From the NCBI RefSeq assembly GCF_045037415.1, contig NZ_CP173440.1: a stretch of 64,000 bases of DNA; one strand, 5' to 3'. This DNA comes from Escherichia coli (lineage in GTDB: Bacteria; Pseudomonadota; Gammaproteobacteria; Enterobacterales; Enterobacteriaceae). The notes below the pieces were generated by a model. That model worked only from the letters and a program-made list of their open reading frames with translations. It was not told the origin of the DNA and searched no databases. The translations under genes were made by a program, and so were the position numbers. This document shows, one piece after another, positions 1-64,000 of this stretch (the stretch's first letter is position 1; the number at the start of each line of letters is the position of its first letter).

Positions 1-839
1 CGGAGGGTGTGCGGTGTGGCGGGCTTCGTGATGCCTGCTTGTTCTACGGCACGTTTGAAGGCGCGCTGAAAGGTCTGGTCATACATGTGATGGCGACGCA
101 CGACACCGCTCCGTGGATCGGTCGAATGCGTGTGCTGCGCAAAAACCCAGAACCACGGCCAGGAATGCCCGGCGCGCGGATACTTCCGCTCAAGGGCGTC
201 GGGAAGCGCAACGCCGCTGCGGCCCTCGGCCTGGTCCTTCAGCCACCATGCCCGTGCACGCGACAGCTGCTCGCGCAGGCTGGGTGCCAAGCTCTCGGGT
301 AACATCAAGGCCCGATCCTTGGAGCCCTTGCCCTCCCGCACGATGATCGTGCCGTGATCGAAATCCAGATCCTTGACCCGCAGTTGCAAACCCTCACTGA
401 TCCGCATGCCCGTTCCATACAGAAGCTGGGCGAACAAACGATGCTCGCCTTCCAGAAAACCGAGGATGCGAACCACTTCATCCGGGGTCAGCACCACCGG
501 CAAGCGCCGCGACGGCCGAGGTCTTCCGATCTCCTGAAGCCAGGGCAGATCCGTGCACAGCACCTTGCCGTAGAAGAACAGCAAGGCCGCCAATGCCTGA
601 CGATGCGTGGAGACCGAAACCTTGCGCTCGTTCGCCAGCCAGGACAGAAATGCCTCGACTTCGCTGCTGCCCAAGGTTGCCGGGTGACGCACACCGTGGA
701 AACGGATGAAGGCACGAACCCAGTGGACATAAGCCTGTTCGGTTCGTAAGCTGTAATGCAAGTAGCGTATGCGCTCACGCAACTGGTCCAGAACCTTGAC
801 CGAACGCAGCGGTGGTAACGGCGCAGTGGCGGTTTTCAT
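1..839 (-). CDS. intI1: Class 1 integron integrase IntI1, N-terminal ~279 codons only; gene is cut by the left window edge
   Basis: Reverse complement of 769-839 reads [24 protein letters not shown], the IntI1 N-terminus; start codon at 837-839; frame is open to position 1, so the ORF track does not list it. Canonical 5'-CS follows. Confidence 0.9.
724..752 (+). promoter_or_regulatory. Pc cassette promoter, weak variant (PcW): -35 TGGACA 724-729, 17-bp spacer, -10 TAAGCT 747-752
   Basis: Hexamers read directly inside the intI1 coding region, oriented towards the cassette. Confidence 0.7.
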
Positions 840-910
840 GGCTTGTTATGACTGTTTTTTTGTACAGTCTATGCCTCGGGCATCCAAGCAGCAAGCGCGT
901 TACGCCGTGG

Positions 911-975
911 GTCGATGTTTGATGTTATGGAGCAGCAACGATGTTACGCAGCAGGGCAGTCGCCCTAAAACAAAG
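911..975 (+). other. attI1 integron recombination site; cassette junction after G975 in caaaG/TTAaccc
   Basis: 5'-CS sequence gcagggcagtcgccctaaaacaaag immediately before the first cassette. Confidence 0.55.
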
Positions 976-994
976 TTAACCCGGAACCAAAATT

Positions 995-1468
995 GTGAAA
1001 GTATCATTAATGGCTGCAAAAGCGAAAAACGGAGTGATTGGTTGCGGTCCACACATACCCTGGTCCGCGAAAGGAGAGCAGCTACTCTTTAAAGCCTTGA
1101 CGTACAACCAGTGGCTTTTGGTGGGCCGCAAGACGTTCGAATCTATGGGAGCACTCCCTAATAGGAAATACGCGGTCGTTACTCGCTCAGCCTGGACGGC
1201 CGATAATGACAACGTAATAGTATTCCCGTCGATCGAAGAGGCCATGTACGGGCTGGCTGAACTCACCGATCACGTTATAGTGTCTGGTGGCGGGGAGATT
1301 TACAGAGAAACATTGCCCATGGCCTCTACGCTCCATATATCGACGATTGATATTGAGCCGGAAGGAGATGTTTTCTTTCCGAATATTCCCAATACCTTCG
1401 AAGTTGTTTTTGAGCAACACTTTAGCTCAAACATTAACTATTGCTATCAAATTTGGCAAAAGGGTTAA
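995..1468 (+). CDS. dfrA: Trimethoprim-resistant dihydrofolate reductase, dfrA1-group (closest to dfrA5/dfrA14), GTG start
   Basis: 157-aa product [32 protein letters not shown]...[12 protein letters not shown], typical plasmid DfrA; first cassette after attI1. Exact allele not resolvable from memory. Confidence 0.9.
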
Positions 1469-1543
1469 CAAAGCTATGCAATTGACGGTAAAAAGCTTCG
1501 TTCGCTTCGCTTGCTACGCTTCTTACCGCAATTGATAACGGCG
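1469..1543 (+). other. attC (59-be) of the dfrA cassette; 3'-CS begins at 1544
   Basis: Cassette ends ...ggcG/TTAGATgcactaagcacataattgctcacagcc, which is the start of the 3'-CS. Confidence 0.5.
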
Positions 1544-1651
1544 TTAGATGCACTAAGCACATAATTGCTCACAGCCAAACTATCAGGTCAAGTCTGCTTT
1601 TATTATTTTTAAGCGTGCATAATAAGCCCTACACAAATTGGGAGATATATC

Positions 1652-1999
1652 ATGAAAGGCTGGCTTTTTCTTGTTATCGCAATAGTTGGCGAAGTAATCG
1701 CAACATCCGCATTAAAATCTAGCGAGGGCTTTACTAAGCTTGCCCCTTCCGCCGTTGTCATAATCGGTTATGGCATCGCATTTTATTTTCTTTCTCTGGT
1801 TCTGAAATCCATCCCTGTCGGTGTTGCTTATGCAGTCTGGTCGGGACTCGGCGTCGTCATAATTACAGCCATTGCCTGGTTGCTTCATGGGCAAAAGCTT
1901 GATGCGTGGGGCTTTGTAGGTATGGGGCTCATAATTGCTGCCTTTTTGCTCGCCCGATCCCCATCGTGGAAGTCGCTGCGGAGGCCGACGCCATGGTGA
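1652..1999 (+). CDS. qacEdelta1: Truncated SMR quaternary-ammonium efflux protein QacEdelta1
   Basis: 115-aa product [27 protein letters not shown]...; standard 3'-CS position overlapping the sul1 start. Confidence 0.95.
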
Positions 2000-2832
2000 C
2001 GGTGTTCGGCATTCTGAATCTCACCGAGGACTCCTTCTTCGATGAGAGCCGGCGGCTAGACCCCGCCGGCGCTGTCACCGCGGCGATCGAAATGCTGCGA
2101 GTCGGATCAGACGTCGTGGATGTCGGACCGGCCGCCAGCCATCCGGACGCGAGGCCTGTATCGCCGGCCGATGAGATCAGACGTATTGCGCCGCTCTTAG
2201 ACGCCCTGTCCGATCAGATGCACCGTGTTTCAATCGACAGCTTCCAACCGGAAACCCAGCGCTATGCGCTCAAGCGCGGCGTGGGCTACCTGAACGATAT
2301 CCAAGGATTTCCTGACCCTGCGCTCTATCCCGATATTGCTGAGGCGGACTGCAGGCTGGTGGTTATGCACTCAGCGCAGCGGGATGGCATCGCCACCCGC
2401 ACCGGTCACCTTCGACCCGAAGACGCGCTCGACGAGATTGTGCGGTTCTTCGAGGCGCGGGTTTCCGCCTTGCGACGGAGCGGGGTCGCTGCCGACCGGC
2501 TCATCCTCGATCCGGGGATGGGATTTTTCTTGAGCCCCGCACCGGAAACATCGCTGCACGTGCTGTCGAACCTTCAAAAGCTGAAGTCGGCGTTGGGGCT
2601 TCCGCTATTGGTCTCGGTGTCGCGGAAATCCTTCTTGGGCGCCACCGTTGGCCTTCCTGTAAAGGATCTGGGTCCAGCGAGCCTTGCGGCGGAACTTCAC
2701 GCGATCGGCAATGGCGCTGACTACGTCCGCACCCACGCGCCTGGAGATCTGCGAAGCGCAATCACCTTCTCGGAAACCCTCGCGAAATTTCGCAGTCGCG
2801 ACGCCAGAGACCGAGGGTTAGATCATGCCTAG
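1993..2832 (+). CDS. sul1: Sulfonamide-resistant dihydropteroate synthase Sul1
   Basis: 279-aa product [28 protein letters not shown]...; the ORF-track entry 1906-2832 carries an N-terminal extension. Confidence 0.97.
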
Positions 2833-2959
2833 CATTCACCTTCCGGCCGCCCGCTAGCGGACCCTGGTCAGGTTCCGCGAAGGTGGGCGCAGACATGCTG
2901 GGCTCGTCAGGATCAAACTGCACTATGAGGCGGCGGTTCATACCGCGCCAGGGGAGCGA

Positions 2960-3136
2960 ATGGACAGCGAGGAGCCTCCGAACGTTCGGGTCGCCTGCTC
3001 GGGTGATATCGACGAGGTTGTGCGGCTGATGCACGACGCTGCGGCGTGGATGTCCGCCAAGGGAACGCCCGCCTGGGACGTCGCGCGGATCGACCGGACA
3101 TTCGCGGAGACCTTCGTCCTGAGATCCGAGCTCCTA
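2960..3136 (+). pseudogene. orf5: orf5 (GNAT acetyltransferase of the 3'-CS), truncated after ~58 codons at a Tn21-type IR
   Basis: MDSEEPPNVRVACSGDIDEVVRLMHDAAAWMSAKGTPAWDVARIDRTFAETFVLRSELL matches orf5, then the frame runs into IR and IS sequence. Confidence 0.7.
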
Positions 3137-3158
3137 GGGATCGCCTCAGAAAACGGAA
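3137..3158. repeat. Outer 22 bp of a Tn21-subfamily 38-bp terminal IR (gggatcgcctcagaaaacggaa), split by an IS insertion
   Basis: Together with 4486-4501 (aataaagcacgctaag) it reconstitutes a 38-bp IR, the known target of IS4321/IS5075. Confidence 0.8.
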
Positions 3159-4485
3159 TCTATGGTCACTCCCGTTTTTGCAACACCGATTTTGACGATA
3201 AATTGGCTTGCTTGAATCTATCCGGCGTCTGAATGGGATTTTATTCCCGCGCCTCGATGAGTTCCGCGCCTGATGAACCTCCAGAAAATATACGGCTTCA
3301 ATGAGCCTTTCCGTTTTACAGGTTCCTCAACAGGCCGGTGGGCCGTTAGTATCATCAATATCAGTATTCGCAAAACCAGATCAGTGATTCTTTAAACCGG
3401 TGTATTTCTGCCGTTATGCTACATAAGTTTGCTGTCGTGCCGTTAGGGCCCAGGCTATTCTGGCCAGCTTGTTTGCCAGAGCACAAGTGACGACAAAGTT
3501 GCTTTTCCTACACAGTAGATCCCTGACCCAATCGGCCAATTTGCCAGACTGGTGTTCCAGTTTTTGTATGAATACCCTGGCACATTGAACCAACAAAGTT
3601 CGGATCTTTTTGTTACCTCGCTTACTAATTCCCAGCAATGTCGTCCGACCTCCCGTGCTGTACTGTCGGGGTACCAGCCCTGTTGCCGCCGCAAAGTCAC
3701 GACTGCTGGCGTACTGCTTCCCGTCGCCAATCTCAGTTGAAATAGTACTCGCTGTCAGTGTTCCGACGCAGGGAATGCTCAGCAAGCGCTGTCCAATCTC
3801 ATCTTCGTCCAACTTTCGTTTCAACTGGGATTCCAAATCTTTAATCTGCTCAACAAGATAGTGATAATGCTGTTGTAATTTCAGCAATAACTGGCTGAGG
3901 TATAGAGGCAAACTATTGTCCTCAAGAAGGGTACTCAGTCGGCTAATAACGGCAGCTCCTCGTGGAACGCTGATGCCAAATTCCAGCAGAAAAGCATGCA
4001 TCTGATTGGTTGTTTTTACCTTATCCTGAACCAGGGATTCACGGACACGATGCAGCGCACGCATTGCCTGCTGAGATTCAGTTCTGGGCTGTACAAAACG
4101 CATAGACGGACGCGATGCAGCTTCACAAATAGCTTCGGCGTCGACAAAGTCGTTTTTGTTACTTTTAACGAATGGACGGACAAATTGTGGTGATATCAGC
4201 TTAGGAAAATGCCCCAACTCTTCCAACTTGCGTGCCATAAAGTGAGAGCCACCACAGGCTTCCATTGCGATGGTTGTAGCGGGGCATGTCGCCAAAAATT
4301 CGATTAACTTTGGCCGTGTAAATTTTTTACGGTAAACAGCCTTGCCGCGACGATCTTGGCAATGAATATGGAAAGAGTTTTTACCCAGATCGATACCAAT
4401 GAGCGCAATGTTTTCCATGATAGTTCTCCGAATGAAAGCCTATCCTCAGCATAGTACCGGGAAGGAGGGAGTGACCATCTCATTA
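3159..4485 (-). mobile_element. IS5075/IS4321-type element (IS110 family), complete, 1327 bp, inserted in a 38-bp IR
   Basis: Exactly 1327 bp between the two IR halves; contains a 334-aa IS110-family transposase. Confidence 0.85.
3414..4418 (-). CDS. IS110-family transposase (IS5075/IS4321)
   Basis: 334-aa product MENIALIGIDLGKNSFHIHCQDRRGKAVYRKKFTRPKLIEFL... Confidence 0.9.
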   Translation of the reverse strand: MENIALIGIDLGKNSFHIHCQDRRGKAVYRKKFTRPKLIEFLATCPATTIAMEACGGSHFMARKLEELGHFPKLISPQFVRPFVKSNKNDFVDAEAICEAASRPSMRFVQPRTESQQAMRALHRVRESLVQDKVKTTNQMHAFLLEFGISVPRGAAVISRLSTLLEDNSLPLYLSQLLLKLQQHYHYLVEQIKDLESQLKRKLDEDEIGQRLLSIPCVGTLTASTISTEIGDGKQYASSRDFAAATGLVPRQYSTGGRTTLLGISKRGNKKIRTLLVQCARVFIQKLEHQSGKLADWVRDLLCRKSNFVVTCALANKLARIAWALTARQQTYVA

Positions 4486-4501
4486 AATAAAGCACGCTAA
4501 G
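4486..4501. repeat. Inner 16 bp of the split 38-bp IR (aataaagcacgctaag)
   Basis: Immediately follows the IS end; continues into the chrA module. Confidence 0.75.
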
Positions 4502-4645
4502 CCGTAAGTAAGCGTGCTCCTGTGAAAGCCACAGCTAAAACTGCGTAGTACACATAGAGGTATTTTTTTCTAGATTTATATCGAATTTCGTTATCGAATT
4601 TCGCTTATTATTGATCAACTCGTTGCAGATCATGAAGGCGAAAGT

Positions 4646-5851
4646 ATGACGAATAACCCTACCGATGACAGCAGACCATGGTCGGTCTTTCTTATTTTTC
4701 TGCGGCTTGGATTGACATCTTTTGGCGGCCCCATTGCGCACTTGGGCTACTTCCGCGCCGAATTTGTCACACGGCGGCGCTGGCTCTCCGAACGGAGCTA
4801 TGCTGACTTGGTCGCGCTTTGTCAGTTCTTGCCAGGGCCTGCAAGCAGCCAGGTCGGCATAGCGGTAGGACTGTCTCGGGCTGGATACAGCGGGGCGCTG
4901 GCTGCTTGGGCTGGCTTCACGCTGCCGTCTGCCATAGCCTTGATCCTTTTTGCGCTCGGCATCTCCAGCTATGGCGATTACGTCTCGCAGGGCGCGTTGC
5001 ATGGCTTAAAAGTGGTGGCTGTGGCCGTGGTCGCTCAAGCAGTATGGGGCATGGCGCGTAACCTATGCACGGATGGGCTGCGAGTCACCATCATGGCAAT
5101 TGCTACCTGCGTCGTTTTACTTGTGCCGTCCGCGTGGGGACAGGTTGGCGTGATTGCTATCGCAGGCATCGCAGGCCGGTTATTGTTCAAGCCAGCGAAA
5201 GTTGTTGAGCATGACCCCCTACCTATCACGGTCAGTCACCGGGCCGGCGTGCTTTGGCTCTCGCTGTTCTTTGTCTTGCTGATTGGCCTGCCGGTGTTGG
5301 CCGAACTGATGCCAAGTCAAACCATGGCAATGGTGGATTCCTTCTATCGTGTCGGATCACTGGTGTTCGGCGGTGGTCACGTTGTGCTGCCATTACTGCA
5401 AGCCGAAGTGGTGCCCTCCGGCTGGGTCAACAATGAATCCTTTCTCGCGGGGTACGGGGCAGCTCAAGCGGTGCCCGGCCCTTTGTTCACGTTCGCCGCG
5501 TTTCTTGGTGCCTCGATGAACACCGCCCCGTCGGGCTGGATCGGCGGCATTGTGTGTCTGCTGGCTATCTTCGCGCCCTCGTTCTTGCTGGTCGTCGGAT
5601 CAATGCCATTTTGGGAGCGTTTGCGCCGCAATACAGGCATCCAAGCTGCGCTGGCCGGGATCAATGCCGCTGTAGTCGGCTTGCTGCTGGCCGCGCTGTA
5701 TCAGCCTGTATGGACTAGCGCCATCTTTCAGCCGCAAGACTTCGGCTTGGCATTAGTTGCCCTTGTCGCACTTATGTTCTGGAAGCTCCCGCCGTGGCTG
5801 GTTGTCCTCGGTAGCGGTGCAGCTGGGTGGCTGTTGAGCGTCGCTCTGTGA
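4646..5851 (+). CDS. chrA: Chromate ion transporter ChrA
   Basis: 401-aa polytopic membrane protein MTNNPTDDSRPWSVFLIFLRLGLTSFGGPIAHLGYFRAEF... Confidence 0.9.
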   Translation: MTNNPTDDSRPWSVFLIFLRLGLTSFGGPIAHLGYFRAEFVTRRRWLSERSYADLVALCQFLPGPASSQVGIAVGLSRAGYSGALAAWAGFTLPSAIALILFALGISSYGDYVSQGALHGLKVVAVAVVAQAVWGMARNLCTDGLRVTIMAIATCVVLLVPSAWGQVGVIAIAGIAGRLLFKPAKVVEHDPLPITVSHRAGVLWLSLFFVLLIGLPVLAELMPSQTMAMVDSFYRVGSLVFGGGHVVLPLLQAEVVPSGWVNNESFLAGYGAAQAVPGPLFTFAAFLGASMNTAPSGWIGGIVCLLAIFAPSFLLVVGSMPFWERLRRNTGIQAALAGINAAVVGLLLAALYQPVWTSAIFQPQDFGLALVALVALMFWKLPPWLVVLGSGAAGWLLSVAL

Positions 5852-5861
5852 GGCACAAAAA

Positions 5862-6167
5862 ATGACTGACAAAGACCTCTACGGCGGTTTGATCCGCCTG
5901 CACATCCTTCACCATGCAGCCGAGGAACCTGTCTTTGGGCTGGGGATCATCGAAGAGCTACGCCGACACGGCTACGAGATGAGCGCTGGCACCGTGTACC
6001 CGATGCTGCACGGCCTGGAAAAAAAAGGCTATCTGACCTCACGCCACGAACGCACCGGGCGACGTGAACGGCGTGTTTATGACATCACTGAACAAGGCAG
6101 AACTGCACTTGCTGATGCGAAAACAAAGGTCAAGGAGCTGTTCGGAGAGTTGGTAGAAGGTGGTTGA
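5862..6167 (+). CDS. padR: PadR-family transcriptional regulator (orf98 of the chrA module)
   Basis: 101-aa product with winged-helix PadR signature; directly downstream of chrA. Confidence 0.8.
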   Translation: MTDKDLYGGLIRLHILHHAAEEPVFGLGIIEELRRHGYEMSAGTVYPMLHGLEKKGYLTSRHERTGRRERRVYDITEQGRTALADAKTKVKELFGELVEGG

Positions 6168-6332
6168 GTTTTTGCTTCTATGTCAGGTTGAGCTATACCC
6201 TAACTGGATTGTCATTTTCAGAAGACGACTGCACCAGTTGATTGGGCGTAATGGCTGTTGTGCAGCCAGCTCCTGACAGTTCAATATCAGAAGTGATCTG
6301 CACCAATCTCGACTATGCTCAATACTCGTGTG

Positions 6333-7212
6333 GGCTCTGTTGCAAAAATCGTGAAGCTTGAGCATGCTTGGCGGAGATTGGACGGACGGAACGATGACGG
6401 ATTTCAAGTGGCGCCATTTCCAGGGTGATGTGATCCTGTGGGCGGTGCGCTGGTATTGTCGCTATCCGATCAGCTATCGCGACCTTGAGGAAATGCTGGC
6501 GGAACGCGGCATTTCGGTCGACCATACGACGATCTATCGCTGGGTCCAGTGCTACGCCCCGGAGATGGAGAAGCGGCTGCGCTGGTTCTGGCGGCGTGGC
6601 TTTGATCCGAGCTGGCGCCTGGATGAAACCTACGTCAAGGTGCGGGGCAAGTGGACCTACCTGTACCGGGCAGTCGACAAGCGGGGCGACACGATCGATT
6701 TCTACCTGTCGCCGACCCGCAGCGCCAAGGCAGCGAAGCGGTTCCTGGGCAAGGCCCTGCGAGGCCTGAAGCACTGGGAAAAGCCTGCCACGCTCAATAC
6801 CGACAAAGCGCCGAGCTATGGTGCAGCGATCACCGAATTGAAGCGCGAAGGAAAGCTGGACCGGGAGACGGCCCACCGGCAGGTGAAGTATCTCAATAAC
6901 GTGATCGAGGCCGATCACGGAAAGCTCAAGATACTGATCAAGCCGGTGCGCGGTTTCAAATCGATCCCCACGGCCTATGCCACGATCAAGGGATTCGAAG
7001 TCATGCGAGCCCTGCGCAAAGGACAGGCTCGCCCCTGGTGCCTGCAGCCCGGCATCAGGGGCGAGGTGCGCCTTGTGGAGAGAGCTTTTGGCATTGGGCC
7101 CTCGGCGCTGACGGAGGCCATGGGCATGCTCAACCACCATTTCGCAGCAGCCGCCTGATCGGCGCAGAGCGACAGCCTACCTCTGACTGCCGCCAATCTT
7201 TGCAACAGAGCC
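6333..7212 (+). mobile_element. IS6100 (IS6 family), 880 bp, 14-bp terminal IRs GGCTCTGTTGCAAA
   Basis: IRs read at 6333-6346 and 7199-7212; 880 bp. Confidence 0.9.
6394..7158 (+). CDS. IS6100 transposase
   Basis: [39 protein letters not shown]...; the ORF-track entry 6358-7158 has a 12-codon extension. Confidence 0.9.
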   Translation: MTDFKWRHFQGDVILWAVRWYCRYPISYRDLEEMLAERGISVDHTTIYRWVQCYAPEMEKRLRWFWRRGFDPSWRLDETYVKVRGKWTYLYRAVDKRGDTIDFYLSPTRSAKAAKRFLGKALRGLKHWEKPATLNTDKAPSYGAAITELKREGKLDRETAHRQVKYLNNVIEADHGKLKILIKPVRGFKSIPTAYATIKGFEVMRALRKGQARPWCLQPGIRGEVRLVERAFGIGPSALTEAMGMLNHHFAAAA

Positions 7213-7650
7213 CGCCGTGCTAGTCTGCTCGGTGATGGTGGAGTGAAGCCAACCCGCAATCGGGTTATGAATCTGCATCGCGATTCGCAATCAGCTGTCT
7301 CTTGAGCATGTCGAACTCCTGCGATGTTATCTCGCCGTGCTCGTGCTGCTACACCAACTTGTCCAACTCATCCGCCACACCGCTCCCCACCACCTGCGAT
7401 GGCCAGGTTGTTTGCTGGGCGCATTGGCGGAGTATCGTCTCGACCCGGGACACCCACACCGGCACAACCTTACGGGAGTGATTCACTGTCAAAGAATCGG
7501 CCCGGTGCTCTGACGCAAGTATCGGGATGGTCACCATTTGTAAGCCGTAGACCTGAGTGGTGATCAAGACTTCGATACCACCGACCGTACCGGTACTAAT
7601 CGACGACGGTCGTGTTCGTCGCCTGCCGCAGGGACTCTGCACACCTCCGT

Positions 7651-8235
7651 TTACGCATGTGCCTGGAGGAGTTGGAAATCGTCGTGTTCGGGAAACATTA
7701 AACACAGGATGGCAGCGATCTGAGCCAGCACATGATCAGCTAGCTCACCATCCGGATCGACGGCCCACTGCATCGTCGCGCCAGCGATGACCGAGTGCAG
7801 GAGCAACTCAGCTGCCGCAGGAGCACCTGGGGGCAGTCGCTTGCGGATCCCCTCCACCACCGCGCGGTTCCGCTGGATCGCAAGCGTGCGTAGCTCCGGC
7901 ACCTGGAGCTCGTACCAGGAGATGAGATAGTTCACCGAGAAGTCGTTGCGAGTGTTCATGCTCCGAACGAGCACCTGCAAAAATTCCCAGAGCCCTTGCG
8001 GCCCTGCGCCTATCGGTATCGCATTCAGGTAATGCCGCACCTGCTCGACGCCGCGCTCCATCATCCTCACCAGCAGCGTATCGCGGTTGGTGAAGCGCTG
8101 GATTAACGCTGCGCGGGAGAGCCCCACCTCCTTTGCTACTCCGCTGAGCGTGAACTCTATGGGACCGCAACGCTTCAGCACTACGGTGGCGGCCTCGAGT
8201 ACCTCGTCATCGGACTTGAGCTTGGGGCGGGGCAT
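7651..8235 (-). CDS. mphR(A): TetR-family repressor MphR(A)
   Basis: 194-aa product MPRPKLKSDDEVLEAATVVLKRCGPIEFTLSGVAKEVGLSRAALIQRF... Confidence 0.9.
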   Translation of the reverse strand: MPRPKLKSDDEVLEAATVVLKRCGPIEFTLSGVAKEVGLSRAALIQRFTNRDTLLVRMMERGVEQVRHYLNAIPIGAGPQGLWEFLQVLVRSMNTRNDFSVNYLISWYELQVPELRTLAIQRNRAVVEGIRKRLPPGAPAAAELLLHSVIAGATMQWAVDPDGELADHVLAQIAAILCLMFPEHDDFQLLQAHA

Positions 8236-9473
8236 CAGTGTTCACCTTCTGTATGGGTTGGGGCGGAGGCTGTGGCTGCCGCCGCCATTGTAGCAAATTG
8301 AAGACGGAGCGAGAGTAGAGCCACGAGCCCCGCAAACACGGCCGATACAACGAGGCCAGGGAGCGGACCAGCAAGGTCGACAAACGCGCCGGCCGCAAGC
8401 ATAACCATGGGCGAGGCTGACAGCATCACCGCCGAGACCGTGCCGAGTACCCGGCCGAGAAGTTCTGGCGGCGTGCGGTTGTAGATGGCAGCGTTGAGAA
8501 TGGGAGAGACTGAGCCGGTCAGCAGTCCCACGAGCGCGCCCAACAACATCAGCACCGGCACGCCTGGCAACTGTGAAAGCAGAAGCGAGCCCACCGCAGA
8601 GCCACAAAATGCCACCGCCAGCCAGTTCTGCGCTGATATCCGGGCGCCGACCGACGCATGAATGGCAATGCCAAGGAGACCACCAGCCCCCATCATTGAG
8701 GAGAACAGCCCGAGCTCTGCTACTTGGCGTCCTGCATCTACAAACAGCGCAGGCATGATGACGCTGCCGTTGGCGCCAACGATGCCCACGAAGATCATCA
8801 CTATACCAAAGAGAGGGCGCAGCAGGGGTTCGCTCCAGAGAAAAGCGACGCCGGCGCGCATGGAGAGAGTCGCCGTCGTGGTCATCGTCCGAGCGGCACG
8901 CGCGGGAAGCACCCACGCGCCGAGCAGACCTGCAAGGACGGAGCAGAACGCCGTCAGCCCGAGCGTTGGCGCAGCGCCAAGCAGGCCGATTGCGGCCCCC
9001 CCAAGGGCCGGGCCACCTAGAATCGCGACGTTCCCGATCACCGCTTTCAGTGACGAGACGCGCTCAACGGAGAGCCCGGCGACGTGGCCGAGTTTGGGCA
9101 GCTCACTGTCCTGCGCGGCCATACCGGGTGCGTCGAACGCGGCACCGAGCACCACGCAAGCGATCAGCCCAGTGTTCGAGAGGGCGCCAACGGCATCGAG
9201 CAGTGGGATGCTCGCCATGGCCACGCCGCCCACCACACCCGAGATCAATGCGACGGGCGCGCGCCCGAACCGATCGACGAGGCCACCACCAACCCACGCG
9301 CCGATGATGGTCGCGATGACGCTGCTAGCGGCCGTGGCGCCCGCCCAGGCCGCGCTCTTTGTATGAGACAGGACGAACCATGGAAGCGCGAGGGCCGCCA
9401 CCGCGTTGCCGATCCGGAAGAGAAAGGTCGCCGCGAACAGCGTCGCGAGCGGGCTATATCGACGTTCGCTCAT
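8235..9473 (-). CDS. mrx: MFS membrane protein Mrx of the mph(A) operon
   Basis: 412-aa hydrophobic product between mph(A) and mphR(A). Confidence 0.9.
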   Translation of the reverse strand: MSERRYSPLATLFAATFLFRIGNAVAALALPWFVLSHTKSAAWAGATAASSVIATIIGAWVGGGLVDRFGRAPVALISGVVGGVAMASIPLLDAVGALSNTGLIACVVLGAAFDAPGMAAQDSELPKLGHVAGLSVERVSSLKAVIGNVAILGGPALGGAAIGLLGAAPTLGLTAFCSVLAGLLGAWVLPARAARTMTTTATLSMRAGVAFLWSEPLLRPLFGIVMIFVGIVGANGSVIMPALFVDAGRQVAELGLFSSMMGAGGLLGIAIHASVGARISAQNWLAVAFCGSAVGSLLLSQLPGVPVLMLLGALVGLLTGSVSPILNAAIYNRTPPELLGRVLGTVSAVMLSASPMVMLAAGAFVDLAGPLPGLVVSAVFAGLVALLSLRLQFATMAAAATASAPTHTEGEH

Positions 9474-10375
9474 TCCGCTGCGGCGAGCTGCGCCTTCGCC
9501 GCAGCGAGGTACTCTTCGTTACCCGAGTCGAGGGCGAAGAGTGCGTAGGTGACCGCCCCGAACGCAAGGCGCTCCGCGATGTGGTGGGCGAGCCGCGGCC
9601 ACACCCGGCCACCGGCCGCTTCATACGTGAGGAGGAGCTTCGCGAGCCCCTCTTCACCAAAGACCATAAGGTGCGCGGCCATGTCGATGGCAGGGTCATC
9701 AACGCGGGCCTCGCTCCAGTCGATCATCCCGCTGACGCGCTCCGTGTTGTCGATGAGCACATGGCCCACGTAGAGATCGCCATGCACCACCACGGAGAAA
9801 TCTGGCCACGACGAATCGTCGTCGAGCCAGCGCTGCCACCGGTGGAGGCGCTTGTCGTTCACCACGAACTCGCGTCGGACGCGGTCAACGTCGTCGGCCA
9901 CCTTCTGACGGGCCTGCGTCGGTGTACGGATGAGCATCCCCGCATCCACGGCGGCGGAAATGGGGACGGCATGCAGGGCGGCGAGCGCGGTCGCGAAGCT
10001 CTCCGCGAAGACCTCCGAGTCCTGCGGCACGACCCAGTCGGGCGTGGACGAACCAGGCTGGATGACCATCGCAGTCGAGTCTTCGAGCATGGGATAGGCA
10101 ACGAGCTCGGCGTTGGCCACGCGCCAGTCCGGCACCGCGAACGGCAGGCGATTCTTGAGCATTGCCAGCACCCGCGCCTCTGGTTCGACCTTCGCGCTTA
10201 CCTCGGCTCGGCGCGGGATGCGCAGCACCCACCGACGTCCATCGTCGACGGTGGCGATCACGATCCTATAGTCGAGCCCAAGCTCATTGACAGTCAGCGG
10301 GCCATGGAGCTTGAGCCCATGTCGGGCTGCAAGTGCGTACAGTTGGGAGGTATCGGCGGTCGTGACTACGGTCAT
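9470..10375 (-). CDS. mph(A): Macrolide 2'-phosphotransferase Mph(A)
   Basis: 301-aa product MTVVTTADTSQLYALAARHGLKLHGPLTVNELGLDYRIVIATVDDGRRWVLRIPRR... Confidence 0.95.
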   Translation of the reverse strand: MTVVTTADTSQLYALAARHGLKLHGPLTVNELGLDYRIVIATVDDGRRWVLRIPRRAEVSAKVEPEARVLAMLKNRLPFAVPDWRVANAELVAYPMLEDSTAMVIQPGSSTPDWVVPQDSEVFAESFATALAALHAVPISAAVDAGMLIRTPTQARQKVADDVDRVRREFVVNDKRLHRWQRWLDDDSSWPDFSVVVHGDLYVGHVLIDNTERVSGMIDWSEARVDDPAIDMAAHLMVFGEEGLAKLLLTYEAAGGRVWPRLAHHIAERLAFGAVTYALFALDSGNEEYLAAAKAQLAAAE

Positions 10376-10444
10376 GATTCACTCCTGAGGGCTTGACGGG
10401 TTTAGCCACCTAAATGTAACAGTCACGTCGGTTATATTCAATCC

Positions 10445-11264
10445 GGCACTGTTGCAAAGTTAGCGATGAGGCAGCCTTTTGTCTTATTCAAAGGCCTTAC
10501 ATTTCAAAAACTCTGCTTACCAGGCGCATTTCGCCCAGGGGATCACCATAATAAAATGCTGAGGCCTGGCCTTTGCGTAGTGCACGCATCACCTCAATAC
10601 CTTTGATGGTGGCGTAAGCCGTCTTCATGGATTTAAATCCCAGCGTGGCGCCGATTATCCGTTTCAGTTTGCCATGATCGCATTCAATCACGTTGTTCCG
10701 GTACTTAATCTGTCGGTGTTCAACGTCAGACGGGCACCGGCCTTCGCGTTTGAGCAGAGCAAGCGCGCGACCATAGGCGGGCGCTTTATCCGTGTTGATG
10801 AATCGCGGGATCTGCCACTTCTTCACGTTGTTGAGGATTTTACCCAGAAACCGGTATGCAGCTTTGCTGTTACGACGGGAGGAGAGATAAAAATCGACAG
10901 TGCGGCCCCGGCTGTCGACGGCCCGGTACAGATACGCCCAGCGGCCATTGACCTTCACGTAGGTTTCATCCATGTGCCACGGGCAAAGATCGGAAGGGTT
11001 ACGCCAGTACCAGCGCAGCCGTTTTTCCATTTCAGGCGCATAACGCTGAACCCAGCGGTAAATCGTGGAGTGATCGACATTCACTCCGCGTTCAGCCAGC
11101 ATCTCCTGCAGCTCACGGTAACTGATGCCGTATTTGCAGTACCAGCGTACGGCCCACAGAATGATGTCACGCTGAAAATGCCGGCCTTTGAATGGGTTCA
11201 TGTGCAGCTCCATCAGCAAAAGGGGATGATAAGTTTATCACCACCGACTATTTGCAACAGTGCC
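10445..11264 (-). mobile_element. IS26 copy 1 (820 bp, 14-bp IRs GGCACTGTTGCAAA)
   Basis: IRs at both ends; Tnp26 ORF inside. Confidence 0.95.
10497..11219 (-). CDS. tnp26: IS26 transposase Tnp26 (ORF-track frame; native 234-aa start is 6 codons downstream)
   Basis: [41 protein letters not shown]... Confidence 0.95.
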   Translation of the reverse strand: MLMELHMNPFKGRHFQRDIILWAVRWYCKYGISYRELQEMLAERGVNVDHSTIYRWVQRYAPEMEKRLRWYWRNPSDLCPWHMDETYVKVNGRWAYLYRAVDSRGRTVDFYLSSRRNSKAAYRFLGKILNNVKKWQIPRFINTDKAPAYGRALALLKREGRCPSDVEHRQIKYRNNVIECDHGKLKRIIGATLGFKSMKTAYATIKGIEVMRALRKGQASAFYYGDPLGEMRLVSRVFEM

Positions 11265-11330
11265 GATAAAAATATATCATCATGAACAATAAAACTGTCT
11301 GCTTACATAAACAGTAATACAAGGGGTGTT

Positions 11331-12146
11331 ATGAGCCATATTCAACGGGAAACGTCTTGCTCGAGGCCGCGATTAAATTCCAACATGGATGCTGATTTAT
11401 ATGGGTATAAATGGGCTCGCGATAATGTCGGGCAATCAGGTGCGACAATCTATCGATTGTATGGGAAGCCCGATGCGCCAGAGTTGTTTCTGAAACATGG
11501 CAAAGGTAGCGTTGCCAATGATGTTACAGATGAGATGGTCAGACTAAACTGGCTGACGGAATTTATGCCTCTTCCGACCATCAAGCATTTTATCCGTACT
11601 CCTGATGATGCATGGTTACTCACCACTGCGATCCCCGGGAAAACAGCATTCCAGGTATTAGAAGAATATCCTGATTCAGGTGAAAATATTGTTGATGCGC
11701 TGGCAGTGTTCCTGCGCCGGTTGCATTCGATTCCTGTTTGTAATTGTCCTTTTAACAGTGATCGCGTATTTCGTCTCGCTCAGGCGCAATCACGAATGAA
11801 TAACGGTTTGGTTGATGCGAGTGATTTTGATGACGAGCGTAATGGCTGGCCTGTTGAACAAGTCTGGAAAGAAATGCATAAGCTTTTGCCATTCTCACCG
11901 GATTCAGTCGTCACTCATGGTGATTTCTCACTTGATAACCTTATTTTTGACGAGGGGAAATTAATAGGTTGTATTGATGTTGGACGAGTCGGAATCGCAG
12001 ACCGATACCAGGATCTTGCCATCCTATGGAACTGCCTCGGTGAGTTTTCTCCTTCATTACAGAAACGGCTTTTTCAAAAATATGGTATTGATAATCCTGA
12101 TATGAATAAATTGCAGTTTCATTTGATGCTCGATGAGTTTTTCTAA
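11331..12146 (+). CDS. aph(3')-Ia: Aminoglycoside 3'-phosphotransferase APH(3')-Ia (kanamycin/neomycin resistance)
   Basis: 271-aa product MSHIQRETSCSRPRLNSNMDADLYGYKWARDNVGQSGATIYRLYGKPDAPELFLKHG... Confidence 0.95.
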   Translation: MSHIQRETSCSRPRLNSNMDADLYGYKWARDNVGQSGATIYRLYGKPDAPELFLKHGKGSVANDVTDEMVRLNWLTEFMPLPTIKHFIRTPDDAWLLTTAIPGKTAFQVLEEYPDSGENIVDALAVFLRRLHSIPVCNCPFNSDRVFRLAQAQSRMNNGLVDASDFDDERNGWPVEQVWKEMHKLLPFSPDSVVTHGDFSLDNLIFDEGKLIGCIDVGRVGIADRYQDLAILWNCLGEFSPSLQKRLFQKYGIDNPDMNKLQFHLMLDEFF

Positions 12147-12283
12147 TCAGAATTGGTTAATTGGTTGTAACACTGGCAGAGCATTACGCTGACTTGACGG
12201 GACGGCGCTTCCCTACCCTCATGGCCGCCTCCCAGGAATCGACCCAGGTGCTTATCGTGGACATAATCCTTTACTCATAAATT

Positions 12284-13103
12284 GGCACTGTTGCAAAGTT
12301 AGCGATGAGGCAGCCTTTTGTCTTATTCAAAGGCCTTACATTTCAAAAACTCTGCTTACCAGGCGCATTTCGCCCAGGGGATCACCATAATAAAATGCTG
12401 AGGCCTGGCCTTTGCGTAGTGCACGCATCACCTCAATACCTTTGATGGTGGCGTAAGCCGTCTTCATGGATTTAAATCCCAGCGTGGCGCCGATTATCCG
12501 TTTCAGTTTGCCATGATCGCATTCAATCACGTTGTTCCGGTACTTAATCTGTCGGTGTTCAACGTCAGACGGGCACCGGCCTTCGCGTTTGAGCAGAGCA
12601 AGCGCGCGACCATAGGCGGGCGCTTTATCCGTGTTGATGAATCGCGGGATCTGCCACTTCTTCACGTTGTTGAGGATTTTACCCAGAAACCGGTATGCAG
12701 CTTTGCTGTTACGACGGGAGGAGAGATAAAAATCGACAGTGCGGCCCCGGCTGTCGACGGCCCGGTACAGATACGCCCAGCGGCCATTGACCTTCACGTA
12801 GGTTTCATCCATGTGCCACGGGCAAAGATCGGAAGGGTTACGCCAGTACCAGCGCAGCCGTTTTTCCATTTCAGGCGCATAACGCTGAACCCAGCGGTAA
12901 ATCGTGGAGTGATCGACATTCACTCCGCGTTCAGCCAGCATCTCCTGCAGCTCACGGTAACTGATGCCGTATTTGCAGTACCAGCGTACGGCCCACAGAA
13001 TGATGTCACGCTGAAAATGCCGGCCTTTGAATGGGTTCATGTGCAGCTCCATCAGCAAAAGGGGATGATAAGTTTATCACCACCGACTATTTGCAACAGT
13101 GCC
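12284..13103 (-). mobile_element. IS26 copy 2
   Basis: 820 bp with IRs; identical to copy 1. Confidence 0.95.
12336..13058 (-). CDS. tnp26: IS26 transposase Tnp26
   Basis: Identical 240-aa ORF-track product. Confidence 0.95.
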   Translation of the reverse strand: MLMELHMNPFKGRHFQRDIILWAVRWYCKYGISYRELQEMLAERGVNVDHSTIYRWVQRYAPEMEKRLRWYWRNPSDLCPWHMDETYVKVNGRWAYLYRAVDSRGRTVDFYLSSRRNSKAAYRFLGKILNNVKKWQIPRFINTDKAPAYGRALALLKREGRCPSDVEHRQIKYRNNVIECDHGKLKRIIGATLGFKSMKTAYATIKGIEVMRALRKGQASAFYYGDPLGEMRLVSRVFEM

Positions 13104-13433
13104 ATGCCGGTGAGCGCCCTGATCTGCTTCTGCACCTGTCCCGACGCCGACAGCGCCGAGCGCATCGCCACCGCGCTGGTGGCCGAGCGCCTGGCCGCCT
13201 GCGTCAACCTCCTGCCCGGCCTGCGTTCGGTCTATCGCTGGCAACGCAAGGTCGAGGCCGCGGCCGAGGTCCTGCTGCTGGTCAAGACCAGTGCCGAGGC
13301 CTACCCCGCCCTGCAGGAACGCCTGCGCCAACTGCATCCCTACGAACTCCCGGAGCTGCTCGCGGTCGAAGCCGCGTCCGGCCTGCCCGAATACCTGCAA
13401 TGGCTGGCCGCCGAGAGCCGACCGGTAAACTGA
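13104..13433 (+). CDS. cutA: Divalent-cation tolerance protein CutA, ATG directly abutting the IS26 end
   Basis: MPVSALICFCTCPDADSAERIATALVAERLAACVNLLPGLRSVYRWQRKVEAAAEVLLLVKT...HPYELPELL has the CutA signature; high GC. Confidence 0.85.
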   Translation: MPVSALICFCTCPDADSAERIATALVAERLAACVNLLPGLRSVYRWQRKVEAAAEVLLLVKTSAEAYPALQERLRQLHPYELPELLAVEAASGLPEYLQWLAAESRPVN

Positions 13434-13437
13434 GCCA

Positions 13438-14469
13438 ATGACCGCATCCACGATCCGCCTGCGCCGCTGGCTGGCCGGGCTCGCCCTGCTGCTTGCGCTG
13501 CCCGCGACCTCGGCCGTCGCCCAGGACTTCGAACTGCCGCCGGTCGACGAGGTCTTCGTCCTGTCCGCGCAGGCCACCGCGCCGGACCGCATCGAGGTGC
13601 GCTGGCGGATCGCCGACGGCTATTACCTGTACCGGCACCGCACCTCGGTCAAGGCCGATGCCGCCTTCACCGGCGCGACCATGGCGCTGCCGAAGGGCAA
13701 GGCCTACCGCGACGAATTCTTCGGCGACGTCGAAACCTACCGCAAGGAATTGCTCGGCACCCTCACCGGCACGCCCGCGGCCGGCGCGAGCGCGACCACC
13801 CTGACCGTGAAGTACCAGGGCTGCGCCGATGCCGGCGTGTGCTACCCGCCGCAGACCCGCACCCTGAAGGTCGCGTTGCCGGGCGAAGCGGGCGCTGGCG
13901 GCTTCGGCTGTAAGGCGCGCGGGCTGCATGATTATGTCGTCAAGAACGGCTCTGCCGATCATCCCAACGCCGAGGTGAAATTCGCACTGGGTGATGTGGT
14001 CAACACCATGATCGGCTGCACTAATGGTGAAACGATCATGCTGTGCCACGACACCTCGCTGCCGCGCCCCTATTCTCTCGGCTTTCGGGTGCAAGGCACC
14101 GAGGGGCTGTGGATGGACGTCAACAAGTCGATCTATCTGGAGGGCAAGAGCCCACAGCCGCACCGCTGGGAGCCTGCCGAGGGCTGGTTTGCGAAATACG
14201 ATCACCCGCTATGGAAACGCTACGCCGATCTGGCGGCAGGGGCCGGGCATGGCGGGATGGACTGGTTCGTGATCCACGCTTTTGTCGAGGCGCTGAAGGC
14301 CAAGGCCCCGATGCCAATCGACATTTACGACGCGCTGGCCTGGAGCGCGATCACGCCTCTGTCGGAACAATCGATTGCTGAGGGCAATCGCACGTTAGAT
14401 TTTCCCGACTTCACCCGAGGGCAGTGGCGCACCCGCAAGCCGATCTTTGCGCTGAACGACGCCTATTGA
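13438..14469 (+). CDS. dsbD: Fusion ORF: DsbD N-terminal domain joined in frame to the C-terminal part of a Gfo/Idh/MocA-like oxidoreductase (the 'tat'/'dsbC' ORF of blaNDM contexts)
   Basis: N-terminal half has DGYYLYR and TVKYQGCADAGVCYPP (nDsbD motifs); C-terminal half is unrelated to the DsbD membrane and thioredoxin domains; GC content drops near 13900. Confidence 0.65.
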   Translation: MTASTIRLRRWLAGLALLLALPATSAVAQDFELPPVDEVFVLSAQATAPDRIEVRWRIADGYYLYRHRTSVKADAAFTGATMALPKGKAYRDEFFGDVETYRKELLGTLTGTPAAGASATTLTVKYQGCADAGVCYPPQTRTLKVALPGEAGAGGFGCKARGLHDYVVKNGSADHPNAEVKFALGDVVNTMIGCTNGETIMLCHDTSLPRPYSLGFRVQGTEGLWMDVNKSIYLEGKSPQPHRWEPAEGWFAKYDHPLWKRYADLAAGAGHGGMDWFVIHAFVEALKAKAPMPIDIYDALAWSAITPLSEQSIAEGNRTLDFPDFTRGQWRTRKPIFALNDAY

Positions 14470-14479
14470 TCGACGCGAT

Positions 14480-15118
14480 TTAGGCCAAGCGCACCGCAAA
14501 GGCGAAATTGGTAATCTTGTCGGTATCCTTGACGCCCGGCGCGCTTTCGACGCCGCTGGAGGTATCGACCAGCGGCGCTCCGGTGCGCGCAATCGCCTCG
14601 GCAACATTCGTCGGATTTAGCCCGCCTGCCAGCCCCCACGGCAAGGCACCGCGATATCCGGCCAGCAGCGACCAGTCGAACGCCAACCCCATGCCGCCGG
14701 GCAGCGCGCCTTTGGGGGTCTTGGCGTCGAACAAGATCAAGTCCGCCGCCCCGGCATAGGCTGCGGCGCGTGCGACATCGCTGGCGCTGGCGACGGGCAG
14801 CGCCTTCCACACCGGCTTGCCAAACCGCGCGCGCAACTGGGCCACGCGTTCGGGCGATTCCGAACCGTGCAGCTGCAGCGCGTTCAGCTTGGCTGCCACC
14901 AGTGCGTCGGCGATGACAGCATCATCCGCATCGACGAACAAACCGACCATGGCGATCTGGCCAGCTGCGCGCGATGTCAAAGCGCCCGCGACATTCGACG
15001 TAACCGCACGGGGCGACGCTGGATAGAACACCAACCCGGCATAGTCCGCCCGCGCCGCGATGGTCGCATCGAGCGCCTCGGGTGTGCTGATCCCGCAAAT
15101 CTTGATTTTCGCGGGCAT
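14480..15118 (-). CDS. trpF: Phosphoribosylanthranilate isomerase TrpF
   Basis: 212-aa product MPAKIKICGISTPEALDATIAARADYAGLVFYPASPRAV... Confidence 0.9.
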   Translation of the reverse strand: MPAKIKICGISTPEALDATIAARADYAGLVFYPASPRAVTSNVAGALTSRAAGQIAMVGLFVDADDAVIADALVAAKLNALQLHGSESPERVAQLRARFGKPVWKALPVASASDVARAAAYAGAADLILFDAKTPKGALPGGMGLAFDWSLLAGYRGALPWGLAGGLNPTNVAEAIARTGAPLVDTSSGVESAPGVKDTDKITNFAFAVRLA

Positions 15119-15122
15119 GCGG

Positions 15123-15488
15123 TCAGTCGGGGTTCTGGATCAGCCGCACCAGCGTGCAGTCGGGATCGATCAGGTAGCCGATCCTCAGGCCGCTCGCCTC
15201 CAGTTGCGGAGCTTTGAAGCGCGGCCAGCCGGTGCTTTTTTCCTCGGCTCCCGCCGCGTTCACCAATGCCACCATGGCATCGAGATCATCCAACCGCAGG
15301 CAACAGCCGAACGAGCTCGTAGCTGGGTCGAGGTCAGGATAGGGGAAGAATTCGAGCTGCAAACCGCCGCGCTGCAGGATCATCCAGCCGCGATCCTTCC
15401 AACTCGTCGCAAAGCCCAGCTTCGCATAAAACGCCTCTGTCACATCGAAATCGCGCGATGGCAGATTGGGGGTGACGTGGTCAGCCAT
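15123..15488 (-). CDS. ble: Bleomycin-binding resistance protein BleMBL
   Basis: 121-aa glyoxalase/bleomycin-resistance fold protein immediately downstream of blaNDM. Confidence 0.9.
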   Translation of the reverse strand: MADHVTPNLPSRDFDVTEAFYAKLGFATSWKDRGWMILQRGGLQLEFFPYPDLDPATSSFGCCLRLDDLDAMVALVNAAGAEEKSTGWPRFKAPQLEASGLRIGYLIDPDCTLVRLIQNPD

Positions 15489-15491
15489 GGC

Positions 15492-16304
15492 TCAGCGCAG
15501 CTTGTCGGCCATGCGGGCCGTATGAGTGATTGCGGCGCGGCTATCGGGGGCGGAATGGCTCATCACGATCATGCTGGCCTTGGGGAACGCCGCACCAAAC
15601 GCGCGCGCTGACGCGGCGTAGTGCTCAGTGTCGGCATCACCGAGATTGCCGAGCGACTTGGCCTTGCTGTCCTTGATCAGGCAGCCACCAAAAGCGATGT
15701 CGGTGCCGTCGATCCCAACGGTGATATTGTCACTGGTGTGGCCGGGGCCGGGGTAAAATACCTTGAGCGGGCCAAAGTTGGGCGCGGTTGCTGGTTCGAC
15801 CCAGCCATTGGCGGCGAAAGTCAGGCTGTGTTGCGCCGCAACCATCCCCTCTTGCGGGGCAAGCTGGTTCGACAACGCATTGGCATAAGTCGCAATCCCC
15901 GCCGCATGCAGCGCGTCCATACCGCCCATCTTGTCCTGATGCGCGTGAGTCACCACCGCCAGCGCGACCGGCAGGTTGATCTCCTGCTTGATCCAGTTGA
16001 GGATCTGGGCGGTCTGGTCATCGGTCCAGGCGGTATCGACCACCAGCACGCGGCCGCCATCCCTGACGATCAAACCGTTGGAAGCGACTGCCCCGAAACC
16101 CGGCATGTCGAGATAGGAAGTGTGCTGCCAGACATTCGGTGCGAGCTGGCGGAAAACCAGATCGCCAAACCGTTGGTCGCCAGTTTCCATTTGCTGGCCA
16201 ATCGTCGGGCGGATTTCACCGGGCATGCACCCGCTCAGCATCAATGCAGCGGCTAATGCGGTGCTCAGCTTCGCGACCGGGTGCATAATATTGGGCAATT
16301 CCAT
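15492..16304 (-). CDS. blaNDM-1: New Delhi metallo-beta-lactamase NDM-1 (carbapenemase)
   Basis: [64 protein letters not shown]...MADKLR; diagnostic residues P28, V88, D95, D130, E152, M154, A233 are the NDM-1 states. The ORF-track entry carries one extra Met. Confidence 0.97.
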
Positions 16305-16379
16305 CAAGTTTTCCTTTTATTCAGCATTAAAAACCCCGCAAATGCGAGGCCTAGTAAATAGATGATCTTAATTTGGTTC

Positions 16380-16408
16380 ACTGTAGCAAAAATATGGGGC
16401 GAATTCAA
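16380..16408 (-). promoter_or_regulatory. blaNDM promoter: -35 TTGAAT (16403-16408) in the ISAba125 end, 17-bp spacer, -10 TACAGT (16380-16385)
   Basis: Hexamers read on the minus strand ~76-104 bp upstream of the blaNDM start. Confidence 0.65.
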
Positions 16409-16494
16409 ACATGAGGTGCGACAGTTTCAAAAGCCATATGATAATCAACAAGCTGAGCAAATTTCTCTAATGGTGTAAGCCAATCTAACGCCTT

Positions 16495-17630
16495 TCTAAA
16501 TAACTGATCCTAATACCGCTACACTTTAGCCAGCCCGTGTTTTCCACCGGGGAATGGGCTGACGGTATCCATAAAGTGATGAACCTTTTTCAACAGATGC
16601 CACATTGAACGGCACTGGTGATTTCGGGTTATTGTCTCATGAAGCGCCTGCCACAACCGTTCGACATGATTGACCCATGGCGAGTAAACCGGCTGATAAA
16701 TGACCCTGAACTTCTGGTTTGCTTTCAGCCAGCGCAACGTTTCACGACTTTTGTGGATAATGTAGTTATCGACAATGAGCGTAATCGTTTTTGCCCGCCG
16801 GTATGTCGCCTTAAGATGTTTTAACAGTCTGATAAATAAACATGAACCTTTACTGTTTCCACCTACGTAGCTGACTTTTCCCGTACCGCTGTGCAGCGCA
16901 CCGGCAAGATAGTACTTTTCATTCTGGCCCGGTGTGACAACACGTTTTTGCTGCCCGCGTAACTGCCAGTCAGCACCGATTTTCGGGTTGAGATGAATAT
17001 CCACTTCATCTTCGTAAAACACGGGATTTTCCGCACTGCATTTCGCCAGTGCTTCATGGATAGCAACCATTTTTTCTTCTTTGTGTGGGTCACGGATACG
17101 CAGTGTCGGCGCTGCTCTGCGCCATACCAGCCCGGCTGCAGGTAACCATCTCCGGATGGTTGAGGCATGTAGCGGACAACCGGTGACATCACGGATTTTT
17201 ATCGCCAGCAGTTCGGTACTCCAGCGGGAACGCTGATAACCGAAATCGCCGGGAGAATGCTTCACAAGCTCACGCAGCAATGCGCAAATATGTTCGAACG
17301 GCCAGCGCCTGCCACGTCCTGACGGTAATGACTTCAGGCCTTCAGCACCAGACAGAGTGAACCAGTTAATCCAGCGACCAATCGATGAGCGTGCACAGCA
17401 GAGTGTTCTGGCCACATGACTGACGCGCTCGCCCCGGTGCAACATCAGCATGGCGGTCAGTCTGCGGGCATAATTTTTATCGCGTGTTTTATGGATAGCT
17501 TTCTGCATCAGGCGTCGTTCGTCACGAGGTATTGGTGCTATGATCGACATCGCTCAGTCCGTTTGGTGATTTGTTTTGATTTGGCGATTGATCAGATCGC
17601 ACAATTCGGGCTGAGTTCCCTCAAAGTGAT
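16495..17630 (-). mobile_element. IS630-family element (ISEc33/IS630-like) inserted in ISAba125; ends approximate
   Basis: Contains a complete 343-aa IS630-type transposase; ISAba125 sequence resumes on both sides. Confidence 0.45.
16519..17550 (-). CDS. IS630-family transposase
   Basis: 343-aa product MSIIAPIPRDERRLMQKAIHKTRDKNYARRLTAMLMLHRGERVSHVARTL... Confidence 0.85.
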   Translation of the reverse strand: MSIIAPIPRDERRLMQKAIHKTRDKNYARRLTAMLMLHRGERVSHVARTLCCARSSIGRWINWFTLSGAEGLKSLPSGRGRRWPFEHICALLRELVKHSPGDFGYQRSRWSTELLAIKIRDVTGCPLHASTIRRWLPAAGLVWRRAAPTLRIRDPHKEEKMVAIHEALAKCSAENPVFYEDEVDIHLNPKIGADWQLRGQQKRVVTPGQNEKYYLAGALHSGTGKVSYVGGNSKGSCLFIRLLKHLKATYRRAKTITLIVDNYIIHKSRETLRWLKANQKFRVIYQPVYSPWVNHVERLWQALHETITRNHQCRSMWHLLKKVHHFMDTVSPFPGGKHGLAKV

Positions 17631-17646
17631 CTACTATTCTGCACAG

Positions 17647-18585
17647 CTATTTAGGACGAGTATTCAGTGACATGGCAACTTGATTTAAATAATGCTGATC
17701 TGCCTGATTTAAATCAATCCCTTTAGGTAAATATTGCCTAATTAAACCATTCATATTTTCGCATGTGCCTTTTTGCCAGGGTGAATGTGGGTCACAGAAA
17801 TATACATCTATGCCTAAATCTTCTTCGAGTATTTTATGTTCTGACATCTCACGTCCACGGTCATAGGTCAACGTTTTACGCAGTTCTGCAGGTAAATATT
17901 TCAGAGCTTCAGTTAAAGCCTTGCGCACTGATTCTGCCTTTGCATCAGGTAATGTTGCCAAGATACAGAGCCGTGTATTTCGTTCAATAAGTGTTGCTAT
18001 CGAACTTTTATTGTCTTTACCTTTAATTAAATCAGCTTCCCAATGACCCGGTATTTTTCTTTCTTGAACTTCGGCTGGGCGCTCATGAATAGTTTTAATA
18101 TCCTGTAATATAGAATCTTTTTTAGGTTCACCGTTAGCTTTTCGCTTTTTATTTTCATGACGTAGACAGGATAATAAGTCTTTTTTCAACTCACCCTTTG
18201 GTAATGCTCGTATCGTTGAATAAATCGTTGTATGGCTTACATTCATTGTTTGATCCAAATCAGGAAATGTCTTTAAACGCTTTGCTATTTGCTGAGGAGA
18301 CCATAAACAACGGATCGCTTCAACAATAAATTTCCAGAGGATTGAATCGATTTTGAGTTTTCTGTGACCACGTCTACGTCTAGCGAAGGTGTTATCAGAA
18401 GCATATCGAGCTTGATAAACGTCATTGATGCTATTTCTTTTAAGCTCACGATAGATCGTACTAGGATGTCTTTTAATGAGTTCAGCAAATTTTCTGGCTG
18501 AAAAGCCTTCTTTTCTTGACTCAAGCATTAATGCAGTACGATCTTCAAAGTTAAGATGATGGTATGACAATTTTATATACTCCAT
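17647..18585 (-). CDS. ISAba125 (IS30-family) transposase
   Basis: 312-aa product MEYIKLSYHHLNFEDRTALMLESRKEGFSARKFAELIKRHPSTIYREL... Confidence 0.85.
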   Translation of the reverse strand: MEYIKLSYHHLNFEDRTALMLESRKEGFSARKFAELIKRHPSTIYRELKRNSINDVYQARYASDNTFARRRRGHRKLKIDSILWKFIVEAIRCLWSPQQIAKRLKTFPDLDQTMNVSHTTIYSTIRALPKGELKKDLLSCLRHENKKRKANGEPKKDSILQDIKTIHERPAEVQERKIPGHWEADLIKGKDNKSSIATLIERNTRLCILATLPDAKAESVRKALTEALKYLPAELRKTLTYDRGREMSEHKILEEDLGIDVYFCDPHSPWQKGTCENMNGLIRQYLPKGIDLNQADQHYLNQVAMSLNTRPK

Positions 18586-18736
18586 AAACCCTTTAAATTA
18601 ATTAGGTGGTTTATGTCGCACTTCAAGTTTTACTCTGCCAACTTTAAATCAGTGGCTCCACTAACACTCTTCACTTATTTATTTAAAATTTAGCGACGTT
18701 AAAAGACAATTAAGTATTTTTAGATAATGCTTAGAA

Positions 18737-19516
18737 TCAATTCAATTCATCAAGTTTTAAAAAATAATTCCTTTTGTCAGGTCTATCATTTTTTAAATGC
18801 TTTAAAAATATTTTAGCAGTTTCCTCCGAGGCATCCTCTCTTAGGCAACGTTCAACAAAGGATATATCTACAAATTCATCAGCTAACCCAGCACGGCCAA
18901 GATCTAAAAAGTAAATTTCATTGAATTTATCTATAAAAATATTACTATCCGTGATATCGCCATGAGAAAAAACCAATCTTTCTTCAACACGAGTCTCAGT
19001 TAACTCATTCCATAGACTTAGGTAAGTTCTATGGTCTCCCCATAATTCAGCGTCAAAATCATCTTGATCTATATCGTCAAGGAGTTGGTTATCAATAAAA
19101 AATTTTGACTCTTTTAACCGATGATCAATGTTTGAAATAAATGGACAATCAATAATAGCAACTGAATTTAACAGATTGAGTGCCTCCTTATAGATAGCAA
19201 GCAATTCTTGGTCTGTTAAAAAAAGCGCTGAAATTGGTTTTGCATTGATCGCTTTAGTGATCATTAATTCAAACTGCTCATCCTGAAAAGTCATGATGAG
19301 TTCAGGCACCTTTAATTTCTCAGAGAGCCAACTCAACATTTTCGCTTCGCGAGAGACACTGTATGTGGTCTCTGTATATAAAGTGCTAGATCGCTTAAGA
19401 AAAAAAGTTTCATTATTTCGATTAAAAGAATAAACATCCGATGGCGACTGACCAATTTTATTTGGCTCTAAAACGCTGTTTCCAATAAATTGTTGAATAA
19501 TATTGGGCAATTCCAT
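18737..19516 (-). CDS. aph(3')-VI: Aminoglycoside 3'-phosphotransferase APH(3')-VI (amikacin/kanamycin resistance, aphA6)
   Basis: MELPNIIQQFIGNSVLEPNKIGQSPSDVYSFNRNNETFFLKRSSTLY...; shares its first six codons with blaNDM-1. Confidence 0.93.
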   Translation of the reverse strand: MELPNIIQQFIGNSVLEPNKIGQSPSDVYSFNRNNETFFLKRSSTLYTETTYSVSREAKMLSWLSEKLKVPELIMTFQDEQFELMITKAINAKPISALFLTDQELLAIYKEALNLLNSVAIIDCPFISNIDHRLKESKFFIDNQLLDDIDQDDFDAELWGDHRTYLSLWNELTETRVEERLVFSHGDITDSNIFIDKFNEIYFLDLGRAGLADEFVDISFVERCLREDASEETAKIFLKHLKNDRPDKRNYFLKLDELN

Positions 19517-19621
19517 CAAGTTTTCCTTTTATTCAGCATTAAAAACCCCGCAAATGCGAGAGAGGTGGTCCCACTTGTTTGAACAACTAAAAGCGTATTT
19601 ATAAGTGATATTCCGCTCTAG

Positions 19622-19864
19622 TTAAGCCACCTTGTTTTGTTGGGGTAGCTGATCATAGTAAAACTCATTTGGTGTCATTTTGTCTAGACTCGAATGAGGT
19701 CGTTTCAAATTATAAAACTCAAAATATGCACTTAATTGCTTTTTCGCATCTGTGACACTGCTATAAGCTTTGAGATACACCTCTTCATATTTAGGAGAGC
19801 ATGAAAAACCTCGGGGCAGCCATCGAATGATGCCATCTACAGGGGTTAAAATAACCACCATCAT
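19622..19864 (-). pseudogene. C-terminal fragment of an IS3-family transposase (ISAba14-like remnant)
   Basis: 80-aa ORF ending ...YFEFYNLKRPHSSLDKMTPNEFYYDQL, typical of an IS3 OrfB C-terminus; family assignment from context. Confidence 0.5.
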
Positions 19865-19886
19865 TTCATAACAATACCTGCTGACT

Positions 19887-20477
19887 ATGAAGATCTACGT
19901 CATCAAAATAGCAGTTCATGGAGTCAGTCCGATGGTCTGGCGTCGGCTGAGAATTGCTGCCGACACGTCACTGGCCGCGCTTCACTTCATTTTCCAGATA
20001 GTGCAGGGCTGGGGGGACGACCATCTCCATCAATTTCACATTTATGGCAAAGATTACGGTATCTCCTACGAAGGAGGCATCGGTTTTGTCGATAATCCGT
20101 TCCGGGTCGTGATTGATGATTTTGCTTTTGATGCTGGCGATCGCTTTACCTATGAATACAATTTCTTTGAGCACTGGCTTCATGACATTCGTGTTGAGGC
20201 CATTTATGAAAACTCTACGCTGAAAGCGCCGTTTTGTATAAGCGGCCATGGTATGCCCGGAGCCACAGCTGCGGATGAGTTCGATAAAACCCTGGCGTTT
20301 CTTGAAGCTATCGTTAATGCGGATGATGAAACAACGGTCGGCGAGATCCGCCCTTTTGCTGACGACCTGGATGCTGTCAGGTTCAACCGCCACAAAATCA
20401 ACCGGCAACTGAGCAGGCTCGACCTTGCATCTCCGGTACTGGAGCCTGAAGTTATCTGGCTGGGCCGTCGTCGCTGA
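19887..20477 (+). CDS. Hypothetical protein (pRiA4b ORF-3-like family), first ORF of the ISKpn19-like element
   Basis: 196-aa product MKIYVIKIAVHGVSPMVWRRLRIAADTSLAALHFIFQIVQGW... Confidence 0.45.
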   Translation: MKIYVIKIAVHGVSPMVWRRLRIAADTSLAALHFIFQIVQGWGDDHLHQFHIYGKDYGISYEGGIGFVDNPFRVVIDDFAFDAGDRFTYEYNFFEHWLHDIRVEAIYENSTLKAPFCISGHGMPGATAADEFDKTLAFLEAIVNADDETTVGEIRPFADDLDAVRFNRHKINRQLSRLDLASPVLEPEVIWLGRRR

Positions 20478-20613
20478 CTGATGTCTATAAAGGTATACGT
20501 TTTCAGCATGCCTCTCAGATCCCCGAAAAAATGTCTATAAACCTCCCTAAATCAGTGTTTATGGATTATTCTTTAAATCTCTATGATGTTTAAAGACCTT
20601 CCGGAGGTTTTGC

Positions 20614-21186
20614 GTGCAATATGCCTACATCAGGGTAAGCTCGGCCGATCAGAATACGGCCCGTCAGGAAGAGGCATTGTCAAAGGCGGGTTTTCAGCCT
20701 GATAAAATTTGTGTTGAGCATGCCAGCGCGAAGGACACAAACCGCCCGGGGTTACAGGAACTCCTGGGGCAATTACGCCCTGGTGATACGCTTCTGGTTC
20801 ATTCCATCGATCGCCTTTGCCGGAATATGTCGGATATGTGCGCTGTCACCACCCGGCTTCGTGACCAGGGCGTTACCCTTATTTTTCTGAAAGAGCAGCT
20901 GACGTTCAGCGCCGGCACAAACAATCCGATGCAGGAACTGCAGCTGCACATGATGTCGGCATTCAGCCAGTTTGAACGAGCCTTACTGAAGGAAAGGCAG
21001 GCCGACGGCATCGCCGCGAAAAAAGCACGGGGTGAAAAAACAGGGCGCCCCGGCGCCGATATCAAAAAGATCCAGGAAATTGACGCACTCAGAAGCAGAG
21101 GGGTCAGGCTCAGGATCGCCTGCGACCATGCGGGCCTTGGCGTTTCCACATATTATAAGCTTCGTCACCAGATGAACAACCAGTAG
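20614..21186 (+). CDS. Small serine recombinase (resolvase/invertase family) encoded inside the ISKpn19-like element
   Basis: N-terminal YIRVSSADQ serine-recombinase motif and C-terminal HTH. Confidence 0.6.
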   Translation: MQYAYIRVSSADQNTARQEEALSKAGFQPDKICVEHASAKDTNRPGLQELLGQLRPGDTLLVHSIDRLCRNMSDMCAVTTRLRDQGVTLIFLKEQLTFSAGTNNPMQELQLHMMSAFSQFERALLKERQADGIAAKKARGEKTGRPGADIKKIQEIDALRSRGVRLRIACDHAGLGVSTYYKLRHQMNNQ

Positions 21187-21219
21187 CCGGGAGATAGTCA
21201 TCCACCACAGCAGGAGGCA

Positions 21220-22614
21220 ATGATGCAACTGACGCTCCAGATAGTCATCACCGATGAATCAGGCTCCAGTCGAACGGAGGAACTGATGACAATCCAGAAA
21301 TCAGGGGAAACCCGGAACGACATCGGATTATCGGTGTCAGAATCCAAGCTGTTGCTGAATACGGTCCAGCAGTCGGTGGTCCAGCTGCAGGCAGACGAAT
21401 ATACTCAACACCATATCCGGTGCCCTCACTGCCTTGCTGCGCGCAGAATCAAAGGCAAACAGAAAATACGGTACCGGACGCTGTTTGGCGTTATTCCGGT
21501 ATCCGGGCTTCGGGTGTACCGGTGCCGTTGTGAAGAGAGTGATACAAAGACAGTCAGTTTGCTCAGCGACTGGGCCGGCGATTATTCTCACCCGGCACTG
21601 AAATATATTGAAACCCGCTGGGCCTCGATGATCTCCTATGAAATGACGACTCGTCTGCTGAAAGATATTCTGCCGGTGGGCCACAGCCTGAATGCCTCAA
21701 CGGTGAGGAATCATTTATGCCAGGTGGCGCAGCGTCTTGACGCTGAGGCTGAAGCTCATTCAGGTTTTCTTTCCGGCTGCCCCCGCGACTGGGGGAACCT
21801 GCCCAGGCCAGGAAAACCGCTTGTGGTGGGTATAGATGGTGGTTATGTTCGCGATCGGGATGACAAAAAGCGTAATTTTGAAATTATTGCCGGGAAGTCT
21901 TTTTCCGTTGGTGCGCCTGCTGACACCCGCCGCTTCGGTTTTGTTCAGAAGGATGACTGTCATCCGGAACGCAGGCTCATGACCCACCTTTCAGCGCAGG
22001 GAATGCAGGCCAACCAGCAGATATTTTTTCTGTCCGACGGCGCGGATAATCTCAGGGACCTCCAGTTCGGTATGTACCCTGAGTCAACGCATGTGCTGGA
22101 CTGGTTTCATATCACCATGAGGCTGAAGGTGCTCATGCAATATGCCCGGGGACTGCTGGTATCAGATCCAGAGGCGGGGAGTAAAGTTCTGGCACTGCTG
22201 GAAAGCATTAAACGATATCTCTGGCATGGCAATGTTGTCGCTGCGCTGGAACATATTGATAATTGCGTTATGTATTGCGATGACCCTGAACTCAGCTATC
22301 CTAGCCTGAAATCCCTGCAAAAACATCTGGATGAAATGTATACCTACATCCGGAATAATAAGATGATGATCCCAAACTACGGCGAAATGCGTCGGTACGG
22401 AGAGCCGGTATCAACCGCGTTTGTGGAATCCACGATCAATGAAGTGATCGCCAGACGAATGGCCAAAAAGCAGCAGATGCAGTGGAGCAGAAAAGGGGCT
22501 CATTATTTGTTACAGACCCGGACCGCCGTTTTGAATAACGAACTGCAGGATAAATTTGTCTGCTGGTATCCGGGTTTTCAAAGTGACGGGAAGGGACCAG
22601 CGATGGCAGCATAG
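21220..22614 (+). CDS. ISKra4-family transposase (ISKpn19-like)
   Basis: 464-aa product; assignment from recalled family features and the ISKpn19-tnpR fragment-qnrS1 context. Confidence 0.7.
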   Translation: MMQLTLQIVITDESGSSRTEELMTIQKSGETRNDIGLSVSESKLLLNTVQQSVVQLQADEYTQHHIRCPHCLAARRIKGKQKIRYRTLFGVIPVSGLRVYRCRCEESDTKTVSLLSDWAGDYSHPALKYIETRWASMISYEMTTRLLKDILPVGHSLNASTVRNHLCQVAQRLDAEAEAHSGFLSGCPRDWGNLPRPGKPLVVGIDGGYVRDRDDKKRNFEIIAGKSFSVGAPADTRRFGFVQKDDCHPERRLMTHLSAQGMQANQQIFFLSDGADNLRDLQFGMYPESTHVLDWFHITMRLKVLMQYARGLLVSDPEAGSKVLALLESIKRYLWHGNVVAALEHIDNCVMYCDDPELSYPSLKSLQKHLDEMYTYIRNNKMMIPNYGEMRRYGEPVSTAFVESTINEVIARRMAKKQQMQWSRKGAHYLLQTRTAVLNNELQDKFVCWYPGFQSDGKGPAMAA

Positions 22615-22616
22615 CT

Positions 22617-23075
22617 CACGCTGCCCCAATATTTTTTATGCTCTCGGTCGTATGGAAGCTGGACCGCCTCGGTCGTGATCTTCGTCATCTCATTAATACA
22701 GTGCACGACCTGACCGCGAGGGGGACCGGTCTGAAAGTGCTGACCGGTCACGGGGCGACTATCGACACAACAACGGCCGCTGGCAAGCTTGTCTTCGGTA
22801 TCTTTGCCGCACTGGCGGAGTTTGAGCGCGAACTGATTGCTGAAAGAACGACTGCAGGTCTGGCATCAGCAAGAGCCCGTGGGCGGAACGGCGGCCGACC
22901 TTATAAAATGACGCCAGTCAAACTGCGACTGGCAATGGCATCAATGGGACAATCAGAAACAAAGGTCAGTACGCTATGCCAGGAACTTGGGATAACCCGG
23001 CAAACTTTGTACAGGCATATTTCCCCTGTTGGTCAACTGCGGGCGGACGGGATCAAGCTGCTCAACCGTGGATAA
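22617..23075 (+). pseudogene. tnpR: Tn3-family resolvase TnpR, 5'-truncated (lacks the catalytic Ser region)
   Basis: Product starts at ...KLDRLGRDLRHLINTVHDL, about residue 60 of resolvases. Confidence 0.7.
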
Positions 23076-23393
23076 TTTGAACGGACGGAAAAATCTGGGG
23101 TTCCGGCGTAGTACCCCTATCACCTCCACATTTTTGCAACAGTGCCTTATAAATGGCAGCCTTATGTTTACTTGCCAAGATGGGCTACCATATGATGTTT
23201 TATACTGAGCAATATTAATATTATCTTTAATGGAAAAATTAAGCCCACTAAGTGACCCACTGCTATATGGCTCTATTGTGAAGACGCCTGAGGGTAAAAA
23301 TTTATACATGGTTGTCCCTATGTCTATTATTGCAAGGTTGACAATATTATTCGTTTTATAAATTTGAGCGTTTAAAATCACACATCAAAGCAA

Positions 23394-24050
23394 TTAGTCA
23401 GGATAAACAACAATACCCAGTGCTTCGAGAATCAGTTCTTGCTGCCAGGCTGCAATTTTGATACCTGATGTATCGACTTTGCGGGGATCTAAACCGTCGA
23501 GTTCGGCGTGGCATAAATTGGCACCCTGTAGGCTAAATTGCCCCCAGACATCTTCGGAAAAAACACCTCGACTTAAGTCTGACTCTTTCAGTGATGCACC
23601 CGCTAGGTTCGTTCCTATCCAGCGATTTTCAAACAACTCACATTTTTCTAAACAAACCCTCTCCATATTGGCATAGGAAAGATTACATCCAGAAATAAAT
23701 GCTGAGCAAAAGTACATACGATTACTCACTTGATGGGCAAAGTTTGTTCGGGAAAAGTTGGCACCTTTTAAATCACACGCACGGAACTCTATACCGTAGC
23801 AATTGGCATTACTGAAGTTTGCCATCGCAAGTTGGCATTGTTGGAAACTTGCATCACGAAGATCTGCGACATCAAAGTGGCAGCCTTCGATATCACCCTG
23901 TTCAATGAACTTGCAGTTGACGAATGTCGTATCACGCAAGTTAGCACGTCGAAAGTCGCTGCGAATGAATGTGCAAGCGGTGAAGGTGAGATCACTTAAG
24001 TCTTTATGTGAAAAGTTGTGGTGCCGATATGTATGATTGTAGGTTTCCAT
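23394..24050 (-). CDS. qnrS1: Quinolone-resistance pentapeptide-repeat protein QnrS1
   Basis: 218-aa product METYNHTYRHHNFSHKDLSDLTFTACTFIRSDFRRANLRDTTFVNCKF... Confidence 0.95.
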   Translation of the reverse strand: METYNHTYRHHNFSHKDLSDLTFTACTFIRSDFRRANLRDTTFVNCKFIEQGDIEGCHFDVADLRDASFQQCQLAMANFSNANCYGIEFRACDLKGANFSRTNFAHQVSNRMYFCSAFISGCNLSYANMERVCLEKCELFENRWIGTNLAGASLKESDLSRGVFSEDVWGQFSLQGANLCHAELDGLDPRKVDTSGIKIAAWQQELILEALGIVVYPD

Positions 24051-24417
24051 GAGTACTCCTTGTTGAAAGGAGGGCTAGACTACCATTATACATATGCCAA
24101 GACATTAAAATAAAAGCCTGTTACATCAACACATTACAACCCCTCAATTTACCTGTTTTAAGTGGTCAAATTGGCGCGTAGAGCGCCTATCGCTCTTGCA
24201 TTGGCACGCGGCCCTGTTGAAAAAAGTTATTCGCTTTAGATAGGGTTAGGAGAGCCGTGCTTCGCCGGTAAAAAATCGGACTATCCGACGCAGGGCGGAC
24301 TCATCGGCGGAGAAGCAAACTTTGACTATATCTCCCTACACTTGGAAGAGGGCTAGACTGGCCCCATAGATCACCAGACACTTCGACTCTCTTAAAATAA
24401 GAGGTAGTCTTGGAACT

Positions 24418-24813
24418 ATGTTTAATACCAGTCAGAACGATAAGATGGTTGAAGTGTTATCAGGACCTGAGCGGCGTCGGCGTCGTACACCGCAGGAAAA
24501 AATTGCCATTATTCAGCAGACTATGGAGCCCGGTATGACCGTGTCTCATGTCGCGCGCCTGCATGGCATCAATGCAAACCAGATATTCAAATGGCGCAAG
24601 CAATATTAAGACGGTTCACTGACGGCTGTTGCATCGGGCGAGGAAGTGGTGCCGGCCTCCGAACTCGCTGCCGCCAATAAGCAAATTCGCGAACTCCAGC
24701 GCCTTCTGGGCAAAAAGACGATGGAAGCCGAGATACTCAAAGAGGCCGTGGAGTTCGGCCGGGCAAAAAAATGGATTGCGCATGCGCCCTCGTTGCCTGG
24801 GAACGACGAATAA
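24418..24813 (+). pseudogene. orfA of an IS2-group (IS3-family) element with an in-frame TAA at 24607-24609
   Basis: Frame reads ...QIFKWRKQY[64 protein letters not shown], colinear with IS2 OrfA. Confidence 0.6.
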
Positions 24814-25469
24814 GCGACGTTTGCAGAAGTCTTGGCGTGTCGCGTGCGCAGTTGAGCATTCGGGTTCACCGGCCATCTGACTGACAGGATCGCAGACGGC
24901 AGCCCCGTTCTGACGATACCACCGTATTGTCCCGGATAAACATGGCGGTGGCTGACCTGCCGACGTATGGTTATCGCCGTGTGTGGGCGCTGCTGCGACG
25001 GGAGTCGGAGCGGGACGGCCTGCCTGTGGTTAATGCAAAGCGGGTGTATCGCATTATGAGAACGCATAATCTGCTTCTTGAACGTAAACCCGCTGATCCT
25101 TGCCGTAAGCGGGCCCATAAGGGGCGCGTAGCAGTAGCGGAAAGTAACCGGCGCTGGTGCTCAGATGGCTTTGAGTTCCGCTGTGATAATGGCGAAAAGC
25201 TGCGGGTGACCTTCGCGCAGGACTGCTGCGACAGGGAGATCATTGACTGGGCAGCGAGCACCGGAGGCTATGACAAAGAAACGGTGCAGGATGTCATGCT
25301 GGGTGCGGTGGAAAAACGCTTCGGAAGGCAGTTGCCAACAGTGCCGGCGTTCGCCCGGTTGCTGGGACTGGAGCCTTGTACGACAGCAGTGCGAAGCCCG
25401 GAAAGCAATGGCATAGCAGAAAGCTTCGTGATGACGATAAAACGGGACTACATCAGCATCAGGATTTTA
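24800..25469 (+). pseudogene. orfB of the IS2-group element, internally deleted and 3'-truncated where the Tn3 IR begins
   Basis: ORF-track product 24927-25478 matches IS2 InsD in blocks ([36 protein letters not shown]) with a gap and a premature end. Confidence 0.55.
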
Positions 25470-25507
25470 GGGGTCTGACGCTCAGTGGAACGAAAACTCA
25501 CGTTAAG
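25470..25507. repeat. Tn3-type 38-bp terminal inverted repeat (GGGGTCTGACGCTCAGTGGAACGAAAACTCACGTTAAG)
   Basis: Read directly; overlaps the tnpA stop as in Tn3/Tn2. Confidence 0.85.
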
Positions 25508-27709
25508 CAACGTTTTCTGCCTCTGACGCCTCTTTTAATGGTCTCAGATGTCCTTTGGTCACCAGTTCTGCCAGCGTGAAGGAATAATGGCCGAGCATAT
25601 TGATATGTCCGTGGCAAAGCGGGGAGAGGCGTGCGATATCTTCATCATTCAGTGTTTCACCCTGCGCCCGGAGATGATCCAGGGCTGCCTGCATATAAAT
25701 AGTGTTCCATAACACGACGGCGTTAGTGACCAGCCCCAGTGTGCCCAGTTGATCTTCCTGACCGTCGGTATATCGTTTTCTTATCTCACCTTTTTGACCG
25801 TGACAGATGGCTCTGGCAACGGCATGGCGACTTTCTCCCCGATTAAGCTGGGTCAGAATGCGCCGGCGGTAATCTTCATCATCAATATAATTAAGCAGAT
25901 ACAGCGTTTTGTTGATGCGCCCCACTTCAATGATTGCCTGAGTCAGTCCGGAAGGACGTTCACTTTTCAGCAATGAACGGACCAGCACTGAAACCTGTAC
26001 TTTGCCCAGCTTCAGGGAGCCAGCGGTCCGGATCATTTCGTCCCACTGAAGGACTATTTTTCGGGGATCTGATTGCCCTCTGGCAATATCATTCAGCACG
26101 CCATAGTCGGCATCATGGTCCATTCGCCAGAAAACCGAAGCACCGGCATCAGCCAGGCGTGGAGAAAACTGGTATCCCAGCAGCCAGAAAAGGCCAAAGA
26201 CAAGTTCGCTGGCACCTGCTGTATCGGTCATAATTTCGGTTGGATTCAGCCCGGTTCCTGTTCCAGAAGACCTTCCAGCACAAAGATAGAGTCCCTCAGC
26301 GTCCCCGGTATAACGATGCCATGAAAGCCGGAATACTGATCGGACACAAAGTTGTACCAGGTGATCCCTCTGTTATTACCAAAGTATTTGCGGTTCGGTC
26401 CGGCATTGATTGTTCTGACTGGCGTAACAAAGCGCATTCCATCTGCAGATGCCACTTCTCCTCCACCCCATATCTGTGCCAGTGGCAGCGTTGCCTGAAA
26501 ATCAACCAGTCTGGCATTAGCGCTGGTGATAGTTTCAGCCCGCAGATAGTTCGCTTTTGTCCAGTTCAGCCGGTGTCGGGTCAGTGCAGGAACATTTGAT
26601 CTGATCAGTGGTTCCAGACCGATATTGCAGGCTTCAGCCATCAGCACGGCGCTGATGCTGACGGGCAGATCATCAACTCTGGCACTGGCTTCACTAGCAT
26701 GGAAAAACTCATCAGCAAATCCGGTATGGGCGTTAATTTCGAGCAGCAACTCCGTTAAATCCACCGGAGGGAGTAGATCACTGATCATTTTGCTCAGTCG
26801 TTTCAGACTGTCCGGCTCATCAAGACTGGCGAGGGGAGAAATTGTCAACCGGGGCTTCGGGCCAGAAACATCGAGTTCGACAGCCTCATTTTCGCAAAGA
26901 CGTGCAGCAACCTGTCTGTAACGACTATCAAGCTGATGACCCAGAGATTTTATTGCTTCCTGCGGGTCTGTCGGGTGCCCCAAAGAACGATAAACCTTAA
27001 TCCGGTTTGCCTGCCAGTCAGCACCCTGTAGTAATCTTGCACGAGGATCTCCCCACCGGTTACTGCCGGTAACGTAGACATCCCTCCGCCTCAGACTATC
27101 CTGCAGTTTACTGAGAAAGCAGAGCGTGTATCCCCTGCGGGTGATATGTTTTTCCTTGTTAATCACCAGCCGTTTCCATGACCGACTGATAATTTCCGTT
27201 GGTGCGTCGTCAAAAAACTGCCGCCGTGAGCTGAACTCCCGGCTGAGGTAGTCACAGGCATTCAGAGTGGTAACCCCGGCAGGTGCGGATGAAAATTTAA
27301 CGGTATTCAGCAGATGGGGCAGGAAACGACGAACGCGCCCGTACTGCTCCACCATTTCTTCATGAAAATTATCGTCTGAGGGCCGGGCAATTTCACGGAC
27401 AAGCGTGATGATTTCAGCCAGCTTTTGCCTTGGGATGTAGCTGAACACCTCAGCACGAATCGATTCGTCCGGTGTTTCTTCTTTCAGCAGGTACGAACAT
27501 GCGCTGGCGAGCGCCAATGCAGATTTATCCAGATCCTTCAGCGAGCGGAGCCGTTTTTTCTGCCCAATCTTTCTGGCGTCACGGATGATAACGGCCAGCA
27601 TGGCGTCCAGAACGTCCAATGCATCATCCAGCGCCAGCGTTTCCCATGCAAGGACAAAGGCAACCAGAACCGCCATCCTTTTCTGCGGTGACATCCTGGC
27701 AATATTGAA
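25503..27709 (-). pseudogene. tnpA: Tn3/Tn2-type transposase tnpA, 5'-truncated by IS26 (first ~280 codons missing) with a frameshift near 26231-26246
   Basis: ORF-track products 26246-27694 and 25503-26231 are colinear with TnpA but in different frames; the reading frame runs up to the IS26 boundary. Confidence 0.85.
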
Positions 27710-28529
27710 GGCACTGTTGCAAAGTTAGCGATGAGGCAGCCTTTTGTCTTATTCAAAGGCCTTACATTTCAAAAACTCTGCTTACCAGGCGCATTTCGCC
27801 CAGGGGATCACCATAATAAAATGCTGAGGCCTGGCCTTTGCGTAGTGCACGCATCACCTCAATACCTTTGATGGTGGCGTAAGCCGTCTTCATGGATTTA
27901 AATCCCAGCGTGGCGTTGATTATCCGTTTCAGTTTGCCATGATCGCATTCAATCACGTTGTTCCGGTACTTAATCTGTCGGTGTTCAACGTCAGACGGGC
28001 ACCGGCCTTCGCGTTTGAGCAGAGCAAGCGCGCGACCATAGGCGGGCGCTTTATCCGTGTTGATGAATCGCGGGATCTGCCACTTCTTCACGTTGTTGAG
28101 GATTTTACCCAGAAACCGGTATGCAGCTTTGCTGTTACGACGGGAGGAGAGATAAAAATCGACAGTGCGGCCCCGGCTGTCGACGGCCAGGTACAGATAC
28201 GCCCAGCGGCCATTGACCTTCACGTAGGTTTCATCCATGTGCCACGGGCAAAGATCGGAAGGGTTACGCCAGTACCAGCGCAGCCGTTTTTCCATTTCAG
28301 GCGCATAACGCTGAACCCAGCGGTAAATCGTGGAGTGATCGACATTCACTCCGCGTTCAGCCAGCATCTCCTGCAGCTCACGGTAACTGATGCCGTATTT
28401 GCAGTACCAGCGTACGGCCCACAGAATGATGTCACGCTGAAAATGCCGGCCTTTGAATGGGTTCATGTGCAGCTCCATCAGCAAAAGGGGATGATAAGTT
28501 TATCACCACCGACTATTTGCAACAGTGCC
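27710..28529 (-). mobile_element. IS26 copy 3, variant encoding Tnp26 with G184N and R93L
   Basis: 820 bp with IRs; nucleotide differences from the other copies are cag vs ccg at ~28189 and tt vs cc at ~27916-27917. Confidence 0.95.
27762..28484 (-). CDS. tnp26: IS26-variant transposase (G184N, R93L in the 234-aa numbering)
   Basis: Product has AYLYLAVDS and KRIINATLGF where the other four copies have AYLYRAVDS and [10 protein letters not shown]. Confidence 0.9.
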   Translation of the reverse strand: MLMELHMNPFKGRHFQRDIILWAVRWYCKYGISYRELQEMLAERGVNVDHSTIYRWVQRYAPEMEKRLRWYWRNPSDLCPWHMDETYVKVNGRWAYLYLAVDSRGRTVDFYLSSRRNSKAAYRFLGKILNNVKKWQIPRFINTDKAPAYGRALALLKREGRCPSDVEHRQIKYRNNVIECDHGKLKRIINATLGFKSMKTAYATIKGIEVMRALRKGQASAFYYGDPLGEMRLVSRVFEM

Positions 28530-29284
28530 GTGTACATCGAAATACGGCTTATCAGGCGTTAAAAGATGCTTGCGATGACTTGTTTGCAAGACAATTCAGT
28601 TATCAGAGTCTTAGTGAAAAAGGTAACACTATTAATCACAAATCAAGATGGGTGAGCGAGGTGGCTTATATTGATAATGAAGCTGTCGTTAGACTTATTT
28701 TTGCCCCTGCTATTGTGCCTTTAATTACTAGGTTAGAAGAACAATTTACAAAGTATGAAATACAACAAATAAGTAATTTAACAAGTGCTTATGCTGTTCG
28801 TTTATATGAAATATTGATTGCATGGCGTAGTACTGGAAAAACGCCTCTCATAACTATGTATGATTTTAGACAAAAAATAGGTGTACTCGAGACTGAATAC
28901 AAACGAATGTATGATTTTAAAAAATATGTTTTAGACATTGCATTAAAACAAGTAAATGAACATACCGATATTATTGTCAAAGTTGAACAGCATAAAACAG
29001 GTAGATCTATTACTGGTTTTTCATTTAGCTTTAAACAGAAAAAATCAGCCACGCATTCAGTCGAATCTAAAAGAGATCCGAATACATTAGACCTCTTTTC
29101 AAAAATAACAGATAAACAACGCCATCTATTCGCCAACAAGCTCTCAGAGCTTCCTGAGATGAGTAAATATTCACAAGGCACAGAAAGCTATCAGCAGTTT
29201 GCTGTACGTATAGCTGCCATGCTGCAAGATGCAGAGAAATTTAAGGAATTACTTCCTTTACTCAGAAAATTAGGATTTCAATGA
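28530..29284 (+). pseudogene. Rep_3-family plasmid replication initiator, 5'-truncated by IS26 (Acinetobacter-type, as in Tn1548)
   Basis: C-terminal region ...LYEILIAWRSTGKTPLITMYDFRQKIGVLETEYKRMYDFKKYVLDIALKQVNEH...; low GC. Confidence 0.6.
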
Positions 29285-29350
29285 CATTGTTAATTGAAAT
29301 TGTTAAGTTAACAGTCAGGTATTAACACAAGTTGAAAACTGGTTTACATA

Positions 29351-29893
29351 ATGAAAAAACTGTCAGTTTCAGAGTTAGCTAAGCTTTATGGATATTCAAG
29401 ACAAGCCATATATGCACATATAAACAAAGGAAATTTATCTAAAGGATCTGATGGATTAATTGACTTTTCAGAGGCCCTAAGAGTTTTTGGGGAACCACAA
29501 AAAAAAGAGGATACAGTCAATCAAAGTCAATCAATTAACAGTCAAAACTTGACAGAAGTTGACTTACTAAAACGTCAAGTTGACATACTGGAAAAACAAT
29601 TAAATCAGGCAATACAGAGAGAAAATCAATCTTTAGAACGTGAATCGTTTTATCAAGAACAGATTGAAGCTATGCAGCGCTTACTAGAAGCACCAAAAGC
29701 CAATATGACTACCTTTACCGATCAGAGCTTTAAACAGGATATAGCAACGGATCCTCGGTCGGAACTAGCAACGAACTATGACGAATTGACTACTCCTCAG
29801 CAAGACAATAAGCGTATTCCTATCCCGGAGCATGTTGAACCAGAACAGAAGAAGAGAGGCTTCCTAAGCCGCTTTTTCCTTCCATATGGTTAG
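29351..29893 (+). CDS. Hypothetical HTH DNA-binding protein downstream of the rep fragment
   Basis: 180-aa product with N-terminal HTH-like segment (LSVSELAKLYGYSRQAIYAHINKG) and a coiled-coil middle. Confidence 0.45.
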   Translation: MKKLSVSELAKLYGYSRQAIYAHINKGNLSKGSDGLIDFSEALRVFGEPQKKEDTVNQSQSINSQNLTEVDLLKRQVDILEKQLNQAIQRENQSLERESFYQEQIEAMQRLLEAPKANMTTFTDQSFKQDIATDPRSELATNYDELTTPQQDNKRIPIPEHVEPEQKKRGFLSRFFLPYG

Positions 29894-30251
29894 CCAAGAC
29901 TCCAGTTTTTTGAAGAGCCAATTTCAGTGCAAGCACTTGAAATAATGACTCCTCAAAAAACCGGATGATGTTTATTAAAACTGAATAAAACCGTGGAACA
30001 TCGCTCAATTAGTGATCGTGGAACATGAATAATCAATAAAAAGCCGTTCTGGTGCCCTATACTCCAGAACGGCTTACGTTAATATAATGATATTTAAAGA
30101 GAAATATCAAGCATTTCGTATAAGAAATTTTATGTTAAATGATTGTTAGAAATGCCCCTTGATCGAGGCATTTTCTATAAAGAATACTAAAAACTAATTA
30201 AAGCCAACCAAGTTTCAAAACAAGGCAGTTCTCAGCAATCATATTTTTAAA

Positions 30252-31136
30252 TTATATAACTCCCAACTGAGCTTTTGCTCCAACGATAAGGCTTTCATTT
30301 TGAGTTTCTAAGGCAAATAAACCATACATCAAAGGAGAGGCCGCTGCTCTTTCTAAAGTCTGTTCATATAGTTTATTCCAAACTTTACCCCCTAGTTTTT
30401 CATACTCGATGATTAGAGTTTTGAGGCTTTCTTCTCCAAACAAAGTTACATGCCCAGCAAAATCAATCGCTGGGTCATCTATATGGGCTGTTGACCAATC
30501 AATAACGCCTGAAACAGCTCCATCCTTTGAAGCTAGTACATGCCCAGCATATAAATCGCCATGTATAAATTGGGTGAAATCTGCCCATAGAACATCATTA
30601 TCCAACCATTTTCTGTAGCGGGTTTCCAATTGCTCACTTATACCAATTTCAGATTTTACTAACTGCAAATTGTTTGCTATTTCAGGTCTTAAATCTGAAG
30701 GTTTCATAATTTTCAAATCATTTTCCCGAACTTCTTTTTCAGGAATACTATGGATTTCAAATAAGGTTTTTGCCAAAGATGTTATGTATTTCGGGCTATC
30801 TTTGTCCATATTCCAAATTATTTCATAGGTTTCAGCATCCAAATTTAAAACAGGATTATCTTTAAGTATGGGATAAGCCACTAATTCTGTAGATGAAATT
30901 CTCCAATCAGGAACCTCTACAGAAAGATGTTTTTTTACCAATTCTAAAATGCGTTTTTCTTTCTTGATTTGTTCCCTCATGCCATCACGACGAGGAATAC
31001 GCAGCAACCATTGTTGCCCCTTTGTATCAAGAGCAAAAACGACCTTAAAATCAATGCCCATTTCATTGAAATTCATTTTGTCCGTAAGCAACAAGCCGTG
31101 TGCTTCAGCAAGTGATTGAATATCTTGAATTGTCAT
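30252..31136 (-). CDS. mph(E): Macrolide 2'-phosphotransferase Mph(E)
   Basis: 294-aa product MTIQDIQSLAEAHGLLLTDKMNFNEMGIDFKVVFALDTKGQQWLLRIPRR... Confidence 0.95.
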   Translation of the reverse strand: MTIQDIQSLAEAHGLLLTDKMNFNEMGIDFKVVFALDTKGQQWLLRIPRRDGMREQIKKEKRILELVKKHLSVEVPDWRISSTELVAYPILKDNPVLNLDAETYEIIWNMDKDSPKYITSLAKTLFEIHSIPEKEVRENDLKIMKPSDLRPEIANNLQLVKSEIGISEQLETRYRKWLDNDVLWADFTQFIHGDLYAGHVLASKDGAVSGVIDWSTAHIDDPAIDFAGHVTLFGEESLKTLIIEYEKLGGKVWNKLYEQTLERAAASPLMYGLFALETQNESLIVGAKAQLGVI

Positions 31137-31191
31137 TTTTAATTTCCTTTAAAGAGTTCAATAATTAATGTTCGGATTAGATTGGCTATCA

Positions 31192-32667
31192 TTAACAATC
31201 TCTCTCAAAAGTCTTGATGATTTTGTGGTCTTTGATCTCGTAGATAATGTCAGCAATATTATCGACCAATTGCTTGTCATGAGATACGAAGATAATAGTT
31301 CCTGCATAGGACTTCATCATTGTTTCTAATGCGGCAATACTTTTTAGGTCAAGATAGTTTCCTGGTTCATCCATAAGCAAAATATTATATTTTCCTAAAA
31401 GCATTTTGGATAAAAGCAGTTTGATGATTTCACCTCCCGATAAGTCGGATAAGTTTTTTTGAATATCATTCGCTCCGATCCCCATTGAAGCCAATACTGC
31501 ACGAATTTCCGCAACTGTGTACTCGCACTCTTCCTGCATAAAGGAGAGCACAGATTTATGCGTGTTAAATTTATATCCTGTTTGTGTAAAGTAGCCAATT
31601 TCAGCTTTTGGAGATATGGTTAATCCATCAGCACGTTCTGATATCATTTTTAACAAGGACGTTTTCCCTGTTCCATTCGATCCAGTTATAGCGACTTTAG
31701 CGCCAAGCGGTATTATAAAGTTAGCGTCATCAAAGATAGTACGGCTACCAAATTTTAAGCTCAGACCATCTGCCGTAATCGGGAACTTATTGTGCAGTTC
31801 TAGGGCTGAACTTTGACGAAAACGAATAGAACGCAAATGCTCTGGTGCTTGAATATCTTCTAATGCAGCCAAACGCTTTTCCATACTCTTAGCTGCCTGA
31901 TACAGTTTTCTTTGCTTGGTGCCAGTCATTTTTGCATGCCCAAGTCGTCCAGCACTTTCGGTAGAGTTTTTGGATTTTTCTCCTTTTTTCTTATTGTCTA
32001 ATCGATTAGCTTGCTGGCGTTTTTCTTGCACAGCAGATTCTAATCGCTCCCGTTCCTTCATCATCAGCTCATATTCTACGGCTTGGTGTTGTCGCTCTTC
32101 TTCTTTTTGACGCAAGTAATCCGAGTAACCACCCCAATATTCCGTAATTTTACCGTCTTTTAACTCCCATATCTTGTCTACAACCATATCAAGAAAATAT
32201 CGGTCATGACTGATAACAAGTAATGCTCCATCAAATGCTTTAAGTTGACCAATAAGTAGATCTATTCCATTGAGATCAAGGTGGCTGGTTGGTTCATCCG
32301 CTAGAATGCCATGTACTTGTTGGGAAAATGCGGCAGCAATTTTTGCACGAGTTTCCTCTCCGCCACTCATTGTGTCGTTTTGTACATTGGAAACACCAAG
32401 GCGAGATAACATTGCCCGGTCTTCGACCGTTTCTATTTCGATTCCGCCCAGTTGGCTGATATGTGCAAAATCACCAAAACGCTGTAATGTCGCTTCGGCT
32501 AAAACAATTTCGCCATTAAGTACTTTGAGTAAACTACTCTTTCCTGCTCCGTTATCACCCACAAGACCAATACGGTCATAAGAGTGAATTTCCAATTCAT
32601 CAATATCCAAAACATCACGCCCAGCATAATCCAAGCGTATGTTTCTCGCTTTAATAATTAAACTCAT
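31192..32667 (-). CDS. msr(E): ABC-F ribosomal protection protein Msr(E) (macrolide resistance)
   Basis: 491-aa product with two ABC domains, [48 protein letters not shown]... Confidence 0.95.
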
Positions 32668-33065
32668 TTTTATTTACTCCTGTTTAGCTCTTGAAATTTT
32701 TTATGCAGCAAACAGGATTTAGGTGAAAACAAAAGCTAGCATCACAGTGTCCTCCCAAAAAAAAAGCTATTCATCCACAGGGTGGACAAATAGCTAGTCA
32801 ATTAAGTTATAACTGGAAACTATGCACTAAAAGCATACTTATAAATTAAGCATACTTTTACTTTATATATCCGCATATATTCTTAAAGACACAACAAAAG
32901 CCCACCATTATAAAATAGTGTCACTATGCAAATAGTTGTGTCTTAACGAATGCGGATAGAATGCATAAACTTACCTAAAAAATAAAATTCAGTTTTATGA
33001 TAACTTTACTGTTAAAAGAAGTCTAGACAACCTGAGGGATCCCCACAAAATTTCCATTCATACAA

Positions 33066-34250
33066 TCAGCTATCAGCCTGTTTGATTACTGCCCAGTCCC
33101 ACTGAACCACCCACTGTAGTATTTGTTTAAGTCCCTGCTGATAATATTGCCTGCGTATTCGCTGTTTGGGTTCTTTGCAAAGTAATATCCCAAGGAAATT
33201 CAGGGCCAATACCCGCCTATTTTTAACGGTGTTAGCTTGATAACGCAGGTGCAAACCCGCTTTCTCCGCTGCGCTACCTAGCAGGTAATGAAACCAATTA
33301 ACCAATGCGGCCAGTAGTAGCAGTATCTCTAAGCGAGATTTCTTCTTGGTACCATGCAAATCGCTACCCAGGCCATAGCGGTGACTTTTCTGATCACGGA
33401 AGCTTTCTTCAATTTGCATTCGGCTACTGTAGCACTTAGCAATTTTATCCGCATACCCATGGCAGTCAGCTAAGGATGACACCAACAACCATGGTTCCTT
33501 ATACGTCTTATTTTTATCGCGTTTCAATAGCTTATAACCTTTGCCAACCAGGACGGCCTGCGTTTCATAGTGTTGTGTTTGGGCAAGCATGATTTTTCCT
33601 ACACTTTTTGGATCCTTCTTCGCTTGCCGATAAAGCTGATTAACACTGATAAACTTGTCCTGCTCTGCCAATTTAAGCTTCACATTGCCTCGAACTCTAG
33701 CTACATAATGCCATCCCAGCTTACGCACTTGTTTCAGCCATGGAACTTTAAACCCCGCGTCAGTGACAATTACGGGCTTACAGTCCTTGGGTAGCATGGC
33801 TTTAAGCTGCTTTAAAAACGCCCCGTGTAGGTGTGGGCAGGTATAATCTTCTGCGGCGGCAATCTTCTGTAGCAGAGTCAACGCTCTACCGTCAGCGGCA
33901 ATGCTGGCACGCAGGATAAAGTGTCGCTTGGCAGTATCGGCATTGCTCCAGTCAACCAAAATCATCGGCTTAGTTTTATGGCCAACAATAGAAGCCGTCA
34001 GCGCAGCATAAATCAATGGCAGCTCTCGTTGCAGGTTAGGATTATTGAGTAGACGATCTGCCCGTTTGATACTGACCTTATCTGAAGAGCCAGGCATCGC
34101 CCGGCCAATCGCAGTAACGGTGCAACACGCATCCTTTGCCAGGGCGGTTACCGCATCTAGCAAAACCGAAAATCGGGCTTTATGCATTGATTTTGGCGTG
34201 ACAAAGGTGAGGAAATCAGCGAGCATAGCTTTTACATTCATGGTGAGCAT
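33066..34250 (-). CDS. IS4-family transposase (ISEc29-like)
   Basis: 394-aa product; position between armA and msr(E) as in Tn1548. Confidence 0.75.
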   Translation of the reverse strand: MLTMNVKAMLADFLTFVTPKSMHKARFSVLLDAVTALAKDACCTVTAIGRAMPGSSDKVSIKRADRLLNNPNLQRELPLIYAALTASIVGHKTKPMILVDWSNADTAKRHFILRASIAADGRALTLLQKIAAAEDYTCPHLHGAFLKQLKAMLPKDCKPVIVTDAGFKVPWLKQVRKLGWHYVARVRGNVKLKLAEQDKFISVNQLYRQAKKDPKSVGKIMLAQTQHYETQAVLVGKGYKLLKRDKNKTYKEPWLLVSSLADCHGYADKIAKCYSSRMQIEESFRDQKSHRYGLGSDLHGTKKKSRLEILLLLAALVNWFHYLLGSAAEKAGLHLRYQANTVKNRRVLALNFLGILLCKEPKQRIRRQYYQQGLKQILQWVVQWDWAVIKQADS

Positions 34251-34965
34251 CCGCGGTGTGGGAGTTTTGGCGAATGATCAGATCAGGAACCGCCATGAAT
34301 GTTCCCCAATCAACTAACATTTTATTTTAACTACAGAATTTCTGGGGATACCTCAGGTGGTTTGCAACTCTTTGGTTTAATTGGTTTGATTTATGGGCCA
34401 ATTATTTTTGCGTTAACCATGGTGCTGTTACGGCTTTATACTATTGAGTTTAAAGATTTTCTGGAACGCCAAGACAATAGCTAACAATAAGATTGTTGTA
34501 CTTTAGCGCTTCGCCCTGCCCATATCGGTATACAGTGCATTTACGGGAGAAAAAACGGCTCAAACAGGAAAAAATGAAATGACTGAGTCAGCCGAGAAGA
34601 ATTTCCCCGCTTATTCGCACCTTCCCTAGATTGCTTTTGAGCCATGCATGCATTTGTTTTTAACCTTCTAAACTGTAGTTGAAACCTATCTTTTCCTCAA
34701 AATATCCTCTATGTTGTCCAAGGAAAAGATAATCCAAAACTTTGGAAAAACATAGTAAGTGTTTCAGAATTGCACTTGATAAACGAAACTTCATTACTTA
34801 ATAATAACTATACAGCATCTATCCGTTATAGAAGTCAGGATACACCAGTAAAAGTAACCCAGAATGAAAATGGATATATATTTGAATTTTCTGCACCACA
34901 ATGGGCTCCAGCCGTTGGACAGAGTTTAGTACTTTTCCAAGAAAATGAGTGCCTTGGAGGCGGAG

Positions 34966-35739
34966 TTATTTCTGAAATCCACTAGTAATATATACTAACT
35001 CATTCCCTATAACCTTCGAATCAAGGATTTTTATCCAACCTTTTGTAAAAGATTCAAACCATAGCTGGTAATTCTCTTCCATTCCCTTCTCCTTTCCAGA
35101 TAAAGACTTTATTGGAAAAGATATTACAAAGTTTTGAGTATGAAAAAGCTGTAGGAAATCCAAGATATTTACATCTTGCTGTTTTAGCACAGGAAGCATC
35201 TTTAAAAGGAATACTACATCATAAGTACCTTTGTAGACATCACTCTCTTTATTCAAAAACCTATACTTTATCGTCGTCTTTAACTTCCCAATAATGCTAC
35301 TCAAAAAAGCTATCTCAGCTCTATCAATATCGTATGCATGATATATTATTTTTTCATTTTCATTCCATTGGTATAAAGCTAATGGATTGAAGCCACAACC
35401 AAAATCTAAAATAGATGAGACATGTTTGATATTTCCAAATACATAAGTGTAAAAGTCATTTAATGTTGCGACTCTTTCATTCGTCGAAGAATGAATCTTT
35501 AGTAAATCTTCTATTGATAACTGCCCCTGATTGTACTTTTTTAATAATTTATCCCAATTAGGATAGGCAGAATAGTAAGACCCCCATATTTGATGCAATT
35601 TCTTTTTAGAATAATTCTCAACTTCCTTTAATTTATATTTCTTCTCAGAAATGGAAACAACCTTTTCAACAATATCTGAATCAAGGTTTTCGTACTTTTT
35701 TGATTCAAGTATCTTCTTAACAACATCATTCTTATCCAT
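34966..35739 (-). CDS. armA: 16S rRNA (guanine1405-N7)-methyltransferase ArmA (pan-aminoglycoside resistance)
   Basis: 257-aa product MDKNDVVKKILESKKYENLDSDIVEKVVSISEKKYKLKEV...; the ORF-track entry 34966-35808 has an N-terminal extension. Confidence 0.95.
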   Translation of the reverse strand: MDKNDVVKKILESKKYENLDSDIVEKVVSISEKKYKLKEVENYSKKKLHQIWGSYYSAYPNWDKLLKKYNQGQLSIEDLLKIHSSTNERVATLNDFYTYVFGNIKHVSSILDFGCGFNPLALYQWNENEKIIYHAYDIDRAEIAFLSSIIGKLKTTIKYRFLNKESDVYKGTYDVVFLLKMLPVLKQQDVNILDFLQLFHTQNFVISFPIKSLSGKEKGMEENYQLWFESFTKGWIKILDSKVIGNELVYITSGFQK

Positions 35740-35952
35740 TTGAAAGAACCTACAAGTTAAGTATTTGATAGGAACTGTCATTTCGGGTTTTTTGCGGTTT
35801 CGGGTCAAAATTCGGTTTTTCCCCCAAACTACGACTGTTTTCGCACCCCGAACAACTAATCCAATCAGAATTTTCCGGCAACGCCGACTCTAAGAAGTGT
35901 AATTCCAGTCCATTTCTGCCGTCAACCCCTGATTCGCGTTAATGCGACAAAG
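35740..35952 (-). mobile_element. Remnant upstream of armA (ISEc28-type end expected from Tn1548 context), truncated by IS26
   Basis: Non-coding ~210 bp between armA and the IS26 IR; identity inferred from context only. Confidence 0.35.
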
Positions 35953-36772
35953 GGCACTGTTGCAAATAGTCGGTGGTGATAAACTTATCATCCCCTTTTG
36001 CTGATGGAGCTGCACATGAACCCATTCAAAGGCCGGCATTTTCAGCGTGACATCATTCTGTGGGCCGTACGCTGGTACTGCAAATACGGCATCAGTTACC
36101 GTGAGCTGCAGGAGATGCTGGCTGAACGCGGAGTGAATGTCGATCACTCCACGATTTACCGCTGGGTTCAGCGTTATGCGCCTGAAATGGAAAAACGGCT
36201 GCGCTGGTACTGGCGTAACCCTTCCGATCTTTGCCCGTGGCACATGGATGAAACCTACGTGAAGGTCAATGGCCGCTGGGCGTATCTGTACCGGGCCGTC
36301 GACAGCCGGGGCCGCACTGTCGATTTTTATCTCTCCTCCCGTCGTAACAGCAAAGCTGCATACCGGTTTCTGGGTAAAATCCTCAACAACGTGAAGAAGT
36401 GGCAGATCCCGCGATTCATCAACACGGATAAAGCGCCCGCCTATGGTCGCGCGCTTGCTCTGCTCAAACGCGAAGGCCGGTGCCCGTCTGACGTTGAACA
36501 CCGACAGATTAAGTACCGGAACAACGTGATTGAATGCGATCATGGCAAACTGAAACGGATAATCGGCGCCACGCTGGGATTTAAATCCATGAAGACGGCT
36601 TACGCCACCATCAAAGGTATTGAGGTGATGCGTGCACTACGCAAAGGCCAGGCCTCAGCATTTTATTATGGTGATCCCCTGGGCGAAATGCGCCTGGTAA
36701 GCAGAGTTTTTGAAATGTAAGGCCTTTGAATAAGACAAAAGGCTGCCTCATCGCTAACTTTGCAACAGTGCC
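35953..36772 (+). mobile_element. IS26 copy 4 (opposite orientation to copies 1-3 and 5)
   Basis: 820 bp with IRs. Confidence 0.95.
35998..36720 (+). CDS. tnp26: IS26 transposase Tnp26
   Basis: Identical to the copy 1 product. Confidence 0.95.
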   Translation: MLMELHMNPFKGRHFQRDIILWAVRWYCKYGISYRELQEMLAERGVNVDHSTIYRWVQRYAPEMEKRLRWYWRNPSDLCPWHMDETYVKVNGRWAYLYRAVDSRGRTVDFYLSSRRNSKAAYRFLGKILNNVKKWQIPRFINTDKAPAYGRALALLKREGRCPSDVEHRQIKYRNNVIECDHGKLKRIIGATLGFKSMKTAYATIKGIEVMRALRKGQASAFYYGDPLGEMRLVSRVFEM

Positions 36773-37788
36773 GTTAAAAGCAACAAAAATGACTTCGTTG
36801 ATGCTGAAGCTATCTGTGAAGCAGCATCACGTCCATCTATGCGTTTCGTGCAGCCCAGAACCGAATCTCAGCAGGCAATGCGAGCTCTGCTCTGCATCGT
36901 GTCCGTGAATCCCTGGTTCAGGATAAGGTGAAAACAACTAATCAGATGCATGCTTTTCTGCTGGAATTTGGTATCAGCGTTCCGCGAGGTGCTGCCGTTA
37001 TTAGTCGACTGAGTACCCTTCTTGAGGACAGTAGTTTGCCTCTTTATCTCAGCCAGTTACTGCTGAAATTACAACAGCATTATCACTATCTTGTTGAGCA
37101 GATTAAAGATCTGGAATCTCAGTTGAAACGAAAGTTGGACGAAGATGAGGTTGGACAGCGCTTGCTGAGTATTCCCTGCGTTGGAACGCTGACTGCCAGT
37201 ACTATTTCAACTGAGATTGGCGACGGGAAGCAGTACGCCAGCAGCCGTGACTTTGCGGCGGCAACAGGGCTGGTACCCCGACAGTACAGCACGGGAGGTC
37301 GGACGACATTGTTAGGGATTAGCAAGCGGGGCAACAAAAAGATCCGAACTTTGTTGGTTCAGTGTGCCAGGGTATTCATACAAAAACTGGAACACCAGTC
37401 TGGCAAGTTGGCCGACTGGGTCAGGGAGTTGTTGTGTCGGAAAAGCAACTTTGTCGTCACCTGTGCTCTGGCAAACAAGCTGGCCAGAATAGCCTGGGCA
37501 CTGACGGCGCGACAGCAAACTTACGAAGCATAAAGGCAGAAATACACCAGTTTAAACAATCATTCATCTGGTTTTGCGAATACTGATATTGATGATACTA
37601 ACGGCCCACCGGCCTGTTGAGGAACCTGTAAAACGGAAAGGCTCATTGAAGCCGTATATTTTCTGGAGGTTCATCAGGCGCGGAACTCATCGAGGCGCGG
37701 GAATAAAATCCCATTCAGACGCCGGATAGATTCAAGCAAGCCAACTTGTCGTCAAAATCGGTGTTGCAAAAACGGGAGTGACCATAGA
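36773..37788 (+). mobile_element. IS4321/IS5075-type element, 5'-truncated by IS26 (3' ~1.0 kb retained); a distinct variant of the copy at 3159-4485
   Basis: Transposase C-terminal part present (ORF track 36928-37533) with 4 aa differences from the complete copy (D/S, I/V, D/E, V/E); element end ...agtgaccataga at 37788. Confidence 0.8.
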
Positions 37789-37811
37789 TTCCGTTTTCTG
37801 AGGCGACCCCC
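37789..37811. repeat. Outer part of a second Tn21-type 38-bp IR (reverse complement GGGGGTCGCCTCAGAAAACGGAA) adjoining the IS4321-like end
   Basis: Read directly; the remainder of the transposon it belonged to is absent. Confidence 0.7.
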
Positions 37812-37891
37812 ACATAGAGACCTTCCCGGTCATTCACTTTGTAGAGTTTGTCCCTGGGCTTGAGATTGCGCAGCTTGGTATCGGTCAGCAT
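37812..37891 (-). pseudogene. int: First 27 codons of a P4-type tyrosine integrase, interrupted by the Tn21-type IR
   Basis: Reverse complement reads MLTDTKLRNLKPRDKLYKVNDREGLYV, the conserved N-terminus of P4-like integrases, then runs into IR sequence. Confidence 0.5.
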
Positions 37892-38220
37892 GTACCTTGT
37901 CCTTCTTCGTCTCCGATACCCACTCTATTGTAAACAAGACATTTTTATCTTTTATATTCAATGGCTTATTTTTCTGCTAATTGGTAATACCATGAAAAAT
38001 ACCATGCTCAGAAAAGGCTTAACAATATTTTGAAAAATTGCCTACTGAGCGCTGCCGCACAGCTCCATAGGCCGCTTTCCTGGCTTTGCTTCCAGATGTA
38101 TGCTATTCTGCTCCTGCAGCTAATGGATCACCGCAAACAGGTTACTCGCCTGGGGATTCCCTTTCGACCCGAGCATCCGTATGAGACTCATGCTCGATTA
38201 TTATTATTATAGAAGCCCCC

Positions 38221-39036
38221 ATGAATAAATCGCTCATCATTTTCGGCATCGTCAACATAACCTCGGACAGTTTCTCCGATGGAGGCCGGTATCTGGCGCC
38301 AGACGCAGCCATTGCGCAGGCGCGTAAGCTGATGGCCGAGGGGGCAGATGTGATCGACCTCGGTCCGGCATCCAGCAATCCCGACGCCGCGCCTGTTTCG
38401 TCCGACACAGAAATCGCGCGTATCGCGCCGGTGCTGGACGCGCTCAAGGCAGATGGCATTCCCGTCTCGCTCGACAGTTATCAACCCGCGACGCAAGCCT
38501 ATGCCTTGTCGCGTGGTGTGGCCTATCTCAATGATATTCGCGGTTTTCCAGACGCTGCGTTCTATCCGCAATTGGCGAAATCATCTGCCAAACTCGTCGT
38601 TATGCATTCGGTGCAAGACGGGCAGGCAGATCGGCGCGAGGCACCCGCTGGCGACATCATGGATCACATTGCGGCGTTCTTTGACGCGCGCATCGCGGCG
38701 CTGACGGGTGCCGGTATCAAACGCAACCGCCTTGTCCTTGATCCCGGCATGGGGTTTTTTCTGGGGGCTGCTCCCGAAACCTCGCTCTCGGTGCTGGCGC
38801 GGTTCGATGAATTGCGGCTGCGCTTCGATTTGCCGGTGCTTCTGTCTGTTTCGCGCAAATCCTTTCTGCGCGCGCTCACAGGCCGTGGTCCGGGGGATGT
38901 CGGGGCCGCGACACTCGCTGCAGAGCTTGCCGCCGCCGCAGGTGGAGCTGACTTCATCCGCACACACGAGCCGCGCCCCTTGCGCGACGGGCTGGCGGTA
39001 TTGGCGGCGCTGAAAGAAACCGCAAGAATTCGTTAA
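38221..39036 (+). CDS. sul2: Sulfonamide-resistant dihydropteroate synthase Sul2
   Basis: 271-aa product MNKSLIIFGIVNITSDSFSDGGRYLAPDAAIAQARKLMAEGADVIDLGPASSNPDAAP... Confidence 0.97.
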   Translation: MNKSLIIFGIVNITSDSFSDGGRYLAPDAAIAQARKLMAEGADVIDLGPASSNPDAAPVSSDTEIARIAPVLDALKADGIPVSLDSYQPATQAYALSRGVAYLNDIRGFPDAAFYPQLAKSSAKLVVMHSVQDGQADRREAPAGDIMDHIAAFFDARIAALTGAGIKRNRLVLDPGMGFFLGAAPETSLSVLARFDELRLRFDLPVLLSVSRKSFLRALTGRGPGDVGAATLAAELAAAAGGADFIRTHEPRPLRDGLAVLAALKETARIR

Positions 39037-39122
39037 CTGCACATTCGGGATATTTCTCTATATTCGCGGTTCAGCAGGCATGTCCCCTTTGAGGGCGACC
39101 CGACGACAGGATAATCGACCTT

Positions 39123-39425
39123 ATGGTGCGCAAATATTTCGGCACAGACGGTATTCGTGGCAAAGCCAACGAAGGCGCGATGACGGCGGAAACCGCCTTG
39201 CGCGTCGGCATGGCGGCTGGCCGTGTCTTTCGTCGCGGTGACCACCGCCATCGTGTCGTGATCGGCAAGGATACGCGCCTGTCGGGCTATATGCTTGAAC
39301 CCGCGCTCACAGCCGGTTTCACCTCGATGGGCATGGACGTATTCCTTTTTGGCCCGCTGCCGACAACGTATAGGAAGAATAAACGCCCTTTTCACCCAAG
39401 TCCAACAGCTTTGGACCGCAGTTGA
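39123..39425 (+). pseudogene. glmM: Phosphoglucosamine mutase glmM, 5' fragment (the usual sul2-linked remnant)
   Basis: [36 protein letters not shown]... then loss of similarity. Confidence 0.8.
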
Positions 39426-39559
39426 CTCTTTCGACACCCCTGCGATGCAACCCAATCCGGCTGACGGGGAGCCAGCAACGCTGAAAATTTACCCTCCTCT
39501 TTCCCACTAGCGGCTCCTTTTCCGACAACCAGCACGGCGGATCCCTGCCGCGGCGCTGT

Positions 39560-41200
39560 GAACGCAGCATTTTGATTGGTATCGTTGGCCTTCAGGCTCG
39601 TCAGTCAAACAGACCCAGGAGCAGCTCAGCCGGTGGCGCCCGGCTTTCGGGTAACGCCCTGGTCCCGCTGGTTTCGGCTTTGTGCTTCAGGTGATCAAGG
39701 ATCTGCTTGATCACTATAGGGTCTTCAATGCAGGCGATGACTTTCATGGCGCCGCCGCAGCCGCTGCAGGTCTCGATGTCGATATTGAAAACACGCTTGA
39801 GCCGTTGCGCCCATGTCATCGACGCTCGCCGTTGTGCTGGTGTTGCCGGTTCATCAGCCACCCTGACCTTGTTGCCCCTGCCCCGTTTTGCCGGCGTGAC
39901 CAACGCCCGGTGCCGACTGTTGGGTGCGAACACCCCGTGGAAGCGGGTTAGGTTGACTCTGGGCTTCGGTACCAGGGCGGCCAGCCTTGCAATGAAATCC
40001 AATGGTTCGAAAATGACGTGCGTGGTGCCGTCCCGGTACGGCGTCTTGAGCTGGTAGCGCACGTTGCCGCCTCGTGTTAACGACAGCCGCTTCTCGGATA
40101 CCGCCGGGCGGCTGATGTACCGGCACAGCCGTTCGAGCTTCTTGCGTTCATCGGCCCTGGCCGCCACGCCGGCGTGCAGGCTGGACCCGGCTACCTTGCC
40201 AATCCCGTCACCGAACGGATCACCACTGGTCGGCAGAGTTTGCAAAGTGAACACCTTTCGCCCCGCCTGTGAACCGACAGCGATACGGTAAGTGATCGAG
40301 TGCCCCAGCAGGGGTGTCATCGGGTCGTCATCCACCGCATCCGAGGCCAGATAGCTGTTTTCGACATCCCGTTCCAGCAGGCCTTGCCGTTCCAGATAGC
40401 GACCCACCCGGTGGGCGATGGTGTGCGTCAGCTGGGTGAGCTCTGGGCTGGTCGGCGCCTTGACCCAGCGGAAACGCGCTGAGCCGTGGGATTGCTCGAC
40501 ATACACACCGTCGAGAAACAGCATGTGGAAGTGAACATTCAGATTGAGCGCCGATCCAAAACGCTGGATCAGGGTGACCGCGCCCGTCTTGGCCACTTGG
40601 TGGGTATGGCCCGCTTTCTTGACCAGGTGCGTGGCAATGACGCGGTAAACGATGCCCAGCACCCACCCCATGATCTCGGGCCGGCTGGCAAACAGGAAAC
40701 GCAGCTGAAACGGGAAGCTCAACACCCACTGACGCATGGGTTGTTCAGGCAGTACTTCATCAACCAGCAAGGCGGCACTTTCGGCCATCCGCCGCGCCCC
40801 ACAGCTCGGGCAGAAACCGCGACGCTTACAGCTGAAAGCGACCAGGTGCTCGGCGTGGCAAGACTCGCAGCGAACCCGTAGAAAGCCATGCTCCAGCCGC
40901 CCGCATTGGAGAAATTCTTCAAATTCCCGTTGCACATAGCCCGGCAATTCCTTTCCCTGCTCTGCCATAAGCGCAGCGAATGCCGGGTAATACTCGTCAA
41001 CGATCTGATAGAGAAGGGTTTGCTCGGGTCGGTGGCTCTGGTAACGACCAGTATCCCGATCCCGGCTGGCCGTCCTGGCCGCCACATGAGGCATGTTCCG
41101 CGTCCTTGCAATACTGTGTTTACATACAGTCTATCGCTTAGCGGAAAGTTCTTTTACCCTCAGCCGAAATGCCTGCCGTTGCTAGACATTGCCAGCCAGT
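39560..41200 (-). mobile_element. ISCR2 (IS91-like rolling-circle element); oriIS side towards the glmM fragment; ends approximate
   Basis: Contains the 497-aa Rcr2 transposase; canonical sul2-glmM fragment-ISCR2 arrangement. Confidence 0.7.
39601..41094 (-). CDS. rcr2: ISCR2 rolling-circle transposase (Rcr2)
   Basis: 497-aa product MPHVAARTASRDRDTGRYQSHRPEQTLLYQIVDEYYPAFAALMAEQGKELPGYVQREF... Confidence 0.9.
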   Translation of the reverse strand: MPHVAARTASRDRDTGRYQSHRPEQTLLYQIVDEYYPAFAALMAEQGKELPGYVQREFEEFLQCGRLEHGFLRVRCESCHAEHLVAFSCKRRGFCPSCGARRMAESAALLVDEVLPEQPMRQWVLSFPFQLRFLFASRPEIMGWVLGIVYRVIATHLVKKAGHTHQVAKTGAVTLIQRFGSALNLNVHFHMLFLDGVYVEQSHGSARFRWVKAPTSPELTQLTHTIAHRVGRYLERQGLLERDVENSYLASDAVDDDPMTPLLGHSITYRIAVGSQAGRKVFTLQTLPTSGDPFGDGIGKVAGSSLHAGVAARADERKKLERLCRYISRPAVSEKRLSLTRGGNVRYQLKTPYRDGTTHVIFEPLDFIARLAALVPKPRVNLTRFHGVFAPNSRHRALVTPAKRGRGNKVRVADEPATPAQRRASMTWAQRLKRVFNIDIETCSGCGGAMKVIACIEDPIVIKQILDHLKHKAETSGTRALPESRAPPAELLLGLFD

Positions 41201-41304
41201 GCCCGTCACTCCCACTCGATTGTAAACAAGCACACAAAACCCTTTAGTGACAACAATTTGCAAGAACTATCAGGCTCAGTGCCATGAAAAATACCATGAC
41301 CAGA

Positions 41305-41529
41305 TCATGAGGTTGAACACGGCTTGCGCCGGCAGCGTTCACGCTCCTGGTCGGCGATCTCGCCCGGCTGCAATGCTAGCTCAGCATCGGTCATGCGCTC
41401 CAGCACGTCGCGTAGGCGGATGGTGCAAGGAATGGGCGGCAGCTCGAACTCATAGCCGCCGGCGATCATTTCGGCCGCAATCTCCTCGGTGATGAAAAAC
41501 GGCTCGTCGTCTTGGTTCGGCTTCTTCAT
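41305..41529 (-). CDS. Small hypothetical protein between resG and ISCR2
   Basis: 74-aa ORF whose start overlaps the resG stop by 4 bp (41526-41529). Confidence 0.4.
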   Translation of the reverse strand: MKKPNQDDEPFFITEEIAAEMIAGGYEFELPPIPCTIRLRDVLERMTDAELALQPGEIADQERERCRRKPCSTS

Positions 41530-42263
41530 GCCCTTTCCTCCTGGCGCTCATCCTGGCCGACAGCGGCCAGGGCATCGGCTTCCGTCAATGCGTCCTCCAC
41601 GAACGCGCCGTGCTGCTTCGCTTCGGCCTGGCTGACCTCGGCCCATATCCGTTTCACCTGGGCCGCACTGTACCCGGCCAGCTCGGCGGTCTTGTTGATG
41701 CTGTAGCCGGACTTGCGCAGCGCGACAACTTGGGCGCGGCGCTTCGGATCAGCACGGCGGCCCTTGTACCGCCCGGCCTGGCGGGCCAACTCAATGCCTT
41801 GGCGCTGGCGTTCGCGCCTGTCCTCGTAGTCGTCGCGGGCCATCTGCAAGGCCAGGCGAAAAAGCATGATCTGCACGGCTTCCAGCACGATCTTGGCGAC
41901 GCCCTGGGCCTCGGCCGCCAGGTCGGATAGATCGACCACGCCAGGGACGGCCAGGCTTGCGCCTTTGGCCTGTATCGAGGCCACCAGGCGCTCGGCCTCG
42001 GGCAAAGGTAGGCGGCTGATGCGGTCGATCTTCTCGGCAATGACCACCTCGCCGGGCTGTAGGTCGCCGATCATGCGCAGCAGCTCAGGCCGGTCGGCGC
42101 GTGCGCCGGATGCCTTCTCACGGTAGATGCCGGCGACGTAGTAGCCGGCGGCCTTCGCGGCCGTAGTGATCGCCTCTTGGCGTTCCAAGTCCTGCGCGTC
42201 GGTGCTGACGCGCAGATAGACCCGCGCCACCATCGGCGCGGCTACTGGCTTCGTCCTGCGCAT
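41526..42263 (-). CDS. resG: Serine recombinase/resolvase (ResG-like, as found next to ISCR2 in GIsul2-derived regions)
   Basis: 245-aa product with N-terminal YLRVSTDAQDLERQ serine-recombinase motif. Confidence 0.75.
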   Translation of the reverse strand: MRRTKPVAAPMVARVYLRVSTDAQDLERQEAITTAAKAAGYYVAGIYREKASGARADRPELLRMIGDLQPGEVVIAEKIDRISRLPLPEAERLVASIQAKGASLAVPGVVDLSDLAAEAQGVAKIVLEAVQIMLFRLALQMARDDYEDRRERQRQGIELARQAGRYKGRRADPKRRAQVVALRKSGYSINKTAELAGYSAAQVKRIWAEVSQAEAKQHGAFVEDALTEADALAAVGQDERQEERA

Positions 42264-42387
42264 ACTTGCGGGCTCCTTTGGGCATACGCAAAGTGTCCGG
42301 TCATGCTACCCCCGGCCAAAAAGGCCGTCATGCGATTTATCTTGGCCGGGTCGTTATTGGCGGGTCTAAATGGCCGCTCCGTGGATC

Positions 42388-42600
42388 TCATCGCCAGAAA
42401 TGGCGATGCGAGATCCAGGGCAGGGCGGCCGCCATCGTCAGACCTGGCGATGGTCGACGCCGGCGCGCATCGTCGGATGTGGCGATGCGAGCTCGAGGTC
42501 GGTGGCCACCGCCGGCGACCTGGTGCCATCGTCGGCAATGGCGATGCTGCAGCTCGACGTGCGCGGCCTGGTCGTCTCGGCATCGTCGGATGCGGCGATG
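42388..42600. repeat. Array of five 20-bp palindromic sites, consensus CATCGYC-N6-GRCGATG, 125-340 bp upstream of resG
   Basis: Sites read at 42388-42407, 42433-42452, 42468-42487, 42527-42546 and 42581-42600. Confidence 0.75.
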
Positions 42601-42842
42601 CTCGAGCGAGGCGAAAAAAAACCGCCTCGGGGTGTCCGAGGCGGCAAGTCTGCATGCGGTTCAGGGAGGAAGAAACCGCGCCGGCGATCAGGGAGGAAAA
42701 CCGCGCGGCCTGATGTGCAGCTCGGCCACTTTAGCCGGATTTTTCGACTTATCCGATGCGAGCGGCCCGCCGTGGGCGCTGCTCGATCTGCTGTTGCTTT
42801 TTCTCGACGTGCTTCTGCTCCTGGTGCTGCTGCTCGTCGCGC

Positions 42843-43662
42843 GGCACTGTTGCAAAGTTAGCGATGAGGCAGCCTTTTGTCTTATTCAAAGGCCTTACAT
42901 TTCAAAAACTCTGCTTACCAGGCGCATTTCGCCCAGGGGATCACCATAATAAAATGCTGAGGCCTGGCCTTTGCGTAGTGCACGCATCACCTCAATACCT
43001 TTGATGGTGGCGTAAGCCGTCTTCATGGATTTAAATCCCAGCGTGGCGCCGATTATCCGTTTCAGTTTGCCATGATCGCATTCAATCACGTTGTTCCGGT
43101 ACTTAATCTGTCGGTGTTCAACGTCAGACGGGCACCGGCCTTCGCGTTTGAGCAGAGCAAGCGCGCGACCATAGGCGGGCGCTTTATCCGTGTTGATGAA
43201 TCGCGGGATCTGCCACTTCTTCACGTTGTTGAGGATTTTACCCAGAAACCGGTATGCAGCTTTGCTGTTACGACGGGAGGAGAGATAAAAATCGACAGTG
43301 CGGCCCCGGCTGTCGACGGCCCGGTACAGATACGCCCAGCGGCCATTGACCTTCACGTAGGTTTCATCCATGTGCCACGGGCAAAGATCGGAAGGGTTAC
43401 GCCAGTACCAGCGCAGCCGTTTTTCCATTTCAGGCGCATAACGCTGAACCCAGCGGTAAATCGTGGAGTGATCGACATTCACTCCGCGTTCAGCCAGCAT
43501 CTCCTGCAGCTCACGGTAACTGATGCCGTATTTGCAGTACCAGCGTACGGCCCACAGAATGATGTCACGCTGAAAATGCCGGCCTTTGAATGGGTTCATG
43601 TGCAGCTCCATCAGCAAAAGGGGATGATAAGTTTATCACCACCGACTATTTGCAACAGTGCC
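42843..43662 (-). mobile_element. IS26 copy 5
   Basis: 820 bp with IRs. Confidence 0.95.
42895..43617 (-). CDS. tnp26: IS26 transposase Tnp26
   Basis: Identical to the copy 1 product. Confidence 0.95.
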
Positions 43663-45180
43663 CTTTCGACTACCTCCCCTCAAAGCCATATCACGTACGT
43701 TAATCCTGACTTCATTAAAATCAGTGGTTTCACTGAGGAAGAACTATTAGGCCAGCCTCACAACATCGTAAGACACCCAGATATGCCGCCTGCTGCATTT
43801 GAGCATATGTGGAGTACATTAAAATCTGGCCGCTCATGGATGGGGCTAGTAAAAAATCGCTGTAAAAATGGCGACCACTATTGGGTAAGTGCTTATGTAA
43901 CGCCAATAGCTAAGAATGGTTCGATTGTTGAATACCAGTCTGTAAGGACCAAGCCTGAACCTGAGCAGGTTTTGGCTGCGGAAAAATTATATGCTCAATT
44001 GAGAAGCGGGAAGGCCGCGAGGCCGAAATTGGCTGCTAGCTTTTCCGTGAAAATACTCTTGCTCATATGGGGTAGTATTATATCAAGCGCAATGGCTGCC
44101 GGCATGCTTACTGATACATCAATAAGCAGCTTATTGTTAGCCACTTTAATGTCAGGAAGCTTAAGCTCTGTTAGTGTTTTGGCTATTCTCTCTCCTCTTG
44201 GAAGACTGGTTGAAAGAGCCAGGAATATTTCCAATAACCCATTAAGTCAATCCCTCTACACTGGGCGCACCGATGAGTTTGGCCAAATAGAGTTTGCTTT
44301 ACGAATGATGCAAGCTGAAACAGGCGCCATAGTAGGTCGCATAGGTGATGCATCAAATCGGCTTAGCGAACACACCCGAGGCCTACTAAAGGATATTGAG
44401 TCAAGCAATGTACTTACAGTTGAGCAGCAGGCAGAGACAGATCAAATAGCAACGGCAGTAAACCAAATGGTGGCAAGCATTCAAGAGGTTGCGAGCAATG
44501 CACAGCATGCTGCAGATGCGGCCGGAAGAGCAGACACTGAGACGGCATCTGGCCAGCGTCTGGTAGCCCACACAAGCCAGTCAATCACTGCCCTTGAAGG
44601 TGAAATTAGGCAAGCCACTCAGGTTATTCATGAGCTTGAAGGTCAAAGTAACGAGATATCAAAAGTTCTTGACGTTATACGAGGGATCGCCGAGCAAACG
44701 AATTTGTTGGCACTCAACGCAGCAATTGAGGCCGCGCGTGCTGGTGAGCAGGGGCGTGGTTTTGCTGTTGTCGCCGATGAGGTTCGCAGTCTTGCTGCTC
44801 GCACACAGCAATCGACAACGGATATTCAAAGCATGATCAGCGCTCTACAAGAGCGAGCGCAATCCGCTGTTACAGTCATGGAGCAAAGTAGTCGGCAAGC
44901 GCACACGAGTGTAGCTCACGCAGAGGAAGCAGCTACAGCTCTTGATGGAATTGGCCAACGCGTTAACGAAATTACCGACATGAACGCGCAAATAGCGACT
45001 GCGGTCGAGCAGCAGGGAGCAGTAAGTGAAGACATAAACCGCAGTATTATCAATATACGCGATGCTGCTGATACCAATGTACAGACCGGGCAGAATAATT
45101 TGCAAAGTGCGAAATCTGTCGCTCAGTTAACTAGCGCTCTGAGCGAACTGGCAAAACAGTTTTGGGAAAAACGAGGATAA
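43663..45180 (+). pseudogene. Methyl-accepting chemotaxis protein with PAS domain (Aer-like), 5'-truncated by IS26
   Basis: After the IS26 end the frame reads a PAS-like segment ([41 protein letters not shown]), two TM helices, then an MCP signalling domain ([35 protein letters not shown]). Confidence 0.75.
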
Positions 45181-45450
45181 CGCTTTTCAGTATCTCGACA
45201 GGGATAACTTACTTTACCATCGGTTATCCCTTTTAGCCGCACAAATTTTAGCCATGGCTTTTCAGGAAGTCAGGGCTATCAGAATGGCCTTAGAAAGCCT
45301 AGTCAAAGAGCTGTCACGAGAACACCGTTAGCTTAGCGTACGATTTTTTCCGAATTCTGCGGTTCCCCCTTTCATGGCTTTTCAGCTGAGTAATTCTCTC
45401 AATAAGCCATCTGAAATTACTGTATGACATTCTATCCTCTACAAGACATT

Positions 45451-46446
45451 TTAATCATTTGTGTTTGGTAATAAATTTAAAAGTTCGCCAGGTAATGTCT
45501 CGTCTTCTAGTAGCATAAAGTTCCCATCCAGAAACTCTAAGTTAATATATTCTCTGTATAGTTGAATATACTGATTAATGGTGTAACATAAGTTATTACA
45601 GATGATGCTACAGTTTTCTCCCCATAAGTCGTGCTCTTTCTGAAGGTTTTCATGCATTTCATAGGGTTCATTTTTTTTCCAGCTTTTTAAAACCATATAT
45701 CCTCTTCGCCCCATTTCCATATATCTAAACTCCATGAAATGTTTTTCAAGAGCAAGAATCCATGGGTACATTGCTTCAATTGCTTCTTTAAAACCCGGAA
45801 TATCATACGTTTGTTGATTACAAATGCCGACAATTTTCCTCAAATCCCTTAAAGTATCAGCTTCAATATAATTGGCAGACAAATTAGTGACAAAGAGGCC
45901 TGGCTGATCTAAAGGTAAATGCCTGACTAGGTAGTTATGTATAACCATTTCTTTCTTATATGAGGGCGTCTCGACATTCAAAAATGTTTTTAACTTTGAT
46001 GCTGGTAATTTCATTGCTAAACGGTGAAGGCTCGAAGAGCTGAAAACATCTGCGTGTTCTAACTTATAATCTTCTTTAATTTTCGCAAGAGTGGTATATA
46101 TCTCTTTTGGAAACCCCTGTTCTTTATCATTGATAACCGCATAAAAAACTTTAAACTCGCAAGACTCATTCCATGATTCTTTTATTTTTTCAACATCTGC
46201 TTTCATTTTTTTTATTGCAAATTTTATTGTTTCGCGATTTAATTCCTCCGGAGCGTATACTTGATAATATTCCCCTCGCTCTGGAATATAACCATCGTTA
46301 CCGCCATCACCTTTTCTTCCCCAAGGTTTGACCTTCCTGAATTTTTCAGGGTAAGATAACTCCATTACGGTTTCAAATAGTCTTTGATATTCTACACCGT
46401 TGCTACGGAGTATTTCTAAACGCATACGTGCCCAAAAATCTGACAT
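45451..46446 (-). CDS. Hypothetical protein with an N-terminal Mrr-type nuclease-like motif (WGRKGDGGNDGYI); AT-rich gene
   Basis: 331-aa ORF; G-D-G-G-x-D-G motif resembles the Mrr catalytic domain, but the usual (E/Q)-x-K lysine is not evident (YQVY). Confidence 0.5.
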   Translation of the reverse strand: MSDFWARMRLEILRSNGVEYQRLFETVMELSYPEKFRKVKPWGRKGDGGNDGYIPERGEYYQVYAPEELNRETIKFAIKKMKADVEKIKESWNESCEFKVFYAVINDKEQGFPKEIYTTLAKIKEDYKLEHADVFSSSSLHRLAMKLPASKLKTFLNVETPSYKKEMVIHNYLVRHLPLDQPGLFVTNLSANYIEADTLRDLRKIVGICNQQTYDIPGFKEAIEAMYPWILALEKHFMEFRYMEMGRRGYMVLKSWKKNEPYEMHENLQKEHDLWGENCSIICNNLCYTINQYIQLYREYINLEFLDGNFMLLEDETLPGELLNLLPNTND

Positions 46447-46707
46447 ATAAAAATTTCCTCGAAAATAGCAGATCTCTAATGTTTATCTATTCCTTATCAT
46501 CTTTTATTGGGAAAAACAACCTCAACGCATTAACTACCGAAAGTAAGCTTAAACGGGTGTGAAGGCCGTAACCATTTCCATCCAGATATAGCGAGACCAT
46601 TGTTCACATCCCACAACTGAACGAGGCCCAATTTAGCAATCCACCACGCAGAGAAAGTAAAGGAATCTTATGGCATAGATGCACGTAAGTGGTAAGGTAC
46701 TGGGCAT

Positions 46708-47625
46708 CTACAAAACCTTATTTCTAAGCCATCGAGCCAGTCCGGTGTCCAGTATGAGTTCGGCAAGCCTGATGGGGCCAATCATAGTGACTCCTTCAGC
46801 ACGAAGGTCCTCACTCAATGTCCCTCGATGCCAGACAAAGAACATTCGAGCATAGCTGTCACTGGTCTGGAACAGTGACAGATACTCAGAGAATACAGAC
46901 GGGTCAGCAACAGACTTCACTTGCACAAATGCCCGTTCGCCGGTAGTGGGCAGTTCAAGCTCAATGTCTACGGTCTTCTGTGTCCTCCCAAGGCACCCGG
47001 TTCTTCTCCATCCGCTGGCGGAAAAAATCAGATCTACCAGCAATTCAAAGTCCTGCCAGGTAAGTAAACTACACAGCCTCGTAATAGCCTTAAGGTACTG
47101 AGCTTCAGCAATATCCGCGTCTTTGATTTCCGGCGATTGCTCGTCGTTAATTTTCCGCAGGGCGTAATCGGCCAAACGCACATCGCAGATGGTACCCCGG
47201 TAACTCTGTGTAGCGAGCAAAGCACCGCTAAGGACGCTGTGGGAGAGAAGGTTTCCGGCCAGACTATGGTTGTGCCATCCGTTCACAGTGGGGCGGATCC
47301 TGCTGCCATCATCCAGTTCTGTGACTTCCCCGGAAGGCTGACACCAATACAATAATCCCTGGCTGAAAGTTATGAACAGCATATCGGGGGTGGCTGTGTA
47401 AAATGTCCTTATCTGCCTGACATCACTGGTGGCAGTGGACTGGTTATATTTCCTCTCTTCTAACCAGACTTTATTGACTTCTTCCCACTTTCCCTCAAGA
47501 CACATCTGATGGGGTGTTTTGTCGTAACCAAACCTAATAATGCCAGATGTCAGGCACTCACGTTCCCATTCGCCTCCCTCTCCCAGCTTGATGTATTTAA
47601 CTGCAGTAGCCCGAATCTTTTCCAA
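46708..47625 (-). CDS. Hypothetical protein with a C-terminal PD-(D/E)xK restriction-endonuclease-like domain
   Basis: 305-aa ORF; C-terminal FELLVDLIFSASGW...VDIELELPTTGERAFVQVK fits a D...E...QxK nuclease core; N-terminal ~190 aa unassigned. Confidence 0.5.
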   Translation of the reverse strand: MEKIRATAVKYIKLGEGGEWERECLTSGIIRFGYDKTPHQMCLEGKWEEVNKVWLEERKYNQSTATSDVRQIRTFYTATPDMLFITFSQGLLYWCQPSGEVTELDDGSRIRPTVNGWHNHSLAGNLLSHSVLSGALLATQSYRGTICDVRLADYALRKINDEQSPEIKDADIAEAQYLKAITRLCSLLTWQDFELLVDLIFSASGWRRTGCLGRTQKTVDIELELPTTGERAFVQVKSVADPSVFSEYLSLFQTSDSYARMFFVWHRGTLSEDLRAEGVTMIGPIRLAELILDTGLARWLRNKVL

Positions 47626-47713
47626 AATACAATCACTCCGTTAAACGAATATCCAGACAGAATAGGAGGTTCTGTCCAGCGCCCACAAAAAAGCCACTTT
47701 CGCGGGGTGTGTC

Positions 47714-48046
47714 TTATTTTTTCGCGACCAGATGAACACCTTCCGCTTTATCGGCGGCCAGCTGAATAAGCCCATCATACTCTTCAATCACATGATCATG
47801 ACCATGTACGGACCACTCACAGCTCTGACATTTAATCCCAAACCGCACCTCTCCGGAGTCGCAGCTCACTACTATAACCTTTGACAGACACCCACTGGGT
47901 TTCACGTTGTACTGAAGCTCGGCGTTCATATCAAACCAAACTTTATCGATACGAGTCTGTAGCTTCGCCTGAAAATCCGGGCGTGTTTCCGCCATCCTGA
48001 CGGCTTCAACAGATAATACCTTATATTTGCCCTGCTGAAGTGGCAC
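47714..48046 (-). CDS. Small hypothetical Cys/His-rich protein
   Basis: 110-aa ORF with CxxxxxxxC and CQSCEWSVHGHDH motifs suggesting metal binding. Confidence 0.4.
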   Translation of the reverse strand: MPLQQGKYKVLSVEAVRMAETRPDFQAKLQTRIDKVWFDMNAELQYNVKPSGCLSKVIVVSCDSGEVRFGIKCQSCEWSVHGHDHVIEEYDGLIQLAADKAEGVHLVAKK

Positions 48047-49109
48047 GCCAGGCCAGCGGCGTATGGCGGTGTCTGTCCAGAGACGGGAGTTCTTAAGTTG
48101 GTAGACGGTGATCCATTTTTCTGACCATTCATAAAATTTCTGGCATAGCAGCTTCTACAGCAAACTTTCGGTCACCAATTAAATCCCCTGGATTTTACCC
48201 ATACCTGCTCTTCCCTGGAATGTCGTTAATATCCACGGTATCAGGTCAGAGCTGTAACGACCAGCAGCGCCAGTGGAAATAGTCCGGCCAGTACCGGCTC
48301 CTTACCCCGGATTGATGTCTACTGTATGCGATAAATTTGGGAAAAACTGGCGATGGCCATTCTTCTGATTCTGATCGCCGGCAAGCGTGTCAGGTAGCAA
48401 AAGAGCGAACGTAAGACAACATACCCTTGAGGGTCCTGACCTTCAACGTGCCCGACCCGGCCCCCGCCGCGCGGACGAAAAAAAGAGAAAAAATAAAAAA
48501 AAAGAAAAAAAGAATATGCCGAAAATGTGCACAGTCGCGACCCACGCAGAGCGTGGCGCTCCGGGGCAAAGGCTTTGCAGGACTATAAGGCATGTTGTCT
48601 TACGTTTTGAGTGTGATGGTTACGAGCCCACCAGCTTTCATGAATTGTCCCGCCGGGTGGACTGCTATAAAGTGCATACCAGCACTGCAGCCCCTGCCGG
48701 TGATGAAGAATAATTCCGTTCAGGCGAGTATTGAGCAAGACCTTTACTACGTATTAAAACCTGGTACTCCGGGATGACGATGCCTGAGGTGCTTACCACC
48801 GGGAGAAGCAATTCGTTTATGGCGCCAGCAGCTGGTACCTGGCAGAGTTAAGTTCTTATCGCAAAGGATGATAAAAATGAGCCATGGCAAATGTGAGCCG
48901 ACAAACACGAATGCCGCCGATTACAAGCTGTACGCGCGATTCGATGCTGGTGAAACGCTTGAAAGCGTTTTAGCCTCTCCTCCGACCACGAAGCACAATA
49001 AAGTAACTTCTGAAGGAAACATCAGGACTGAACACAGAATGTGGATAGCGTGGAGAAAGAAGCATCCCAGACCACTCTGATTATCAGTGACGATTAATAA
49101 GGATAAAAC

Positions 49110-49424
49110 ATGCGAACGACAAGTATCACCCTGTGTCTGGTTTTGGCGAGTTTTGGTGTATCCGCTAAAATCCTTGCAGACCCAGACCTTACTTACCAGG
49201 CAAATAAAACGTGTGCTAAACGAGATGAACTGGAACTGAAAGTCCCTTTAGAAGCCAATAATCCCTACTCTCCCACATGGGGTTTGGACAAGGGCATGGT
49301 GCAGGCCACAATTGACGCACTGAAAGAAAATCCAGACATCGCCCCGACTGACTCTGTAGCCTGCCAACAGGCTGCAATAAAACAGTATCGGGCTGGGCAA
49401 AAACACTACAGTAAGCTCAGGTAG
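49110..49424 (+). CDS. Small hypothetical secreted protein (predicted signal peptide)
   Basis: 104-aa ORF with N-terminal MRTTSITLCLVLASFGVSA followed by a polar mature region. Confidence 0.4.
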   Translation: MRTTSITLCLVLASFGVSAKILADPDLTYQANKTCAKRDELELKVPLEANNPYSPTWGLDKGMVQATIDALKENPDIAPTDSVACQQAAIKQYRAGQKHYSKLR

Positions 49425-49628
49425 CTGCCGTGATGCCCACCAGCTGAAACCTGTGTGTGGTATAAAAACCCCGTAGCGCTGGTGCAAAACAGACCAGCGC
49501 ATTCCAGTTCTCAATCCCCTTCTGTGATGTAGGCCCCTGTCGCATTCAGACCTGAATAACCGTGCAGGGAAACATGTCAGTAAGCCATCTGGATACAAAA
49601 ACTGGTGGTATAGCCACTTTAGCTTAAA

Positions 49629-49649
49629 GCTAATGTATGCGTACATTAG
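49629..49649. repeat. 21-bp palindrome gCTAATGTAtgcgTACATTAGt followed by a T-run; partner of 50172-50192
   Basis: Read directly; the site at 50172-50192 is its exact inverse (centre cgca versus tgcg). Confidence 0.75.
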
Positions 49650-49666
49650 TTTTAAGTTTATGTTAT

Positions 49667-50149
49667 TTACCCTTCTCCCTTCCTGGATGCCTTAACCTGG
49701 GTCTGATAGTTGCGCTTTACCCGCTCAATTTCCGCCAGAGTTGCCGCCCAGTGCAGCCCTGCGGCGTGACGATATCTGGTTGCCATTTTTTCAACGGCCT
49801 CCGGAGTGCTGTCATCGCTGCGGTGCTGCCGTCCCTTCACCCCGAAAATTTCCACTATAAGCCACTGGCTACCGGTTCTGCCGAACAAGGCCTGACACAG
49901 CCGCCTCACGGCAAGCGGGGTCAGATCCGGGTCGGGATCATACGCGATGGTGGCAAAAATAAAACGCAGCATCTCAGAGGTTTTGTAGCGTTTTACCGCT
50001 GCCGCCAGCCGGGCAGCTCTTTGCGGCGCTTCCCAGCGGTCGTCGCTGTAACCTGCCACTTCAGAGAGATAGTCCTTCTCGAGTTGTTTAGCCGTGTAGC
50101 AACGTCCCCCCAAAAACATCCGCATAGCTTCTTTCGTTTCAGCTCTCAC
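49667..50149 (-). CDS. Hypothetical protein bracketed by the two palindromes
   Basis: 160-aa ORF MRAETKEAMRMFLGGRCYTAKQLEKDYLSEVAGYSDDRWEAPQRAARLAAAVKRYK...; no family recognised. Confidence 0.45.
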   Translation of the reverse strand: MRAETKEAMRMFLGGRCYTAKQLEKDYLSEVAGYSDDRWEAPQRAARLAAAVKRYKTSEMLRFIFATIAYDPDPDLTPLAVRRLCQALFGRTGSQWLIVEIFGVKGRQHRSDDSTPEAVEKMATRYRHAAGLHWAATLAEIERVKRNYQTQVKASRKGEG

Positions 50150-50171
50150 GAATCTTGTCCTCAGCCAAAGC

Positions 50172-50192
50172 TAATGTACGCATACATTAGCA
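50172..50192. repeat. 21-bp palindrome gCTAATGTAcgcaTACATTAGc, 23 bp upstream of the 49667-50149 start codon
   Basis: Read directly. Confidence 0.75.
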
Positions 50193-51095
50193 TTAAGTAT
50201 CCGGTTCAACAAAAATCAGGAAACCGATCTGATTTAGTGCATGTGGCTGTCTCTTTTGGATTATCGCTTTTGCGTTATGGTATACAGGTTACCCCTCCCC
50301 CTCTTTTCCCGCTGGTCTACTGTAGTCGACACAAAAGACAGGAACTGCGGTATGTCCTGATAATATTGTTTGAGTTTTAATCACGAAGCAGAGGGTATCG
50401 CATACAGTAGACACAACGCAGCCAGAATAACGCTCGATGTAAAATTTAGATCGTTGTCGCCTGCAGTAGACATTCCTGGTATCGACTCTGGTGCATCCAA
50501 TACTGACCCGTTCCCGGATCATGGCAGAGCATCCAGTAGACACGGTATGGAAGGACGTCAGTCCTCACCTTTCCGTCTGTTTTGACTGTGTCGGAGACGA
50601 CGGTTGCGGTTATTGTTGATGCCTTTGGCCGTCAGGTGAATACCTGTCAGTCAGGTAACTCTGTCGTTACATTTGATGCCCGAAAATCATAATTACCACA
50701 TATTAATCCGGGCATTCCGGAAAATTGTACCTGCCTGAAGAGTATCAAACGATACCTGTCTCCCCTCCTCTGAATTATCTGCTCAGTCGAGAACCTTGAC
50801 GATCGGGTGATTCAGTTTCGGCAAATGGCAGCATGATAATGTCAGCCAACAGCGTGCTGGTGAATTTATTGTCGGGCCAGACGAATTCTGTTTGTCACTG
50901 CATACTGCATGCCGGGCAGAGGAGTGAACAACGATCGAACTGAAACAGTTGCAGCGTCGTATGGAGAAAGAATGGGTTGGTTTCAGGCGGTGCTTCGGTC
51001 GGTTTCAAACAGTGTCTGACCGACTTCTGGTAAGTTTCTCCCTTGCTGTCTGGTGATTCTGTCTTGCCCGGATTGTTGACTATTGATGATGGTGT

Positions 51096-51104
51096 TTATC
51101 CACA
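51096..51104. promoter_or_regulatory. DnaA box (TTATCCACA) followed by an AT-rich tract, upstream of the repA iterons
   Basis: Consensus 9-mer read directly; AT-rich 51110-51180. Confidence 0.55.
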
Positions 51105-51214
51105 GCTTAGAATAATAACAGAAGCTTAACTAAAGCTAAGAAAAGGACAAAAAAGACTAATAAAAGAATAACGTTTTAGTGAGGCCTTGAACTACGGGGC
51201 TCTCAGGCCATCTC

Positions 51215-51346
51215 TGTCAACGCTGGCGGGTATTCTATCATTGCTGGCGGGTGAACCATCATCGCCAGAGGGTATACCATCAACGCTAACGGGGCAATTA
51301 TCATCGCCAGAGGGTAGATTTTATCAACGCCAGCGGGTAATCTGGT
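51215..51346. repeat. Origin iterons (about six ~22-bp repeats with core CAACGCTGGCGGGTA) immediately upstream of repA
   Basis: tcaacgctggcgggtattcta / tcattgctggcgggtgaacca / tcatcgccagagggtataccat / ... / tcaacgccagcgggtaatctgg. Confidence 0.65.
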
Positions 51347-51375
51347 AAAAATATCCACATCCGGGATTTTATAAA

Positions 51376-52260
51376 ATGGCCAATGATAACAATCAGTTAG
51401 CGCTAATTATCACTGAGCAAGATAAAAGTTCTGGTGAAGTTATACATTTGGTTCCTAACTCAAAACAGAGTATTCAACCTAAATCGCTACTGCGATTGGG
51501 GGTCTTTGTTCCGACAGTCAAGGATGGCAGCGACCCTATGGCACGAGGTCATGTCATCGATGCAACGACTGAGTTGTGTCGTCTTTCTTCTATCGCTGGA
51601 GAGGGGTACGAAAAGATTAGTATTTTTGGGCCCAGGCTTGATATGGATACGGATTTCAAAGTCTGGCTAGGGATCGTGGACACACTCGCCAACACGTTTC
51701 TTGAGCCTGATGGGACTGTTAGGGTCAATTTTATTGATTTTGCTTTCAGTTGTGGGCTTGCTACAAAACGAGTTGATTCAAGGTTAAGGAAACGTTTTAG
51801 CGACTCACTGACACGGATCCAGCACACCCATTTCCAGTTCATCAAAAACTCAACAGTAGAAGGGAAAAAAGTAAAGATCGACATGAGCCTGGTGTCTACT
51901 TCTTACTATGATGAGGGAACCGATGAGGTCATTATCAGGCCAAATCCGGATTTGAATACTCTGTATCGTGTCGACGGGAAGACCCGACTTTACTTAAAAA
52001 TATTGAAGACCCTGTCTCGAAAAGAATCAGCCCAGGCACTGTATCTTTATCTAGTTGAATTACCTGACCATTTTTATCGCATTGGATTCGACCGCTTAAG
52101 AGAACGGTTGCAGCTGACTTCACACAAAGGTGCTCAGAATGCGACGATAAAAAAAGCGTTAGAGCAACTGGATGAAGCTGGTTTTTTAAAATACACGATA
52201 GAAAAAAATCGTGGGGATTATGTACTGGTCATTCTTAGTCGAAACAAAAAAGTTACCTGA
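51376..52260 (+). CDS. repA: Iteron-binding replication initiator RepA (P1 RepA / RepFIB family)
   Basis: 294-aa product with LLRLGVFVPT, GPRLDMDTDFKVWLG, RKESAQALYLY and KKALEQLDEAGFL blocks shared with P1/RepFIB RepA. Confidence 0.8.
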   Translation: MANDNNQLALIITEQDKSSGEVIHLVPNSKQSIQPKSLLRLGVFVPTVKDGSDPMARGHVIDATTELCRLSSIAGEGYEKISIFGPRLDMDTDFKVWLGIVDTLANTFLEPDGTVRVNFIDFAFSCGLATKRVDSRLRKRFSDSLTRIQHTHFQFIKNSTVEGKKVKIDMSLVSTSYYDEGTDEVIIRPNPDLNTLYRVDGKTRLYLKILKTLSRKESAQALYLYLVELPDHFYRIGFDRLRERLQLTSHKGAQNATIKKALEQLDEAGFLKYTIEKNRGDYVLVILSRNKKVT

Positions 52261-52399
52261 GTTATTTAGGTAAAATCAGTCATTTACATTACACACTGAC
52301 TCCAGAGTGTAGTTTCAAGAGTTCGGGTTTTTAGCTAACGCAGCAAACCGCACCAGGTAATTACCCTCCAGGGATGAGGCTTTACACCAGCAGCACCCT

Positions 52400-53520
52400 G
52401 TTTACCCGCCAGCGTTGAGGATGACCACCAGCAGCGACCACGCTTACCCGTCAGCGTTGAGGATGGTCACTGGTATCGCCCCTGTTTACCCGCCAGCGTT
52501 GACGGTGACCACCGACAGCGGCCACGCTTACCCGCCAGCGTTGAGGATGACTACCGGCAGCGGTCCCGTTTACCCGCCAGCGTTGAGGATGACTACCGGC
52601 AGCGGTCCCGTTTACCCGCCAGCGTTGAGGATAGCCACCGTCAGCGGCCACGTTTACCCGCCAGCGTTGAGGATAGCCACCGTCAGCGGCCCCGTTTGCC
52701 CGCCAGCGTTGAGGATGAGCACCGGCAGCGGCCACGTTTACCCGCCAGCGTTGAGGATAGCCACCGTCAGCGGCCACGCTTACCCGCCAGCGTTGAGGAT
52801 AGCTACCGTCAGCGGCCACGCTTACCCGCCAGCGTTGAGGATAGCCACCGTCAGCGGCCACGTTTACCCGCCAGCGTTGAGGATAGCCACCTTCAGCGGC
52901 CACGTTTACCCGCCAGCGTTGAGGATGAGCACCGTCAGCAGCCCCGCTTACCCGCCAGCGTTGAGGATAGCCACCGTCAGCGGCCCCGTTTGCCCGCCAG
53001 CGTTGAGGATGAGCACCTGCAGCGGCCCCGCTTACCCGCCAGCGTTGAGGATGAGCACCGTCAGCAGCCCCGCTTACCCGCCAACGTTGAGGATAAGCAC
53101 CGTCAGCGCCCCCGTTTGCCCGCCAGCGTTGAGGATGAGCACCGGTAGCGGATCCGTTCACCCGCCAGCGTTGAGGATAAGCACCGTCAGCGGTCACGTT
53201 TACCCGCCAGCGTTGAGGATAAGCACCGTCAGCGGTCACGTTTACCCGCCAGCGTTGAGGATGAGCGCCGTCAGTGGATCCGTTTACCCGCCAGCGTTGA
53301 GGATAAGCACCGTCAGCGGTCACGTTTAACCGCCAGCGTTGAGGATGAGCGCCGTCAGTGGATCCGTTTACCCGCCAGCGTTGAGGATAAGCACCGTCAG
53401 CGGTCACGTTTAACCGCCAGCGTTGAGGATGAGCACCGGCAGCGGCCCTGTTTGCCCGCCAGCGTTGAGGATGAGCACCGGTAGCGGATCCGTTTACCCG
53501 CCAGCGTTGAGAATGATTCC
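52400..53520. repeat. Tandem array of ~26 imperfect 42-bp repeats (TTACCCGCCAGCGTTGAGGAT + variable 21 bp); core is the inverse of the origin iteron
   Basis: Periodicity and unit read directly; CCCGCCAGCGTTGA is the reverse complement of the upstream iteron core TCAACGCTGGCGGG. Confidence 0.85.
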
Positions 53521-53702
53521 CCTCCACCGACCCCGGTTACACGCCAGCTTTGACACTACCAGCGACTACAGTCGACATTAAAATCGCCGTGACCTGCTGC
53601 AGCGCGATATACGCCCGGCTGGCATCAAAAGAATTTTAACCAAACAGCACACATCCAGCGGTACAGGAGGCCAGGTTTAACCCGGGGCAGAAACAGATTG
53701 AT

Positions 53703-54770
53703 CTATAGCGACTTGTTAGGATCATTTAGCAAAAACCAATCCCGAAAGGCCTGCTTGCTATCGAAGGTGGGAAGGTTATGTATGGACAAGTTCCAGTTAA
53801 TGATTTTCACTATAAAAGACAAAAATTCAATTTCAGCCTCATTCAGTACACCCTCTCCTTTTTTCCGTATATAGAAGTCATACCATCGTTCGTAGGCGGC
53901 AACATTGATAGATTCAGATGCTTCCAGAAGCCGGGGGATATAATAAACCAGTTCTTCAAAGGCAATACTGCCTTGAGGGATATCAGAACGGCTCAGGCGA
54001 CAAAGAAGGTTAATCGTGGCTCGAAGGTGATGCCACTGCTGTGCCGGGGAGGATGGGAGGGCGTTCATGCTTATCGGAAGTTCATGAGGAATTAAAGCAA
54101 GGATCTGATTTCCACTGGTAGACAGCTCACGCCGGTACTGGTGTAGAGTATGGTGTTTAACCTTCTTCATCATAGGATGGTAGATCCATTTTTTCGCTTC
54201 CTCAGAAACGAAAAGTAACTTTTCTATCGCATCCATCATCTTTATGCCTTCTCCACTCTCACGATATGGAGCGATGATACTTTCAATCCGAACGGCATCG
54301 ATCTCCACCAGCGCCAGCTGGTCTGTTTGCGCTAACAGGTCTGGATTGGGCTGGATATCCTCCGACGTATCATTAATAAATATCCCGATTGTCGTATCGT
54401 TACATATCCCTGTGAGGTCAGCATTAAGGCCACAAACAATCCCACCACCAGCGAGATTTTTGAGGTTAACTATCCCTTTCTCCTTACCCTGCAGAAGATG
54501 AGGGAGAGCAAGGTATTTTTTTTCCTGTATTTTCACCTTTATGTATTTTTTTATATGTTGTAGTGTGAGCTCACTACAAACCCCTTTTACTTCTGTGCTG
54601 TGGCTAAAATGCCATTTTTTATTTTGACCCTGTTTGGCAATCAGGGAGGTCCCACAGATGAGGCAGATACAGTTACACGAAAGCCCATTTTCAACGCTGG
54701 CGATATCAACAATTTTATTTGAATCCGTATCAAATCCAAACGGGATCCATTTTTGTGCATTACGTCGCAT
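53703..54770 (-). CDS. Hypothetical protein with CoiA-like N-terminal zinc-finger/nuclease-related motif
   Basis: 355-aa ORF; N-terminus LSCNCICLICGTSLIAKQGQNKKWHFSHS resembles the CoiA family CxxC...HFxH signature. Confidence 0.45.
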   Translation of the reverse strand: MRRNAQKWIPFGFDTDSNKIVDIASVENGLSCNCICLICGTSLIAKQGQNKKWHFSHSTEVKGVCSELTLQHIKKYIKVKIQEKKYLALPHLLQGKEKGIVNLKNLAGGGIVCGLNADLTGICNDTTIGIFINDTSEDIQPNPDLLAQTDQLALVEIDAVRIESIIAPYRESGEGIKMMDAIEKLLFVSEEAKKWIYHPMMKKVKHHTLHQYRRELSTSGNQILALIPHELPISMNALPSSPAQQWHHLRATINLLCRLSRSDIPQGSIAFEELVYYIPRLLEASESINVAAYERWYDFYIRKKGEGVLNEAEIEFLSFIVKIINWNLSIHNLPTFDSKQAFRDWFLLNDPNKSL

Positions 54771-54855
54771 GTATATTCCTCGTTAAAAATGAGTAAAGGA
54801 ATTCTACATCATCCGTTTTTATCAAACCTGGAATAACAGCGTCTAATTACATTAT

Positions 54856-55110
54856 TCATATCTCATCGGGGATGAGATGCCACATGGAAGCAGGTATTTT
54901 GTCATAGTTTTTTTTCATGTAGATCTCAGCCCTGCGGTGATCATAAGCTCCGTTCAGGCTGGTTATCTTATTCATATCCCCACCTTCATCATTTAATTTA
55001 TCCAGGATACGCTCAAACACTCGGTCAAGGGTTTCAGTCGTACTGCACTTTCTGAACTTCAGGAGATAGGTTTCTCTCAGGCTACTGTGCGCATTTGGGC
55101 TTTTCAACAA
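54856..55110 (-). CDS. Small hypothetical protein
   Basis: 84-aa ORF, no recognisable family. Confidence 0.35.
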   Translation of the reverse strand: MLKSPNAHSSLRETYLLKFRKCSTTETLDRVFERILDKLNDEGGDMNKITSLNGAYDHRRAEIYMKKNYDKIPASMWHLIPDEI

Positions 55111-55259
55111 CGACGCTCCGGGGCATGTTCAAAAACACTGGCTATTTTCGAAAACAGTAAACGAAGTTCCACGCACAGGCAAGAGAAGCCATTTGATTAA
55201 TTCACGTTCTGCCTGGATTTGAAAAAAAACAATGTTACTATACTGGCTATAAAAACAGT

Positions 55260-57190
55260 GTGCGCCGGGGAACCGGTTAGAGATCAAGGGGTGAAAGTCC
55301 CCGACCATTGAAGGACCAGCAATCCACAAGGTCCCCGAGTCATGCGTTGCATACCGCGAGGTATGGGGCGAAGCGTTGACAGGGGTGTTGACAGGCCAGC
55401 CATTGAGCCACGAAATGTATATTAAATTACCGGGTGCCGACGTTGTACTGTTAACGGAAGGCAACATCATAGGGTGCGATACTGCGAGTGCCACATGGAC
55501 CCGGCGGGGTCTGAGACCCTGGCATGTCAATACGATCTCTACGCGGGAACCGGGAGATCTCCCCTCTGACCATCTGCCAGTGTCGGAGATGGCCCGCACC
55601 GGGAAGACGAGGAGTCATAGCCGGTGATGTACGGAGAGGAGAAGTCGGACTCGCTCATAGTAGCGGCGAAGCAGGCGAACAACCCGAAAGGAGCGGAGTC
55701 AGTGGAGCGAAGGAGCGGGGCCAAGGGGAACGCGGAACAGCCACACATGCGCCGGACACAGAGCCGGGAAAGCATGTCACAGAGGCTGTCACGCGTGCGG
55801 GAAGCTGCGAAGCAGCGGAAGAAAGAACGGTTTACAGCATTGTTCCACCTGCTGACAGTCGAAGCACTGGAAGCCGCATTCCTCTCCCTGAGCAGGAAAG
55901 CGGCCGCCGGAGTGGATGGCATCAGGTGGATGGACTACGCCGGAAACATGAAGAACAACATAACAGATCTGCACCGGAGGCTACATCAGGGCAGCTACAG
56001 GGCGCAGCCCGGCAGGCGTCACTACATCCCAAAAGCGGATGGAAAACAACGCCCGCTCGGCATCGCCTCGCTGGAGGACAAGATCGTCCAGTATGCGCTG
56101 GTGAAAATCCTGAACGCAGTCTATGAAAACGACTTTATGGGGTTCTCATACGGGTTCAGACCCGGGCGAAGCCAGCACGATGCACTGGACGCACTGGCCA
56201 CAGGGCTGGTACGCACTAACGTAAACTGGGTACTGGATGCCGACATCAGTCAGTTCTTCGACAGGGTGAGCCACGAATGGCTGATCAGGTTCACAGAGCA
56301 TCGGATCGGCGACCGGAGGGTAATCAGGCTCATACGTAAGTGGCTCACAGCCGGGACGTCGGAGGAGGGTCAATGGCGAGCAACGGAGGAAGGCACCCCA
56401 CAGGGTGCGGTCATCTCACCGCTGCTGGCAAACATATACCTCCACTACGTCTTCGATCTGTGGGCGCATCAGTGGCGACGTCGCTATGCCACAGGCAATG
56501 TGGTAATGGTCAGATACGCCGATGACATCGTCATCGGGTTCGACAAACGATACGATGCCCGGCGCTTCCGTATAGCCATGCAGCGCAAACTGAGGGAGTT
56601 CGGACTCACGGTTCACCCGGAGAAAACCCGTCTGATGGAGTTCGGCCGCTTCGCTGCCGAAAACCGTGCCATCAGGGGAAAAGGCAAACCAGAAACGTTC
56701 AACTTCCTCGGGTTCACGCACATCAGCGGGAAAGATCGCAACGGCAGGTTCATGCTGATACGAAAGACCCGCCGGGATCGGATGACGGCAACTCTGAAAG
56801 CCATCAAAGACGGTCTGCGAAGGCGCTGGCATTACTCAATCCCCGAACAGGGAAAATGGCTCAGGAGAGTGGTTCAGGGATACCTGAACTATCACTCGGT
56901 ACCGGGCAACTTCCCCACCATGCAGAAGTTCAGGACACACGTAACAAACCTCTGGCGCCGGGCGCTCAGGCGCAGGAGCCAGAAGGATGATACGACCTGG
57001 ACGAAAGCAAACAAACTGGCAGCCGCATGGCTACCAAGGGTTCGGGTTCTTCATCCATGGCCTGTGGAGCGGTTCACCGCCAGACACCCGAGGCAGGAGC
57101 CCGGTGCGTAAATCGCGCACGCCGGGATCTGTGCGGGGGGTATCCGGTAACGGGTATCCCTACCGCGACATCAGTGAAAAGACATGAGAT
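55260..57190 (+). mobile_element. Group II intron (starts GTGCGCC) encoding an RT/maturase; 3' end approximate (within ~30 bp)
   Basis: 5' GTGCGCC at 55260; intron-encoded protein with RT domains 0-7 and X; ~80 nt follow the RT stop, as expected for domains V-VI. Confidence 0.7.
55624..57111 (+). CDS. Group II intron-encoded reverse transcriptase/maturase, no endonuclease domain; N-terminal start uncertain
   Basis: AAGVDG, PLGIASLEDKIVQ, SYGFRPGRSQHDAL, DADISQFFDRVSHEWL, PQGAVISPLLANIYL and YADDIVI motifs. Confidence 0.9.
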   Translation: MMYGEEKSDSLIVAAKQANNPKGAESVERRSGAKGNAEQPHMRRTQSRESMSQRLSRVREAAKQRKKERFTALFHLLTVEALEAAFLSLSRKAAAGVDGIRWMDYAGNMKNNITDLHRRLHQGSYRAQPGRRHYIPKADGKQRPLGIASLEDKIVQYALVKILNAVYENDFMGFSYGFRPGRSQHDALDALATGLVRTNVNWVLDADISQFFDRVSHEWLIRFTEHRIGDRRVIRLIRKWLTAGTSEEGQWRATEEGTPQGAVISPLLANIYLHYVFDLWAHQWRRRYATGNVVMVRYADDIVIGFDKRYDARRFRIAMQRKLREFGLTVHPEKTRLMEFGRFAAENRAIRGKGKPETFNFLGFTHISGKDRNGRFMLIRKTRRDRMTATLKAIKDGLRRRWHYSIPEQGKWLRRVVQGYLNYHSVPGNFPTMQKFRTHVTNLWRRALRRRSQKDDTTWTKANKLAAAWLPRVRVLHPWPVERFTARHPRQEPGA

Positions 57191-57196
57191 CTTCCC

Positions 57197-58333
57197 ATGA
57201 CAGATAAAACCAAACTGGTTGCTATCTCACGAACCGATGACATAAGTGCTCTGGATGCACTCAAGCTGTTGCGGTTTCGCCGGTACAATACGGCCAGAAG
57301 TCAGTTAAGGGTCACGAGTGTCTGGTCTGCATGGTGCGCCAGGCACGGTCTGACCCCCTTCCCGGTCACAGCGGTTGATGTCGAGCGCTATATTAATGGG
57401 CTGAATGGATCCGTTAAAATGGCGACTATCTCTCATTTTATTGCATGCCTTTCAAGCGTTAACAGCAGCCTGGGTTTTCCAGACTTCCGCAACGTTCTGA
57501 TAAAAGCACTGGTTCAGGTATGGCGGGCGCGGGAGAATGAGAAAAAAATCGTCACCGGTCAGGCCCTTCCATTTCTTATATCCGATCTCAATATTCTTCG
57601 CCGGTCGCTGCATAAAAGCGACGACCTGAGAGACATACGGGACCTTGCAATGATATGGGTTGGGTTTGAAACCCTGCTGCGTAACGTGGAAATTCGAAGG
57701 ATTAAAACCGGCGACCTGAAATGGCAAAATGACACGTCCTGTTACCTTCTGGATGTCATGCGGACCAAGACAAGCCTTTCAAGTAACCTGACATTTCAGC
57801 TCTCACCACAATGCAGTCAGCATGTCAGACGGTTGATTGAGACGGTGGAATACACCGATACCGAAACCTTCGGGCACCGTTTTCTTTTTCAGCCTGTAAA
57901 CATCCATACGAACCGATATTTCCCGTCCACCAGCAGTAAGCTATCCCGGGGTAAATCCATAGACAGGATGCTGGTCAAAGCAGGATTCAGTGAGGGGTTA
58001 CTGACGCAGTTACAGAATGAATCAAAGGTATCACGGGAAGATGTTGGAATGCTGTCCTCTAATTCACTGAACCAGGCATTTGCACGCCTCTGGGGGATTG
58101 CCGGGAAGGTCAGCGACAGTAACCGACAGTCCGGGCGGTACCGGACATGGACAGGACACAGTGTGCGTGTGGGGGGAGCCATAGAGCTGTTTAAGGCCGG
58201 GTACTCACTGGAAAAGATTACCGAGATGGGGAACTGGTCTGATCCAAAGATGGTCTTCCGTTATATCCGTGGATATCTTGCCAGTGAAAAAGCCATGGTA
58301 AGCTTTATGCGTAATCATCTGGACGACATATAG
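57197..58333 (+). CDS. Cre-like tyrosine site-specific recombinase
   Basis: 378-aa product; C-terminus GHSVRVGGAIELFKAGYSLEKITEMGNWSDPKMVFRYIR parallels the Cre catalytic H-x-x-R...W...Y region. Confidence 0.6.
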   Translation: MTDKTKLVAISRTDDISALDALKLLRFRRYNTARSQLRVTSVWSAWCARHGLTPFPVTAVDVERYINGLNGSVKMATISHFIACLSSVNSSLGFPDFRNVLIKALVQVWRARENEKKIVTGQALPFLISDLNILRRSLHKSDDLRDIRDLAMIWVGFETLLRNVEIRRIKTGDLKWQNDTSCYLLDVMRTKTSLSSNLTFQLSPQCSQHVRRLIETVEYTDTETFGHRFLFQPVNIHTNRYFPSTSSKLSRGKSIDRMLVKAGFSEGLLTQLQNESKVSREDVGMLSSNSLNQAFARLWGIAGKVSDSNRQSGRYRTWTGHSVRVGGAIELFKAGYSLEKITEMGNWSDPKMVFRYIRGYLASEKAMVSFMRNHLDDI

Positions 58334-58398
58334 ATTTTACTGAGAGAAACGCCAGCACTCAGCAACATGTTTCTGAGCGCTGGTCACTTATGAACTTT

Positions 58399-58716
58399 TC
58401 AGATATTCAGTTCTTTCAAATCTGTCACAACAAAATCCCCTTTTCCTGAAAGACTGTCAAAATCATCGAGTGTAAATTCATGGGTGTGATACCAAATGAC
58501 CCTGCATGTGGGGCAGGTAACAGGTAACAAATCTTCCGCTAACTTTTCGCTGTTATGGATAACCTCACCCATCTCGTTATGTTCGACAATATAACCACTT
58601 ATGCAAAGGGTTTCGTACCCATGAGCACCGGTAACAATATGGGTTGCTGTTCTCTCACGAATTTCCCCATTAATTTTAATCTGCTCTCGAGTGGTAATCG
58701 TTCTTTTATTATTCAT
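58399..58716 (-). CDS. Hypothetical protein (105 aa, CPTC motif)
   Basis: ORF only. Confidence 0.35.
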   Translation of the reverse strand: MNNKRTITTREQIKINGEIRERTATHIVTGAHGYETLCISGYIVEHNEMGEVIHNSEKLAEDLLPVTCPTCRVIWYHTHEFTLDDFDSLSGKGDFVVTDLKELNI

Positions 58717-58867
58717 GAAAACTCCGGATGATATTTAAAAACGGCTGACATTGCTCCCTGCTTCGGAATAATTGTGAAGGCAGCCAGGAAACCTGAAAAT
58801 ATGTTACCCTGTGCCTGAATCAGTTCTGGTGCGTCTCACGAATGAAAATGAGAGGCGATATCATGGA

Positions 58868-59191
58868 TTATCCTTTTTGAGCAGCTTTTTCTTCTTTTCT
58901 TTGTTTTTTTAATCTCCGTTTTGCCCGGAAATTTGCAACGGTATAGAGAGTGACAGATGCAATGAAATTCACCAGTGCAGCAAACTCTACTGCCAGATTG
59001 ATCACGGCAGGTTTGACAGGAAGCCAGAGTGAGACAAGGAGAAGGAGGAACGATGTGATACACCGTAAGGCGTGTACATTAGAGCCTCCACTCTGGTTAA
59101 TCATACCCGTACCGGAACAGATTTTGTTTGTCAGATAATTTAATCCGAATGCACAAACAGCAGTTACTAACAAGAAAATAGCGTAAGTCAT
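58868..59191 (-). CDS. Hypothetical small membrane protein (2-3 predicted TM helices, basic C-terminus)
   Basis: Hydrophobic segments in the ORF translation. Confidence 0.4.
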   Translation of the reverse strand: MTYAIFLLVTAVCAFGLNYLTNKICSGTGMINQSGGSNVHALRCITSFLLLLVSLWLPVKPAVINLAVEFAALVNFIASVTLYTVANFRAKRRLKKQRKEEKAAQKG

Positions 59192-59946
59192 TTTTCCTCC
59201 AGAGGCTTTAATCTTAATTTGACCACGTTAACCAGTTTCATTACTCCCGCCTCATCCGGTACGAAAATGTAACGACATCTCGGCCATGTCGCGTGTGTAA
59301 ATATCTTACCAGCGGTGTTGATATTCAGAGGCATAAGCCTTTCAGTCTTACTCAACGGCATTTTCTCTATCGGGATCAACCCTGACTTAAAACTTTTTAT
59401 CATTAAGTCGAGAGGGGTTTTACAATCTTTATTGCTCATCGTTTCTGTGTAACGGATCATCCCGGCAATCGTTACCTGTATCGTTCCTATATCAGATTCG
59501 AATTTCGGCAGCACCGGCCAGTAAGGAATTTCAAAATCCACACTGGTAAGCGCCTGTTCGTAACCCTGCTCATTTGTTTCTGCAACCGTTTTAAGGCCTG
59601 GAAACCGGGCGTGCATAAATTTGATAATCTTTACCACATTGGGCGTGCTGGCCTGACGCTGATATATCTCTGGCAGCCATGTGGACGTGGTGGCCCATGT
59701 CGTGGTGCATGCATAAGTTTTTTGCTCCATATGCCATAAAATAGAGGTGTCAGCCAGGAAGTGATGAACAGTCAACAGCTCGGCCAGCAGCCGATCTTCA
59801 TCTGGATGTGTTATGGCATTTTTGAAACAGACCTGTACACGAAAACGTTCTTTTGCAGACAGAAAAGTGTTTCCCCTACTGACGGCCACTTTGTATAACC
59901 TCCTGGCCGGATCAGCTTCACAAATCCCGGTTAAAATCCGGCTCAT
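59188..59946 (-). CDS. Hypothetical protein (252 aa), translationally coupled to the upstream gene
   Basis: Start overlaps the stop of 59943-60902 by 4 bp. Confidence 0.45.
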   Translation of the reverse strand: MSRILTGICEADPARRLYKVAVSRGNTFLSAKERFRVQVCFKNAITHPDEDRLLAELLTVHHFLADTSILWHMEQKTYACTTTWATTSTWLPEIYQRQASTPNVVKIIKFMHARFPGLKTVAETNEQGYEQALTSVDFEIPYWPVLPKFESDIGTIQVTIAGMIRYTETMSNKDCKTPLDLMIKSFKSGLIPIEKMPLSKTERLMPLNINTAGKIFTHATWPRCRYIFVPDEAGVMKLVNVVKLRLKPLEEK

Positions 59947-60902
59947 TTTGACTCCCTGATGACTTCCACCAGCCCTATACGGGGCAGGACAGAACGATAT
60001 TTTTCATTAAAATCGCCGCGCTTCTGCCTTTCACCTTTTACGTAATTTTTTAACGGATTAAACCGGCCCGGTTCGCTGAACAAAATTAATGGTAAAGGCG
60101 CGCGAAAGTTGAGTTTGTACGGCCCATGAACATCATCTGGATCTTCAGGACTGGTGTACCGGATATTGACGTTAACAGCCGGAAAGTTACTTTCCCGGAT
60201 AAGCCGAAATTTTCTCAAATTTTCATCGTCATGACTCACTTCATCATTGAGCAACGACAGCATCATGATTTCTTCGGTTCGTTCCTGTTTCAGCCGTTTA
60301 ACATCCTGTTTTGTCAGACTGATATCCGGCTGGAGCTCAGTTATCTCCCTGCGTAAGCGGTCGATAACCGTTTCCAGCCGGGTAAATTTATGAATGACAG
60401 GGATTTGCCAGGTGAACCCCAGGGAGCGAATTTGCTCAGTAACGATCCGGATATTACGGGACACCTGTAAAGTCACCAGCCACGGGTAAACCTGGTGCAG
60501 AATTTCTGACCGGGAGTCCTGGTAATGAGTGATAGCTTTTACAGCATCAGCAAATTTGTCACGAAGCCGGTTGATTTCACCCACCAGCGACATCACCTGA
60601 TCATGATTGTTTCTGACCACAACGAACCCGGGGTATTTTCGGGTGATTTTGGTTGAATAATGCTCATCCCTGACATGGACTTTATCAACCCGCTGCTGCC
60701 GGTAAATATCCACCAGGGTGTCGACGTCGGGTACCGAATGAGTCACATTGATTTCCTGTGGCGGATTCAACTCCTCAACACTACGGGGCTCCGGGAGCGA
60801 GGCAAGGTAAGATGAGCCGATATCGCTGTGACGGAGTAAACTGTGCAGCTCACCGAGTTTGCGTAGTTGCTCTTCGTTGTAATGGGCAAAGTCAGTATTC
60901 AT
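59943..60902 (-). CDS. Hypothetical protein with weak Tus-like (replication terminus-binding) similarity
   Basis: 319-aa product; C-terminal blocks APLPLILFSE and YRSVLPRIGLVEV resemble Tus PTPLIALIN and LRLIIPRLHLY; from memory, not searched. Confidence 0.4.
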   Translation of the reverse strand: MNTDFAHYNEEQLRKLGELHSLLRHSDIGSSYLASLPEPRSVEELNPPQEINVTHSVPDVDTLVDIYRQQRVDKVHVRDEHYSTKITRKYPGFVVVRNNHDQVMSLVGEINRLRDKFADAVKAITHYQDSRSEILHQVYPWLVTLQVSRNIRIVTEQIRSLGFTWQIPVIHKFTRLETVIDRLRREITELQPDISLTKQDVKRLKQERTEEIMMLSLLNDEVSHDDENLRKFRLIRESNFPAVNVNIRYTSPEDPDDVHGPYKLNFRAPLPLILFSEPGRFNPLKNYVKGERQKRGDFNEKYRSVLPRIGLVEVIRESK

Positions 60903-60944
60903 ATCGTCTCCCGTATCGTATTCCTGAACGTGCGACGGTAATCG

Positions 60945-61352
60945 TTAAACAAACTCTGGTAAAGACTTAAACGTCAGCCATACAGGCTGGCGTCGCCCGT
61001 CCCTGCATACTCTGACGAGGCGATAACGGTTTTTCTCCATCGTGACCAGCCAGTACCCATCGGAGACAGGGCGATCGAGAGTGAACAGTTTTAACCCGTA
61101 AAAACCCATCGAGGTAAACAGACGCCCTTCCCGCTCCCGGAAAGAGACCGTAAAGGACGGGAACAGAAGCCAGAATGCAGTGAAGAAAACATACCAGGTA
61201 TACGGAACAGTCAGTTGTAGAATTTCATAGTTCCTGACGGTAGCTGTGACCAGGCCAAGGCTGAATACAGCAGCAATGCTGGCATATACTTTGAAAGACG
61301 CGCTATCGGAGTTTTTCCAGGTAATACCACTAATACAATGCACTTTGCTCAT
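60945..61352 (-). CDS. Hypothetical membrane protein (135 aa)
   Basis: Hydrophobic segments AAVFSLGLVTATV and WYVFFTAFWLLFPSF. Confidence 0.4.
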   Translation of the reverse strand: MSKVHCISGITWKNSDSASFKVYASIAAVFSLGLVTATVRNYEILQLTVPYTWYVFFTAFWLLFPSFTVSFREREGRLFTSMGFYGLKLFTLDRPVSDGYWLVTMEKNRYRLVRVCRDGRRQPVWLTFKSLPEFV

Positions 61353-61361
61353 CGCCTTGCC

Positions 61362-61826
61362 TCAATGTAGTTGTCTGCGCACTTTCATCCGGGGAAGAAT
61401 TTCTTTCTCCCACAGAGACCTTGCATTCCCATGCCCCCCCAGGAGTTGCATAGCACAAACCCTGTTAAACACAGTTACTTCTTTCCTGATTGCCTGGGTT
61501 TGGCTGTCTGTGAGCTCAATGCATTCCGGTACCAACTGCATAACACCGTTCATCATTTCGGCCTTTATGAGGCCTGGACCGTCTTTTGGGTCGGCCTCAC
61601 AGGATTCCTTTACATTAAACCCGAATGAACAAAGAAGCTGGCCCTGTGCCTTAGGCCCCATCTGGACCCCCCGGCTATCGACGGTAAAGCGGACGATCGC
61701 GTAATCCCCTCCCTGATCGCTGGTTATGTTTCTTACCAGCATGCTGACCGGAGTCATATGAAGCCAGCTGTAGATACCCAAAACAATTTCTTCTTTTAAA
61801 ATCATATTCAATTTACTGGTTCTCAT
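61362..61826 (-). CDS. Hypothetical protein (154 aa)
   Basis: ORF only. Confidence 0.35.
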   Translation of the reverse strand: MRTSKLNMILKEEIVLGIYSWLHMTPVSMLVRNITSDQGGDYAIVRFTVDSRGVQMGPKAQGQLLCSFGFNVKESCEADPKDGPGLIKAEMMNGVMQLVPECIELTDSQTQAIRKEVTVFNRVCAMQLLGGHGNARSLWEKEILPRMKVRRQLH

Positions 61827-61873
61827 TTTCTAATTTATGAATATGAAAACATAAAAAAAAGCTCTGTAAAGCC

Positions 61874-62116
61874 CTAATCTGTAGAAAGCAAAGGTTTGGT
61901 GGCTTTTAACTTGTACTCAATAAAAATTCCGGCTGCATCTGCAGCTGTTATTTCAGACAATATGGCATCAATGATTTCCGGCTCCGTGATGTTATTGAAC
62001 CCCTGCTTACGAACCATCTCTTTAACGCACTCAAAACGTCGGGCTGTTGCCGGGTCGATGACAAATGTATTTAGATGCACATCTTCGCATACGCCAGACG
62101 TCTCATTTAGTTTCAT
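61874..62116 (-). CDS. Hypothetical protein (~80 aa from the internal Met; ORF-track entry extends to 62179)
   Basis: ORF only; the shorter start avoids a long overlap with the upstream gene. Confidence 0.3.
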   Translation of the reverse strand: MKLNETSGVCEDVHLNTFVIDPATARRFECVKEMVRKQGFNNITEPEIIDAILSEITAADAAGIFIEYKLKATKPLLSTD

Positions 62117-62711
62117 GTTCACTCTCCAGATCAGGGATGAAGTCAAAGTTGTACGCAATCGCTTTTTCAGGTGATTCACCCGCGATGAGTTTTAACCAGG
62201 AGTAAGAGTCTTGCTGGTTAAGAAAAATAACGAGATACCCTTCATCTGCACTGTTTCGCTGTTTAATGAATTCAATCTCATTATCCATTACGAAACCAAA
62301 TGGCCCATGTATAACACGCGACTGCTCTGGAAGCATTGAGCTGAACATTGATACCACGACTTCCCTCAGCTCCAAATTTTGGTGCGCAATAAAAGCCACT
62401 CTTTTACCTTCCTTAACGGAAGCTACAATTCGTTTAACACTCGACTTCACGTTATAGCGATACACAATCAACCGGAGCCGGGTCATGCAGAGGAAAATAA
62501 TACATACGCAACTGACAAGAGCCCCATAAGCTGAGCCTTCAATGAACCAGTTAAGGAATCCCAAAACAACCAGTCCCAAAAAAGTGAATATACTCAACAG
62601 GAAAATATAAAAGTTAATTTTACGGTCTTTTGGATACCAGGTTGATGCAACGGCTATGATAGCCATTACGCCGACTAATGCATACATTGAAAGATCAAAC
62701 GGGTTACTCAT
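62103..62711 (-). CDS. Hypothetical protein with N-terminal transmembrane region and ~120-aa cytoplasmic domain
   Basis: 202-aa product; three hydrophobic helices in the first 80 residues. Confidence 0.45.
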   Translation of the reverse strand: MSNPFDLSMYALVGVMAIIAVASTWYPKDRKINFYIFLLSIFTFLGLVVLGFLNWFIEGSAYGALVSCVCIIFLCMTRLRLIVYRYNVKSSVKRIVASVKEGKRVAFIAHQNLELREVVVSMFSSMLPEQSRVIHGPFGFVMDNEIEFIKQRNSADEGYLVIFLNQQDSYSWLKLIAGESPEKAIAYNFDFIPDLESEHETK

Positions 62712-62925
62712 CGATAGTCTCGCAATCGTGCCCAGGGCAGCCCTTGACAGGTGAAAATTCAGGGCATTCTTGAGTAGTTATAAGTCGCTCACCGGCGTTA
62801 AAACGTATTTGTAAGTCACTACGTAAAGCTTCTGCATTCTCCCCCCCCAAAAGGTAGAGCAGAAACTCATCATCAGCCAAAAGTAACTTTTCCAGGTCAT
62901 AGCACTCGTGTTTGTAGTCCATCAT
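62704..62925 (-). CDS. Small hypothetical protein (73 aa)
   Basis: ORF only; start overlaps the downstream gene by 8 bp. Confidence 0.3.
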   Translation of the reverse strand: MMDYKHECYDLEKLLLADDEFLLYLLGGENAEALRSDLQIRFNAGERLITTQECPEFSPVKGCPGHDCETIDE

Positions 62926-63066
62926 TCCTCCTTGAGACTATTAAATCACAGAGGAAAGACAAATTTTCTGTACTAAAGGGCTAAATCTGGAAGATCAAGT
63001 AAATTTTTTGGCAAAAAAAAAGCGCATAAAATATGCGCTCTTTTTTTAATAGACAACAATGGGTAA

Positions 63067-63327
63067 TTAGTTCATACGGAGCATATGGTTCTCAACTCTT
63101 GCTATGAAGTTACTCATTGAGGGAAGGTTTAACTCGTCTCCTATGCGTTTACAGTCAAAAAGTGACTTTGCAGGGGAAAAGTTAAAGCCTTTATTATTAA
63201 CAAACTCTAAAATCTCTTTCAGATAGGAGTTTTTACTTCCGGCACTGAAGGAGTTGAGTAAAGGCCCACGATCTAAAAGTTCACCTGCTGCTTTTTTGGT
63301 CAACTTAATACCTTGTTTACTTATCAT
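63067..63327 (-). CDS. Small hypothetical protein (86 aa)
   Basis: ORF only. Confidence 0.3.
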   Translation of the reverse strand: MISKQGIKLTKKAAGELLDRGPLLNSFSAGSKNSYLKEILEFVNNKGFNFSPAKSLFDCKRIGDELNLPSMSNFIARVENHMLRMN

Positions 63328-63368
63328 CTTACAATGATAGTACTCAAAGCTTTCACTACCTTCCCAGT

Positions 63369-63605
63369 CTAGAACCTGGAGGAGTGAAACTCAGAAAGCA
63401 AAAGCAACATTGTGCCATGATCACGAACAACATATAAAAATTCAAAATTACCATTTATCAACGCTTGCTTAACTAAGCGCAAATCTATCTCTATGTCGTA
63501 GTCATACCAGGGGCTATTAACGAGAGAAGCGGAATGCTTCAGAATGAAGTGTTCCTTAACCCAGTTAAAAACCGATTCGATATCATAATCATAATAAACG
63601 TTCAT
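63369..63605 (-). CDS. Small hypothetical protein (78 aa)
   Basis: ORF only. Confidence 0.3.
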   Translation of the reverse strand: MNVYYDYDIESVFNWVKEHFILKHSASLVNSPWYDYDIEIDLRLVKQALINGNFEFLYVVRDHGTMLLLLSEFHSSRF

Positions 63606-63673
63606 AATTAGCTCTCCTAAAGTAAAAAAGGGAGAGCCCCACAGGGAGCACTCTCCCTGTATGGGTTATGAAA

Positions 63674-64000
63674 TTATTTAATCAAGTCAAAAAATCTTTC
63701 TTCCAGTTTGCCTGGGAAAGCTTCATGACCCTTGAGCATTAATACATCATTCCAATCGACACCTTTCGCACCATCAGGTATATCCAGTTCAGGCAAATGA
63801 ATCTCAACCCGGACTGTTGCTTCAGGATAGCGTTCAGCAAGTAAGGGCTCCATACGGCTCTTGAGAACACGTGCAGCAGACTCACCAGCTGAATTACCGG
63901 TGTTTGGATTTACCCGATCTTTATCTGCCCAAATCGACAATTCAATAAATTGGCAATCAGAAGGTGGCATTAAATACTCAGGTATTTCCAGCATTTCCAT
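63674..64000 (-). CDS. Hypothetical protein (108 aa); start codon is the last three bases of the window
   Basis: ORF-track product MEMLEIPEYLMPPSDCQFIELSIWADKDRVNPNTG... Confidence 0.35.
   Translation of the reverse strand: MEMLEIPEYLMPPSDCQFIELSIWADKDRVNPNTGNSAGESAARVLKSRMEPLLAERYPEATVRVEIHLPELDIPDGAKGVDWNDVLMLKGHEAFPGKLEERFFDLIK

Follow-up and report, generated by a model that had tools for sequence, protein, structure and literature searches.

The window analysed here, a 64,000-nucleotide stretch of Escherichia coli DNA (contig NZ_CP173440.1), derives from a pNDM-MAR-type IncHI1B/IncFIB Klebsiella plasmid and carries, all on the + strand, a group II intron (55260–57169), a short leader and the gene of a Cre-like tyrosine recombinase (57197–58333). 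The recombinase gene encodes an intact protein of 378 aa, and its ORF has the identical length in plasmids that lack the intron. A phmmer search aligned the protein with Cre from the PDB (E = 3.7e-26), including the catalytic residues R, K, H-x-x-R, W and Y, which lie in the motif pairs (recombinase/Cre) LLRNVEI/LLRIAEI (R), RTKT (K), GHSVRVG/GHSARVG (H, R), GNWSD/GGWTN (W) and RYIR/NYIR (Y). Pfam identified a Phage_integrase domain (E = 3.2e-9), and the 378-aa Cre-like recombinase reported on the same strand as the intron in a preliminary description of this DNA is thus borne out. The recombinase gene belongs to the plasmid backbone and has as neighbours hha, a gene for a RepB-family replication initiator and a Tus-like gene. 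The insertion sequence IS4321 is present in a related plasmid.

The intron comprises 1910 nt, starts with GUGCG at 55260 and ends with CGAC at 57169, in keeping with the group II consensus (5' GUGYG, 3' AY). Joining its flanks (55259 to 57170) yielded a sequence with a single ungapped match of 265 nt and 100% identity to intron-less plasmids; therefore, both boundaries are exact. Among plasmids with this locus, approximately 560 are occupied and approximately 638 are empty, which provides the comparison with intron-less recombinase loci that had been suggested previously. The preliminary description had placed the intron end 7–10 bp before the recombinase ATG, but the distance between the 3' end at 57169 and the ATG at 57197 is really 27 nt. 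This 3' exon leader (57170–57196) reads ATCAGTGAAAAGACATGAGATCTTCCC, and the span 55260–58333 that had been singled out consists of intron, leader and recombinase. With three mismatches over 1910 nt (99.84% identity), the intron closely resembles a copy in CP006658 (Klebsiella pneumoniae JM45 p2) that was named Se.ma.I1/Kl.pn.I5 (PMC6764390). Judged by this identity, it is a full-length Kl.pn.I5 (Se.ma.I1), an assignment made via the CP006658 copy and not via the reference host pK245 (DQ449578).

The ribozyme and its protein are both complete. The Rfam model group-II-D1D4-6 (RF02005) matched positions 55294–55519 over its full length (model 1–225 of 225) with 186.6 bits (gathering score 49), and the best PDB relatives of the intron-encoded protein (IEP) are group II intron RTs, although neither this Rfam family nor the PDB neighbours map onto the group II intron classes. 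The IEP, an RT/maturase of 495 aa (55624–57111), scored 373.8 bits against TIGR04416 (cut-off 300), with the match ending at residue 451. Pfam recognized RVT_1 alone (E = 1.6e-46) and no HNH or other endonuclease domain in the IEP, so that the earlier reading as an RT/maturase without endonuclease domain holds. The IEP stop codon lies inside the loop of domain V (57097–57129), which features an AGC triad and an AC bulge and is followed by domain VI (57132–57167) with a bulged branch-point A57162 located 8 nt from the 3' splice site. Both domains were derived from a consensus fold of 19 relatives, in which 12 of 27 consensus pairs are compensatory, including changes in six consecutive pairs of domain VI.

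A degenerate remnant had been considered in the preliminary description for the case that domain V/VI structure was absent. The reading as a remnant unable to splice could draw on the lack of any match to the Rfam domain V/VI model RF00029 even at E ≤ 1 (55000–57400 scanned), and on the atypical domain V, in which a G.A pair lies opposite the triad G and a 5-nt loop stands in place of a GNRA loop. However, these oddities are common to nearly all relatives of the intron lineage, the ORF is intact, near-identical copies (99.5–99.8%) occupy many different sites, and two new Kl.pn.I5 insertions were reported from one hospital outbreak (PMC8269217). The compensatory pairs of the comparative fold led us to reject the remnant, which we regard as extremely improbable. 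Together with the GTGCGCC at 55260, the full D1–D4 match and the domain V/VI covariation, they uphold the original description of a complete group II intron.

The insertion point coincides with the 3' edge of a LexA (SOS) box. In gammaproteobacteria, the LexA consensus is a CTGT-N8-ACAG palindrome within TACTG(TA)5CAGTA. At the locus, 19 of the 20 box positions, TACTGGCTATAAAAACAGT, directly precede the intron (55241–55259, identified by pattern match), and A57170, the first base of the 3' exon, forms position 20 of the box and at the same time position +1 of the target. The 16-nt core CTGG-N8-ACAG (55243–55258) contains a single mismatch, CTGG where the consensus has CTGT, and the whole box differs at two of 20 positions from the boxes of E. 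coli umuD and sbmC (copies L006 and L002). After insertion, all but one of the 20 operator bases, and with them the complete CTGN-N8-ACAG core, thus remain 5' of the intron. The box was absent from the preliminary description. Without the intron, the 20-nt box lies 26 nt and its 19-nt part (55241–55259) 27 nt upstream of the ATG; the box is kept in six intron-less recombinase homologs (75–100% identity) while neighboring bases diverge. A putative recombinase promoter (55219–55244) overlaps the left edge of the box and is likewise conserved in intron-less homologs; it would consist of TTGAAA (55219–55224) and an extended −10 element, TGTTACTAT (55233–55241), and/or TATACT (55239–55244). A strict consensus sigma-70 scan called no + strand promoter upstream of the intron, and this assignment therefore stems from manual reading and conservation. 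The recombinase is probably a member of the SOS regulon, and the LexA box explains the intron position.

Kl.pn.I5 is widespread. A 3.5-kb query comprising the intron, the recombinase and their flanks matched 4866 of 72,556 PLSDB plasmids at 5640 places, mostly by the intron alone, and 234 of 5426 complete E. coli genomes, while a scan of viral contigs with the first 30 nt of the intron gave no match. From genome and metagenome scans, 43 distinct flanks were obtained, 29 of which are non-redundant, a small sample compared to the 5640 places in plasmids. The 5' flank consensus of these 29 contexts, ATACTGTATATATATACAGT followed by A after the intron, equals the enterobacterial LexA-box consensus, and a LexA-box motif precedes 27 of the 29 independent copies. 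The left half-site CTG at −17 to −15 is present in approximately 25–27 of the 29 sites and A at −18 in 23; the half-site is missing at a few insertions (L077, L070 and L061), and L011 has GTGT. All 17 non-redundant 3' flanks have A at +1, and 14 of them have T at +2. On these aligned flanks, the intron lineage inserts precisely between the T and the A of ACAGTA, the 3' edge of umuDC/sbmC-type LexA boxes.

The genes downstream of the copies fit this pattern of targets and include umuD, sbmC, dinI, colicin/cloacin and humD-like genes; the encoded ORFs match UmuD, DinI and SbmC models. In E. coli, copies of 99.5–99.8% identity directly follow the LexA boxes of sbmC, umuD, a colicin-like gene, a P1-like gene for an S24 peptidase and, within a P2-like prophage, a DinI-like gene. 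A sense-oriented ORF starts within approximately 50 nt in 12 or more of the 19 distinct 3' flanks. Other copies (L003 and the L043 group) are antisense to the regulated gene, and hence SOS-driven transcription of the intron cannot hold for every copy. The joined umuD site is found as uninterrupted wild type in 5321 of the 5426 E. coli genomes.

How the intron could recognize such sites is apparent from two loops of domain I. EBS1 (5'-ACUGU, 55447–55451), situated in a terminal loop, pairs with IBS1, the ACAGU at −5 to −1 that makes up the right LexA half-site, and this pairing is realized in 141 of 145 cells over the 29 targets. EBS2 (5'-UGUAUAU, 55416–55422), situated in an internal loop, pairs with the AT-rich LexA spacer at −7 to about −13 (IBS2) in 183 of 203 cells, against approximately 20 out of phase, with a register that is ambiguous by ±2 nt because of the TA periodicity. 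In the window, both binding sites belong to the 5' exon segment 55241–55259. Relatives of approximately 65–70% nucleotide identity (IEP 58–68%) target non-LexA sequences, and their EBS1 covaries perfectly with the last 5–6 exon bases (EBS1/exon: GUUUCC/GGAGAC in L012, UAUCC/GGAUA in L013, CUGUUG/CAACAG in L014 and UAAGCG/CGCUUA in L015). In L012, L013 and L015, moreover, the 5' exons are different, and the loop homologous to EBS2 is complementary to the respective exon. As read from sequence, pairing and covariation show target recognition to be largely RNA-guided, with TATRYAWACAGTA as the RNA-specified 14-mer. The partner of the +1 A, EBS3/δ, was not located in the intron. Since EBS2 fits only TATA-rich spacers, only a subset of the LexA regulon is expected to be targetable.

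We consider it most probable (roughly 0.8) that a mobile, endonuclease-less Kl.pn.I5 reached its present position by retrohoming, with the LexA operator of a Cre-like recombinase gene of the plasmid backbone as its target. It could be objected that the match to the LexA box is incidental, and that the intron reads only the approximately 14 nt complementary to its EBS motifs, TATRYAWACAGT with A at +1, the link to LexA having no role in expression or mobility. EBS1 and EBS2 indeed span only −13 to −1, the CTG half-site is missing at the three insertions named above, and part of the copies run antisense to the SOS gene. The few sites without left half-site imply that the intron may need only these approximately 14 nt, made up of the spacer, the right half-site and the +1 base, in which case 'LexA box' would name where the sequence occurs and not what is sensed. 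The frequent CTG at −17 to −15 and A at −18, though outside any EBS, are however difficult to reconcile with a purely incidental match, as are the sense-oriented ORF starts close to the majority of distinct 3' flanks and the preservation of the whole operator core 5' of the intron; we thus judge this reading unlikely. That the shared upstream 20 nt travel with the intron, as part of the element or as co-converted exon and with no pre-existing target, was suggested by BLAST alignments between copies that reach approximately 20 nt upstream of GTGCG. There is practically no chance that this applies: the upstream 20-mers vary between sites in spacer and flanks, and empty sites with a complete box, at the recombinase locus as well as at umuD in the 5321 E. 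coli genomes, refute it.

The preliminary description had proposed that intron and recombinase form a functional unit, with a 5'-UTR intron whose read-through and splicing may control recombinase expression. The arrangement itself stands: both share a strand, the recombinase ORF is intact, and the intron lies between the likely promoter/operator and the RBS, that is, in the recombinase 5' UTR as originally stated. A promoter of the recombinase within the last intron bases, which would have made splicing dispensable, was not called either, because the consensus scan of the intron's 3' part found no sigma-70-like promoter on the + strand. In addition, no terminator was detected on the + strand inside the intron, which makes read-through the simplest source of recombinase mRNA. 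A gating unit is nevertheless quite unlikely, given that the locus is intron-less in more plasmids than carry the insertion, that the same intron resides at the equivalent position before unrelated SOS genes, and that the LexA box accounts for the position. Furthermore, RBS and ATG are located wholly in the 3' exon, the ATG 27 nt past the splice site, and unspliced RNA could therefore still be translated. That the recombinase depends on splicing is plausible, but such a dependence would be incidental.

Retrohoming into LexA operators as the preferred explanation allows the following scheme. In approximately 10 independent flanks, TTGATC or TTGACC is followed by a 17–18 nt spacer and TACTGT, and the left half-site would double as −10 element in most targets, which places the transcription start inside the box. 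The intron would then be transcribed from an SOS-repressed promoter with a 5' exon of only approximately 7–12 nt, essentially IBS1, and splicing with the help of the IEP would re-create the original leader. Additional LexA boxes, be they chromosomal or located on plasmids or prophages, could subsequently be invaded by the lariat RNP. The left half-site (CTG at −17 to −15) might be read by the IEP, or might be enriched simply because LexA boxes are the main places in which the RNA-specified sequence is found. The intron upstream of the recombinase ATG would be a by-product of operator homing, with the mRNA of occupied plasmids arising by read-through of the intron.

A broader proposition, which we favor by a small margin over its negation, is that the lineage consisting of Kl.pn.I5 and relatives of approximately 92% nucleotide identity retargeted its EBS1 and EBS2 to the LexA operator. 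The SOS regulon of chromosomes, colicin plasmids, large resistance and virulence plasmids and prophages would thereby offer dispersed homing sites for an element whose expression and retromobility would be SOS-inducible because operator and promoter are preserved 5' of it. Bound LexA could shield targets up to the moment of DNA damage, and SOS genes such as umuDC, sbmC, dinI and colicins would be rewired or burdened in clinical Klebsiella and E. coli. If true, a group II intron would have made a new choice of target, a transcription-factor operator and not a gene, an IS, a terminator or an attC site. This would be a simple route to a damage-inducible retroelement that spreads when antibiotics trigger the SOS response, and in clinical strains it would entail altered regulation of umuDC mutagenesis, sbmC gyrase protection, colicins and the backbone recombinase. 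The EBS/IBS rules predict which LexA boxes are vulnerable, and the intron is very common in plasmids and E. coli genomes.

Several known systems share some of these traits. The recombinase is a clear homolog of phage P1 Cre despite low identity, but it is longer (378 aa compared to 343 aa) and, unlike P1 Cre, is encoded by a plasmid-backbone gene with a conserved LexA-like box. IS4321/IS5075, which target the terminal repeats of the Tn21 family, and REP-targeting IS resemble Kl.pn.I5 in using a short conserved repeated motif as a dispersed safe site, but these elements are DNA transposons with protein-based recognition, and to our knowledge no motif-targeting IS uses LexA operators. For Kl.pn.I5 itself, intergenic positions and a conserved IBS were reported earlier, and the published homing site was based on three copies (−25 to +10), with no mention of LexA or promoters (PMC3522654). 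A link between a group II intron and a LexA box was not found described in open-access papers and bioRxiv; new here are the identification of the target as a LexA operator, the finding that such targets recur in front of SOS genes, and the assignment of EBS1 and EBS2. Class C introns, including IIC-attC introns such as S.ma.I2, likewise lack an endonuclease domain, are intergenic and target a class of motifs at multiple loci, namely terminators and attC sites. They recognize a stem-loop and short IBS1/IBS3 without EBS2 (PMC3522654), whereas Kl.pn.I5 employs EBS1 and EBS2, has D1–D4 of the Rfam D1D4-6 type and inserts upstream of genes at an operator instead of downstream of terminators. RmInt1 of Sinorhizobium meliloti also has an IEP without En domain and combines EBS1/EBS2 pairing with a few distal 5'-exon protein contacts (general knowledge and PMC5010178). 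By analogy with RmInt1, replication forks are the expected place of priming for Kl.pn.I5 retrohoming. However, RmInt1 homes into a single insertion sequence, ISRm2011-2, whereas Kl.pn.I5 would home into the operator of a transcription factor.

The recombinase locus lies on a pNDM-MAR-type IncHI1B/IncFIB Klebsiella plasmid. In a plasmid collection search, its 3.5-kb region shared 99.6–99.9% identity with hundreds of plasmids of this type, in which ltrA (group II intron RT/maturase) and then a tyrosine recombinase are annotated, with hha, a RepB-family replication initiator gene and a Tus-like gene as neighbors. Between the initiator gene and hha, a 42-bp unit is tandemly repeated in 26.6 iteron-like copies (52400–53516; 87% matches), which produce long spurious ORFs on both strands. 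The downstream ORF (57197–58333) indeed encodes the 378-aa Cre-like tyrosine recombinase named in the preliminary description: it is homologous to Cre (E = 3.7e-26), the catalytic R, K, H-x-x-R, W and Y all align with those of Cre, and Pfam reports a Phage_integrase match. The intron boundaries were set by an empty-site query of 265 nt, in which the sequence up to 55259 was fused to that from 57170 onward. This query matched intron-less plasmids (H61–H63) at 100% in one ungapped piece, and the intron therefore occupies 55260–57169 (1910 nt, GUGCG...CGAC). Its 3′ end is located 27 nt before the recombinase ATG; intron and recombinase are thus real, but the distance of 7–10 bp originally given was wrong. 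Since at least 80% of the fused query is covered in 638 plasmid records and approximately 560 plasmids have the occupied arrangement, the locus is polymorphic for the intron.

Judging from its sequence, the intron is intact. The Rfam group-II-D1D4-6 model is matched end to end at 55294–55519 (186.6 bits; gathering score 49), and the 495-aa ORF of the intron-encoded protein (IEP; 55624–57111) belongs to the NCBIfam group II RT/maturase family TIGR04416 (373.8 bits; cut-off 300), its closest solved structures being group II intron RTs. RVT_1 is its sole Pfam domain and no HNH/endonuclease domain was found in Pfam, as anticipated for this RT/maturase. The Rfam domain V/VI family (RF00029) did not match the intron even at E ≤ 1, and therefore the 3′ ends of relatives were aligned and folded. 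The consensus of the last 72–73 nt of 19 relatives from the genome-wide scan contains a canonical domain V (57097–57129), with an AGC triad, an AC bulge and the IEP stop codon inside its loop, and domain VI (57132–57167), whose bulged A (57162) is 8 nt away from the 3′ splice site. Compensatory double changes affect 12 of the 27 pairs, so that the structure of a complete intron is present and its interpretation as a degenerate remnant is rejected. Domain V is atypical across the lineage: a G.A stands opposite the triad G, and the loop is not of the GNRA type. These features probably explain the missing RF00029 match. In the window and in the relatives L010–L038, the triad's middle G is faced by A instead of U (GAGCC...GGAUC) and the loop has 5 nt; the usual GGUUC occurs in L037 only.

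The intron differs by 3 mismatches in 1910 nt from the copy on K. pneumoniae JM45 plasmid p2 (CP006658) and is the already known element Kl.pn.I5, for which an intergenic location and conserved IBS motifs had been described (PMC3522654). Two new Kl.pn.I5 insertions were reported from one hospital outbreak (PMC8269217). One copy at the recombinase locus (L053) lacks about 33 nt internally (1877 versus 1909–1910 nt). Copies with a 100% identical IEP on an Arthrobacter mobilis scaffold (L007) and a 381-bp Myxococcus contig (L039) most likely reflect assembly contamination rather than horizontal transfer; the L007 flank is the colicin-plasmid flank of E. coli and Klebsiella ColE1-type plasmids.

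Insertion flanks support the view that LexA operators are the homing sites of this very abundant group II intron, among them, to judge by its sequence, the recombinase leader. BLAST alignments of E. coli copies continue approximately 20 nt 5′ of GTGCG. Copies at 99.5–99.8% identity lie directly upstream of sbmC, umuD, a colicin-like bacteriocin gene and, in a P2-like prophage, a DinI-like gene, while another adjoins an S24-peptidase (HumD-like) gene on a P1-like plasmid; each is immediately 3′ of ...CTGT-N8-ACAGT. In the window, the 5′ exon ends with TACTGGCTATAAAAACAGT and the 3′ exon begins with A, together a 20-nt LexA box 2 positions off the umuD/sbmC operator. A genome scan and a metagenome scan, the latter probed with a conserved, flank-independent internal 34-mer, yielded 43 distinct 30-nt upstream flanks (29 once similar ones were collapsed), with the consensus ATACTGTATATATATACAGT directly preceding the insertion point. 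Conserved are C at −17 (25/29), T at −16 and G at −15 (27/29 each), C at −4, A at −3 and T at −1 (28/29 each), and G at −2 (29/29). Non-redundant 3′ flanks have A at +1 in 17/17 and T at +2 in 14/17 cases. Sense ORFs starting 15–50 nt downstream match UmuD (two further variants), DinI (two) and SbmC of K. michiganensis. Of 5426 complete E. coli genomes, 5321 have the fused umuD site in uninterrupted wild-type form; the box thus pre-exists and is not intron-borne. Among 5418 matching E. coli genomes, 97 cover less than 80% of the fused umuD promoter, and places exceed records by about 100, consistent with an interrupted umuD operator in approximately 2% of complete genomes, possibly by Kl.pn.I5.

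Target recognition can be traced largely to the intron RNA. EBS1 (5′-ACUGU, 55447–55451), in a terminal loop, pairs with ACAGU at −5 to −1 (141/145 cells). In four relatives at approximately 65–70% nucleotide identity, sited in non-LexA sequences, the homologous loop is the exact complement of the own exon end (EBS1/IBS1 GUUUCC/GGAGAC in L012, CUGUUG/CAACAG in L014, UAUCC/GGAUA in L013 and UAAGCG/CGCUUA in L015). This validates the EBS1 assignment and shows LexA-box specificity to be a derived trait of the enterobacterial lineage, including L010 and L011 (~92% nucleotide identity). EBS2 (5′-UGUAUAU, 55416–55422), in an internal loop, pairs with the TATA-rich spacer at −7 to −13 in 183 of 203 cells, compared with about 20 in an out-of-phase register; the TA periodicity leaves the register uncertain by ±2 nt. 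Flank bases vary at −8 (T or C) and −9 (A or G) in ways that the G and U of EBS2 would tolerate. The left half-site CTG (−17 to −15) lies outside every EBS. Possibly the IEP recognizes it, or it may be a mere companion of the RNA-specified 14-mer in genomes; as it is absent at a few insertions (L077, L070, L061), it is not absolutely required. To be a good target, a LexA box needs a TATA-rich spacer and must end in ACAGTA on the right.

In the intergenic region between hha and the recombinase, six intron-less homologues (75–100% identity) retain TACTGG(C/T)TATAAAA(A/C)CAGT in diverged surroundings, one of them as TACTGTTTATAAAACCAGTA. The intron has also entered this position independently at a related recombinase locus whose upstream region differs (L063, L046 and others). 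Hence the backbone gene for the Cre-like recombinase is probably under SOS control and repeatedly targeted by the intron. In the metagenome contigs L063, L046, L060, L079, L083 and L051, the intron follows the equivalent LexA-like box, TTACTGGTTATGCATACAGT, of a diverged homologue of this Cre-like recombinase locus and +1 is G, so that A is preferred at this position, not obligatory. A further LexA-like box in the window, CTGTGTTTACATACAG (41114–41129; minus-strand reading AGACTGTATGTAAACACAGT, then ATTGC beyond the insertion point), precedes by about 20 nt the start codon (ATG at 41094, minus strand) of a 497-aa ORF, which we take to be an ISCR1/IS91-family transposase. On the minus strand it matches EBS1 at 5/5 and EBS2 at 6/7 positions, with A at +1 and T at +2; it is a good unoccupied target and suggests SOS control of the transposase ORF. 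At 852–867, adjoining an attI1/AAC_AAD_leader Rfam match (929–1001), CTGTTTTTTTGTACAG presumably serves the class 1 integron integrase promoter as its LexA box; with a T-run as spacer, it is a poor fit for EBS2.

With insertion after box position 19, the whole operator core remains on the upstream side of the intron. About 10 independent flanks contain TTGATC/TTGACC, 17–18 nt and then TACTGT, a geometry in which the left half-site would be the −10 element. Transcription would then start inside the box, leaving about 7 nt of 5′ exon, little more than IBS1. The window's 5′ exon would measure about 9–12 nt with an extended −10 TGTTACTAT (55233–55241) or TATACT (55239–55244); a strict scan called no promoter at 55233–55244, so that this putative promoter is a manual reading, supported by conservation in homologues. 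Intron and IEP would thus be LexA-repressed and induced by damage, and splicing would regenerate the native recombinase leader. Scans found no + strand promoter-like site in the 3′ part of the intron and no + strand terminator in its interior, which makes read-through the simplest source of recombinase mRNA in occupied plasmids. Since the recombinase RBS and ATG lie wholly within the 3′ exon, unspliced RNA may be translated as well. The functional coupling of intron and recombinase initially proposed is at best a by-product. Some copies (L003, on a P1-like plasmid, L043, L082, L078 and L084) are antisense to a LexA-regulated gene, at the promoter-distal edge of the palindromic box; these may silence the gene, because the operator/−10 would be parted from upstream promoter elements.

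The paper reporting the Kl.pn.I5 homing consensus mentions neither LexA nor promoters (PMC3522654), and group II intron insertion into LexA operators was undescribed in the open-access and bioRxiv full texts searched. The apparently new part is LexA-operator targeting, the element itself being known. Targeting of motif classes is familiar from class C group II introns, which use terminators and attC sites, and endonuclease-less retrohoming from RmInt1.

Follow-up and report, generated by a model that had tools for sequence, protein, structure and literature searches.

As a monomer, the Tus protein recognizes an asymmetric site, and in E. coli its gene is a lone autoregulated unit beside TerB. 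A precedent for the use of Tus-Ter on plasmids is provided by R6K and R1/R100, which rely on the Tus of the host. In work of Horiuchi and Hidaka (1988) and of Krabbe et al. (1997), plasmid Tus-Ter reportedly sets the direction of replication and limits multimers. Plasmid-borne tus genes are also known, with a proposal that chromosomal tus came from them (PMC6549158), and the tus of IncHI2 plasmids has been annotated (PMC5923156). In the IncHI1 plasmid R27, the genes R0183-R0186, of which R0186 is tus, were deleted singly in E. coli with no stability defect, and the same was true of Del17, a deletion of genes upstream of this region; stability was the sole assay in these experiments, and a literature search on the function of R0184-R0190 found nothing relevant.

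The locus analyzed here spans positions 58399 to 64000 of the window (the whole 64,000-nt stretch of DNA under analysis) and is an ordinary, widely sequenced part of the backbone of large Klebsiella IncHI-type plasmids, where a divergent plasmid copy of tus lies within a conserved operon of small proteins, mostly without a known family. Typing as IncHI1B+IncFIB, MOBH and MPF_F agreed with the IncHI/IncFIB-type plasmid guessed in an earlier, sequence-only reading. The block matched 1317 PLSDB records, 573 of them covering at least 80% of the query, and over a thousand records already carry its annotation. The gene order runs from Tra2 through a UvrD/Rep-type helicase (in the TrhI position), an AAA ATPase, a DUF3150 gene, a VWA gene and the toprim gene to g10, then the operon g9-g8-g7-g6-g5-tus-g3-g2, and finally g1. 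Past g1 come a convergent tyrosine recombinase of 378 aa (57197..58333, plus strand; 36% identical to the Cre-like R0183 of R27, E 1e-67), hha and, about 7 kb off, an iteron replicon.

This order is the same in the IncHI1, IncHI2, IncHI5-like and IncHI1B lineages, and the sequence-only reading, which had named unconserved gene order in related plasmids as evidence against it, is not refuted on this point. In IncHI1 (R27/pHCM1, R0182-R0186 and the ORFs upstream) and IncHI2 (R478-type), orthologues of g10, g9, g8, g7, g6, g5, tus and g3 follow one another in matching order, each sharing 21-42% protein identity (E 3e-5 to 2e-28), with the same placement after Tra2 and toprim and, as here, a small transmembrane (TM) protein at the g2 position followed by the convergent Cre-like recombinase and hha. 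The differences are five additional genes of ~300 aa, some paralogous, between the g10 and g9 orthologues, a 91-aa ORF ahead of tus in IncHI1, and the absence of g1; the IncHI5-like relative has an additional 352-aa gene within the g2-g1 gap. In all lineages, hha follows the recombinase. The iteron replicon lies 7-9 kb from the block and has iterons flanking repB on both sides.

The segment is filled by minus-strand ORFs, from which twelve genes had been counted. There are 11, as two of the called ORFs are halves of a single conserved hypothetical gene of 179 aa, g10 (63067..63605, minus strand; dN/dS 0.14), broken here into ORFs of 78 aa (63369-63605) and 86 aa (63067-63327) by a 1-bp deletion, a G missing at 63374. 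The deletion is private: it was present in 0 of the 442 matching PLSDB records, 440 of which have the extra base, and the IncHI1 and IncHI2 orthologues are 174 and 173 aa long (E 4e-13 and 1e-12). Moreover, the ORF at 63674..64000 (minus strand) covers just 108 aa at the C-terminus of a toprim-domain protein (WP_004181767; 1245 nt in NZ_CP040726). The complete gene, with its start beyond the end of the window, encodes 414 aa with DUF7146 and Toprim_3 domains (Pfam, 2.8e-16 and 8e-8).

The several overlaps of 4-14 bp described earlier were found at g3/g2, tus/g3, g8/g7 and g9/g8 (4, 4, 14 and 8 bp, respectively); gaps between the block genes range from 9 to 151 bp. The operon-like character attributed to the block holds for the tightly packed stretch from g9 to g2, but the block as a whole does not form a single operon. 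The toprim gene is separated from g10 by a GC-rich, terminator-like hairpin with a T run after it (63625..63665, minus strand), which is ~93% conserved in a relative with ~80% background identity. Between g10 and g9 stands an intrinsic terminator composed of an A-run, a GAGCGCATA/TATGCGCTC stem and a T-run (63012..63049), which can work on either strand and shows almost 100% conservation. For the g9-g2 operon, a putative promoter and leader probably occupy 62926..63011 (minus strand), judging from the alignment with the relative L005; the 3' part of the leader is conserved and ends in a AAGGAGGA ribosome-binding site. Against the ~80%-identical relative, dN/dS was 0.09-0.21 in eight genes, pointing to purifying selection where it is measurable; synonymous sites of g1 and g5 were saturated, and both ORFs are intact. 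The block genes are therefore more than chance ORFs, being real and conserved across the IncHI lineages.

The operon begins with g9 (62704..62925, minus strand; dN/dS 0.21), a very acidic product of 73 aa in which a C-x(n)-GC-x-GHDC motif is conserved, matching an IncHI1 gene of 89 aa (E 5e-14). Three products are small inner-membrane-type proteins, g8, g5 and g2, the number given in the sequence-only reading, which had also assigned a cytoplasmic domain of ~120 aa to one of them. This is g8 (62103..62711, minus strand; 202 aa, orthologue E 2e-28), with 3 TM helices and a soluble alpha/beta domain of ~100-120 aa at its C-terminus, arranged as beta-alpha-beta-alpha-beta-alpha-beta (AF2 model, pLDDT 74.6). 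Fold comparison of g8 gave no informative structural match, all 38 clusters of its relatives are hypothetical, and a profile scan of genome contigs with the g8 alignment found no related loci. The g5 product (60945..61352, minus strand; 135 aa, orthologue E 3e-5) has 2 weaker hydrophobic segments, kept in the IncHI1/HI2 orthologues, and g2 (58868..59191, minus strand; 107 aa, dN/dS 0.19), overlapping the g3 stop, encodes a 3-TM protein with a basic tail that is the counterpart of R27 R0184 by position and topology, with undetectable sequence similarity. The soluble proteins are the acidic g7 (61874..62116, minus strand, with the PGAP start at 62116; 80 aa, dN/dS 0.14, matching an 85-aa IncHI1 gene at E 7e-7), g6 (61362..61826, minus strand; 154 aa, matching a 178-aa IncHI1 gene at E 4e-18 and no family) and, after a 151-bp gap, the acidic g1 (58399..58716, minus strand; 105 aa). 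Over all products, NCBIfam, PHROGs, PADLOC and Pfam gave significant matches for Tus and the toprim protein only. Pfam over the IncHI1 orthologues and their neighbors gave one CoiA_N match, in a single member, and otherwise weak noise; when Tus, g8, g6, g10 and g3 were compared with PDB sequences by phmmer and by profile, nothing meaningful was returned.

The tus homologue (59943..60902, minus strand) encodes 319 aa, named Tus already by PGAP (NCBI). Its Tus relation had been recognized from weak C-terminal blocks, which understates it: PF05472 covers residues 13-309 of the protein and model positions 10-293 of 296 (Pfam, E 7.5e-23), so that by profile the product is shown to be a full-length but divergent member of the Tus family. 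It scored far under the cut-offs of the NCBIfam Tus equivalogs, with 74.5 bits for NF002810 (cut-off 323) and 38 bits for TIGR02648 (cut-off 178.3). E. coli Tus (PDB 1ECR/2EWJ) belongs to the same Pfam family over its entire length and is ~21% identical in alignment, although the plasmid protein gives no phmmer match to PDB chains. Equivalents of E. coli E49, K89 and H144 are conserved. The pocket residues I79, F140, H144 and G149 correspond to V75, S132, H136 and W141, two of the four (F140 to Ser, G149 to Trp) being counted as differing, and R198 is replaced by Gln. The same V75/S132/H136/W141 set occurs in the 83%-identical L005 relative, whereas Tus of IncHI1/HI2 retains I, F, H and G, including F140 and G149, at these positions. 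With the Ser, Trp and Gln replacements, a canonical cytosine lock in the plasmid Tus appears doubtful.

Unlike the solitary E. coli gene, the plasmid tus sits inside an operon of 8 genes, where its stop is overlapped by 4 bp by g3 (59188..59946, minus strand; 252 aa), the orthologue of R27 R0185. This translationally coupled partner is a fusion of two domains, RNase H-like at the N-terminus and RelE/ParE-like at the C-terminus. The former has the RNase H fold but lacks the full set of DEDD catalytic carboxylates: E56, the helix-A Glu, is the only one conserved, and the equivalents of D10 and D70 read from the family alignment, which left out the frameshift chimeras P0016 and P0079, are G/T/A and A/Q/H. 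For the C-terminal domain, comparison with RelE/ParE gave modest fold scores, and catalytic residues were not assignable. A two-domain fold like that of g3 was found in uncharacterized proteins of ~240 aa encoded by IncC and other gammaproteobacterial elements (e.g., WP_000988732, pR55; full-length Foldseek TM 0.6-0.8). In IncC, one such distant relative sits downstream of a toprim gene as in IncHI, but the IncC-type proteins are just 12-20% identical, and no tus is adjacent.

Whereas R6K and R1/R100 have Ter sites without tus, the present plasmid has tus without a recognizable E. coli-type Ter. Searches with the E. coli-type core, by which divergent Ter sequences are not recognizable, found 19 matches in the window against 22 expected, none in L001, and 7 against 6.75 expected on the complete 184.5-kb relative NZ_CP027156. 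The Ter-like sites of the GTTGTAAC type that the sequence-only reading had suggested looking for did not exceed chance in the window, in the flanking DNA or on this relative; GTTGTAAC and GNRNGTTGTAAYKA both occurred about as often as chance predicts in the window, L001, L002, L003, L006 and all of NZ_CP027156. The lone GTTGTAAC of the window is part of the aph(3')-Ia cassette and departs from the core at 4 positions. Upstream of tus, no vicinal Ter was visible; a GTTGTA-containing element at this place in IncHI1 has 3 core mismatches and is missing in IncHI2. A conserved sequence beside the g10-g9 terminator was rejected as a Ter candidate, having no recurrence elsewhere on the plasmid, and GC skew was dropped as a terminus marker since it merely tracks gene orientation.

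Distribution of the genes provides evidence for a link of the block to the replicon rather than to transfer. Window-type tus (at least 80% identity) occurs in ~1310 records and g8 (at least 60% identity) in ~670, and non-mobilizable records number 840 for tus versus 234 for g8 when all matching records, IncHI1/HI2 relatives included, are taken. In a pLVPK-like virulence plasmid, an intact tus sits next to the replicon, IS elements replace the upstream genes, and g3 has a nonsense codon. On balance, it seems somewhat probable that in this part of the IncHI-family backbone (pNDM-MAR/IncHI1B lineage), placed after Tra2, Tus acts as a fork barrier. The plasmid Tus would bind one or more plasmid-specific Ter sequences of non-E. 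coli type as a polar anti-helicase barrier, which may confine or direct forks from the nearby replicon and may limit rolling-circle replication and multimer formation, complementing the adjacent recombinase; the remaining products would be accessory factors, dispensable for stability in the laboratory. The replication-termination or maintenance module proposed earlier keeps only the homology of one gene, tus, in its favor; there is no excess of E. coli-type Ter, and the R27 orthologues can be deleted without loss of stability. The embedding of tus among three membrane-protein genes is unaccounted for by a fork barrier and counts against it.

It is rather unlikely that the block is instead a conjugation-linked accessory module, expressed with or extending Tra2 and acting in transfer or establishment, in which the membrane proteins would work at the envelope and the Tus-like protein would halt a helicase of conjugation or of replacement synthesis. 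Indeed, in both IncHI2 and the pNDM-MAR type the block has the same orientation as Tra2 and the TrhI-type UvrD/Rep helicase and comes immediately downstream of them, and a non-mobilizable virulence plasmid has lost g7-g10 and the toprim gene along with its tra genes; however, tus, g5, g2 and g1 are intact in non-conjugative plasmids, with pN/pS of 0.07-0.22 where differences exist. The distant g3 relative downstream of toprim in conjugative IncC plasmids, with no tus in the region examined, and the R27 deletions, assayed for stability as the only trait, also fit such a module. Against it, two terminators set the block apart from the upstream genes, and the mobI/relaxase (oriT) region is ~45 kb off, so the block is not an obvious leading region.

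Distinctly unlikely is the far-reaching extension of the fork-barrier reading, by which the tus operon of IncHI would form a self-contained machine for plasmid replication termination and multimer control and the ancestral context of the domesticated chromosomal Tus, with a divergent-pocket Tus working on non-canonical Ter together with g3 and three membrane proteins.

A toxin-antitoxin, abortive-infection or other defense/anti-defense system, centered on the g3 RelE/ParE-like domain along with the small membrane and acidic proteins, is very unlikely. The products of g1, g7 and g9 are small and acidic, and the nonsense mutation in one virulence-plasmid lineage removes the RelE/ParE-like domain, but that domain has the modest fold scores and unassignable catalytic residues described above. 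PADLOC gave only weak coiled-coil-type matches on Tus (best E 4.6e-4) and one on g8 (E 0.03), and PHROG, NCBIfam and Pfam none besides those on Tus. The uncharacterized membrane-associated system offered earlier as an option, when read as defense-like, is likewise unsupported: no PADLOC match was significant (E 5e-4 or worse), and the genes form a fixed syntenic backbone in lineages down to 21-42% protein identity, unlike variable defense islands.

The RAAAGTWACTTTY palindrome has 71 copies on the 184.5-kb relative versus 0-1 for control 11-mers, includes GTAACT as the Ter core does, and occurs once within every tus gene examined and once at the g9 5' end (62880-62890); a literature search on it found nothing relevant. 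That the Tus-like protein recognizes this palindrome as a nucleoid protein or general DNA-binding regulator, instead of forming a fork barrier, is exceedingly improbable: the motif is wholly symmetric, with neither flank asymmetry nor strand polarity, and therefore unlikely as a site for monomeric Tus, it fits a dimeric binder, and the plasmid has many other candidate DNA-binding proteins.

Overall, no new mechanism is demonstrated here, and the sole annotated function, Tus, was known beforehand. A plasmid tus that shares a conserved operon of 8 genes with a partner recognizable by structure nevertheless offers replication biology concrete genes to test, and if the reading as a self-contained termination machine were true, fork arrest would proceed by a mechanism other than the E. 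coli mousetrap. Since these plasmids are pNDM-MAR-type IncHI1B/IncFIB hybrids, which carry carbapenemase and virulence genes in Klebsiella, any maintenance function of this backbone would be a potential target.

The minus strand from 58399 to 64000 is packed with open reading frames, which the sequence-only reading had counted as twelve genes. This was an overcount: of the genes in the block, nine small ones are intact, one is frameshifted and one is a fragment. The genes are numbered here g1 to g10, rising away from a neighboring recombinase gene, with tus (59943-60902, minus strand), encoding a 319-aa Tus-family protein, between g3 and g5. The ORFs at 63369-63605 and 63067-63327 form a single 179-aa gene, g10, broken by a missing G at 63374. 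The extra base was present at the split site in 440 of 442 matching PLSDB records, and since none of the 442 matched the window exactly over a 71-bp probe, the 1-bp deletion reflects a mutation private to this plasmid or else an error of sequencing or assembly. The ORF at 63674-64000 represents no more than the end of the gene for a 414-aa DUF7146 + Toprim_3 protein. In comparison with an IncHI5-like relative (L005, NZ_CP026019, about 80% identical), the dN/dS values were 0.09-0.21 for g2, g3, tus, g6, g7, g8, g9 and g10; the reading frames of g1 and g5 were intact, with saturated synonymous sites. Judged by this comparison, the ORFs of the block are real genes.

Several genes overlap, g3/g2 and tus/g3 by 4 bp each, g8/g7 by 14 bp and g9/g8 by 8 bp, the remaining junctions being gaps of 9-151 bp. 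A conserved hairpin is present in the spacer between the toprim gene and g10, and the g10-g9 spacer contains an intrinsic terminator that is almost invariant and, after it, a conserved leader with AAGGAGGA at its end. From these elements we infer a tightly coupled unit g9-g8-g7-g6-g5-tus-g3-g2, with g10 probably monocistronic; g1 comes after a 151-bp gap.

Unconserved gene order in related plasmids would have counted against the sequence-only reading of these genes as one module. Local BLASTP showed gene-by-gene collinearity with the IncHI1 plasmids pHCM1/R27 and with IncHI2, so the block can be regarded as conserved backbone. The orthologues were recovered for g10 (E = 4e-13), g9 (5e-14), g8 (1e-24 in IncHI1 and 2e-28 in IncHI2), g7 (7e-7), g6 (4e-18), g5 (3e-5), tus (4e-18, 23% identity), g3 (2e-7 and 4e-10, respectively) and the recombinase (1e-67, 36% identity), with hha next to it. 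Sequence similarity was not detectable between g2 and its R27 counterpart R0184, although both are multi-TM proteins of about 105 aa with a basic tail at the equal position, while g1 is lineage-specific. Unlike the window, the IncHI1 and IncHI2 loci have five added genes for hypothetical proteins of about 300 aa between the g10 and g9 orthologues (710-5733 in the IncHI1 locus L002 and 1380-6386 in the IncHI2 locus L003), some of them paralogous; the window lineage has none. The IncHI5-like relative has an added 352-aa gene (9039-10097) in the g2-g1 gap, and its product showed weak similarity to FtsH/M41 peptidases (E = 1.5e-4). The gap seems to be a site of variable insertion, the rest of the block being fixed.

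The 5.6-kb block matched 1317 PLSDB plasmids (1247 from Klebsiella), with a query coverage of at least 80% in 573 of them and many identical; typing of one representative gave IncFIB + IncHI1B, MOBH and MPF_F. Upstream on the same strand are a 76-aa gene, genes for VWA, DUF3150 and AAA ATPase proteins, three hypotheticals and a UvrD/Rep-type helicase. The helicase at the corresponding IncHI2 position is annotated as TrhI and comes after trhN at the end of Tra2, an arrangement shared by a complete pNDM-MAR-type relative. A conjugation-linked role of the block is possible but less supported than the fork-barrier reading given below. Downstream, a tyrosine recombinase gene (57197-58333) is convergent to the block, followed by a group II intron (55294-57190, 3' end approximate; Rfam RF02005 at 186.6 bits; 495-aa RT/maturase ORF at 55624-57111), hha and a gene for a 355-aa hypothetical protein. 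The intron is missing from NZ_CP040726 and present in NZ_CP027156, with a second copy elsewhere there. The downstream replicon consists of repB (51376-52260) with iterons on both sides, three copies of about 21 bp at 51213-51340 and about thirty 42-bp repeats at 52312-53619, in a G+C-rich stretch; the 42-bp array yields long spurious ORFs on both strands. In the complete 184.5-kb relative NZ_CP027156, repB genes are found at 66955-67839 and 157286-158374, the replicons being about 91 kb apart and almost diametrically opposite, whereby tus (58356-59315) and the recombinase fall close to the point facing the second replicon across the plasmid. This placement may be a coincidence, since plasmids differ in size and the record carries a linear flag.

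PF05472 aligned to residues 13-309 of the plasmid Tus (E = 7.5e-23), whereas the NCBIfam Tus models scored 74.5 and 38 bits, far under their cut-offs of 323 and 178. Compared with E. coli Tus (sequence checked identical to 1ECR), equivalents of E49, K89 and H144 are kept and I79 is replaced by Val, whereas F140, G149 and R198 are replaced by Ser, Trp and Gln, respectively. An 83%-identical relative's Tus has identical changes; in contrast, the IncHI1 and IncHI2 proteins retain F, H, G and I at the pocket positions. The alignment is unreliable in the C-terminal half, but the pocket changes are robust because the R139-L150 segment is well anchored.

The search for Ter-like sites, proposed along with the Tus-like assignment, showed the E. 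coli-type core to be no commoner than chance in the window or its relatives. The only GTTGTAAC copy within the window (12164-12171) was at chance level; as a Ter site it was rejected, lying just past the aph(3')-Ia stop codon in the resistance cassette, with four core mismatches. The degenerate core GNRNGTTGTAAYKA occurred 19 times in the window against 22 expected, was not found in locus L001, and was also at chance level in the IncHI1/HI2 loci and Tra2; the complete 184.5-kb relative had 7 copies with at most one mismatch against 6.75 in shuffles. Chromosomal tus genes have a Ter-like element directly upstream (PMC8707476), whereas none was seen directly upstream of the plasmid tus. Judging from these counts, the site of the plasmid Tus, if it binds DNA specifically, is not E. 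coli-like. A general DNA-binding role is possible but less supported than that of a fork barrier.

Separately, the symmetric 13-mer RAAAGTWACTTTY was extremely over-represented on IncHI backbones, with 2 copies in the window against 0.00 expected. On the 184.5-kb NZ_CP027156 it had 33 copies and its 11-bp core, AAAGTWACTTT, had 71, against 0-1 for composition-matched control words. The window sites are at 54212-54222, 60183-60193 (inside tus) and 62880-62890 (inside g9). About half of the copies fall in the roughly 18% of sequence outside ORFs (ORF calls were crude), and clustered copies precede the second repB, traL and mobI. The palindrome also occurs in the IncHI1, IncHI2 and IncHI5-like loci, was absent from the single 18.7-kb IncC locus examined, and the searchable literature yielded no mention of it. 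The palindrome resembles an operator for a dimeric plasmid protein.

The g3 family is small: scanning the full set of 1.84 billion representatives with HMMER gave 32 matches. Its RNase H-like domain is probably non-catalytic, since conservation of the DEDD set is limited to the helix-A glutamate. The two-domain fold recurs in uncharacterized proteins of about 240 aa in many Gammaproteobacteria (Foldseek), and in IncC plasmids a toprim gene has a distant family member downstream of it. A role of g3 as a toxin or in defence is possible but less supported than the fork-barrier reading. The predicted structure of g8 (pLDDT 74.6) combines three TM helices with a small alpha/beta domain, and its structure search gave no informative neighbors; g1, g2, g5, g6, g7, g9 and g10 had no match to any known family, and sequence searches against solved structures gave nothing meaningful for g6 and g10.

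Single deletions in R27 of R0183 (recombinase), R0184, R0185 (g3 counterpart) and R0186 (tus) kept stability in E. coli MG1655, the 5.6-kb deletion Del17 of genes upstream of R0186 caused no stability loss, and the instability of Del16 was traced to incC (PMC4853401). Among natural losses, the non-mobilizable, pLVPK-like virulence plasmid NZ_CP064236 retains a piece of g6 and, next to the replicon, g5, tus, g2 and g1 together with the recombinase and hha genes, with IS elements in place of everything upstream (g7-g10 and the toprim gene). Its g3 has a CAG-to-TAG nonsense mutation at codon 157 (Q157, around 13425), with loss of the RelE/ParE-like C-terminal domain; the adjoining tus is intact, with 8 synonymous and 6 non-synonymous changes (pN/pS 0.22). 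Window-type tus (at least 80% identity) was found in about 1310 plasmids and g8 (at least 60% identity) in about 670; non-mobilizable records numbered 840 with tus versus 234 with g8, counting all matching records, IncHI1/HI2 relatives included.

The Ter sites of R6K and R1 exploit the host Tus. By analogy with these, we infer that the plasmid Tus might serve as a plasmid-specific polar fork barrier for the adjacent replicon, while the neighboring recombinase could deal with multimers, which is the most economical reading. The failure to find a Ter site, the substitutions in the lock pocket and the stability of the R27 deletion plasmids weigh against the fork barrier. Plasmid-borne tus was described previously (PMC6549158; PMC5923156), and the tus gene here already carries an annotation; the gene-by-gene IncHI synteny, operon boundaries, pocket substitutions, g3 fold and corrected gene count are new. 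Overall, it is well supported that the block belongs to the IncHI backbone and that its conserved operon has a divergent plasmid Tus at the center.
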